From NCBI GenBank assembly GCA_900234795.1, contig LT962688.1, forward strand, positions 3,840,001 through 3,872,000: a DNA stretch of 32,000 bases, written 5' to 3'. Source of the DNA: Methylorubrum extorquens (lineage in GTDB: Bacteria; Pseudomonadota; Alphaproteobacteria; Rhizobiales; Beijerinckiaceae). Below are positions 1 through 32,000 of the stretch, piece by piece. The notes under the pieces are model-generated. The model searched no databases, was not told where the DNA came from, and saw only the letters and a list, made by a program, of their open reading frames with translations. Positions within the stretch are counted from its first letter, which is position 1. Each line of letters starts with the position of its first letter. Both the position numbers and the translations under genes were made by a program.

Positions 1-1348
1 CGGGCGCGGCGGCGGATTCGATGACGGTCGCCGGGCAGGTGGCGTTGGTCGTGGCGGCGGGCAGACCGAGGGCGGCGTAGCGCGTACTCTGGAGGGCGCG
101 GGCCGCAGCGACCCGCGCGGCGGCCTCGGCCGAGCCTTCCGCGGGCGGCGGCAGGATCAGGTCGGCGGCGGTCACCGCCGCAACCTCGATCCGCAGGTCG
201 ATCCGGTCGAGCAGCGGCCCGGAGATGCGGGCCCCGTACTGGGCGACGCAGCGTTCGTTCGGCCCCCGGCGGCAGGCATAGCCCGGCTCCAGCGCCATGC
301 CGCAGCGGCACGGGTTCATCGCCGCCACGAGCTGGAACCGCGCTGGATAGGTGGTCCGGTGGTTGGCGCGGGCGATCATGATTTCGCCCGTCTCCATCGG
401 CTGGCGCAGGGAATCGAGCACCTGCGGCGTGAACTCGGGTAACTCGTCGAGGAACAGCACACCGCCATGGGCGAGCGAGGCCTCGCCGGGCCGCGCATTG
501 AGCCCGCCGCCGACCAGCGCCGCCATCGAGGCGGAATGGTGCGGCTGGCGGAACGGGCGCCGGTTCGAGAGGGCCCCGCCCTTCAACTCGCCCGCGACCG
601 ACTGGATCATCGAGACTTCGAGCAGTTCGCGCGGGCCCAGGGGCGGTAGGATCGAGGGAAGGCGCGCGGCCAGCATCGATTTGCCGGCGCCCGGTGGGCC
701 GTTCATCAGCAAGTTGTGGCCACCAGCGGCCGCGATCTCCAGGGCGCGCTTGGCGCCCTCTTGGCCCTTGATGTCGCGCAGATCCGACATCGGCCCGGTG
801 GGTGCCGCCACCGCGGGCTGCGGCCGGGCCATCACTTGGCTGCCCTTGAAGTGGTTGGCGAGCTGGATCAGCGAGCGCGGCGCCAGCACATCCATGTCGC
901 CGGCGGCCCAGGCCGCCTCGGGCCCGGTCGCGGCCGGGCAGATCAAGCCGAGGCCGCGCCCGTTGGCCGCCATCGCCGCAGGCAGCACGCCGGCCACCGC
1001 GGTGATCGAACCGTCGAGCGCGAGTTCGCCGAGCACGCAATAGCCGCCGAGCGCATCCGCCGGCAGCGCGCCGATGGCCCCCATCACCGCGAGCGCGATC
1101 GGCAGGTCGTAATGCGAGCCTTCCTTGGGCAGATCGGCCGGAGCGAGGTTGACCGTGATGCGCTTGGCCGGCAGCGCCAACCCCGAGGCGATCAGCGCCG
1201 AACGCACCCGCTCGCGCGATTCCGCCACCGCTTTGTCGGCCAGGCCGACGATGGTGAAGGCGACGGCACCCGCCGCGATCTGCACCTGCACATCGACGGC
1301 ACGCGCCTCGATCCCCTCGAAGGCGACGGTGGCGACGCGCGTGACCAT
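1..1348 (-). CDS. YifB/ComM-family Mg-chelatase-like AAA+ ATPase, N-terminal ~449 codons (C-terminus runs off the left window edge)
   Basis: My own reverse-strand translation from the ATG (complement of 1346-1348) reads MVTRVATVAFEGIEARAVDVQVQIAAGAVAFTIVGLADKAVAESRERV... It then shows Walker A LLMNGPPGAGKSMLA, Walker B GVLFLDELPEF and RFQLVAAMNPCRCG. It is missing from the ORF track only because it is open at the window edge. The + strand ORFs listed at 351-1612 are shadow frames. Confidence 0.9.
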   Translation of the reverse strand, partial: MVTRVATVAFEGIEARAVDVQVQIAAGAVAFTIVGLADKAVAESRERVRSALIASGLALPAKRITVNLAPADLPKEGSHYDLPIALAVMGAIGALPADALGGYCVLGELALDGSITAVAGVLPAAMAANGRGLGLICPAATGPEAAWAAGDMDVLAPRSLIQLANHFKGSQVMARPQPAVAAPTGPMSDLRDIKGQEGAKRALEIAAAGGHNLLMNGPPGAGKSMLAARLPSILPPLGPRELLEVSMIQSVAGELKGGALSNRRPFRQPHHSASMAALVGGGLNARPGEASLAHGGVLFLDELPEFTPQVLDSLRQPMETGEIMIARANHRTTYPARFQLVAAMNPCRCGMALEPGYACRRGPNERCVAQYGARISGPLLDRIDLRIEVAAVTAADLILPPPAEGSAEAAARVAAARALQSTRYAALGLPAATTNATCPATVIESAAAP

Positions 1349-1497
1349 GGTGCTGCGGCAAGCTCCGAACCCGGAGGTTGCAACCTAGGCGGCACTACGC
1401 GCGCTGGCAATCATGAGCGGGGCCGTATCGAGACGGGCAGGAACAACTGGGACGATCAACGGTTCGCCCGGCGTCTCTCTCAGTATTGGAGCGTCTC

Positions 1498-1758
1498 ATG
1501 TCCTTCCGCCCCCTCGCCGCCTTCGCCATCGGCTTCGCTCTCCTCAGCGGTCCGGTGCTCGCCGACGAGAAGCTGCCGCCCGACCAACAGGCCAAGGTCG
1601 AGGACATCCTGAAGAAGGAGGGCTTCACCAAGTGGAAGGAGATCGAACTCGACGACGGCATGATCGAGGTGGATGACGCCATCGACGCCAACGGCAAGCA
1701 GTTCGACCTGAAGCTCGACCCGAAGACCTTGGAGGTCGTGAAGCGCAAGGCGGAGTGA
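1498..1758 (+). CDS. small secreted PepSY-domain protein
   Basis: This is the track frame 1486-1758. GGAG at 1488-1491 lies 6 nt before ATG 1498. The signal peptide is MSFRPLAAFAIGFALLSGPVLA. The mature part, KVEDILKKEGFTKWKEIELDDGMIEVDDAIDANGKQFDLKLDPKTLEVV, fits the PepSY pattern. Confidence 0.7.
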   Translation: MSFRPLAAFAIGFALLSGPVLADEKLPPDQQAKVEDILKKEGFTKWKEIELDDGMIEVDDAIDANGKQFDLKLDPKTLEVVKRKAE

Positions 1759-1768
1759 CGAACCCGCT

Positions 1769-1791
1769 CCCGGAGAGGTCACCTCTCCGGG
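1769..1791. terminator. GC-rich stem-loop between convergent genes (ccggagagg / cctctccgg, 9-10 bp stem, short loop)
   Basis: The inverted repeat is read directly at 1770-1778 and 1782-1790, between the stop at 1758 (+) and the stop at 1793 (-). There is no U-run, so its terminator function is inferred. Confidence 0.5.
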
Positions 1792-1792
1792 A

Positions 1793-2281
1793 CTACCGCA
1801 CCTTTTTGAAGTAAGCGCCGCGATCGGCCACGCCCTGCCCGTCCGGCTTGAGGCCCTGCCAGCGCGTGACCAACGCCCCACCTTTGGCAAGGGTGAAGAG
1901 GGGTTGGCCCGGCTTGTAGACCGCCACCCCGTACCTGTTGACCGTTCTGCCATCGCCGTAGCGATCGAACGTCACCGCGAGATCCTGCCCCTCCGGGCGG
2001 GTCCGGCAGCGGAGCGTCTCGTCGGCCTGGAAGCCCCGCACCGTCAGAACGCATCCGTCGCTGACATCGGGGGGCAGCAACACGAGGTCGTAATTTACGA
2101 CGATGCCCGTGCCGCCGGCTGTGCGGCCGGCCGCGTGCTCGTAGCGGTAACGGCCCTGCCAATCTTTTGGCGCCCCCTCCTGTGCCGGCCCTCCGGCCCG
2201 ATCCTGCGCGCCGGCGGGCACGGACAGGCTCGCAAGCAGCGCGAGGACGGCGAGGCGCACCGGGATCGTGGTCATCCGCAT
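1793..2281 (-). CDS. secreted hypothetical protein
   Basis: This is the track ORF 1793-2344. I prefer the internal start MRMTTIPVRLAVLALLASLSVPAGAQ (ATG = complement of 2279-2281), which gives a clean signal peptide. I recognise no domain with confidence. Confidence 0.6.
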   Translation of the reverse strand: MRMTTIPVRLAVLALLASLSVPAGAQDRAGGPAQEGAPKDWQGRYRYEHAAGRTAGGTGIVVNYDLVLLPPDVSDGCVLTVRGFQADETLRCRTRPEGQDLAVTFDRYGDGRTVNRYGVAVYKPGQPLFTLAKGGALVTRWQGLKPDGQGVADRGAYFKKVR

Positions 2282-2384
2282 GGCCTTTCCCTGCCTTGGC
2301 CTCTCTCTTCCCCGAAGCATGGCCGCGCTGCCGGAGGGAGGCAACCCGCTTGCATCCCGCCGCGCGGGCCGTCATATACGGCGC

Positions 2385-2478
2385 GGGAGGTTGGCGAGGG
2401 ACGTTTCACTCGCCAACCGGGTCAGGTCCGGAAGGAAGCAGCCCTAACGAGACCGAGCGGGTCTTCGTCCAGCCTCCC
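2385..2478 (+). ncRNA. ffs: signal recognition particle RNA (4.5S-type, ffs)
   Basis: The window contains the universally conserved SRP domain IV core GGTCAGGTCCGGAAGGAAGCAGCC. The closing helix pairs 5' GGGAGGTTGGCGAGGGACG with 3' CGTCCAGCCTCCC. Its position directly upstream of dnaX is the usual bacterial synteny. Confidence 0.9.
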
Positions 2479-2537
2479 ACCCTCGCTGTCCGCTTGAGCT
2501 GGACGGCCCGGCCTCTTCCGAAAATCCGAACGGCGGC

Positions 2538-4412
2538 ATGGACGAGACGCACGGCACGCTCACCGACGAGCCGGGCCTGCCCGGCATGCCCACCCCCGCG
2601 CCCGTGCCGGCCACGACGCCTTACCGGGTGTTGGCGCGAAAATATCGCCCCCAGACCTTCGATGATCTGATCGGCCAGGGCGCCATGGTGCGCACGCTGG
2701 GCAATGCCTTTGCGGCCAACCGCATCCCGCAAGCCTGGATGCTCACGGGCGTGCGCGGCGTCGGCAAGACGACCACCGCCCGCATCCTCGCCCGCGGCCT
2801 CAACTACCTGCGCACCGGCCAGCCGGATACCGGCCCGACCGTGTCGATGCCGGAACTCGGCCAGCACTGCCAGGCGATCATGGAATCCCGGCACATGGAC
2901 GTGCTGGAGATGGACGCCGCCTCGCATACCGGCATCGACGATGTGCGCGGCATCATCGACGGCATCCGCTACTCGCCGGTCTCGGCCCGCTACAAGGTCT
3001 ACATCGTCGACGAGGTCCACATGCTCTCGGAGAAGGCGTTCAACGCCTTCCTGAAGACGCTGGAGGAGCCGCCGCCCCACGCCAAGTTCGTGTTCGCGAC
3101 CACCGAGATCCGCAAGGTTCCGGTGACGATCCTGTCGCGCTGCCAGCGCTTCGACCTGCGCCGGGTCGAGGCCGACGTGCTCGCCGCCCACCTGAAGAAG
3201 ATCTGCGCTGCGGAAGGGGTGGAGGCCGAGGATGAGGCGCTCGCCGCCGTCACCCGCGCCGCCGAGGGCTCGGTGCGCGACGCGCTCTCGCTGCTCGATC
3301 AGGCCATCGCCCATGGAGCCGGCGCGGTCTCGGCTGCGGGCGTGCGCGACATGCTCGGCCTCGCCGACCGCTCGCGCATCGTCGATTTGTTCGAGGCCGT
3401 GATGCGCGGCGACGTGCCGGCCGCCTTCGCCGAGATCCGCGCCCAGTACGACGCGGGCGCCGACCCGGCGGTGGTGCTCTCGGATCTCGCCGGCTTCACC
3501 CATCTCGTCACCCGCCTCAAGCTCGTGCCGGGGGCAGAGGCCGACCCCACCTTAAGCGAGGCGGAGCGCGTGCGCGGCGTGGCGTTTGCCGGGCGCCTGC
3601 CGGTGCGGGCCCTGTCGCGGGCGTGGCAGATCCTGCTGAAGGCGCTGCCCGAAGTGCAGGCCGCCCCCCGCCCGCTCGCCGCCGCCGAGATGGCGATCGT
3701 GCGGCTGGCCTATGCCGCCGATCTGCCGACGCCCGACGAGGCCCTGCGCCAGCTTCGGGCCGACATCGCCTCGTCCGAGGGCAACGGCGCCGCTCGCCCG
3801 AGCCTCGGACGCGATGGCGGGTCCCCCATGGCCTCGCACGGCTCGGCCGCGCTGCAGATGGCGCCGCCCGCCCCGCAGCCCTCGCCTCGGCCGACCCTGG
3901 CCGCGGTGCCCTCCCCTGTCACCGCTGCGGCGCCGCAACCCGCATCGCGCCCGGCTCCGGTGGCCCCGGCCGGTCCGCGGCTCGGGCGCTTCGAGGACGT
4001 GGTCGCCCAGGCCGAGGCCGCCCGCGACATCGCCCTCAAGGTGGCGCTGGAGCGCGACGTGCATCTGGTGCGCTTCGAGGAGGGGCGGATCGAGTTCCGC
4101 CTCGCGCCCGGCGGCCGGCAGAGCCTCCCGACCGATCTCGCCCGCGCCCTCGATGCCTGGACCGGACGGCGCTGGCTGGTGGCCCTCTCCAAGGAGCAGG
4201 GTGCGCCGACGCTCGCGGAAAACACGCGGGCGGCCGAGGAAACCCGCCACCAGAACGCCGCCGCCCACCCGCTGGTGCGGGAAGTGCTCTCGCGCTTCCC
4301 TGGCGCGCAGATCGTCGATGTGCGCGACAAGGCGCCGGAGACCGACAGCGCCGCGGCGGAGGGTGCCGGGCCGGCCGCCCCGCCGCCCGAAGAGACGGAC
4401 GACGACGCCTGA
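2538..4412 (+). CDS. dnaX: DNA polymerase III subunits gamma/tau
   Basis: The 624-aa ORF shows YRVLARKYRPQTFDDLIGQ, Walker A GVRGVGKTTTARI, Walker B YKVYIVDEVHMLS, the sensor motif ATTEIRKVPVTILSRCQRF, and a Pro/Ala-rich linker followed by the tau C-terminal domain. Confidence 0.97.
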   Translation: MDETHGTLTDEPGLPGMPTPAPVPATTPYRVLARKYRPQTFDDLIGQGAMVRTLGNAFAANRIPQAWMLTGVRGVGKTTTARILARGLNYLRTGQPDTGPTVSMPELGQHCQAIMESRHMDVLEMDAASHTGIDDVRGIIDGIRYSPVSARYKVYIVDEVHMLSEKAFNAFLKTLEEPPPHAKFVFATTEIRKVPVTILSRCQRFDLRRVEADVLAAHLKKICAAEGVEAEDEALAAVTRAAEGSVRDALSLLDQAIAHGAGAVSAAGVRDMLGLADRSRIVDLFEAVMRGDVPAAFAEIRAQYDAGADPAVVLSDLAGFTHLVTRLKLVPGAEADPTLSEAERVRGVAFAGRLPVRALSRAWQILLKALPEVQAAPRPLAAAEMAIVRLAYAADLPTPDEALRQLRADIASSEGNGAARPSLGRDGGSPMASHGSAALQMAPPAPQPSPRPTLAAVPSPVTAAAPQPASRPAPVAPAGPRLGRFEDVVAQAEAARDIALKVALERDVHLVRFEEGRIEFRLAPGGRQSLPTDLARALDAWTGRRWLVALSKEQGAPTLAENTRAAEETRHQNAAAHPLVREVLSRFPGAQIVDVRDKAPETDSAAAEGAGPAAPPPEETDDDA

Positions 4413-4501
4413 GGCTCACGCCGCACCCTGGCAAGCCCGGACCCCTGCGCCTAAGTGCGGGGAACCGACCCTTTCTCGACCGGAACCGGAGCGAACCCAC
4501 C

Positions 4502-4825
4502 ATGCGCGACCTCATGGGCATCATGAAGCAGGCCCAGGCCATGCAGGAGAAGATGGCCTCGGTTCAGTCCGAACTCGAAGCGGTCGAGGTGTCGGGCGCC
4601 TCCGGCGGTGGCGCCGTGACCGTGCGGATGACGGCCAAGGGTCAGGTGCTCGGCGTTTCGATCGATCCGAGCCTGATGGTCGCCGACGAACGGGAAATCC
4701 TGGAGGACCTGATCGTCGCCGCCTGCAACGACGCCCGCGGCAAGGCCGAGGCGACCGCCCAGGAAAAGATGGCGGAGCTGACGAAGGGTCTGCTGCTGCC
4801 GCCCGGCATGAAACTGCCGTTCTAG
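4502..4825 (+). CDS. ybaB: YbaB/EbfC-family nucleoid-associated protein
   Basis: This is the C-terminal 107 codons of track ORF 3623-4825, starting at ATG 4502: MRDLMGIMKQAQAMQEKMASVQSELEAVEVSGASGGGAVTVRMTAKGQVLGVSIDP... This is the classic YbaB sequence and the classic position after dnaX. Confidence 0.93.
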   Translation: MRDLMGIMKQAQAMQEKMASVQSELEAVEVSGASGGGAVTVRMTAKGQVLGVSIDPSLMVADEREILEDLIVAACNDARGKAEATAQEKMAELTKGLLLPPGMKLPF

Positions 4826-5037
4826 GGGTGATTCGACAGGATCAGCGGCGGGTTGTGTTCAGTCCGCCGGCAAAGGTCATGGCGTAGGGTGCGCGGCGTT
4901 CTGCCGCATACTGTTATGAAGGCGAGATCGATCGCCCTCGTACGGAACTCGCCCTTGGAATTAAAACGATAAATCAGGGACTTGGCTCGATCCGGCCATG
5001 GAACATCAGGGTTGCCGCCAAGCCCGCCATCTGAACG

Positions 5038-5066
5038 TTGGCCGAACGAAGCAACACAACTATAAA
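5038..5066 (+). promoter_or_regulatory. candidate sigma70-type promoter (TTGGCC-N17-TATAAA) in an AT-rich island
   Basis: Read directly: TTGGCC at 5038-5043, a 17-nt spacer, TATAAA at 5061-5066. It lies in the only clearly AT-rich stretch of this part of the window. There is no experimental support. Confidence 0.3.
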
Positions 5067-5208
5067 TTTTGTTAAAGCAAGTATTTCGCTGAGCAGGCAA
5101 GGTGATTGGGCCGGGTCGAACGCGGCCCCCCCTTAGCGAGGCTCGGCGGTTCCGCCGGTCCCTCCGATCTGGGCCGGCGGAACCACCGCCCTGATTCGGG
5201 GAGATACC

Positions 5209-5343
5209 GTGCCAATCCTGCTCTCGGTTTCCGCGATCGCCGCGGGCGTTGCTCTCGCGGCCCTTGTGGGCACCAACCTCTGGGCCCTGCGCGTCGCCGC
5301 CGCGATGGCTGCGGCGGAAGACGAGCGCGGGGCAGGTTGCTGA
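5209..5343 (+). CDS. possible 44-aa hydrophobic small protein (below the ORF-track size cut-off)
   Basis: A GTG at 5209 is preceded by GGGGAGA (5198-5204). It translates to VPILLSVSAIAAGVALAALVGTNLWALRVAAAMAAAEDERGAGC-stop (TGA 5341-5343). That is one predicted transmembrane helix. In a high-GC genome this could be chance. Confidence 0.25.
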   Translation: MPILLSVSAIAAGVALAALVGTNLWALRVAAAMAAAEDERGAGC

Positions 5344-5379
5344 ACCGGCGCCGCGTCTCTTCGGAGGTCAGCCGGCGCG

Positions 5380-7794
5380 TCAGGCCGAAAGCCGCAGAGG
5401 CGTCCCTTCCAGGCTCGGCGTGAGGTCCGCGTCCTCGCCGTGGCGGGCAACCACCACCCGGGCCACACCGGTTTCCTTGGCGAGGCGATAGAGCGAGATC
5501 AGAGCCGGGTCGTCGGACGCCGCATCCGAGGCGATCACGATCGAATCCATGCAGGGTCCGACCGCGGGAATGAGGTCGGCACCGTCCTCGGCATGGCGCG
5601 CATCGAGGCGGCACAGCACCCAATCGTAACTCTGCGACAGGGCGTTGAGCCCGATGGCGAGGCCTTGCGGCTCCTCCACCAGCACATCGAGAGGCGCGGC
5701 GCCGCGCTTCACCGCGTGGAGACGCGAACCCCGCACCGGCTGGATCACGTCGAGGAAGTCGGCCGCACCGGCGACCAGATCGGTCAGGCCCGGCTCGGAC
5801 GGCCCGGAGACCACACCGTTCACATCGACCAGCAGCGTCTGGTAGCGCGGACCGAGCACCCGGGCGAGATTGGAGGCGAGACCGGGCGTGCCGTCGGCGC
5901 GCGGGGTTTCGACCACGAGCACACAGCCCCCCTTGGACGGCCCGGCCAACGGCCCCCTGCCCTGTCCCCGGCCCTGCGACTGGCCCGTTCCGTTCTCCAG
6001 CCGGGCGATCAGCCCGTCGAGATCTGCAGAGGAGGCGGAGGATTTGGCGGGGACGCCGAACCCTTCCTTGTCCGTTTTCGCCCCATCCGCTTGCGCGGCC
6101 GCCTCGGCTCCGATCGGCGCCGTGCTGGCGAAGACCGGGTGATGCACCGTTGCTGTCGCCCTCAGGGAATGGGCGAAGGCGAGGGCCGGCGCGAAGCGTT
6201 CCGCCGCCGAGGCCGGATAGGCGCCACCATAGACCGGCTCGTAGACAGGGCGGCGCGACGGGGGCGGCTCCGGCTCGGGATAGAAGTCGCGGGGGCGATC
6301 GGTCCGGGTGCTTTGGACGAGGGGCTCCCCCTCATCCCCGGTGCGGTCTCCGCCCGGCCCGGCCGGCGTGACGAGGAGATGGCGGCCGATGACCCCTGCG
6401 CTCGCGAGCAGGAAGGCCAGCATCGTGGCGAAGGCGACGATCGGCAGCTTCTTGGGGAAGGAGGGCAGATCGGGCACGATCGCACGGGACACCACGCGGG
6501 CATTGGCCGGGCTGGCATTCTCGGCATCACGCGCGGCGGCCTCGCGGTAGCGGGCGAGATAGGATTCGAGCTGTTCGCGCTGGGATTTCGCCTCGCGCTC
6601 CAGGGCGCGCAGCTCCACCTCGCTGGTGTTGCCCTTGGCGACCACGTCCTGCTGGCCCTCGACCGCCGCGCGCAGGCTCTCGACCCGGGCGCCCGCGATC
6701 TTGGCGTCGTTCTCGAGAGTACGCACCACCCGCTCGGCGGCGGCCTTGATCTGATTCTCGAGATCTTGGACCTGGGCCGTCAGCTCCTTGATGCGCGGGT
6801 GGGCCGGCAGCAGCGTGCGCGATTCGAGGGCGAGCTGCGCACGCATCGCCATGCGGCTCTCGACGGTTCGCCGAATCAGCTCGTTGTTGGCGACATCGGG
6901 GATCTCGAAGGCACGGCCTTCCTTGATCATGTCTTTGAGGAGCTTGGCGCGGGCGGTCAGGTCCGCCTGGATCGTGCGGGCCTGCGAGAGCTGGCTCGAC
7001 AATTCGGAGAGCTGCTGGGACGAGAGCGGCTGAGCCGCCGCGCTGCTGCCCGTGCCGATCAGGCCGTGCTTGGTGCGGAATGCCTCGACCTTCGCTTCGG
7101 CTTCGGCCACGCGGGCGCGCAGGTTCGCGATGTTGTTGCCGAGCCAGGTCGAGGCGTAACGGGCGGTATCGACGGAGGCCGCCTCCAGCGAGGCGAGGTA
7201 GAGGTCCGCCACCGTGTTGGCGCCGCGCGCGGCGAGTTCGGGATCGCGCGAGCGGAACTCGACGGCGAGGATGCGCGACTTGCCGACCGGATAGACCAGC
7301 AGGTGGTCGAGGTAGCTTTCGAGGATGCGATCCTCGGACGGACGATCCATCGGCGCCGAGACGAGCCCGAGCATCATCAGCGTGCGCCGGATCGCCGAAC
7401 TGCCCTCGGCCTCCGGATCGAATTCGGGGTTTCCGACCAGCTTCAGGCTGCGAATCGCTTCGCGGGCGATGTCGCGCGACATCGCCACCTGTACTTGGCT
7501 CGCGACGGCCTGCTCGTCGATCGGCTGGGTCTGGTCCGTCCGCTCGGCGGCGGTGCGGGCGAAGGCGGGGTCGCGGCTTTCCAGCAAAACCTTGGCTTCG
7601 CCGGTGTAGCGCGGGGTCACGACCTGCACGAAGACGCCCGCCCCGATCGCGGCCACGAGCGTCGGCACGGCGATCCAGGCCCAGGAGCGGCGCAGGACGC
7701 CGCCAATCTGCGCCACCGCCAATCCATCGCCGGGCCCACCGGGCCCACCGGAGGGCGGAAGAGACGGATCGGTCGACAGCCTGAGGCGCGGCAT
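5380..7794 (-). CDS. exopolysaccharide chain-length determinant / polysaccharide co-polymerase (ExoP/GumC/Wzc-like) with a degenerate C-terminal kinase-like domain
   Basis: The 804-aa ORF has an N-terminal Wzz-type segment (WAWIAVPTLVAAIGAGVFVQVVTPRYTGEAKVLLESRD), a long coiled-coil periplasmic region, a second TM (LPIVAFATMLAFLLASAGVIG) and a C-terminal P-loop-like fold. Confidence 0.85.
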   Translation of the reverse strand: MPRLRLSTDPSLPPSGGPGGPGDGLAVAQIGGVLRRSWAWIAVPTLVAAIGAGVFVQVVTPRYTGEAKVLLESRDPAFARTAAERTDQTQPIDEQAVASQVQVAMSRDIAREAIRSLKLVGNPEFDPEAEGSSAIRRTLMMLGLVSAPMDRPSEDRILESYLDHLLVYPVGKSRILAVEFRSRDPELAARGANTVADLYLASLEAASVDTARYASTWLGNNIANLRARVAEAEAKVEAFRTKHGLIGTGSSAAAQPLSSQQLSELSSQLSQARTIQADLTARAKLLKDMIKEGRAFEIPDVANNELIRRTVESRMAMRAQLALESRTLLPAHPRIKELTAQVQDLENQIKAAAERVVRTLENDAKIAGARVESLRAAVEGQQDVVAKGNTSEVELRALEREAKSQREQLESYLARYREAAARDAENASPANARVVSRAIVPDLPSFPKKLPIVAFATMLAFLLASAGVIGRHLLVTPAGPGGDRTGDEGEPLVQSTRTDRPRDFYPEPEPPPSRRPVYEPVYGGAYPASAAERFAPALAFAHSLRATATVHHPVFASTAPIGAEAAAQADGAKTDKEGFGVPAKSSASSADLDGLIARLENGTGQSQGRGQGRGPLAGPSKGGCVLVVETPRADGTPGLASNLARVLGPRYQTLLVDVNGVVSGPSEPGLTDLVAGAADFLDVIQPVRGSRLHAVKRGAAPLDVLVEEPQGLAIGLNALSQSYDWVLCRLDARHAEDGADLIPAVGPCMDSIVIASDAASDDPALISLYRLAKETGVARVVVARHGEDADLTPSLEGTPLRLSA

Positions 7795-8015
7795 GGGCAG
7801 TCTTTACGAAGGCAGGACGCGGATCGGGGTGATCGATCCGTCTTGGGCCAGTTGAGGTCGTTAAGGTTGACTTCCCGTTAAGAGCCGCAGCCTCCCGTCG
7901 TCGGCATTCGAGACGAGAGGTCGAACCCGAGTTGTGATTCCGGCCGGTCGCGCGGCCGGATCAGCATTCGTTAACCATGCGCCGTTAAGTAACGCCGAGG
8001 TTCTTCACAACGGCG

Positions 8016-8594
8016 ATGGCGATGCAGCGGCGCGCATTTCTCCTGGCCCTTCCGTCCGTCCTCGCGCTCGGCGGCTGCCTGCGTCCGGATTTCCGGACCG
8101 TCGATCTCGATGCCACCGGCACCGGTTCCATCGGCACGCGCTACTCTCTGGCGGCGGGCGACAAGCTTCGGGTCATCGTGTTCGGGCAGGACAACCTGTC
8201 CAACATCTACGCGGTCGATGGCGGCGGGCGGATCGCGATGCCGCTGATCGGCGTGGTTCAGGTCGGCGGGCAGACGACCGCTCAGGCCGCCCGGCTGATC
8301 GAATCGAAGCTCGCCGCCGGCTATGTGCGCGAGCCGCACGTGACGGTCGAGGTCGATGCCTACCGGCCCTTCTACATCCTCGGTGAGGTGACGACCTCGG
8401 GGCAATACCCTTACGTCAACGGCATGACCGTCGAGACGGCCGTGGCGATCGCCGCGGGCTTCGGCCCACGGGCGGCACGCGACTACGCGGTGCTGACCCG
8501 CGAGGGTCAGGGCGGGCTCATCAACGGCATCGTCCCGATGTCCTACCCGGTGCGGCCGGGCGACACGATCGTCGTCAAGGAGCGGTTCTTCTGA
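8016..8594 (+). CDS. polysaccharide export outer-membrane lipoprotein (Wza/ExoF/GumB family)
   Basis: The 192-aa ORF has a lipobox in MAMQRRAFLLALPSVLALGGC. It also shows the family motifs YSLAAGDKLRVIVFGQDNLS, DGGGRIAMPLIGVVQVGGQT, RPFYILGEV and GDTIVVKERFF. Confidence 0.85.
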   Translation: MAMQRRAFLLALPSVLALGGCLRPDFRTVDLDATGTGSIGTRYSLAAGDKLRVIVFGQDNLSNIYAVDGGGRIAMPLIGVVQVGGQTTAQAARLIESKLAAGYVREPHVTVEVDAYRPFYILGEVTTSGQYPYVNGMTVETAVAIAAGFGPRAARDYAVLTREGQGGLINGIVPMSYPVRPGDTIVVKERFF

Positions 8595-8766
8595 GCCGGC
8601 TCATCGCGACGTTCACCAACCCCTAACCGCGATCTACGAAAGCCGGCCAGCAGAGGCCTCCGCCTACCGTTTGCGCTTGCCCTTTAACCGGCTGCTGACG
8701 GCGCCATGACGATCTTCCGCCGGTTCGGGCCCCGCATCGGGGCCGCCCGCGCGGAGACCGACTGCC

Positions 8767-10026
8767 GTGGCCTCTCCCTTCGCCGCTCCTCTGACCGCCG
8801 CCCTGACGCCACAGGGTCCGGCGGGTCACGCCATCGCGGACCTGTCGTCCCGCGTCGGCACCGGTGAGCGGCACTGCATCCTCCACGTGTTCCGGGCCCC
8901 CGTGGGCGGCCTGTTTCGCCATGTCATCGATCTCACCCGCCTCCAGGCGGAGGCCGGGCACGCCGTCGGCCTCGTCTGCGACGCCTCGACCGGCGGCGAG
9001 CGGGCCGAACGGACGCTGGCGGATCTGGCCCCCTACCTCGCTCTCGGCGTCACGCGCGTTTCGATGCGCCGGAACCCGCATGCGAGCGACCTTCACGTCT
9101 TGCGCACCGTGCGAGCGCAGGCCCTCGCCGTCGGCGCCGACGTGTTGCACGGCCATGGCGCGAAGGGTGGCGTCTTCGCCCGCCTCGCCCCGCTCGGCAG
9201 CGCCGGGCGCGGCGTGATCCGCGCCTATACCCCGCATGGCGGCAGCTACAACTACCGTCCGGGCACGACCCTGCACCGGGTCTACATGGCCGCCGAGCAG
9301 GTGATGGCGCGGGCGACCGACCTGTTCCTGTTCGAGAGCGAGTACGTCGCTTCGCGTCATGCCGCCTTCGCCGGAGGCTCGCCGCGCCTCGAGCGGATCG
9401 TCCATAATGGCATCGCAGAAGCCGAGTTTGCCCCGGTGGAGACGGCGGATGACCCGTTCGATCTCGTCTATGTCGGTGAACTGCGCGAGGCCAAGGGATT
9501 GCCGGTGCTGTTGCGGGCGCTCGCGCGTCTGCGGGGCCAGGGCCGCGAACTCCGGCTTCTGATGGTCGGCTCCGGGCCCGATACCGAGAGCATCGCCGCG
9601 ATGGCCGAGAATCTCGGTCTGCGCCATGCCATCGCGTTCGAGCCGCCCCAGGCGATCCGGCCGGTGCTTGGACGCGGCCGCGTCATGGTGGTGCCGTCAC
9701 TGGCGGAATCCTTGCCCTACGTCGTGCTGGAGGCCGCGGCGGCCGGTCAGCCCCTCGTGGCGACCAATGTCGGCGGCATCCCCGAAATCTTCGGGGCCTT
9801 CTCCTCCGATCTGGTCCCGCCCGGCGATTGCGAGGCTCTGAGCACCGCGATCCTCCACATCCTCGATGAGGAGCCATCGCGCCGGCAAGGTCGCGCACGG
9901 GCGCTCAGCAATTCGCTGCGCACCCGCTTCTCCATGAACCGCATGGCGACCGACGTGCTGTGCGGCTACGCCGCCGCCTTCAGCGCGAAACGCATGCGGA
10001 CGGCGTCTGTCCCGGCGACCGCTTGA
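8767..10026 (+). CDS. GT4-family (group 1) glycosyltransferase
   Basis: The 419-aa ORF has a GTB-fold N-terminus ILHVFRAPVGGLFRHVIDLTRLQAEAGHAV. Its C-terminal half carries VVPSLAESLPYVVLEAAAAGQPLVATNVGGIPEI (the E-x7-E type motif). The GTG start at 8767 is uncertain. Confidence 0.85.
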   Translation: MASPFAAPLTAALTPQGPAGHAIADLSSRVGTGERHCILHVFRAPVGGLFRHVIDLTRLQAEAGHAVGLVCDASTGGERAERTLADLAPYLALGVTRVSMRRNPHASDLHVLRTVRAQALAVGADVLHGHGAKGGVFARLAPLGSAGRGVIRAYTPHGGSYNYRPGTTLHRVYMAAEQVMARATDLFLFESEYVASRHAAFAGGSPRLERIVHNGIAEAEFAPVETADDPFDLVYVGELREAKGLPVLLRALARLRGQGRELRLLMVGSGPDTESIAAMAENLGLRHAIAFEPPQAIRPVLGRGRVMVVPSLAESLPYVVLEAAAAGQPLVATNVGGIPEIFGAFSSDLVPPGDCEALSTAILHILDEEPSRRQGRARALSNSLRTRFSMNRMATDVLCGYAAAFSAKRMRTASVPATA

Positions 10027-10157
10027 GCGCGGACGGCGGTACGTTCGATGTCCCCGTTTTTCACAGCCCGGCCCGTCCGCGCATTAGGCTTTCGTGAAGG
10101 TCGATGCGGCACACTCGACGACCGGGGAGGCTCGATGTTTTCACGTGGAACATTCCG

Positions 10158-11714
10158 ATGAACGCCATCGACGTTCGGGATCTGCTGAAGGTCGCGAGGG
10201 AGAACGGCGCGCTGACATCCGTGCCGGCGCCGCTCGCGCTCCACAGCGACCAGAATTCTGTCTCTGCTCCGTCCGCGCCGATCCCCGCGCCGACCCCGCC
10301 GAAAGGGGCTTGGCTGTCGCCGGTCGTGCTTGCCGGTTGCGTGCGGCTCGCCGAATTCTGCGGTCTGATCTTGCTTGGCTTGGCTCTGCATCAGGCCTTG
10401 CTGCGCGGCGTCGTACCGCTCGCCCCGCGCTACCACGCCGCCATTCTCGCAGTGACCCTGGCGGCGCTCGGACTGTTCCAGGCATCGGGCAGTTACCGGA
10501 TCAGCGCATTCCGCGATCTGCCGAGAACGGCGGTGAAGCTCGCCACCGGCTGGTCCATCGCCTTCCTGATGGTGGCCGCGGCCATGGTGCTCGCCAAGGT
10601 CGCCGACCATTATTCCCGGATCTGGCTGCTCAGCTATTACATGGCGGGTCTCGGCATCCTGCTCGGCGGCCGCGCAGCGCTTTCGGCCTTCGTCCGCATG
10701 CAGATGGCCAAGGGGCGCTTCGACCGGCGTACCGCGATCGTCGGCGGCGGACCGGCGGCCGTGGAACTGATCCATGCCCTGGAAGCCAGCAGCGACAACG
10801 GCATCCGCATCATCGGGATCTTCGATGACCGGGGCGACGACCGATCCAGCACCGACGTCGCCGGCTACCCCAAGCTCGGCAATGTCAGCGACCTCGTCAC
10901 CTACGCCCGCCACGCGCCCGTCGATCTCGTGGTGTTCACCCTGCCGATCTCGGCCGAGACGCGCATCCTGCAGATGCTCGCCAAGCTCTCGGTTCTGCCG
11001 GTCGACATCCGCCTCTCGGCCCACGCGACCAAGCTGCGCCTGCGCCCGCGCGCCTATTCCTATCTCGGCGGCGTGCCGCTGCTCGACGTGTTCGACAAGC
11101 CGCTGGCCGATTGGGACGTCATCCTGAAGGGCGCGTTCGACCGTGTCGTCGGCCTGCTGCTGCTGCTGGCCCTTTCACCGGCGATGATCGCCGTGGCGCT
11201 CGCGGTGAAGCTCACCTCGCCGGGGCCGGTGCTGTTCCGGCAGAAGCGCTACGGCTTCAACAACGAGCTGATCGAGATCTTCAAGTTCCGCTCGATGTAT
11301 GTCGACCTCTGCGACGCGGGCGCATCGCAGCTCGTTACCAAGACCGATGCCCGGGTGACGCCCGTGGGCCGCTTCATCCGCAAGACATCGCTGGATGAGT
11401 TGCCGCAGCTCTTCAACGTGATCCGCGGCGATCTCTCGCTGGTCGGGCCGCGCCCGCATGCGGTCCAGGCCAAAGCGGCGAACACCCTCTACGATCAGGT
11501 GGTGGACGGGTACTTCGCCCGCCACAAGGTCAAACCCGGCATCACCGGCTGGGCGCAGATCAATGGCTGGCGCGGCGAGACCGACACCAGCGAGAAACTC
11601 CAGCGCCGGGTCGAGCACGACCTGCACTACATCGAGAATTGGTCGATCCTGTTCGACCTCAAGATCCTGCTCACCACGCCGCTCGCGCTCTTTAAGACCG
11701 ACAACGCGTATTGA
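10158..11714 (+). CDS. undecaprenyl-phosphate sugar-1-phosphate transferase (WcaJ/ExoY-type priming enzyme)
   Basis: This is the track ORF 10104-11714; ATG 10158 (MNAIDVRDLL) is the likelier start. It has N-terminal TM helices, a CoA-binding-like domain (TAIVGGGPAAVELI) and a bacterial sugar transferase domain (VLFRQKRYGFNNELIEIFKFRSM, DELPQLFNVIRGDLSLVGPRP). Confidence 0.9.
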   Translation: MNAIDVRDLLKVARENGALTSVPAPLALHSDQNSVSAPSAPIPAPTPPKGAWLSPVVLAGCVRLAEFCGLILLGLALHQALLRGVVPLAPRYHAAILAVTLAALGLFQASGSYRISAFRDLPRTAVKLATGWSIAFLMVAAAMVLAKVADHYSRIWLLSYYMAGLGILLGGRAALSAFVRMQMAKGRFDRRTAIVGGGPAAVELIHALEASSDNGIRIIGIFDDRGDDRSSTDVAGYPKLGNVSDLVTYARHAPVDLVVFTLPISAETRILQMLAKLSVLPVDIRLSAHATKLRLRPRAYSYLGGVPLLDVFDKPLADWDVILKGAFDRVVGLLLLLALSPAMIAVALAVKLTSPGPVLFRQKRYGFNNELIEIFKFRSMYVDLCDAGASQLVTKTDARVTPVGRFIRKTSLDELPQLFNVIRGDLSLVGPRPHAVQAKAANTLYDQVVDGYFARHKVKPGITGWAQINGWRGETDTSEKLQRRVEHDLHYIENWSILFDLKILLTTPLALFKTDNAY

Positions 11715-11738
11715 GGATCCTTGAGACCCGAACGGGAC

Positions 11739-11782
11739 GAGGCCCAGGACCGCCAGAGTGCAGTCCTGGGCCTCTTCATTTC
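11739..11782. terminator. intrinsic terminator between convergent genes
   Basis: A perfect 12-bp stem, gaggcccaggac (11739-11750) / gtcctgggcctc (11763-11774), is followed by TTCATTTC. Confidence 0.7.
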
Positions 11783-11817
11783 ACAAGAGATAATTGAGAT
11801 CGGGCCGTGGCGCCGAA

Positions 11818-12177
11818 TTACGGCAGCGCGCCGGCCTTCTCCTTCACCTTGGTCATGGTGTCCTGGCAGGCGGTCTCCTGGCCGGCCTTCTCCTGCTCCT
11901 TCGCCTTGGCGAGCAGGGTACGCGCCTCTTCCACACCGGCCTTCGTTGGCTTGGTGGAGGGATCGGACGGGGCGCCGGCCGGCGGCTTGTCGAGGGCCTT
12001 GGGCGAGTTCGAGGAGGTGACGCCGCCCGGCGGCTCCTTGCCGGTCACCTGCTCCGCACCGGCGCTGTTGAGCCGGCGCTCCACCGTGGAGATGTCGTCC
12101 TTGCAGCTGACGGCCAGGGCGGGGCCTGCGGTGACGAGGACGGCGAGGGCAACGGGCAAGGTCAGGGCAATGCGCAT
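11818..12177 (-). CDS. small secreted protein of unknown function, immediately downstream of lanM
   Basis: This is the track ORF 11818-12291. The internal start MRIALTLPVALAVLVTAGPALA (ATG = complement of 12175-12177) gives a signal peptide. The mature part has two Cys (VSCKDD..., QETACQD) flanking a Pro/Lys-rich low-complexity middle. Confidence 0.6.
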   Translation of the reverse strand: MRIALTLPVALAVLVTAGPALAVSCKDDISTVERRLNSAGAEQVTGKEPPGGVTSSNSPKALDKPPAGAPSDPSTKPTKAGVEEARTLLAKAKEQEKAGQETACQDTMTKVKEKAGALP

Positions 12178-12319
12178 GGGGTTGGGGCTCCTCCGGATCA
12201 ACTTGTGACGAGTCGGTCCCGTGACCGCTCGCTTCGGTCGGAACAGTCCTCGAAGGCCCCTCAGGGTTCCGCTCTGCGACGCTTCGCCCACGGCCCGGAG
12301 ACGGGCCGCCGGACATGAG

Positions 12320-12354
12320 AAAGGGGTGCGGATCTCGCGATCCGCACCCCTTTT
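12320..12354 (-). terminator. strong stem-loop downstream of lanM
   Basis: A perfect 12-bp stem, ggggtgcggatc (12323-12334) / gatccgcacccc (12339-12350), has a tcgc loop and is flanked by AAA and TTTT. It sits 26 nt past the lanM stop. Confidence 0.75.
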
Positions 12355-12379
12355 CGTACCGCACGAAGCGTCGGGAAAT

Positions 12380-12781
12380 TTAGCGGATCAGATTGACCAG
12401 GGCCGAACCAGCCGGGCTGGCCAATTCCCTAGCGTCGATGGTGCCATCATTGTCCGGGTTAGCGGCCTTGAATTGCGCCTCGACGGCGGCAAGGTATTCC
12501 TTCTTGTCGAGGGTGCCGTCGTTGTCCGGGTCGAGCTTCTTGAGGTCGGCCTCGCTGACGCGGCCCTTGAGCTCCTTGGCATCGAGCGTGCCGTCCTTAT
12601 CCGGATCGAGCTTGTCGAAGGCAGCGGAGCCGGCGGCCAGGGCCTCCTTCAGATCGATCGTGCCGTCCTTGTCCGGATCGAAGGCGGCGATATCGACCTT
12701 CGTGGTCGTCGTCGGGGCGGCGTAGGCCGGAGCGGCGACGAGCGCAGCGAGCAGAACGGCAGAGGAGAGGCGGAACGCCAT
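12380..12781 (-). CDS. lanM: lanmodulin, periplasmic four-EF-hand lanthanide-binding protein
   Basis: The 133-aa ORF MAFRLSSAVLLAALVAAPAYA-APTTTTKVDIAAFDPDKDGTIDLKE...DPDKDGTLDAKE...DPDNDGTLDKKE...NPDNDGTIDARE...LVNLIR has four 12-residue EF loops, each with Pro at loop position 2. It matches my memory of the published M. extorquens AM1 LanM sequence. Confidence 0.97.
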   Translation of the reverse strand: MAFRLSSAVLLAALVAAPAYAAPTTTTKVDIAAFDPDKDGTIDLKEALAAGSAAFDKLDPDKDGTLDAKELKGRVSEADLKKLDPDNDGTLDKKEYLAAVEAQFKAANPDNDGTIDARELASPAGSALVNLIR

Positions 12782-13003
12782 CGGGGCAAACTCCTGATCG
12801 AAGAGGCCCGGCGAAACCGGGCAAACGGCAAAATCGCAGAGACGCTCGCGACCACCATACCTCAGGCAAACATGCCACCGGACGAGCGGCCGTTCGGCCT
12901 CGCTTAGATTGCGTAACTTGCCCGGGAGAAATTGGCAATAGGCAGGATGGAATTCGCAGCTCCCGCCCAGCCGAAAACCCTGGAGTCAGGGTCAAATACG
13001 GAA

Positions 13004-13073
13004 GCGGCGCGGTCCAGGAGAACCGCGCCGCTCGCGTCGATCGACAGATGCCCCGGACCGGATACGGTCCGGG
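13004..13073 (-). terminator. two perfect 9-bp GC stem-loops between lutH and lanM (possible terminator or attenuator)
   Basis: The first is gcggcgcgg (13004-13012) / ccgcgccgc (13023-13031). The second is cccggaccg (13052-13060) / cggtccggg (13065-13073). On the minus strand the first is followed by TTCCGTATTTGA. Confidence 0.5.
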
Positions 13074-13098
13074 AGCGTGCTCGGTACTTGCGTCCCGC

Positions 13099-15624
13099 TC
13101 AGCCCTTCCGGACCAGCGGGAACGGCTCCACCACGGGGGCGGCCGGCGGCGGCTCGAACAGGATGCGCAGGCCGCCGAAGGCCGCCACCGGCGCGCCGGG
13201 CGCGAGGCTGCGGTTCGAGGTGGCGTTGGGCACCCGGACGATCGGAACCTCGTTCACCGGCGAGAAGGTGCCGAAGGTGGCGTAGTTGGCGTTGAAGGCG
13301 TTCTCGATGTAGCCGTAGAGTTCGATGTTCGACGCCACGCGGTAGCTCGTGTTGAGGCCGACCACCGCGAAATCGCCCGTGGTCTTGTTCTGGTTGGTCG
13401 GATCGCCGACGAGGAACTTGCCCGTGGCGAAGCGCGCGAGCGCGCCGACCCGCCATTCCGGCGTCACCTGATACTGCACGCCGACCTTGAGCTGGTGCGG
13501 CGCGACGCCGGGCAGGCGGTTGCCCGGACGCACGAGCACGACACCGCTCTCGTCGCCGCCGGCGCTGTTGAACGGGTTGCCGGGCGCGGCGAGTTCGACC
13601 GGCGACTCGAAGGTCGCATCGACGAAGGCGTAGTCGATGAAGGCGTTCCAGCGCGGCGCGTTGTAGAACAGGCTCGCCTCGACGCCCTGCCGCTTGGTCG
13701 ATCCGACGTTGCGGAAGAAAGCGCGGCCGATCGTGTCGGGGGCCGGCACGAACAGGATGTCGTCGTCGTTGCGGGTCGAGAAGAAGCCGGCCTTCCACGA
13801 CAGGATGCCGCCGAAATATTCGTCGGGCTGCGGGATGCGGCCGCGGATACCGGCCTCGACGGTGCGCGCCACGACCTGCTTCAGCGGCGGGTCGCCGACG
13901 AAGAAGTTGGTGAGCGAGCAGGGCGCCAGCGGATCGGCGCAGGAGAGTTCGGCCGGGGTCGGGGCGCGGTTGGCTTCCGTGTAGCCGCCGTAGGCCACGA
14001 GGTAGTCGGGGATGACCTTGTAGGTCGCGCCGACGCCGGGGTTGAAGCGCTGGTAATAGTGGTCGCCGTTCAGCGCCGTGCCGATCTGGTCGCGCAGGAC
14101 GATCTTGGCCATGTTGAACCGGCCCTGCAGCGTCAGGGTCAGCCGGTCGGTCAGATCGGTGTTGTTCGAGAAGTAGATGCCGCCGTAATCGTTCGAGGTG
14201 TGGACCGAGACGGGGGTGATGATGCCGTCGTCGCTGGAGACGACGATGCCGGGAGGCGAGAAGCCGCGGTCGAGGGTCAGGCCGCCGATGGAGTTGTCGG
14301 CCCCGAAGCGGGTGCGACCGCCGTCATACTGGCCGCCGAGCACGAAGCGGTTCGGCAGGCCGAACAGCGTCTCGCGGATCACGGTCTGGACCGTAGCGCC
14401 GAAATTGTCGGTGCTGGTACGGGTCTGGTTGAGGAAGGCGTAGGGTCCGCCCTCGTCGAAGCGGTCGGCGAAGGTCGGGTTGATCCCGCCGAAGTTGAAG
14501 GTGCGCAGCCGGTCGGTCCGGACGGGGCTGCCGGTGCGGTCACGCAGGAAGAACTGGTTGTCGTCCGCGCCCTCGGAGCAGACGAAACGCTCATCGACCT
14601 CGCAATTTTCCACGTCGGCGGCGTCGCCGTTGGCGGTGCGCTGGCGGAACAGGCCGTAATAGGCGTTGCCCTGCACGGTGATGGTCGGCGTGACGTCGTA
14701 GGTGCCGGAGAGCTGGAAGCGCAGGAAGTCGTTCTTGGTCTGGTCGGGATAGGTGAAGACGTCGCTGCGGTCGGCCTTCAGCAGCTCGACCGGAGCGGTA
14801 CCGTTGCCGGTCAGGCTGTTGCTGGCACCGATGACGTTGAAGTGGAATTCGCTCTTCTCGCCCTGCACGCCGAGATCGGCGTAGATCTGGTTGAGCCGCG
14901 ACGGCGAGTGCTTGCGCCAGCCGTCCTCGCCGAGCTTGGTGCCGGCGACGTAGAGGCCGATATTGTCGATGCGCTGGCCGTGCTGGAACGCCACCGCGCC
15001 GCGGCCGAACGAGCCGCCGAGCACGTTGATCTCGCTGCCCTGGTAGGTGAAGCCGTTCTTGAGCGTCACCGCCAGCGAGCCGCCGAGCGCGTTGAGGCCG
15101 AAGGCCGGGTTCGAGCCCTCCAGCTCGATCCGATCGACGGCGATGTCGGGGATCAGATCCCACTGCACCGTGTCGCCGAACGAGGTGTTGAAACGGGCAC
15201 CGTTGAGATAGACGGCCACGCCCTGCGGCGAGCCGCCGAGCGGCGAGGCCTCGAAGCCGCGATAGGTGATCGTCGGCTGGAAGGGATTGCCCTGGGCGTT
15301 GTTGACGCTGATCGAGCCGACGCGCTCGTCGAGCGCCCGCACCGTGCTCGGAAAGCCGACGCGCGAGACGTCGCCCGAGGTCAGCACGCTCGTGTTCTGC
15401 GGCAGCTTGTTGCGGTCGATGCCGTCGAGGACCGTGACTTCGCGCAGACCCGACGGGGTCTGGGTGGCGACGACCCGGCGCGAGGCCGCAACCGGCGTGT
15501 TCGAGACGACGCTGATCTCTTCGAGCGTCACGGCCTGTCCACCGCCCGCGCCTTGCGCCATCACATGTCCCGGAAGCAGTGCAACCGATGCGATGAGGCT
15601 GCCTCGCAGCACCCGCATTGTCAT
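13099..15624 (-). CDS. lutH: TonB-dependent outer-membrane receptor (lanthanide/lanthanophore uptake candidate)
   Basis: The 841-aa ORF has a signal peptide MTMRVLRGSLIASVALLPGHVMA and a TonB-box-like VTLEEISVV. Plug motifs are ITYRGFEAS and VDRIELEGSNPAFGLNALGGSL, followed by a long beta-barrel. The symbol is assigned from adjacency to lanM, as in the AM1 lut cluster (from memory). Confidence 0.93.
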   Translation of the reverse strand: MTMRVLRGSLIASVALLPGHVMAQGAGGGQAVTLEEISVVSNTPVAASRRVVATQTPSGLREVTVLDGIDRNKLPQNTSVLTSGDVSRVGFPSTVRALDERVGSISVNNAQGNPFQPTITYRGFEASPLGGSPQGVAVYLNGARFNTSFGDTVQWDLIPDIAVDRIELEGSNPAFGLNALGGSLAVTLKNGFTYQGSEINVLGGSFGRGAVAFQHGQRIDNIGLYVAGTKLGEDGWRKHSPSRLNQIYADLGVQGEKSEFHFNVIGASNSLTGNGTAPVELLKADRSDVFTYPDQTKNDFLRFQLSGTYDVTPTITVQGNAYYGLFRQRTANGDAADVENCEVDERFVCSEGADDNQFFLRDRTGSPVRTDRLRTFNFGGINPTFADRFDEGGPYAFLNQTRTSTDNFGATVQTVIRETLFGLPNRFVLGGQYDGGRTRFGADNSIGGLTLDRGFSPPGIVVSSDDGIITPVSVHTSNDYGGIYFSNNTDLTDRLTLTLQGRFNMAKIVLRDQIGTALNGDHYYQRFNPGVGATYKVIPDYLVAYGGYTEANRAPTPAELSCADPLAPCSLTNFFVGDPPLKQVVARTVEAGIRGRIPQPDEYFGGILSWKAGFFSTRNDDDILFVPAPDTIGRAFFRNVGSTKRQGVEASLFYNAPRWNAFIDYAFVDATFESPVELAAPGNPFNSAGGDESGVVLVRPGNRLPGVAPHQLKVGVQYQVTPEWRVGALARFATGKFLVGDPTNQNKTTGDFAVVGLNTSYRVASNIELYGYIENAFNANYATFGTFSPVNEVPIVRVPNATSNRSLAPGAPVAAFGGLRILFEPPPAAPVVEPFPLVRKG

Positions 15625-15904
15625 TCCCCAGCCCTTATCATTCGTGCTTGCGGCCCGTTCGAGCGGAACCGTTGCCGGATGTTGCTGAAGGAGGGGGGCA
15701 ACGACAATCGCTGCCAGGCTTCTACGGGACCAATTATGATGAGACGCTCAAGCTTCCGCCGGCGCGTGGTGTTCTGGCAACATATTTCTGCCGTTCCGTC
15801 AAAGACTTACGGATAAAAAGGCAGACTTCACCGGGATCATTCGGCAAGCTTCGATCGGCTTTAGCCGCCCGTTCCGACCAGGATTGCGCCGAGTCTCTAT
15901 CGCC

Positions 15905-15930
15905 AAAAAATCGGGATGCCCCACATCCCG
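15905..15930 (-). terminator. intrinsic terminator on the minus strand, ~235 nt downstream of lutG
   Basis: A 7-bp stem, cgggatg (15912-15918) / catcccg (15924-15930), has loop cccca. On the plus strand A6 sits at 15905-15910, which is U6 after the hairpin on the minus strand. Confidence 0.6.
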
Positions 15931-16165
15931 CCGCTTCGGCGCGACCAAGATAGCCGATCACGGAGCGCAGTGCGAAGTCATGCCGCTCGCGCCAAGGCCG
16001 CGTCGCGCCGGGCATCAGATGGCCGGCGGCCGTTCTCGAGGCGAAACGCTTCGACGGCCGCGGCCCGGCCCAAATCCCGGCACGAAATCGTGGACAGGCC
16101 GGTCCGAAACGCTCGTGCCGCAGCGTTCGGCGGAAACGGCTTCGTCGCTTCCGACCGAAGGCGGG

Positions 16166-16795
16166 TCAGAGATGCGCCTGGATGCGGCGGGCGATCTCGC
16201 CCAGGCGCTGCTCCAGAATCGTCGGGACCTCGCAGACGTAGGAGACCGACTGGTTGCGCTCGTCGAAGATCCGACGGTCCCAGTTGAACCGGCTTTCCAG
16301 GTCCGCAACCTCCTTGGATGCGACCTTGGTGGAGTCGGATTCCGGGCTGTCCTTGAACTCGCTCACCTTGTCCGCCTCGTCGCGGATGCGTTCGGCGAGA
16401 CGGCGCTGGCCCTGAGCGTAGCGGCTGATCCCGTTCATCACCGTGCTGCGCTCGCCGTTGATGATCTCGAACACCCCGGCGAAGACGCGGGTCAGGCGCT
16501 TGCCCTTCTCGGCCGGATCGGCCTTCTGCGCGAATTCATCGAGCAGGGTGTCGACTTCGCGCAATTCGGTGCGGCGGGAGGCGAGCTTGCGGGCGAGCTG
16601 GGCCGCCTCGCGGTCGCTGCCCCATTCACCGGCCTCGGCGAGGTCCGGCCCGGTCCAGAACGAGCCGTAGCCCAGCGTCGTCACCTTGCGCTGCGGGCAG
16701 GGCCAATCCGGATCGGTCTTGGGCTGCGCGAGCACGGGCCCCGCCGCGAGGATCAGGGCGAGGCAAAGCGGGGCATGAACGGAACGAGGGATCAT
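16166..16795 (-). CDS. lutG: periplasmic protein of unknown function, last gene of the lutA-G operon
   Basis: This is the track ORF 16166-17059. The start MIPRSVHAPLCLALILAAGPVLA (ATG = complement of 16793-16795) lies 10 nt after the lutF stop. The mature protein is mostly helical and charged, with one Cys near each end (DWPCPQ, SYVCEVP). The symbol comes from gene order (from memory). Confidence 0.75.
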   Translation of the reverse strand: MIPRSVHAPLCLALILAAGPVLAQPKTDPDWPCPQRKVTTLGYGSFWTGPDLAEAGEWGSDREAAQLARKLASRRTELREVDTLLDEFAQKADPAEKGKRLTRVFAGVFEIINGERSTVMNGISRYAQGQRRLAERIRDEADKVSEFKDSPESDSTKVASKEVADLESRFNWDRRIFDERNQSVSYVCEVPTILEQRLGEIARRIQAHL

Positions 16796-16805
16796 GGGAG
16801 GTCTC

Positions 16806-17699
16806 TCAGGCGGCTTCGCCGGCCGGTCCGCCGCGCCGGGCCATGATGCCGCGGCCCGGATCGTAGGCGATTGCGGCGAGGGTGAAGAACAGGAGGCCGG
16901 TGCCGACCACGACGGCGCAGGCGACCGGCTCGAAGCGCCCGTAGAGAGCGAAACGCACCAATTCGACCGCGTGGGTGAACGGGTTGGCCTGGCAGATGAG
17001 ATAGAGCCACTCGCTCGATGCCCGGACCTGCCAGAGCGGATATAGGGCAGAAGAGGCAAAGAACATCGGGAAGATCACGAAATTCATGACGCTCGCGAAG
17101 TTCTCAAGTTGCCGCACCAGCGAGGACAGGAACAGGCCGATCGCCCCGAGCATCAGCCCCGAGGCCAGGAAGGCCGGCAGCGCGGCGAGGTAGCCGAGGG
17201 GCGGAATGCCGGTCTCCCAGAACCATGCGATGGCGAGGAACGCGTACGCCTGAACGATAGAGACACTGACGCCCGCGACCAGCTTGGCCAGCAGCAGCGA
17301 CCAGCGCGGATAGGGCGAGGTGAGCAGCACCTTCATCGAGCCGACCTCGCGGTCGTAGACCATCGAGAGCGAGGATTGCATGCCGTTGAAGAGCTGGATC
17401 ATCACCGCGAGCCCCGGCACCACGTAGGCCTCGTAGAGCACGTAGGTCTCGTAGGGCGGCGTGATCGAGGTGCCGAGCGTGTTGCGGAAGCCCGCCGCGA
17501 AGATGAACAGCCAGACGAGCGGGCGCACCATCGCCGAGAAGAAGCGCTCCTTCTGGTGGAAGAAGCGCAGCAACTCGCGGCGGACGATGCCGCCGAGCGC
17601 GATGAGGTAGCCGACCGCATCGAGCCGGCCCGCATGGGGCACGGGCTTCGCGCCGTCCTCGGCACGGGCTGCAACGGCGGGGTTCGAGGGAGACCTCAT
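16806..17699 (-). CDS. lutF: ABC-2-type transporter permease
   Basis: The 297-aa ORF has about six hydrophobic helices, for example RPLVWLFIFAAGF, GLAVMIQLFNGMQSS and LFLSSLVRQLENFASVMNFVIFPMFFASSALYP (the ABC-2 signature region). Its ATG overlaps the lutE stop as ATGA. Confidence 0.9.
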   Translation of the reverse strand: MRSPSNPAVAARAEDGAKPVPHAGRLDAVGYLIALGGIVRRELLRFFHQKERFFSAMVRPLVWLFIFAAGFRNTLGTSITPPYETYVLYEAYVVPGLAVMIQLFNGMQSSLSMVYDREVGSMKVLLTSPYPRWSLLLAKLVAGVSVSIVQAYAFLAIAWFWETGIPPLGYLAALPAFLASGLMLGAIGLFLSSLVRQLENFASVMNFVIFPMFFASSALYPLWQVRASSEWLYLICQANPFTHAVELVRFALYGRFEPVACAVVVGTGLLFFTLAAIAYDPGRGIMARRGGPAGEAA

Positions 17700-18445
17700 G
17701 CGGCGGACTTCACGGCTCTCTTGTCGGGTTCGGCGACGAGGCGGCGGAAGGCAGCCTCCAGCGTCTCACCGGGCCCGCCGATCTCCCCAGCGCGGCCACG
17801 GGCGACGATGCGGCCCTTGTGCAGGACCACGGCGTCGTCCTCGGGCGAAATCTCCTCGAAGATGTGGGTCGCCCACAGCACCGAGAGACCCTCCTCCCGC
17901 ACCAGGGCGCGGACGATGGCGACGATGTCGGCGCGCGATTCGAGGTCGAGCCCGACGGTCGGCTCGTCGAGCAGCAGCAGGCGCGGCGCGTGGATCAGCG
18001 AGCGGGCGATCTCGATGCGCCGCGACTGGCCGCCGGAAAGGGTGCGGATCTTGTCGTCGCGCCGCTCGGCAAGGCCGACGCGGGCGAGCAGGGTCTCGAT
18101 GCGCGCACGCGCCGCCGCCCGGCCGATGCCGTGCAGGCTGGCGTGGTAGTGCAGGTTCTGCGCGACGGTGAGGTCGGTATCCAGCGTCCGCGCCTGGAAC
18201 ACCACGCCGAGGCCGGCGAGCGCCCGCGACGGCTCACGGTCGAGCGGATGGCCGAGGATCGAGACCCGGCCCTCCTGGTTGTTGTAGAGCCGGGTGATCA
18301 CCGAGAACAACGTGGTCTTGCCCGCGCCGTTGGGCCCGAGCAGCGCCATGAAATGCCCGCGCTCGACGGTGATCGACACGTCGGACAGCGCGGCGCGCTG
18401 GCCGAAGCGGTGGCTGACGCCGGCAACGTCGAGAGCCGCGCTCAT
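17696..18445 (-). CDS. lutE: ABC transporter ATP-binding protein
   Basis: This is the track ORF 17696-18487. I prefer the start MSAALDVAGVSHRF (complement of 18443-18445), which overlaps the lutD stop as ATGA. It has Walker A GPNGAGKTT, signature LSGGQSRR and Walker B LLLLDEPTVGLD. Confidence 0.95.
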   Translation of the reverse strand: MSAALDVAGVSHRFGQRAALSDVSITVERGHFMALLGPNGAGKTTLFSVITRLYNNQEGRVSILGHPLDREPSRALAGLGVVFQARTLDTDLTVAQNLHYHASLHGIGRAAARARIETLLARVGLAERRDDKIRTLSGGQSRRIEIARSLIHAPRLLLLDEPTVGLDLESRADIVAIVRALVREEGLSVLWATHIFEEISPEDDAVVLHKGRIVARGRAGEIGGPGETLEAAFRRLVAEPDKRAVKSAA

Positions 18446-18720
18446 TTCGGCAGCGCCCGCTTGGCGTCGTCGAGCGCTTCCAGGCACTCGTCAAACTCGC
18501 CCTCGCCTTGCTCGCGCTCGGCGATCTTCAGCGCGCGCTTGAGTTTTTGCGGGACGGCTTCCGGTGCGAGCTTTTCCGCCTGCGCCTTCACCACGCTGAT
18601 GCCCTCGGCGCAGGCGGCCTTGTCGTCGGCGAGCGCCGGGGTCGCAAGCACCACGAGGGCAAGCAGGGCGCTACCGCGAAAACCTCTCGGTACGGCGAGG
18701 GAGGTGCGTGTGCGCATCAT
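18442..18720 (-). CDS. lutD: small secreted helical protein with a Cys pair and an acidic C-terminal patch
   Basis: The 92-aa ORF has signal peptide MMRTRTSLAVPRGFRGSALLALVVLATPALA. The mature part reads DDKAACAEGISVVKAQAEKLAPEAVPQKLKRALKIAEREQGEGEFDECLEALDDAKRALPK. It is translationally coupled to lutE. The symbol comes from gene order (from memory). Confidence 0.7.
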   Translation of the reverse strand: MMRTRTSLAVPRGFRGSALLALVVLATPALADDKAACAEGISVVKAQAEKLAPEAVPQKLKRALKIAEREQGEGEFDECLEALDDAKRALPK

Positions 18721-18733
18721 GAGATGTCCCCCC

Positions 18734-19168
18734 TCACTTCACCGTAATCGTGCCGGCCATGCCCTTTTCCTCAAGCCCTTGCGCGTACCACTTGTAGGCA
18801 CCCGGCTTGATGGCGACGAACTCGATGGCGATCTCGCCGGGATCGTCGAATTCGAGATGGTCGGGCGGGCCGCCGCCGTGGATCTCTTTGTGCTCGATCA
18901 CGATCTGGTTGAACCAGATGTAGCGGAAGAATTCGGGCGCGTAGAATTTGTACTCCTGCCGCCCCTTGGCGACGATGCGCAGGCGGTAGGCCTTGCCGGC
19001 TTCCAGCTCGATATCCTTGTTCTCGACCACGAAGTCGTTGCCCTCCTCGTTGCCGAGCACGAGGTCGGGCAGGTTCTGCCGCTTCTTGGTGAGGTCGAGG
19101 GCGCTCGCCGGGGCGGCGGCCAGCATCAGGGCCGCGGCGGCGAGGCCGAGGCGCGTCGTCCACTTCAT
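18734..19168 (-). CDS. lutC: periplasmic cupredoxin-like protein apparently lacking copper ligands
   Basis: This is the track ORF 18734-19225. The start MKWTTRLGLAAAALMLAAAPASA (complement of 19166-19168) is preceded by GGAGGA. The C-terminal KPGAYKWYAQGLEEKGMAGTITVK resembles the cupredoxin PGxYxYxCxxxxHxxxGMxGxIxV strand pair, but with Ala and Leu/Glu where Cys and His are expected. Confidence 0.72.
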   Translation of the reverse strand: MKWTTRLGLAAAALMLAAAPASALDLTKKRQNLPDLVLGNEEGNDFVVENKDIELEAGKAYRLRIVAKGRQEYKFYAPEFFRYIWFNQIVIEHKEIHGGGPPDHLEFDDPGEIAIEFVAIKPGAYKWYAQGLEEKGMAGTITVK

Positions 19169-19189
19169 GTCGCTTCCTCCGGTTTCTTG

Positions 19190-19242
19190 TTCTTGCATCG
19201 CCCTTTTCCGAAGGCCGGCAACCACCTTTCGGGACGATGCCT
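19190..19242. repeat. ~50-bp palindromic intergenic element, copy 1 (between lutB and lutC)
   Basis: The sequence ttcttGCATCGcccTTTTCCGAAgGCCGGcaaCCACCTTTCGGgaCGATGC is near-identical to 25386-25437. The outer arms GCATCG/CGATGC and inner arms CCGAA(A)G/CTTTCGG can form a long hairpin. Confidence 0.8.
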
Positions 19243-19259
19243 TAGCCGGCGAACTGAAC

Positions 19260-20246
19260 TTACTTCTTCGAGATCGCCACGCCCCAGGGCAGCAACCCGA
19301 CCGGGATGCTTTTCACCACCTTCAGCCCCTCGACGTCGATGACCGAAACGTCGTTGGAGGTGCCGTTGGTCGTGTAGAGTTGCTTCTCGTCGGGCGTGAA
19401 GGCGAGCTGCCAGACGCGCTGGCCGACGGGCAGGTATTTCTGCACCTCGTAGGTCTTGGCATCGACCACCGCGACGCGGTTGGCCGGCCCGAGCGCGACG
19501 AAGGCGCGGGTGCCGTCCTTGGTCAGGCGCACGCCGACGGGCTGGATCTGCTCGTCGGTGACGCTCGGAACCTTGAAGGTGATCTTCTTGATGACCTTGC
19601 GGGTCGCCACGTCGATCACCGAGACCGTGCCGCCGACCTCGGCCGAGACCCAGAGGAACTTGCCGTCCGCCGAGAACTCGGCGAAGCGCGGCCGGGCATC
19701 GACCAGCACGTTGTCGATCACCTCGAAGGTCTTGGTGTCGATGAAGTGGGCCATGTTGGTGGTCTCGGAGGTGTTCACGAGAATCTTGCCGTCCGGCGAT
19801 AGGCCCATCCCCTCCGGCTCGACGCCCACCGGCACCTCGGCCAAAACCTTGTTCTTCTCGATGTCGAGGATGGTGACTTGGCTGTCGTCCTCGTTGGCGA
19901 CGTAGAGCGGGTTGCCGCTCTGATCGAGGATGAACTGCTCCGGGTCGGGCCCCGAGCGCAGGGAGCGGACCACCTTGCCGGTCGCGGTGTCGAGCACGTC
20001 GATGCGGTCGTCGTCGCTGGCGCAAACGAACAGTTCCTTGTCGTCCTTGGAGAGCGTCACGCCGCGCGGGCGACGCCCGACCTTCCAGGTCCCGGTCACC
20101 GCCAGGGTCTCGGTGTCGATGACCGAGACGGTGTTGGCCTTCTCGTTGGTGACGTAGGCGGTAAAGGCTTGTGCGCTCCCTGCGCTCCCGAGCGACACGC
20201 CCGCGAGCAGCGCGCATCCCAGTCCTGCCCTCAAGCGAGCGACCAT
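19260..20246 (-). CDS. lutB: periplasmic YVTN-repeat beta-propeller protein (PQQ-dehydrogenase-system-associated type)
   Basis: This is the track ORF 19260-20408, with the start MVARLRAGLGCALLAGVSLGSAGSAQA at the complement of 20244-20246. The body shows repeated blades of the form xYVTNxxxNTVSVIDxxTxxVxxxxxVGxxPxGxxxSxDG. Confidence 0.9.
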   Translation of the reverse strand: MVARLRAGLGCALLAGVSLGSAGSAQAFTAYVTNEKANTVSVIDTETLAVTGTWKVGRRPRGVTLSKDDKELFVCASDDDRIDVLDTATGKVVRSLRSGPDPEQFILDQSGNPLYVANEDDSQVTILDIEKNKVLAEVPVGVEPEGMGLSPDGKILVNTSETTNMAHFIDTKTFEVIDNVLVDARPRFAEFSADGKFLWVSAEVGGTVSVIDVATRKVIKKITFKVPSVTDEQIQPVGVRLTKDGTRAFVALGPANRVAVVDAKTYEVQKYLPVGQRVWQLAFTPDEKQLYTTNGTSNDVSVIDVEGLKVVKSIPVGLLPWGVAISKK

Positions 20247-20412
20247 CGGCGTCCTCCCTGTCGTTTCCGGCGCGTCGTCTCGCGCGCCTGCGTCCACATC
20301 GGCTGGAGCGACATGGCCCCCGCGGCCCCGTCGCTCAAACAAGAAACAGATGATCGGCTGAACCTCACCGGGCGGTGGATTGCCGCATCGCCCGGATCGC
20401 ATCCGCAAGCGG

Positions 20413-21681
20413 TCACGGCAGCTTGCACGCGGTCTCCGGCATGTCGGCCCCCAGCGTATCGAGCGGCGTGCGCTGGTGGATGAAGCCCTGTTCGGGCGCT
20501 ACCGAGACCATCGCCTTGGGCTGCACCACGATGATCGGCTGGCGCAACTGGTGGTCCCAGGGCCGGTAGGTCAGGGACACGCCCTTGTAGGCGGGCAGCG
20601 AGAATTCGGGCTTCACGAGATGGGCCGCGAGCGTGGCCGGATCGGTGCTGCGCGTCTGCGTCGCCGCCTCGCCGACCGTGCGCACGGCCGCCCAGACCTG
20701 ATAATCGAGCGGTCGCATCAGGCGGCTCGCCAGTCGTCGGAAACGGTTCTGCGCCTGGGCCGCGCCCCAGGTCTCCAGGGTCGGGTGCCACGTGGTCGCG
20801 ATCAGCCCCTGCGTACCGGCCACGGGGCGCGGATCGACGGTGCGGAACGGGACATAATCGCCCCAATCGCCCTCCTCGTCGGCGACCACCGCCAAGTCGT
20901 AGTCGAGCCCGCGGGTGAACACCATCGCCTCGGCCCGGGTCGGCGTGTCGCCGCGGGCCTTCGCCAGGGGGCCGAAGGTCCAGGGCTTCTCCGCGGTGAT
21001 CTTGAGGCCGAACTTGCGGGCGGAGTTCCGCATCGCGTCCGCGTAGGCCTTGTCGCGCTCGGTCGGGCCGGTGATCAGAAAGATCTTCCGCCAGCGCATC
21101 AGCGTCAGGTACTGCGCCAGCGCATCCGTCTGCATGGCGCGGCTCGGCAGCACGTGGAACAGGTTGGCGCGGCAATCGGCCCCGCGCAGGCGGTCGTCCG
21201 GCGCGCCGGCATTGAGGATGACCGCGCCCGTCTCCTTCAGCGCATCGGCCACCGCCAGCACCTCGGCGGCGGGCAGGGCCAGCACGAAGAACCGCACGCC
21301 CTTGTCCGCAAGCGCCTTGGCCGCCTCGACCGGATCGCGCTCGCCGTCGAGGGCGACTTCGTCCAGGGCGAAGGTCTGCTTGGTGAAGCGGCCGGTGGTG
21401 TTGTTGTCCTTCACCGCCATACGCGCGCCGGCTACGCCGAGATCCTCGGGGTCGGCCTCGGCATCGTAGGACGAGGGCGCCGGCACCGGGCGATAGAGGA
21501 CGGCGATGTGGGTCTCGGAGCCGGGGACCGGCGCGGGCGTCTCATTCGCAGGGGAGCCCGGCGGCGGCTCGCCGGTGGCCGCCTTCGGCTCCTGGGCGCG
21601 GGCATGGATGGAAGCGGCCAGGAATGCGGCCGGGCCGGTCGCGAGACCGGCGGCGAGGAGGAGCGGAACGGACAAACGCAT
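20413..21681 (-). CDS. lutA: periplasmic substrate-binding protein (type I / LivJ-like fold, PQQ-dehydrogenase-system-associated ABC component)
   Basis: The 422-aa ORF has signal peptide MRLSVPLLLAAGLATGPAAFLAASIHARA and a Pro-rich linker. The following LivJ-like body includes GVRFFVLALPAAEVLAVADAL, VILNAGAPDDRLRG and KIFLITGPTERDKAYADAMRNSARKFG. Confidence 0.9.
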   Translation of the reverse strand: MRLSVPLLLAAGLATGPAAFLAASIHARAQEPKAATGEPPPGSPANETPAPVPGSETHIAVLYRPVPAPSSYDAEADPEDLGVAGARMAVKDNNTTGRFTKQTFALDEVALDGERDPVEAAKALADKGVRFFVLALPAAEVLAVADALKETGAVILNAGAPDDRLRGADCRANLFHVLPSRAMQTDALAQYLTLMRWRKIFLITGPTERDKAYADAMRNSARKFGLKITAEKPWTFGPLAKARGDTPTRAEAMVFTRGLDYDLAVVADEEGDWGDYVPFRTVDPRPVAGTQGLIATTWHPTLETWGAAQAQNRFRRLASRLMRPLDYQVWAAVRTVGEAATQTRSTDPATLAAHLVKPEFSLPAYKGVSLTYRPWDHQLRQPIIVVQPKAMVSVAPEQGFIHQRTPLDTLGADMPETACKLP

Positions 21682-21728
21682 TGCCCGTCACGCTAGCAAC
21701 ATCTTGCCACCGGCCTCAACGAGAGAAG

Positions 21729-21747
21729 CATAAGATTTTCATAAGAT
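21729..21747. promoter_or_regulatory. tandem direct repeat CATAAGAT-ttt-CATAAGAT (11-bp period) in the lutA / divergent-operon control region
   Basis: Read directly at 21729-21736 and 21740-21747. It ends 47 nt upstream of the lutA ATG and lies in the most AT-rich patch of the 232-bp divergent intergenic region. Confidence 0.45.
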
Positions 21748-21913
21748 GGTGTGGTCGGGCGACCGCGGGGCCAGCGTTGTTACGCGCCGCATCGCCGTTG
21801 CCGGACCTGCCGATACGCTCCGGCGACGGTCGCGTCGACGCTTGCCAAATCCTCCGGGAAACCGAGTTAAAGCCCGTCCGCGCGGCCCCGCGCCCGTTCG
21901 AGGCTCTCACCCC

Positions 21914-22435
21914 ATGCGACTTCGCGCCCTCCTGCCCGCCCTCACCCTCCTGTCGACGCTGAGCGGGACAGCCCTGGCAGAGGATGCGGCACGCAAGGCT
22001 GCGATCTTCCCGGCGGAGGTGAACGATCCGACGCTGGCCTATGGCCGCAAGCCGCTGCCGGCGGACCAGAAGCGCCTCGACCTCGTCACCGACGTGCTGC
22101 GCAAGCAACTCGCCGAGAAGGGCGGCCTCGAGAGCGTCGATCTCAGCCCCCAGGCGGAGGAAATCCGTAAGGAGAGCCCACTCTACAAGTGCAACGACTG
22201 CGTCGCTCCGATCGCCAAGGCGCTGGGCGCGGAACTCGCCGTGACCGCCTTCGCCGACAAGGGCGCCAACCAGTTGTTCAGCCTCGTCGTCACCATCGCC
22301 GAAGCCGAGACCGGCAAGGTCGTGCGCCGGGGCCAGGTCGTGATAAGAGCCAACACCGACGACGACTGGTCCCACGCCACACGCTGGATCGTGAAGAACC
22401 GCCTTCTGGCCGAGCCGCTGCCCGGCCGTTCCTGA
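21914..22435 (+). CDS. periplasmic protein of unknown function with a CxxC motif
   Basis: This is the track ORF 21746-22435, with the start MRLRALLPALTLLSTLSGTALA at ATG 21914. The mature protein contains YKCNDCVAPIAKALGAELAVTAF. I have a vague recollection of a DUF3280/DUF2380-type family, which is not verifiable here. Confidence 0.7.
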   Translation: MRLRALLPALTLLSTLSGTALAEDAARKAAIFPAEVNDPTLAYGRKPLPADQKRLDLVTDVLRKQLAEKGGLESVDLSPQAEEIRKESPLYKCNDCVAPIAKALGAELAVTAFADKGANQLFSLVVTIAEAETGKVVRRGQVVIRANTDDDWSHATRWIVKNRLLAEPLPGRS

Positions 22436-22480
22436 AGCGGGGCTTGTGCGGGCGCGCAAGGCTGAGCAAGAACGTTTCCC

Positions 22481-23191
22481 GTGTCCGACATCGTATCGAT
22501 TTCCTCCCCGCGTCCCCGCCTGCTCGTCAGCGTCCGTGGGCCCGACGAGGCGCTGACCGCGCTCCGGGCCGGGGCGGACCTGATCGACGCCAAGGATCCC
22601 GAGCGCGGGGCGCTCGGCGCGCTGCCGCCCGAGACCGTGCGCGCCATCGTTGCGGGCGTCGGCGGGCAAGCCGTCACCAGCGCGGTGGCCGGCGACGGCA
22701 CTGGGCGCGAAATCGCCGCGGCCATCGCGACCATTGCCGCAACCGGCGTCGATTTCATCAAGATCGCGGTCGGCGCCACCGACGATGCCGCTCTGGCCGA
22801 GGCCGCCGCGCAGGCGCCGGGCCGGGTCATCGGCGTGCTCTTCGCCGAGGATGACGTGGCCGAGGATGGGCCGGCGCGCCTCGCCGCAGCCGGCTTTGTC
22901 GGGGCGATGATCGACACCCGCGGCAAGAGCGGCACCACGCTTACCAACCTCATGGCCGCGTCGCAGCTTGCCGCCTTCGTCGCCGGATGCCGCACGCACG
23001 GCCTGATGAGCGGCCTTGCCGGCTCGCTCGGGCTCGGCGACATCCCGGCGCTCGCGCGGCTCGACCCCGATTATCTCGGCTTCCGCGGCGGCCTGTGCCG
23101 CGCCGGCGACCGGCGGCAGGCGCTTGACGGAGCCCGGGTCGCGCAGGCGGTCGAAGCGATGCGGGCCGGCCCGCGAGCCGACGCGGCGTGA
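22481..23191 (+). CDS. MfnB-like (DUF556) aldolase, the family of the furan-moiety synthase of methanofuran/methylofuran
   Basis: The 236-aa ORF has a GTG start. Its sequence LLVSVRGPDEALTALRAGADLIDAKDPERGALGALPPETV...VDFIKIAVG...GAMIDTRGKSG...GLAGSL has the TIM-barrel pattern of the (5-formylfuran-3-yl)methyl phosphate synthase family. Confidence 0.8.
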   Translation: MSDIVSISSPRPRLLVSVRGPDEALTALRAGADLIDAKDPERGALGALPPETVRAIVAGVGGQAVTSAVAGDGTGREIAAAIATIAATGVDFIKIAVGATDDAALAEAAAQAPGRVIGVLFAEDDVAEDGPARLAAAGFVGAMIDTRGKSGTTLTNLMAASQLAAFVAGCRTHGLMSGLAGSLGLGDIPALARLDPDYLGFRGGLCRAGDRRQALDGARVAQAVEAMRAGPRADAA

Positions 23192-23196
23192 GGCGT

Positions 23197-23811
23197 ATGA
23201 CAAGCGCTAGCCCAGTCGCTCCCCGTGTCACGGGGACAATCGACGGCGCTGTCGTCAAGATCGGCGGCAGCCTCGTCGCGGATCGCGCGCGGCTTTGCGC
23301 CATCCTCGCCGAATGCGCGGAGCAACCGCCGGTCGCGATCGTGCCCGGCGGTGGACTCTTCGCCGACGCCGTGCGCGCGACCCAAGCTGCGCTCAGCCTC
23401 GACGACGCCCTCGCCCACCGCCTCGCCCTCGACGCCATGGGCCGCATGGCCGAGGTGTTCTGCGCGCTCGAACCACGGCTCACCATCGCCCGGAGCCCCG
23501 AGGCCGTTGCCGATGCCCTCGCTCAGGGCCGCTCCGTCATCTGGGATCCGGTCGCGCTCAAAGCGGGTCATGCCGATATCGCCGAGAGCTGGGACGTCAC
23601 CTCCGACAGCCTCGCCCTGTGGATCGCAGGCATGCTCGGCGTCGATCGCTGCATCCTTGTGAAGTCGGCAAAACTTACCTCGCAGACCGATCCCGCGGCC
23701 CTCGCACGAGCCGGCCTCGTCGATGCCGCGTTCCCGCGTTTCGCCGCCGGCTTCGGCGGAGTGATCGTGATCCGCGGCGCCGAGGATATCAGCCAGAGGC
23801 ACGCCGCATGA
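23197..23811 (+). CDS. amino-acid-kinase-fold protein (H4MPT/methylofuran biosynthesis-associated kinase, MfnE-like by context)
   Basis: This is the track ORF 23188-23811. The start is either ATG 23197 or GTG 23188, which overlaps the upstream stop. Motifs VVKIGGSL, VAIVPGGGLFADAVR and SDSLALWIAGMLGVDRCILVKS match the AAK family. Confidence 0.8.
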   Translation: MTSASPVAPRVTGTIDGAVVKIGGSLVADRARLCAILAECAEQPPVAIVPGGGLFADAVRATQAALSLDDALAHRLALDAMGRMAEVFCALEPRLTIARSPEAVADALAQGRSVIWDPVALKAGHADIAESWDVTSDSLALWIAGMLGVDRCILVKSAKLTSQTDPAALARAGLVDAAFPRFAAGFGGVIVIRGAEDISQRHAA

Positions 23812-25382
23812 GCGCGCCCGAACATCTCGTCTTCATCACCGGCAAGCTGGCCCATGCCCGCCTCGAAAAGGTCGCGGCCACGCTGCCGGCCGAGCGGTTC
23901 ACCTGGAGCATCGCCGATGCCGGGGTGAAGGTCGCCGCGCTGATGACCGAGGAAATCATCAAGCGGCGGGTGCAGATGCCCGAGGGCGCGACCCGGATCG
24001 TCCTGCCCGGCCGCTGCCGCGCCAACCCGGAGGCGCTGGCGCAGCACTTCGGCCTCCCGGTGGAGCGGGGGCCGGACGAGATCGTTGATTTGCCGGCTTA
24101 TCTTGGCCTGACCGGGCGCAAGGTCGATCTCTCGCGCCACGACCTGCGCATCTTCTCCGAGATCGTCGACGCCTCGAAGATGACGCCCGACCAGATCCTG
24201 GCCAAGGGTCTCGACCTCGCTCGCCGCGGGGCCGACGTGATCGATCTCGGCGGGCTGCCCGATACGGCGTTCCCGCATCTGGAGGACAGCGTGCGGGCGC
24301 TGAAAGGGGCCGGGCTGAAGGTCAGTGTCGATTCCTTCTCCCTCGATGAGCTGACCCGCGGGGCGCGGGCCGGCGCCGACTTCCTGCTGAGCCTCAACGA
24401 GGAGACGCTGGATCTCGCCTTCGAGACCGACGCGGTGCCGATCCTCGTGCCGATGCGCCCCGACGACCTGCCCTCTCTCGACCGCGCCATCGAGCGGATG
24501 GAGCGGGCGGGCCGGCCCTACATGGCCGATCCGATCCTGGAGCCGATTCATTTCGGCTTCGTCGACTCGATCGTCCGCTACCGCGAGATCCGCGCGCGCT
24601 GGCCGAACATCGAGATGATGATGGGCACCGGCAACCTCACCGAACTCACTGAGGCCGACAGCCTCGGCGTCACGGCGCTCCTCATCGGCATGTGCTCGGA
24701 ACTCGCCATCCGCAACGTGCTGATCGTGCAGGTCTCGAACCACACCCGCCGCACGGTGGAGGAGCACGATGCCGCCCGCCGGGTGATGTACGCGGCACGA
24801 GAGGACGCCGCCCTGCCCAAAGGCTATGGCCGCGAGTTGCTGGCGCTGCACGACAAGCGCCCCTTCGTGCAGACCTCCGATGAAATTGCCGCGCTGGCCG
24901 CGGAGGTGCGCGATCCCAATTACCGCATCGCCGTCGCCGAGGACGGCATCCACGTCTACAACCGCGACCGTCACACCACCGGCACCGACGCGATGGCCTT
25001 CTTCCCCGAACTGAGCGTGGAGAGCGACGGCGCGCACGCCTTCTATCTCGGCGGAGAACTGACGAAGGCCGAGACCGCGTTCCGCCTCGGCAAGCGCTAC
25101 GTGCAGGACGAACCCCTCGATTGGGGCTGCGCCGCCGACCGGACCCAGGAAGACACCACCGCCTTCAAGGCGGCCGGGCCGACGAAAGCCGCCCACACCA
25201 AGCATAGCGGCCCCGAGGCGCCCACCGCCGAGCGCGCGACCCAGGCCGATCCGGAGCGCGACGCCGCGCCACCGCGGACCGAGACCGGCAGCGGCACGGC
25301 ATCGGAACGCGACCCGCTCAGCGAGCCGAAGGGCGGCCGCATCGTCTGCGGCCGGCTGGTGCCCGACGAGGACCGGAATTAG
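23808..25382 (+). CDS. dihydropteroate-synthase-like pterin-binding protein (methanopterin-pathway DHPS analogue)
   Basis: This is the C-terminal 524 codons of track ORF 23295-25382. ATG 23808 overlaps the upstream stop as ATGA. The pterin-binding-barrel pattern includes GADVIDLGG, GLKVSVDSF, ADFLLSLN and MMMGTGNLTELTEADSLGV. A long low-complexity Pro/Ala/Glu tail follows. Confidence 0.82.
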   Translation: MSAPEHLVFITGKLAHARLEKVAATLPAERFTWSIADAGVKVAALMTEEIIKRRVQMPEGATRIVLPGRCRANPEALAQHFGLPVERGPDEIVDLPAYLGLTGRKVDLSRHDLRIFSEIVDASKMTPDQILAKGLDLARRGADVIDLGGLPDTAFPHLEDSVRALKGAGLKVSVDSFSLDELTRGARAGADFLLSLNEETLDLAFETDAVPILVPMRPDDLPSLDRAIERMERAGRPYMADPILEPIHFGFVDSIVRYREIRARWPNIEMMMGTGNLTELTEADSLGVTALLIGMCSELAIRNVLIVQVSNHTRRTVEEHDAARRVMYAAREDAALPKGYGRELLALHDKRPFVQTSDEIAALAAEVRDPNYRIAVAEDGIHVYNRDRHTTGTDAMAFFPELSVESDGAHAFYLGGELTKAETAFRLGKRYVQDEPLDWGCAADRTQEDTTAFKAAGPTKAAHTKHSGPEAPTAERATQADPERDAAPPRTETGSGTASERDPLSEPKGGRIVCGRLVPDEDRN

Positions 25383-25385
25383 TCA

Positions 25386-25437
25386 TTTCTGCATCGGCTT
25401 TTCCGAAAGCCGGTGGCCACCTTTCGGACCGATGCTC
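25386..25437. repeat. ~50-bp palindromic intergenic element, copy 2 (fills the DHPS-like / DUF447 intergenic gap)
   Basis: The sequence tttctGCATCGgcTTTTCCGAAaGCCGGtggCCACCTTTCGGacCGATGC is the same family as 19190-19242. Its right arm ends 3 nt before ATG 25439, so no free Shine-Dalgarno is visible. Confidence 0.8.
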
Positions 25438-25438
25438 G

Positions 25439-26035
25439 ATGCCGCTGATCCTTGAGACCGTCGTCACCACCCTGTCGGCGGCAGGCGCACTGCATCTCGT
25501 GCCGTTCGGCCTGATCCGCGAGGACGAGGATTTCGTGCTCGCCCCGTTCCGTCCCTCGCCCACGATCGACAACCTCGCCGAGCGCCCCTACTTCACGGCC
25601 TCGGCCCCGAGCGACGTGCGGGTAATCGCAGGCGTCGTCACCGGGCGGCGCGACTGGCCGGTGGTGGATTGCGATCACATTCCCGGCAAACGCCTCGCCG
25701 AATGCTTCGGCCATGCCGAGTTCGAAGTGGCGGCGATCGAGGACGATCCGCAGCGCCCGCGCTACCGCGGGCGGATGGTGCACGCGGTGAGCCACGTGCC
25801 GTTCATCGGCTACAACCGGGCGCAAGCCGCGGTGATCGAGGCGGCGATCCTGTCCACGCGGCTCCACATGCTGGAGCCGGAAAAGGTCCTGACGGAAATG
25901 GCCTATCATGCCATAGCCATTTCCAAGACCGCCGGCCCCGCCGAGCGCGAGGCCTGGGACTGGATCGAGGACAAGGTCGCGGGGGCTCTGGGACGCACCG
26001 GCCGCGTCCTCGACGGGACGAGCCGCCCCCTGTGA
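25439..26035 (+). CDS. DUF447-family protein (flavin-reductase-like split barrel; H4MPT/methylofuran-associated, possibly MfnF-like)
   Basis: The 198-aa ORF reads MPLILETVVTTLSAAGALHLVPFGLIREDEDFVLAPFRPSPTIDNL...GYNRAQAAVIEAAILSTR. The family assignment comes from memory of archaeal and methylotroph DUF447 proteins. Confidence 0.7.
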   Translation: MPLILETVVTTLSAAGALHLVPFGLIREDEDFVLAPFRPSPTIDNLAERPYFTASAPSDVRVIAGVVTGRRDWPVVDCDHIPGKRLAECFGHAEFEVAAIEDDPQRPRYRGRMVHAVSHVPFIGYNRAQAAVIEAAILSTRLHMLEPEKVLTEMAYHAIAISKTAGPAEREAWDWIEDKVAGALGRTGRVLDGTSRPL

Positions 26036-26055
26036 GGCGCCGACAGACTGAACCG

Positions 26056-26610
26056 ATGCTCAAGGAGATACCCGGTTTGAAGCGGATCGCATGGCTCGCC
26101 GCGGCGACGCTCGTCGTCACCACAGTCGGGACGCAAGCCCAGCACGCGCCGACACGACGCAAGATCGTCGAGAGCGTCACGATCGACGCCTCGCCCGACA
26201 AGGTCTGGGCGGTGGTCGGCAACCCGGCCGATGCGGGCTGGATCGAGAACGTAGCGCGCAGCGAACGGCAGGGCAGCGCGGACAAGCCGGTCTTCCGGCT
26301 GACGCTGAAGAACGGCCACGTCATCGTCGAGGAGAGCCGCAAGCTCGATCCCGAGCGCAAGAGCTTCGGCTATTACATCCTCGAGAACGAGGTTACTGAC
26401 CTGCCCGCCAAGGATTACTCGGCCACGATCTCGGTGCAGCCCGAGGGCCCACAGGCGCGGGTCGAGTGGCGGGCCGCGTTCTACCGCGGCCATCCGAACA
26501 ACGACCCGCCGCCCGAACTCAACGACGAGAATTCGGAGAAGCGCGTGCGGGCCTGGATTCATGCCAGCCTTGAGAACCTCAAGGCCCGGCTTGAGAAGAG
26601 CGGCTCCTGA
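26056..26610 (+). CDS. periplasmic SRPBCC (polyketide-cyclase/START-like) protein, MxaD-like, paralogue 1
   Basis: This is the C-terminal part of track ORF 25669-26610. The start is ATG 26056 or, more likely, TTG 26077, which lies 9 nt after AAGGAG and gives (M)KRIAWLAAATLVVTTVGTQAQ. Conserved features are SPDKVWAVVGN and AAFYRGHPNNDPPPELNDE. Confidence 0.8.
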   Translation: MLKEIPGLKRIAWLAAATLVVTTVGTQAQHAPTRRKIVESVTIDASPDKVWAVVGNPADAGWIENVARSERQGSADKPVFRLTLKNGHVIVEESRKLDPERKSFGYYILENEVTDLPAKDYSATISVQPEGPQARVEWRAAFYRGHPNNDPPPELNDENSEKRVRAWIHASLENLKARLEKSGS

Positions 26611-26675
26611 CACAAGTCGCTCGAACGAAGGGTGAGGCTGCCATGCTCGGCGGCTTCAATGGGAGGAGAAAACGC

Positions 26676-27206
26676 ATGAAGTTCAGGACGCTTGCCGCCG
26701 TGGCGGCGCTCGCCACGGTGACTTTTTCCGCGCAAGCACATGGTCCCACGCGGCAGAAGGTGTCGGAGTCGATCGAGATCAACGCCCCCGCCGACAAGGT
26801 CTGGGCGATCGTCGGCAACTTCCAGGACGGAAGCTGGATTCCGGTGGTCGAGAAGACCGAGGGCAAGGGCGGCAACGAGGTCAAGGCGACCCGCACGCTG
26901 ACCCTGAAGGGCGGCGCCACGGTCGAGGAAGAACTCGCCAAATACGACGCCGAGAAGAAGCTTCTCATGTACCGGATCACCAAGGTCGACGTGAAGACCC
27001 TGCCGGTGAACGATTATTCCTCGACGATCGAGCTCGAGGGCGACGGCGCCAAGACCAAGATGACGTGGCGCGGCGCGTTCTACCGCGGCTACATGAACAA
27101 CGATCCGCCGCCCGAGCTGAACGACGAGGCCTCCAAGAAGGCCGTGCTCGGCCTCTACAAGGCGGGCCTGGAGAACGTGAAGGCCAAGGCCGAGAAGGGC
27201 TCGTAA
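26676..27206 (+). CDS. periplasmic SRPBCC protein, MxaD-like, paralogue 2
   Basis: This is the track ORF 26643-27206. ATG 26676 is preceded by GGGAGGAG. The signal peptide is MKFRTLAAVAALATVTFSAQA. PADKVWAIVGN and GAFYRGYMNNDPPPELNDE align with the upstream paralogue. Confidence 0.85.
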   Translation: MKFRTLAAVAALATVTFSAQAHGPTRQKVSESIEINAPADKVWAIVGNFQDGSWIPVVEKTEGKGGNEVKATRTLTLKGGATVEEELAKYDAEKKLLMYRITKVDVKTLPVNDYSSTIELEGDGAKTKMTWRGAFYRGYMNNDPPPELNDEASKKAVLGLYKAGLENVKAKAEKGS

Positions 27207-27222
27207 GGGTTTGACAACATAC

Positions 27223-27400
27223 GGAGCCGGCATGCGCTGCTCACTTCGGCTCACAGGCCGGCTCCTCCCCTCTCCCCTTCGCGGGAGAGGGTGGCCCCCG
27301 AAGGGGGGCGGGTGAGGGGCTGGCTCCGCATTGTCCGGAAGCGTCGCACCCCTCTCCCGCCTCGCATCCGCGAGGCATCCTCCCCCGCAGAGGGGGGAGG
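27223..27400. repeat. cluster of GC-rich palindromic (REP-like) units
   Basis: Five consecutive stem-loops are read directly. They are ggagccggc/gccggctcc (27223-27265), ccctctccc/gggagaggg (27268-27291), gccccc/gggggc (27294-27309), gcctcgc/gcgaggc (27359-27376) and cctccccc/gggggagg (27379-27400). The CCCTCTCCC...GGGAGAGGG style resembles intergenic repeats common in Rhizobiales genomes. Confidence 0.6.
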
Positions 27401-28334
27401 GCATTTATAGCCCTTGCCTACCTTCTGACATCCGGCGCCCCCGCCCTTGCGCAGGAAGCCTTGGTCACGGCGCAACTCGGCAACGCCGTCGAGATCATCG
27501 ACCTCGCGTCCAAGACGATCCTGCAATCGATCCCCGTACCGGGGGGCGCCGGCGGGCATCGCCGTCTCGCCCGACCGGAAGACGGCCTACGTCACCCGCC
27601 CCGAGGGCCACGGCGTCTCGGTGATCGATCTCGACGCGCGCCAGGTGAGCGCGAGCCTCGATCTGCCCGGCGGCCCGCTCGGCATCGGCGTCAACCCGAA
27701 ATCCGGCGAGGTCTACGTCGCCGACTGGTACGGTGCGCGCGTCTTCGTGCTGCGCCCGAATGCGGAGGGCCTGACGCTGGAGGGCGAGATCGCCACCGGG
27801 AAATCTCCCTCCGGCATCGCGGTGACGCCGGACGGCGCCACGCTGCTGGTGGCCAACCGCGAATCCGACTCGATCTCGATCATCGACGTGGGAAGCCGCC
27901 GCGAGACGCGGCGCGTGTCCGTGGGCCAGCACCCATTCGGCCTGACCCTCTCGGCGGACGGTGCCACCGCCTACACCGCCAACGTGATCTCGAACGACGT
28001 CTCGGCCATCGACGTCGCCGCCGGCCGCGAGACCGGCCGCGTCGCCACCGGCCAGCGGCCCTACGTGATCGCGTTCGCCGCCGGCAAAGGCTTCGTGACC
28101 GACCAGTATTCCAACACCGTCACGGTGTTCGACCCGGCCAGCTTGAAGAAATTGGCCGCGATCGATGTCGGCGATCATCCCGAGGGGATCGCCGCCACCC
28201 GCGACGGGAAGACGATCGTCGTCGCCAATTGGGGCGACAACGCCTTGAGCTTGATCGATCCGTCGAGCCTCACGGTCACCGGCACGATCGCGACCGGCGA
28301 CGGGCCGCGCGCCTTCGGGGATTTCCTAAGGTAA
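27377..28334 (+). pseudogene. second YVTN-repeat beta-propeller gene, disrupted (no canonical start, +1 frameshift in a G6 run)
   Basis: The frame of track ORF 27461 encodes ...RAFIALAYLLTSGAPALAQEALVTAQLGNAVEIIDLASKTILQSIPVPG. The repeat then continues in the frame of track ORF 27447 as APAGIAVSPDRKTAYVTRPEGHGVSVIDL... through to 28334. The switch occurs at GGGGGG 27541-27546. Upstream, the signal-peptide frame has only an ATC (27377) where an ATG would be expected. Confidence 0.6.
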
Positions 28335-28336
28335 AG

Positions 28337-28537
28337 TCAGGCCGCCGCGGGCGGGTCGCCGGAGCCCGTCTCGGTGGGCGAGTTGAGGACATCCTCCAGC
28401 TCATCCACGAGGCGGTCGATCTGATCCTCGCTCGCCAGCACCCGCGTGGTCCGGCCGTCTTCGGTGACGAAGGCCAGCTCGATCGCCTCCCCGGTGCGGG
28501 TGGCCAGGATGCGGGCGAGCTTGTTTCCTGCGGTCAT
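28337..28537 (-). CDS. 66-aa acidic hypothetical protein downstream of the hydantoinase-like gene
   Basis: This is the track ORF 28337-28567. The internal start MTAGNKLARILATRTGEAIELAFVTEDGRTTRVLASEDQIDRLVDELEDVLNSP... is preceded by AAGGAGAG. Its stop is 2 nt from the convergent propeller stop. Confidence 0.55.
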   Translation of the reverse strand: MTAGNKLARILATRTGEAIELAFVTEDGRTTRVLASEDQIDRLVDELEDVLNSPTETGSGDPPAAA

Positions 28538-28589
28538 GCGCCTCTCCTTGTGACATGTCCCCGTCAACGCGCGGGAACGGCCCCGTTCC

Positions 28590-29624
28590 TCACCCGATCA
28601 AGCCGACGGCCACTGCCGGACCGCAGGTCGAAACCCAGGCGGGATCCTCACCGTTCAAGCACCCGGCGATGGTCTCGGTGAGCGGCACCGGGCGGCGTCC
28701 GAGCCGGGCGGCCAGCCGCTCGGCCAGGAAGCGGCCGGCGCCGCAGACGACGAGCGGCGCATCCTCGGGCAGATCGGAGCGCGACAGCAGAATCGCGGCG
28801 GCATCGTGCAGGGGGCGCAGCTGCGCCTCGGCAAACCACGCGGCCAGCGCCCGCCATTCCTCGGCGCTCCCCTCCCCCCGGTCGCGGCCGACCATGCGGG
28901 CGAGCCGGATTTCGGTCTCGGGGATCGACTTGCCCTTCAGGTCGGCGCTGTATTGCTGGTCGGCGCCCTCCGGCAGGTCGCCGGTGAGCCGATAGATGTC
29001 GGCGGTGCTGGCAAAGGTCTCGGCCATCAGCCGCGTGCGCCGGCCGCGCCAGGGCGCGTGGGTGGCAAAGGCGAGGAGCGGCGTGCGCACCACGCCGGTA
29101 TAGACCAGCTCGCCCGTCTCCAGCCGCTCGGCGTCGCTGTAGCCCTGCGCGGCGGGCTGGCCCCCGACGATCGGGATCAGGTCGGCGGTGGTCGAGCCGA
29201 TATCGACCAGCAGCGCATGAGGGACGTGCCGGCCGATCAGGGCCGCGGTGGCATGCCAGTTGGCCGAGGCGATATCGGCGGCGTGCGCGCGAGCATTGTC
29301 GGCCGAGACGAAGCCGGCACGGCCGGCATAGATCCGCACGCTGCCTTTGAGCGTCGCAGCCGCCCAGGCGGAAAGCTGATGCACCCCGTCCGCCCGGTCG
29401 GCGAAGCAATCGGTCAGCTCGCCGGTCATGGTGACGGCGTGCGTGGCCTCGCCCCGCACCCAGTCCGGCAATTGCGCGAACGTCTCATCGAGGGCGGGGA
29501 CGCCGCGCCAGAGCCGGCAGGGCGCCTGCACCGCCTCGACCACGCGGCCCTCCTCGACGAGCGCCGCCTTGACATGCACCCCGCCGAGATCCCACCCGAT
29601 GACCCTGGTTCCAGTCCGGTTCAC
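28590..29624 (-). CDS. hydantoinase/oxoprolinase-like (ASKHA-fold) protein of the H4MPT-linked C1 gene set
   Basis: This is the C-terminal ~344 codons of track ORF 28590-30305. The ASKHA phosphate-1 motif VIGWDLGGVHVKAA requires a start just upstream, and only GTG at 29624 or 29636 is available. LLVDIGSTTADLIPI is the second ATPase motif. From memory this corresponds to orf9 next to fae in AM1. Confidence 0.8.
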   Translation of the reverse strand: MNRTGTRVIGWDLGGVHVKAALVEEGRVVEAVQAPCRLWRGVPALDETFAQLPDWVRGEATHAVTMTGELTDCFADRADGVHQLSAWAAATLKGSVRIYAGRAGFVSADNARAHAADIASANWHATAALIGRHVPHALLVDIGSTTADLIPIVGGQPAAQGYSDAERLETGELVYTGVVRTPLLAFATHAPWRGRRTRLMAETFASTADIYRLTGDLPEGADQQYSADLKGKSIPETEIRLARMVGRDRGEGSAEEWRALAAWFAEAQLRPLHDAAAILLSRSDLPEDAPLVVCGAGRFLAERLAARLGRRPVPLTETIAGCLNGEDPAWVSTCGPAVAVGLIG

Positions 29625-29627
29625 GCG

Positions 29628-30323
29628 ATGTCTCACGGTTCTGAGGGGCGGCCGTTTCGGCTGATCCCGGTGATCGACCTGCGCCACGGGCAGGTGGTGC
29701 GCGCCCGCGCGGGCGAGCGTGACGCCTATGCCCCGATCGACACCCCCTTGGCCAGAGGCTCGCGGCCCGCGGACGTGGCTCGCGGCCTTCTCGAGGCCGT
29801 CGGGGGGGACCGGCTCTACGTCGCCGACCTCGACGCGATCATGGAGGGCCGGGCGCCCGACCGCGCCAGCCTGGAGGCGGTGGCCGGCGCCTGCCCCGGA
29901 GTGACGCTGTGGGTCGATGCCGGTTTCTCGGATTTCCCGGGCGTCGCGCGTTTCACCGCGTTCGGGCTCGGTCGCCCGGTGATCGGCAGCGAGAGCCAGC
30001 GGGATGCGGATCTCGTGCGCGCGCTCGGCAACCGTGCCGTGCTCTCCCTCGACAGCCGGGGCACGGAACGGCTCGGACCGGACGCCCTGCACGACGATGC
30101 GGAGGCGTGGCCCGAGGATGTGATCGTGATGACGCTGGCACGGGTCGGGACCGGGACCGGCCCCGATCTTTCCGGGGTGTCGCGGGCCGTCGAGGCGGGC
30201 GGGGGCCGGCGGATCTACGCGGCGGGCGGCGTGCGCGGGCCGGAGGATGTCGCGCATCTCGCGCGGATCGGCGCTGCGGGCGCGCTCGTCGCCTCGGCGA
30301 TCCATGACGGGCAGCTGCGCTGA
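29628..30323 (+). CDS. HisA/HisF-fold (beta/alpha-barrel) protein of the H4MPT-linked C1 gene set
   Basis: This is the C-terminal 231 codons of track ORF 28806-30323, from ATG 29628. MSHGSEGRPFRLIPVIDLRHGQVVRA...LYVADLDAI...IYAAGGVRGPEDVAHLARIGAAGALVASAIHDG is the HisA/HisF pattern. From memory this corresponds to orf17. Confidence 0.82.
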   Translation: MSHGSEGRPFRLIPVIDLRHGQVVRARAGERDAYAPIDTPLARGSRPADVARGLLEAVGGDRLYVADLDAIMEGRAPDRASLEAVAGACPGVTLWVDAGFSDFPGVARFTAFGLGRPVIGSESQRDADLVRALGNRAVLSLDSRGTERLGPDALHDDAEAWPEDVIVMTLARVGTGTGPDLSGVSRAVEAGGGRRIYAAGGVRGPEDVAHLARIGAAGALVASAIHDGQLR

Positions 30324-30340
30324 GGTTCAGGGCAGGCCCC

Positions 30341-30369
30341 AAAAAGAAAGGGACGGCCGAAGCCGTCCC
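30341..30369 (-). terminator. intrinsic terminator of fae
   Basis: A perfect 8-bp stem, gggacggc (30350-30357) / gccgtccc (30362-30369), has a tetraloop. On the minus strand it is followed by TTTCTTTTT (plus-strand aaaaagaaa at 30341-30349). Confidence 0.8.
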
Positions 30370-30462
30370 AATCCACTAACGTCCAAGGAAGATCGAAGCC
30401 AGTCGCTGGAGCAGACCCCGCGGTGCGGGCGGAGGCTCGCTCTGCCCAGGACTGCCTCCGAT

Positions 30463-30975
30463 CTAAGCGTTGGCGGCGAAGGGGTGGGTCGCCGACTTAC
30501 GCTGCTCCGTGACGACCGAAGCCTTCGGCTCGCCGTTGACGGCGCGCTGGATCGAGAGCTTGGTGGCCTCGTAGTTGTACTTCTGGATCTTGGCGTCGTC
30601 GGCCGCTTCCCAGTGGATGAACACGCCGACCAGCACGTACAGGTCGTCGGCTTCGTCAGCCGGGATGATGCCTTCGGCAACCGCGTCCTGCACGGCCATG
30701 GCGACGCCATGCTGGGCCGGGCCAAACATCTGGACGGCCTGACGGGCGTCGTTGATGGTGACCTTGTTGAACATCAGCGTGTTCGGCTTGCACGGCAGGT
30801 TCGGCGCGATCACGGCGAGCAGGCTGGTGAAGCCGTGCTTGTTGTTGACCAGACCGTTGCAGAAGGCCGTCTCGGCCGGCGAACCGCGCGGTCCGATGAT
30901 GAGGTCGATGTGAGCGACTTCGTTGCCATCGCCGACGAGGGCCTCGCCGACCTGAACCTTGGTGATTTTTGCCAT
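30463..30975 (-). CDS. fae: formaldehyde-activating enzyme (5,6,7,8-tetrahydromethanopterin hydro-lyase)
   Basis: This is the C-terminal 170 codons of track ORF 30463-31218, from the ATG at the complement of 30973-30975. The sequence [88 protein letters not shown]... is recognised as Fae. The RBS is GGGAGAG. Confidence 0.97.
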
Positions 30976-30999
30976 TCGGGGTCTCTCCCTGGATTCCTG

Positions 31000-31031
31000 A
31001 AAAAAGGCCCGCCCTGAGAGGAGGCGGGGCC
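31000..31031 (-). promoter_or_regulatory. terminator-like hairpin plus U6 inside the fae leader, about 25 nt upstream of the start codon
   Basis: The minus strand reads GGCCCCGCC-tcctctcag-GGCGGGCC-TTTTTT-caggaatccagggagagaccccgaATG. That is an 8-bp GC stem with one bulge (plus 31006-31031) and a T6 run (plus A6 at 31000-31005). Confidence 0.55.
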
Positions 31032-31232
31032 TGGAAGCCATCCTTGTTTGCGGCGCCCGGCTGAGAGCCGAGCCGGTTTGCCCGGATAGCGGGGCGGACC
31101 CTACAGCGGGCCATTCCGCCGAACAACCCGCGCAAAGCCCTGAAATCTGCGATTTTTTGGAGGCCGGGGGGCCTTGACGCGACAAGATTCGTCCCCTCGC
31201 GGGCGAGGGCTCGACCAAGGCTCAGCAAAGGC

Positions 31233-32000
31233 TCAGGCGCCCTCGCCGCGGGCGGACAGGAGCGCGTCGAGAAACAGCGTCGCGACGGTGAAGTCGGCAC
31301 TCGTGCCAGGGTTGAGGCCGGCCTCCTTCAACGCGCGGTCGTAGGCAAGGAGTGGCTCGACCGGCGCCGCGGCGAGGTCGAGGCCCGCGAGAGAGGCCTG
31401 CGCCTGCGCCCGCACCGCCTCGGCCCGCTCAGGGCCGTGCTTGCGGGCGATGTGGCTGTCCGGCACGGCCATGAGATAGGCGAGATGAACCGCCGTCGTC
31501 GTCCAGGGCGGGACCAGCCCGCGCGCCCGCGCGCCCGCCAGCGCCGGCAGGCCGATCGCGAACAGGTCGCGAAACCCGTCCCCGTAGGCGCGGGCGATGC
31601 GGTCGCGCGGGGCAGCCTCCGCCATCGCCGCGCGCAGCGGCGGGAGCGCTTCGTCATCGATTTGGGACACGTCGTGGCGCTCGGCCCGGCCGAGGCCGCC
31701 GGGATTGGCCCGGCGGATCGCCGCGAACACGTCGCGGGAATCGGAGGCATCGAACCCCGCCAGCACGGCGTTCAGAGCCTCGGCCAGCGGGCCGGGCTGC
31801 TCCGCGGCATAAGCGAGCGGCGCGCAGAGGAGCAGGATGCCGAGATTGGTATTTTGCCCGACGGCGGCGAAGGTCGCCTCGACCCCGCCGCGCACCCGCT
31901 GCCCGACGCGTGCTCCCGCCGCGGCGAGCGGCGGCGCCGACACGTCGGCACTGGTGACGAAATCGGCCACGACCATGCGGTGGCCGGGGGCGTAGCCGTG
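31233..32000 (-). CDS. CitG/MdcB-like triphosphoribosyl-dephospho-CoA synthase family protein (N-terminus beyond the right window edge)
   Basis: This is the track ORF 31233-31976, and the frame stays open to the window end. NLGILLLCAPLAYAA, ANPGGLG and LNPGTSADFTVATLFL are CitG-family patterns. From memory this corresponds to orf7 next to fae. Confidence 0.8.
   Translation of the reverse strand, partial: HGYAPGHRMVVADFVTSADVSAPPLAAAGARVGQRVRGGVEATFAAVGQNTNLGILLLCAPLAYAAEQPGPLAEALNAVLAGFDASDSRDVFAAIRRANPGGLGRAERHDVSQIDDEALPPLRAAMAEAAPRDRIARAYGDGFRDLFAIGLPALAGARARGLVPPWTTTAVHLAYLMAVPDSHIARKHGPERAEAVRAQAQASLAGLDLAAAPVEPLLAYDRALKEAGLNPGTSADFTVATLFLDALLSARGEGA

Follow-up and report, generated by a model that had tools for sequence, protein, structure and literature searches.

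The minus-strand gene block analysed here, which lies in a window of 32,000 nucleotides (the whole stretch of DNA that was examined), is with high confidence the lut/lan cluster for lanthanide utilization and transport of the Methylorubrum extorquens group, in a strain other than AM1. It is the orthologue of MexAM1_META1p1778-1787; the cluster has been described and genetically tested before and is not a new finding. What is new in our analysis is the recognition of LutC as a cysteine-free protein that models as a cupredoxin, of LutG as a helical protein with a Cys pair, and of a syntenic core made up of lutA-B-C-E-F-G.

Gene models and gene order give ten co-oriented genes on the minus strand, lutA-B-C-D-E-F-G-H, lanM and lutI (Table 1), and the AM1 lut cluster likewise consists of ten genes, lutI included (PMC7391723). 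The locus-tag numbers given there for LutA, B, E, F, G and H (its Table 1), LanD and LanM agree with the order in the window. Direct comparison with AM1 sequences covered three products: LutA is exactly ACS39620.1, residues 23-133 of LanM are identical at 111 of 111 positions to the AM1 protein in PDB 6MI5, and LutD matches AM1 LanD (PDB 9C8W) at 56 of 61 positions (92%, E = 1.9e-30). CP021054.1 and several isolate assemblies are 99.98-100% identical to the window. Gene starts were chosen by Shine-Dalgarno and signal-peptide positions and agree with the gene calls of a public record of 99.98-100% identity; the lutB start at 20246, e.g., is supported by both features and agrees with a 328-aa gene call.

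A preliminary description of this DNA had already named the block as the lut cluster of AM1 (around META1p1778-1787) and hence "not undescribed"; gene order, locus tags and identical or near-identical products bear this out, and the cluster is indeed published for AM1 (PMC7391723). The nine minus-strand ORFs it listed are real, all at or within the bounds it had set. It went wrong in calling the island complete with nine genes, as lutI was overlooked and the window ORFs scanned, a subset of all ORFs, showed none of the genes for the chelator methylolanthanin (the mll/mlu cluster, so called in PMC13583147). Its mention of adjacent methylotrophy cofactor genes and fae was accurate: besides fae, the flank holds genes for an MfnB-like 4-HFC-P synthase, an MfnE-like kinase, and DUF6513/pterin-binding, DUF447, HisA/F-related and CitG-like proteins. 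The experiments it proposed, i.e. single deletions in an mxaF background, the response to La3+ and La uptake, are largely published for AM1 and PA1 (PMC7391723).

Table 1. Features of the lut cluster and its flank, with positions counted from the first letter of the window
Feature	Position	Strand	Description
lutA	20413-21681	-	422 aa, LivJ-like periplasmic solute-binding protein, signal peptide; TIGR03863
lutB	19260-20246	-	328 aa, exported YVTN seven-bladed beta-propeller; TIGR03866
lutC	18734-19168	-	144 aa, exported cupredoxin-fold protein without cysteine
lutD (lanD)	18442-18720	-	92-aa precursor, small disulfide-stapled three-helix lanthanide-binding protein
lutE	17696-18445	-	249 aa, ABC ATPase; TIGR03864
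lutF	16806-17699	-	297 aa, ABC-2 type permease; TIGR03861, PF01061
lutG	16166-16795	-	209 aa, exported all-helical protein, invariant Cys33/Cys188 pair
terminator-like hairpin with T-run	15912-15930	-	terminator scan; 236 nt past the lutG stop
lutH 5' region	15619-15848	-	blocks invariant across 18 species
lutH	13099-15618	-	839 aa, TonB-dependent outer-membrane receptor; Plug and TonB_dep_Rec_b-barrel
lanM	12380-12781	-	133-aa precursor, lanmodulin; NF053806
lutI	11818-12177	-	119 aa, exported, signal peptide; 119-aa gene called in the matching record
fae	30463-30975		flank of the lut cluster

LutA, LutB, LutE and LutF, which are encoded together, score above the curated cut-offs of the ABC families associated with PQQ dehydrogenases, a comparison that had been suggested beforehand: LutA scores 503.7 bits with TIGR03863 (cut-off 413.6; PF13458 also matches), LutB 530.3 bits with TIGR03866 (cut-off 287.3), LutE 350.6 bits with TIGR03864 (cut-off 302.25) and LutF 379.9 bits with TIGR03861 (cut-off 241.35). 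LanM is likewise above its curated NCBIfam cut-off (199.7 bits with NF053806, cut-off 135) and LutH matches PF07715 and PF00593 (the N-terminal plug and the 22-strand barrel domains), so that the families assigned earlier to these six proteins hold by profile matches. LutA carries an N-terminal, Pro-rich extension of ~50 residues. The N terminus of each exported product runs from basic through hydrophobic residues to a cleavage motif of the A-x-A type, in line with the signal peptides attributed to all non-cytoplasmic members. The ATGA overlaps described at the D/E and E/F junctions are present as well: the lutD stop overlaps the lutE start in AAATGAGC and the lutE stop the lutF start in GCATGAGG, both read directly. 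Among permease families, LutF matches ABC-2 types only (PF01061, PF12698 and, more weakly, PF12679) and none of the BPD_transp or FecCD type; the ABC system was therefore justly labelled atypical. An ABC-2 permease is uncommon in a binding-protein-dependent importer, and the import direction is a predicted one. In AM1, lutE and lutF mutants show no growth on methanol with La, and growth rates are down to 0.02-0.03 per h, against 0.16 per h, in the mutants of lutA, lutB and lutG (PMC7391723, Table 2); these phenotypes are those of AM1/PA1 orthologues, i.e. of strains other than that of the window.

The preliminary description had stated that lutB, lutC, lutD and lutG lack biochemical functions. 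This stands for LutB, LutC and LutG, for which we found no assigned function in the literature searched, up to September 2026, but not for LutD, which is the landiscernin LanD, a protein whose lanthanide site and transfer of metal to LanM were described in 2024 (PMC11551332). The features that define landiscernin in that work are the Cys37/Cys79 disulfide, the ligands Glu70/Glu73/Glu75 and the second-sphere residues Arg69 and Glu78; the window protein has all seven residues (C37, R69, E70, E73, E75, E78, C79), each of them shared by 95% or more of 76 orthologues, and its cleavage is predicted at the position where the crystallised LanD chain starts. In the crystal structures (9C8W-9C90) the Glu70/Glu73/Glu75 site gives rise to a lanthanide-bridged dimer (PMC11551332). 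The window protein differs from AM1 LanD by five substitutions in helix 1, of which D39E and R47Q remove the Asp39-Arg47 salt-bridge pair of the AM1 apo-dimer, a feature of the AM1 protein (PMC11551332) and not of the family as a whole. No functional difference between the window cluster and that of AM1 is demonstrable; the AM1 lutD mutant itself has no growth defect (PMC7391723, Table 2). LanM, as translated, contains four EF loops (DPDKDGT, DPDKDGT, DPDNDGT and NPDNDGT) with proline at loop position 2.

That LutC is cupredoxin-like, as had been proposed, is supported by its predicted model (AF2, pLDDT 84) and Foldseek, which returned cupredoxins at probability 1.0 with a TM-score of about 0.55-0.6 on the query; the model has 604 PDB matches at E ≤ 0.001, and all 50 matches listed are cupredoxin-fold copper proteins. 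On this model, type-1 copper cupredoxins (plastocyanin, AcoP, nitrite reductase domains) would be the closest fold, but their His-Cys-His-Met ligand set is not found in LutC. All Pfam and NCBIfam models remain below cut-off (Cupredoxin_1 at E = 0.03; plastocyanin TIGR02656 at 17 bits vs 88). Cysteine is absent from LutC and from all 27 aligned homologues, and His104 and Met137 fall below 95% conservation in distant homologues; LutC is therefore not a blue copper protein. In an alignment by eye with plastocyanin, the C-terminal motif YKWYAQGLEEKGMAGTITVK is similar to the ligand loop of that protein, and the positions of the Cys and of the second His ligand are Ala and Leu. At least 95% of 100 sequences share E72, E95, H97, E106 and D108. 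For LutG, the description as helical is matched by an all-helical AF2 model (pLDDT 86), for which we found no fold match in the PDB (best E = 0.16) and no Pfam family. Its relatives form 821 clusters; one source names a homologue DUF1311/LprI, and this family was matched by 0 of 24 diverse homologues among the 25 families listed of 30 (E ≤ 1).

We compared the arrangement of these genes across relatives. In Methylobacterium, lutA to lutF lie upstream of lutG in syntenic order in 76-77 of 77 species representatives, and orthologous downstream genes follow in varying numbers (lutH in 16, lanM in 26 and lutI in 53 of 73). Among 19 distant metagenome loci with LutG 34-44% identical, A-B-C-E-F-G are contiguous in 14-17; lutB is syntenic in 17 of the 19 and in 77/77 Methylobacterium loci. 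Neither lutD nor lanM was detected in the 19 distant loci, and lutH and lutI occur once each, both in one Methylobacterium-like contig. Three distant loci adjoin pqqB/E, a PQQ dehydrogenase of the methanol/ethanol family and a XoxG-type cytochrome. A lutF homologue is found immediately upstream of lutG in 70 of 80 metagenome contigs; in the window lutG begins 10 nt past lutF, and in two distant contigs examined in detail the two genes overlap by 4 nt or lie 18 nt apart. On the evidence of gene order, lutA-B-C-E-F-G is thus a syntenic core, retained beside xoxF and pqq genes even in distant metagenome loci, and we infer lutD, lutH, lanM and lutI to be lineage-specific additions.

The exact LutH sequence is found in M. 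extorquens records, and sources label its orthologues "iron complex outer membrane receptor" or "BtuB". LutH reaches no curated subfamily cut-off among PqqU, siderophore, heme, B12 and copper receptors (best 78.7 bits vs 1200). Alignments across 18 species show the blocks TTGCC, TCCC, ATGTTGC/GCAACAT and GATTGT to be invariant in the region 5' of lutH, and RNAalifold gave no covariation support for RNA structure there. This region is probably the promoter/operator of a La-repressed lutH; in AM1, La represses this promoter fourfold, and lutH is required in the mxaF background (PMC7391723). The hairpin between lutG and lutH could conceivably be a terminator, although terminator-like sites in the region are no more numerous than chance; it is consistent with the published view of lutG and lutH as separate transcripts (PMC7391723). 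The tenth gene, called LutI in PMC7391723, sits 202 nt downstream of lanM, and the searched literature likewise describes no function for it. In the alignment of its product, Cys25/Cys104 are invariant and the Pro/Ser-rich middle part is conserved; its relatives form 51 clusters, and all source-named ones are Methylobacterium or Methylorubrum. In a comparison by hhalign aimed at a LanD-like fold or paralogy of LutI and LutG, LutD and LutI align at 85% probability with signal peptides and at 10% (E = 0.003) without, and LutD and LutG at 1%.

From published work on the AM1/PA1 orthologues, LutH imports lanthanide, probably chelated, to the periplasm, and LutA, LutE and LutF carry light lanthanides on into the cytoplasm. 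LanD binds weakly at its surface residues Glu70/Glu73/Glu75 and hands ions of the Nd/Sm type over to LanM, which binds far more tightly; the authors of that work propose that this route siphons non-preferred lanthanides off import (PMC11551332). Within this scheme lutA-B-C-E-F-G may form a conserved functional core, and LutB, LutC and LutG would therefore most likely be periplasmic working parts of the ABC step and not lanthanide buffers. LutG, probably translationally coupled to LutF, could be a periplasmic accessory subunit that lets the exporter-fold ABC-2 permease take the cargo of LutA. The propeller LutB and the copper-less cupredoxin LutC appear the best candidates for release or hand-over of the metal from the chelator, and the conserved Glu/Asp/His residues of LutC are assumed to form a spatial patch. 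These proposed roles are drawn entirely from synteny, conservation and similarity of phenotypes. The AM1 lutC mutant has a small growth defect (PMC7391723, Table 2), which seems slight for an obligate core part.

In an alternative reading the ABC-2 pair LutE/LutF is no importer. It would serve as a mechanotransducer facing the periplasm or as an exporter, by analogy with NosDFY and NosL, which act in the assembly of copper sites; LutG, LutB and LutC, powered by ATP hydrolysis, would then strip lanthanide from its chelator or load XoxF in the periplasm, and accumulation in the cytoplasm would be indirect. Characterised members of the ABC-2 family are exporters or mechanotransducers. LutF belongs to this family (PF01061, weaker PF12679), the genes of three additional periplasmic proteins stay with those of the transporter across distant taxa, and the two folds of N2O reductase recur in a sub-threshold match of LutB to the lactonase-type NosZ propeller and in the cupredoxin LutC. 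However, the resemblances to NosZ and NosY lie far under the family cut-offs, and a dedicated LivJ-type binding protein such as LutA is typical of importers. Moreover, La was measured in the spent medium of the AM1 mutants in lutA, lutE and lutF (PMC7391723), and the model of that paper as well as later papers describe import from periplasm to cytoplasm. We consider the mechanotransducer or exporter role improbable and retain LutE/LutF as importer.

Still far less probable, in our view hardly credible, is that the block encodes a general transporter accessory to PQQ alcohol dehydrogenases, with an alcohol, an aldehyde or a compound related to PQQ as substrate, and has lanthanide genes as neighbours by chance. 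The NCBIfam/TIGRFAM names of LutA, B, E and F do cite PQQ-dependent alcohol dehydrogenases and not metals (an older family name reads "alcohol ABC transporter, permease PedC"), and the module adjoins pqq and PQQ-dehydrogenase genes in distant loci. But there the dehydrogenases come with a XoxG-type cytochrome, consistent with lanthanide-dependent XoxF systems, two proven lanthanide binders accompany the block in the window, LanD within it and LanM behind it, and deletions in M. extorquens link the transporter to lanthanide supply (PMC7391723). For P. putida, PMC6839425 concludes from genetics that REE-dependent growth relies on PedA1A2BC. An iron-siderophore uptake island has just as little in its favour: sources name LutH orthologues iron or cobalamin receptors, and a TonB receptor with binding protein and ABC transporter is the layout of siderophore uptake, yet LutH stays under every curated siderophore, heme and B12 cut-off, the permease is ABC-2 and not FecCD type, LanM and LanD are lanthanide-selective, and lutH mutants show lanthanide-specific phenotypes (PMC7391723).

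Compared with known systems, lanthanide import by the lut cluster shares its envelope-spanning logic with TonB-dependent siderophore systems and also appears to need a secreted chelator. It differs from them in an exporter-type ABC-2 fold in place of a FecCD/BPD-type permease, in up to six additional periplasmic proteins, and in a receptor that falls in no curated siderophore subfamily. PedA1A2BC of Pseudomonas putida KT2440, on which REE-dependent growth is reported to depend (PMC6839425), consists of the same four families as LutA, LutB, LutE and LutF (TIGR03863, 03866, 03864, 03861); it is named as four genes, and the block in the window adds LutC, LanD and LutG, then the receptor, LanM and LutI. 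In Beijerinckiaceae bacterium RH AL1, lutABEFG are contiguous and co-expressed with pqqA genes (PMC13583147), in agreement with the conserved core of the window; this strain is reported without lutC, which counts against LutC as a core part, and its lanD, lanM and lutH are located elsewhere in the genome (PMC13583147). The AM1 lut cluster and its PA1 orthologue, finally, have the same ten co-oriented genes as the window: LutA and mature LanM of AM1 are identical to the window proteins, its LanD is 92% identical, and both the D/E overlap of AM1 lanD (PMC11551332) and the long lutG-lutH spacer (PMC7391723) are found in the window as well.

The nine minus-strand ORFs that the preliminary description had read as a lanthanide acquisition island are all present, and it was right to recognise in them the lut cluster, a known and experimentally characterised system of M. 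extorquens AM1 and PA1. Comparing the products with the TIGRFAM families of PQQ-dehydrogenase-associated ABC and propeller proteins, as had been suggested, placed LutA (LivJ-like binding protein), LutB (YVTN propeller), LutE (ABC ATPase) and LutF (ABC-2 permease) above the cut-offs of TIGR03863, TIGR03866, TIGR03864 and TIGR03861, respectively. LanM (lanmodulin) matched the NCBIfam model NF053806 with 199.7 bits (cut-off 135), and Pfam recognised Plug and beta-barrel domains in the TonB-dependent receptor LutH and an ABC-2 domain in LutF. Residues 23-133 of LanM are identical to M. extorquens lanmodulin in PDB 6MI5 (111/111), LutA is identical to the AM1 entry ACS39620.1, and database entries of M. 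extorquens and 'M. zatmanii' contain the LutD and LutH sequences. LutD matches landiscernin (LanD; PDB 9C8W) at 56 of 61 residues; as LanD thus differs at five positions, the source strain belongs to the M. extorquens group but is not AM1.

Start codons were picked by ribosome-binding sites and signal peptides, and the chosen starts equal the gene calls of the public chromosome CP021054.1 (assembly GCA_002117815.2), which is 99.98% identical to the window over positions 8441-28722; over shorter stretches, several isolate assemblies match it at 100% identity. The island had been called complete, but a tenth gene, lutI, was missed.

Genes and other features of the window (window positions)
Feature	Position	Strand	Remark
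SRP RNA, small bacterial	2385-2481	+	Rfam RF00169, 58.8 bits
Exopolysaccharide genes	5380-11714
lutI	11818-12177	-	119 aa; gene call in matching record CP021054.1
lanM	12380-12781	-	133 aa
lutH	13099-15618	-	839 aa
Conserved region 5' of lutH	15619-15848	-	230 nt
Hairpin and T-run	15930-15912	-	236 nt 3' of lutG
lutG	16166-16795	-	209 aa
lutF	16806-17699	-	297 aa
lutE	17696-18445	-	249 aa
lutD	18442-18720	-	92 aa
lutC	18734-19168	-	144 aa
lutB	19260-20246	-	328 aa
lutA	20413-21681	-	422 aa
DUF3280 to DUF447 genes	21914-25382	+	divergent from lutA
MxaD-like gene	26065-26610		Polyketide_cyc2
MxaD-like gene	26643-27206		Polyketide_cyc2
Second YVTN propeller	27234-28334	+	TIGR03866, E = 4.8e-34
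fae	30463-30975		flank gene

The ATGA overlaps claimed for the lutD/lutE and lutE/lutF junctions can be read in the sequence, and the start of lutG lies 10 nt past lutF. Larger gaps separate lutA and lutB (166 nt), lutB and lutC (91 nt), lutG and lutH (547 nt), lutH and lanM (317 nt) and lanM and lutI (202 nt). Every exported product carries a classical signal peptide, as had been stated for the non-cytoplasmic members; for LutD, the cut is predicted just before the residue with which the LanD chain in the crystal begins.

Most of the experiments proposed in the preliminary description have already been done in AM1 and PA1. The ten-gene AM1 cluster (MexAM1_META1p1778-1787) was named 'lut', its tenth gene LutI, and single deletions were reported: on methanol with La, lutE and lutF mutants did not grow, lutA, lutB and lutG mutants grew at 0.02-0.03 per h compared to 0.16 per h, the loss of lutC caused a small defect, that of lutD no defect, and lutH was essential in an mxaF background (PMC7391723). 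Research on lanthanide uptake by bacteria already has this cluster as its reference system, so that finding it again adds nothing new. Of the four proteins said to lack a biochemical function, LutD has been characterised as LanD (PMC11551332), but for lutB, lutC and lutG the statement holds, as no functional study with lanthanide was found in the literature from 2021 onward. A paper of September 2026 describes LutA, LutE and LutF as the presumed importer, gives LutB and LutG no function and does not mention LutC (PMC13583147). The remaining interest lies in LutC, LutG, LutB and LutI.

We compared gene order in 80 species representatives of Methylobacterium and Methylorubrum (77 for upstream, 73 for downstream counts) and in 80 metagenome loci with LutG homologues of 34-44% identity. 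Among the representatives, lutA to lutF are found 5' of lutG in 76-77 of 77, whereas on the other side an orthologous lutH (at least 70% identity) adjoins lutG in 16/73, a different receptor (35-40% identity) takes its place in 40/73, and lanM and lutI occur in 26/73 and 53/73, respectively. In the metagenome loci lutF lies directly 5' of lutG in 70 of 80, and the full lutA-B-C-E-F-G order is seen in 14-17 of the 19 that were long enough to be judged; neither lutD nor lanM was detected in these loci, and lutH and lutI occur once each, on one Methylobacterium-like contig. Gene order thus divides the cluster into six core genes that are widely conserved (lutABCEFG) and the lineage-specific additions lanD, lanM, lutH and lutI. 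In three long metagenome loci pqqB/E, a methanol/ethanol-family PQQ dehydrogenase, an XoxG-type cytochrome and a CXXCW protein adjoin the module, and two of the three share the MfnB-like neighbours of the window.

Family matches in the flank bear out the reported neighbourhood of methylotrophy cofactor genes and fae: beside lutA lie DUF3280, MfnB-like synthase, MfnE-like kinase, DUF6513/pterin-binding and DUF447 genes, and the same flank holds HisA/F-related and CitG-like genes. In L128 and L147, two metagenome loci with LutG about 38% identical, the ORFs beside lutA match this flank in size, order and N-terminal sequence (among them, the L147 MfnB-like gene alone was compared with a family model), which suggests that the lut core and methylotrophy cofactor biosynthesis have long been linked. 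Next to the two MxaD-like genes we found a second propeller, a sub-threshold LutB paralogue; an AM1 transposon screen recovered an MxaD homologue (META1p1771). Compared to CP021054.1 and two other assemblies, this propeller gene has two extra bases, each in a homopolymer run (C at 27270, G at 27546), which means either a frameshift in this strain or errors in the assembly. The other flank is devoted to exopolysaccharide biosynthesis, with genes for a chain-length determinant/transport protein, a GT4 glycosyltransferase and a WcaJ-type undecaprenyl-phosphate glucose phosphotransferase, the last converging on lutI.

The AM1 cluster was judged to form several transcripts, and La represses the lutH promoter fourfold (PMC7391723). 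The hairpin and T-run found 3' of lutG by a terminator scan is a weak terminator candidate that would fit lutA-G and lutH as separate transcripts; a sigma-70 promoter scan gave no minus-strand match within the cluster. The region 5' of lutH contains blocks invariant across 18 species, among them TTGCC and GATTGT. Two further blocks, ATGTTGC at 15783-15777 and GCAACAT at 15685-15679, are reverse complements of each other and form an inverted repeat of 7 nt with a spacing of about 100 nt. A structured RNA leader or riboswitch is not supported here: the RNAalifold consensus of the 18 species reached -4.4 kcal/mol with one covarying pair, which lends an RNA structure no covariation support, and Rfam gave no match 5' of lutH, its only hit in the window being the SRP RNA. 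Judged from sequence, the blocks probably reflect control at the DNA level, by a La-responsive promoter/operator.

LutC matches no Pfam or NCBIfam family. Its AlphaFold2 model (27 homologues, pLDDT 84) retrieved cupredoxins from the PDB with Foldseek (probability 1.0). Neither LutC nor any of its aligned homologues contains cysteine, and hence they have no type-1 copper site; since the remnant His and Met (H104, M137) also lose conservation in a set of 100 sequences with identities as low as 35%, we rejected the copper-site reading. When we aligned the C-terminal motif by eye to what we take to be the plastocyanin ligand loop, Ala stood in the position of Cys and Leu in that of the second His. 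Polar residues conserved in the same 100 sequences are Y61, R62, E72, K74, R82, N87, Q88, E95, H97, E106 and D108. In two short metagenome contigs (L161, L169) a LutC homologue lies directly 5' of the LutG homologue with neither lutE nor lutF between them, which hints at alternative layouts keeping LutC and LutG together.

LutG, for which a Pfam search returned no family, belongs to a large set of proteins (821 clusters at 50% identity, E ≤ 0.001); the name DUF1311, which one source gives a homologue, was not confirmed, as it did not occur among the 25 listed of 30 Pfam families matching 24 diverse LutG homologues. Its model consists of long helices (pLDDT 86), and nothing in the PDB resembled the fold significantly (best E = 0.16, only generic long-helix proteins, e.g. 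BAR domains). All homologues of 30-47% identity retain W31, C33, W47, G49, W58, R116, Q130, C188 and P191. LutI relatives form 51 clusters, and all with a source name come from Methylobacterium or Methylorubrum. Cys25 and Cys104 are invariant, as are many residues of the Pro/Ser-rich stretch 44-72 (e.g. G46, P49, G52, T54, S58, K60, A61, L62, P66, D72); despite its linker-like look, this conservation suggests a functional peptide motif rather than a simple spacer. Sequence searches of the PDB gave no match for LutI, LutG or LutC. Paralogy of the Cys-pair helical proteins LutD, LutI and LutG was not supported: BLASTP found no match between mature LutI and LutD, and hhalign gave 85% probability only with signal peptides (10% or less without).

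According to published work on the orthologues, lanthanide crosses the outer membrane via LutH, LutAEF are taken to transfer it inward at the expense of ATP, and non-preferred lanthanides are handed from LanD to LanM. Given the six-gene core and the common slow growth of lutA, lutB and lutG mutants, LutB and LutG would work in the same step as LutA, the binding protein. Even in distant taxa LutG stays tightly linked to LutF; a lutF homologue also lies directly 5' of lutG in both ~1-kb contigs examined among four distant LutG homologues. We know of no other way in which an ABC-2 permease could take cargo from a binding protein, and the simplest reading is that LutG may be an accessory periplasmic subunit of LutF. 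LutB and LutC would be candidates for chelate release or hand-over. We advance these roles with caution because the phenotype of lutC mutants is small and strain RH AL1 (Beijerinckiaceae) is reported without lutC (PMC13583147). In a far bolder version, which we consider unlikely, LutA-B-C-E-F-G would form a self-contained machine of ancient origin and of a type undescribed so far, an exporter-fold ABC-2 permease run as a binding-protein-fed lanthanide importer with LutG as periplasmic adaptor subunit, in which the copper-less cupredoxin LutC and the propeller LutB strip metal from its chelator and LutC provides a further, structurally new class of lanthanide- or lanthanide-chelate-binding site.

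Taken together, the split between core and additions makes LutC and LutG, both without family, the likeliest parts to explain the transfer from chelator to ABC-2 transporter. The result is relevant to designing protein-based tools for rare-earth capture and separation, for which the field has so far drawn mainly on LanM and LanD. LanD is a disulfide-stapled three-helix bundle with a surface lanthanide site (Glu70, Glu73, Glu75); once bound, the metal links two monomers. As a monomer LanD prefers Nd and Sm, and it interacts with LanM and passes metal to it (PMC11551332). The LanD of the window retains C37, R69, E70, E73, E75, E78 and C79. In the AM1 crystal structure, however, the apo dimer has a D39-R47 salt bridge, whereas the window protein has E39 and Q47 at the same positions, and its apo dimerisation may thus differ from that of AM1.

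Follow-up and report, generated by a model that had tools for sequence, protein, structure and literature searches.

A lanmodulin gene of the Methylorubrum extorquens group in its lut cluster, identical in mature sequence to the AM1 protein, with a conserved upstream block as candidate promoter or operator

The DNA analysed here, hereafter the window, is a stretch of 32,000 nucleotides from Methylorubrum extorquens (GenBank assembly GCA_900234795.1, contig LT962688.1, forward-strand positions 3,840,001 to 3,872,000). Its minus strand carries an ATG-started ORF of 133 aa plus stop in the ORF listing, here called lanM, which lies between lutH and lutI. According to family matches and gene calls, the gene order lutA-B-C-D-E-F-G-H, lanM, lutI in the window is that of MexAM1_META1p1778-1787, the published cluster for lanthanide utilisation and transport (Roszczenko-Jasinska et al. 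2020, PMC7391723). The role of lutH in lanthanide uptake is taken from PMC6850437 and PMC7391723. Within the cluster, lanD overlaps lutE by 4 nt. The coordinates of all features are collected in Table 1.

Table 1. Genes and sequence features of the window, in order of position (12-residue EF loops numbered from the N-terminus of LanM).
Feature	Position	Strand	Basis or remark
dnaX	2538-4412	+	downstream of SRP RNA
ybaB	4503-4826	+	downstream of SRP RNA
Wzz/GNVR chain-length protein	5380-7794	-	
Poly_export/SLBB	8016-8594	+	
GT4 glycosyltransferase	8767-10026	+	
Bac_transf sugar transferase	10158-11714	+	
lutI, 119 aa, at the end of the published ten-gene cluster	11818-12177	-	gene call; no Pfam match; name from PMC7391723
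Perfect GC-rich hairpin, likely terminator of lanM, starting ~24 nt past its stop	12320-12356	-	folding
lanM, lanmodulin precursor	12380-12781	-	ORF; PDB 6MI5/8FNS identity; NCBIfam NF053806
EF loop 4, NPDNDGTIDARE, aa 108-119, Asn at position 1	12425-12460	-	pattern; weak micromolar site per PMC10232371
EF loop 3, DPDNDGTLDKKE, aa 84-95	12497-12532	-	pattern; PMC10232371
EF loop 2, DPDKDGTLDAKE, aa 59-70	12572-12607	-	pattern; PMC10232371
EF loop 1, DPDKDGTIDLKE, aa 35-46	12644-12679	-	pattern; high-affinity site per PMC10232371
Predicted signal peptide, aa 1-21, cleavage after AYA	12719-12781	-	judged by eye from sequence
Shine-Dalgarno AGGAG, 9 nt before ATG	12791-12795	-	sequence; cross-species alignment
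Conserved 31-nt block ATTGCCAATTTCTCCCGGGCAAGTTACGCAA, 128-158 nt upstream of lanM ATG	12909-12939	-	12-species alignment
GC-rich hairpin after the lutH stop, then U-rich tail; likely lutH terminator	13002-13033	-	folding, alignment
lutH, TonB-dependent receptor for lanthanide uptake, 839 aa, ORF possibly to 15624	13099-15618	-	Pfam Plug, TonB_dep_Rec_b-barrel
lutG, periplasmic protein of unknown fold, 209 aa	16166-16795	-	gene call; no Pfam match; name from PMC7391723
lutF, ABC-2 permease	16806-17699	-	TIGR03861, 379.9 bits; Pfam ABC2_membrane
lutE, ABC ATPase	17696-18445	-	TIGR03864, 350.6 bits
lutD/lanD (landiscernin), small lanthanide-binding LanM partner	18442-18720	-	PDB 9C8W, E=1.9e-30
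lutC, periplasmic protein, 144 aa	18734-19168	-	gene call; no family match
lutB, YncE-like beta-propeller, 328 aa	19260-20246	-	Pfam YNCE, 75.4 bits
lutA, periplasmic solute-binding protein of ABC system (PQQ-ADH-system)	20413-21681	-	TIGR03863, 503.7 bits
DUF3280	21914-22435	+	
4-HFC-P synthase MfnB-like	22481-23191	+	
DUF6513/pterin-binding protein	23295-25382	+	
DUF447	25439-26035	+	
SRPBCC/Polyketide_cyc2 protein, first of two	about 26160-26610	+	
SRPBCC/Polyketide_cyc2 protein, second of two	26643-27206	+	
Second YncE-like beta-propeller	27447-28334	+	
Hydantoinase_A-domain gene	ending at 28590	-	
His_biosynth-domain gene	ending at 30323	+	
CitG-like gene	31233-31976	-	

The lut cluster is flanked on both sides by other gene groups. 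Directly downstream of lutI, a polysaccharide export/synthesis cluster occupies 5380-11714, and the region beyond lutA (21914-31976) looks like the edge of a methylotrophy island with H4MPT/methanofuran cofactor-type genes. An Rfam scan of the whole window returned only the bacterial small SRP (4.5S) RNA (RF00169, 58.8 bits, 2385-2481, plus strand), located just upstream of dnaX, and nothing near lanM. The gap between lutG and lutH (15619-16165) comprises ~540 bp of non-coding DNA, unusually long for the cluster, had no Rfam match, and contains one difference from GenBank CP021054.1 at 16020. The minus-strand ORFs 19168-20217, 20234-21175, 21719-23203, 23571-25205, 25382-25909, 25909-26613, and 26562-27404 had no family matches and were discarded as spurious high-GC frames.

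A pattern search of the lanM translation returned exactly four canonical 12-residue EF loops. They match letter for letter the loops quoted in the initial annotation, which had not mentioned the minus strand. Every loop has Pro at position 2 (Pro2) and Asp at position 9, and EF4 alone begins with Asn (Asn108, codon AAC, 12458-12460, minus strand); both the complete set of Pro2 residues and the Asn-initial fourth loop had been pointed out before and are seen in the translation. The linkers between the loops are 12, 13, and 12 residues long. The N-terminus, MAFRLSSAVLLAALVAAPAYA followed by AP, contains a basic residue, a hydrophobic core, and an AxA site (AYA, then A). It looks like a Sec signal peptide, whose predicted cleavage after aa 21 would leave a mature protein of 112 aa, the size that the initial annotation had estimated at about 112 aa. 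The solved lanmodulin constructs begin at residues 23 and 29 of the lanM ORF numbering, and a periplasmic location of LanM is described in PMC7391723, PMC9260416, and PMC11551332. In the Shine-Dalgarno sequence of lanM, GGAG was invariant in 12 species, with the preceding A found in 11/12.

When all PDB chain sequences were searched, LanM residues 23-133 were identical to PDB 6MI5 'Lanmodulin' at 111/111 positions (E=1.2e-65), and residues 29-133 were identical to PDB 8FNS at 105/105 positions. Both entries are the LanM of M. extorquens AM1 (Mex-LanM) (PMC10232371, PMC9362731, PMC13128445). The apparent identity to the AM1 protein, which the initial annotation had noted together with a proposal to align the two, was thereby borne out at 100% over residues 23-133. 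The NCBIfam equivalog NF053806 'lanmodulin LanM' matched with 199.7 bits (E=1.6e-59, profile positions 2-132 of 132), the curated whole-protein cutoff being 135 bits. According to Mattocks et al. 2023 (PMC10232371), a LanM is recognised by four EF hands, a spacing of 12-13 residues, and Pro2 in one or more hands, and all three hallmarks were found here, with 4 EF hands, linkers of 12/13/12 residues, and Pro2 in 4/4 loops. The same criteria expect fewer than 200 residues and a signal peptide; the ORF has 133 aa, with the signal peptide predicted by eye. The ~25-residue spacing with paired helix-loop-helix units that characterises canonical Ca(II) sensors was not found in the window LanM, whose spacing is 12-13 residues. 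Judged by its sequence, the ORF encodes the lanmodulin of the M. extorquens group, and nothing counts against this identity.

The initial annotation had also called Pro2 in every loop the hallmark that separates LanM from Ca-binding EF-hand proteins. Its presence in 4/4 loops stands, but as a family-wide hallmark it was overstated, the published criterion being at least one Pro2 plus the spacing. A scan of species-representative genomes found LanM relatives at 22 loci, and Pro2 occupied all four loops in 14/22 of them. EF2 carries EK instead of DP in four Methylobacterium species, two loops of the M. aquaticum LanM have no Pro2, and in the PDB alignment the solved Ancylobacter lacus LanM has Pro2 in one loop only. 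Whole LanM orthologue clades have been reported to contain no Pro2 at all (PMC13128445). Across these sequences, Pro2 in all four loops reads as a trait of the prototype from M. extorquens and of sequences close to it, and not as a family-wide discriminator; the inter-loop spacing is the more general LanM hallmark.

The fourth loop was also compared across the family. EF4 starts with Asp in 18/18 relatives from Methylorubrum/Methylobacterium species, including the M. thiocyanatum protein, which is 98% identical to the window LanM, and Asn and Asp differ here by one base. Among the 22 relatives, Asn at this position recurred only in Bradyrhizobium- and Tardiphaga-type sequences. The Asn in EF4 of Mex-LanM has already been noted as atypical among nearest neighbours (Diep et al. 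2026, PMC13128445), and it was dropped as a new observation for that reason. Separately, a MAG labelled 'Bordetella parapertussis' (contig CALRXG020000029.1) contains a LanM homologue with EF loops like those of Bradyrhizobium mercantei, one EF1 residue being different. This is probably binning contamination or a mislabelled MAG and not a Bordetella lanmodulin.

The locus is well conserved within the group. In the assembly collection, 219 blocks contain the exact 133-aa LanM, and the lut-lanM gene order was the same in the 8/8 M. extorquens-group genomes compared. Directly upstream of lanM, a LutH homologue at least 85% identical was found in 11 other Methylorubrum/Methylobacterium species, and lutI adjoined lanM in 13/22 species loci. 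In M. aquaticum, lanM is unlinked to the lut genes; thus, the linkage is not universal among LanMs.

Strain comparison separated the lanthanide-binding partners. Over 20.4 kb, the window and GenBank CP021054.1 showed 13 differences (99.94% identity), all of them outside lanM, and the window was ~97% identical to strains CM4, DM4, and five other genomes. The crystallised AM1 LanD (PDB 9C8W, UniProt C5B159; PMC11551332) shared 56/61 mature residues with the LanD of the window. All five differences (D/E, A/S, A/V, R/Q, and V/A) fell at mature positions 8-17, within the first 17 residues, and two other loci matched the AM1 LanD at 61/61 residues. Because LanM was invariant across strains whose LanD varies, at 5/61 residues here, LanD is the more variable partner. 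The same five residues rule out that the window comes from strain AM1. Together with the 99.94% identity to CP021054.1, they indicate that the LanM equals that of AM1 and the genome does not; the genome belongs to a member of the M. extorquens group that resembles CP021054.1.

The flanks of lanM were folded and aligned. The 112 nt that follow the lutH stop (12990-13101) folded at -66.4 kcal/mol (z = -6.2), and their hairpin was conserved across species. Downstream of lanM, the 86-nt stretch 12300-12385 folded at -42.7 kcal/mol (z = -4.3), and 0/200 shuffles folded as well. A simple scan of 11700-13200 for sigma-70 promoters and intrinsic terminators found nothing. It missed the lanM hairpin because the U-tail of that hairpin is short (UUUCUC). 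The lutH and lanM hairpins were detected by folding only, their U-tails being short or imperfect. Bracketed by these hairpins, lanM appears to be its own, monocistronic transcription unit. Separate transcription fits the PA1 proteome, in which lanmodulin is La-induced and the neighbouring receptor is unresponsive. A structured regulatory element in the ~125-nt lanM leader was considered and found unsupported, the 12-species consensus fold consisting of a single small hairpin ahead of the RBS, to which covariation contributed -0.35 kcal/mol.

Between the lutH hairpin and lanM lies the conserved 31-nt block, with the pattern ATTGCCAA-N4-TCCCGGG-N3-G-N-TACGCAA. It holds the inverted repeat TTGCC-N11-GGCAA and a -35-like TTGCCA, and its core was invariant in the 12-species alignment of Methylorubrum/Methylobacterium. 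Even with 3 mismatches allowed, the block was unique in the window, with 0 occurrences expected by chance, and in 19/30 loci it recurred at this position ahead of lanM. These features suggest a candidate promoter or operator of lanM, a function proposed from conservation and motif content. More tentatively, the block might be the lanthanide-responsive promoter or operator behind the strong La induction of lanM but not of the adjacent lutH, a possibility that we rate as doubtful; if true, it would offer a handle on the regulator of the lanthanide response. The literature searched, an incomplete set and hence weak evidence on this point, contained no description of the lanM promoter in M. extorquens and only a reporter study in M. 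aquaticum. The block is possibly the sole undescribed item at the lanM locus.

The metal chemistry of the identical mature sequence has been described in detail. Apo-LanM is largely disordered, and metal binding produces a three-helix bundle with peripheral metal sites (PMC10232371). EF1-3 bind Ln(III) at picomolar affinity with a 10^8-fold selectivity over Ca(II), and the affinity of EF4 is only micromolar (PMC10232371). In the 1.01 A Nd(III) structure, EF1-3 are nine-coordinate and EF4 is ten-coordinate, each site having two solvent ligands and a hydrogen bond to Asp9 (PMC10232371). The weakness of EF4 has been attributed to Asn1, and the discrimination against Ca partly to Pro2 (PMC9362731). 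Isolated 12-mer loop peptides bind Eu(III) alike, at ~8 uM (PMC9362731). Since the loop peptides are all alike and only micromolar, the loop sequence alone, Pro2 and Asn1 included, leaves the picomolar affinity unexplained, indicating that cooperativity and pre-organisation dominate (PMC9362731). The titration of La/Nd versus Ca that the initial annotation had suggested is already published for this mature sequence (PMC10232371). The picomolar, Ln(III)-selective response shown for the characterised protein may be assigned to the window LanM through their identity.

The physiological role of LanM is one that the literature infers. In PA1, lanmodulin was the most strongly La-induced protein (26-fold), its deletion caused no growth defect, and the neighbouring receptor did not respond to La (PMC6850437). 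There were no transposon hits in lanM, and La-dependent growth did not need the gene (PMC7391723). The partner LanD, likewise encoded in the window, has a Kd of about 4 uM for apo-LanM, does not bind the holo form, and hands Ln(III) over to LanM (PMC11551332). Both proteins prefer Nd and Sm, leading to a model in which the LanD-LanM axis siphons less useful lanthanides from cytosolic import (PMC11551332). Following these reports, the precursor encoded in the window would be exported to the periplasm and trimmed of its ~21-residue signal peptide to the 112-aa mature form. There, the largely disordered apoprotein would take up Ln(III) at EF1-3, with picomolar affinity and a preference of ~10^8-fold over Ca(II), and close into a compact three-helix bundle, the Asn-initial EF4 acting as a micromolar site. 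LanM would work with the neighbouring lut uptake cluster and receive Ln(III) from periplasmic LanD (LutD). It may thus buffer or sequester periplasmic lanthanides, especially the less-used Nd and Sm, and keep them from the LutAEF route to the cytosol. We hold the joint reading, comprising the identity as LanM, the picomolar Ln(III) biochemistry, and a LanD-fed periplasmic sequestration, with near certainty. As a role, sequestration or buffering downstream of LanD is the best current model and ranks as most likely, with a shuttle and a regulatory or detoxifying function as overlapping rivals; it is limited by the lack of a growth phenotype on La and by the in vitro origin of the LanD-to-LanM 'siphon' (PMC11551332).

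One of these rivals is a metallochaperone function. LanM would then be a periplasmic shuttle that takes lanthanides from LutH and delivers them either to XoxF, the methanol dehydrogenase, or to the importer LutA-LutEF, and the position of lanM immediately after lutH, inside the uptake cluster, agrees with this, as does its co-induction by La with XoxF, XoxG, and XoxJ (PMC6850437). A periplasmic Ln shuttle was also the original proposal of the literature (PMC9260416). However, deletion of lanM caused no defect in La-dependent growth (PMC7391723, PMC6850437), and LanM prefers Nd and Sm over the biologically favoured La and Ce (PMC11551332). The known direction of transfer is from LanD to LanM, and a picomolar affinity hinders onward release (PMC11551332), so that we regard the shuttle as unlikely. 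Slightly better placed, though still doubtful, is a function in regulation or detoxification, in which LanM would keep free periplasmic Ln(III) low, prevent phosphate precipitation and membrane damage, feed into the MxcQE/MDH switch, and take part in vesicle export. M. aquaticum cells with a lanM deletion aggregated, had impaired membranes and La deposits in the periplasm, and expressed mxcQE at altered levels (PMC9260416), a phenotype that points to homeostasis, protection of the membrane, and export in vesicles and not to uptake. This evidence comes from a homologue that is 58.5% identical and unlinked to lut genes, not from M. extorquens, and the function overlaps with sequestration by LanM without excluding it.

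The remaining rival concerns the protein class. Pfam assigned only generic EF-hand families to LanM (EF-hand_1, E=1e-20, four matched stretches; likewise EF-hand_5 and EF-hand_6), and calmodulin, troponin C, and centrin appeared as weak PDB matches (E 1e-5 to 1e-3), as would be expected of a generic calmodulin-like, Ca(II)-binding EF-hand protein. However, the sequence is 100% identical to a characterised lanthanide-selective protein and passes the LanM equivalog cutoff, its linkers have 12-13 residues against ~25, and Pro2 is present in 4/4 loops. A generic calmodulin-like protein without Pro2, the case that the initial annotation had set against its own reading, is excluded by the hallmarks and by the LanM identity, and we consider this rival refuted, with a negligible chance of being right.

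Lanmodulin founded the class of natural lanthanide-selective proteins and serves as a platform on which rare earths are sensed and separated. This importance has been established since 2018 for exactly the sequence found here, and finding it again in another genome of the M. extorquens group adds nothing new. The protein, its structure and metal chemistry, the gene cluster, the partner, and the finer sequence peculiarities are all published already.

Compared with named systems, the window is closest to Mex-LanM of AM1 (MexAM1_META1p1786; NMR structure 6MI5 and 1.01 A Nd(III) crystal structure 8FNS), with which it shares the mature sequence, the loops, the spacing, and the signal-peptide architecture. 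The flanks of the AM1 locus are also the same, with lutA-H upstream and lutI downstream. Between AM1 and the window the protein shows no difference, whereas LanD, 5.7 kb away, agrees at only 56/61 residues, and the DNA is ~97% identical to loci with an AM1-type LanD. In PA1, lanmodulin (Mext_1854; Ochsner et al. 2019, PMC6850437) adjoins the essential TonB receptor Mext_1853 and an ABC system at the edge of a methylotrophy island. The window is laid out in the same way, with H4MPT/methanofuran-type genes beyond lutA; this likeness is one of layout, not of PA1 sequence.

More distant lanmodulins share the general plan. Hans-LanM (Hansschlegelia quercus, PDB 8DQ2/8FNR) and the A. lacus LanM (PDB 9PI2) have four EF hands, a 12-13-residue spacing, a similar size, and lanthanide selectivity in common with the window LanM. 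Hans-LanM differs in being only ~33% identical, in its EF1-3 loops, which start with Asn and carry Glu at position 9, and in dimerising on metal binding (PMC10232371), and the A. lacus LanM differs in having Pro2 in a single loop. Calmodulin and troponin C share with LanM the 12-residue D-x-D-x-D-G loops, the Glu at position 12, and the Pfam families. However, they have ~25 residues between loops, paired EF lobes, and no Pro2, and are Ca(II)-responsive and cytosolic, whereas LanM resides in the periplasm, folds as a three-helix bundle, and discriminates 10^8-fold against Ca(II) (PMC10232371).
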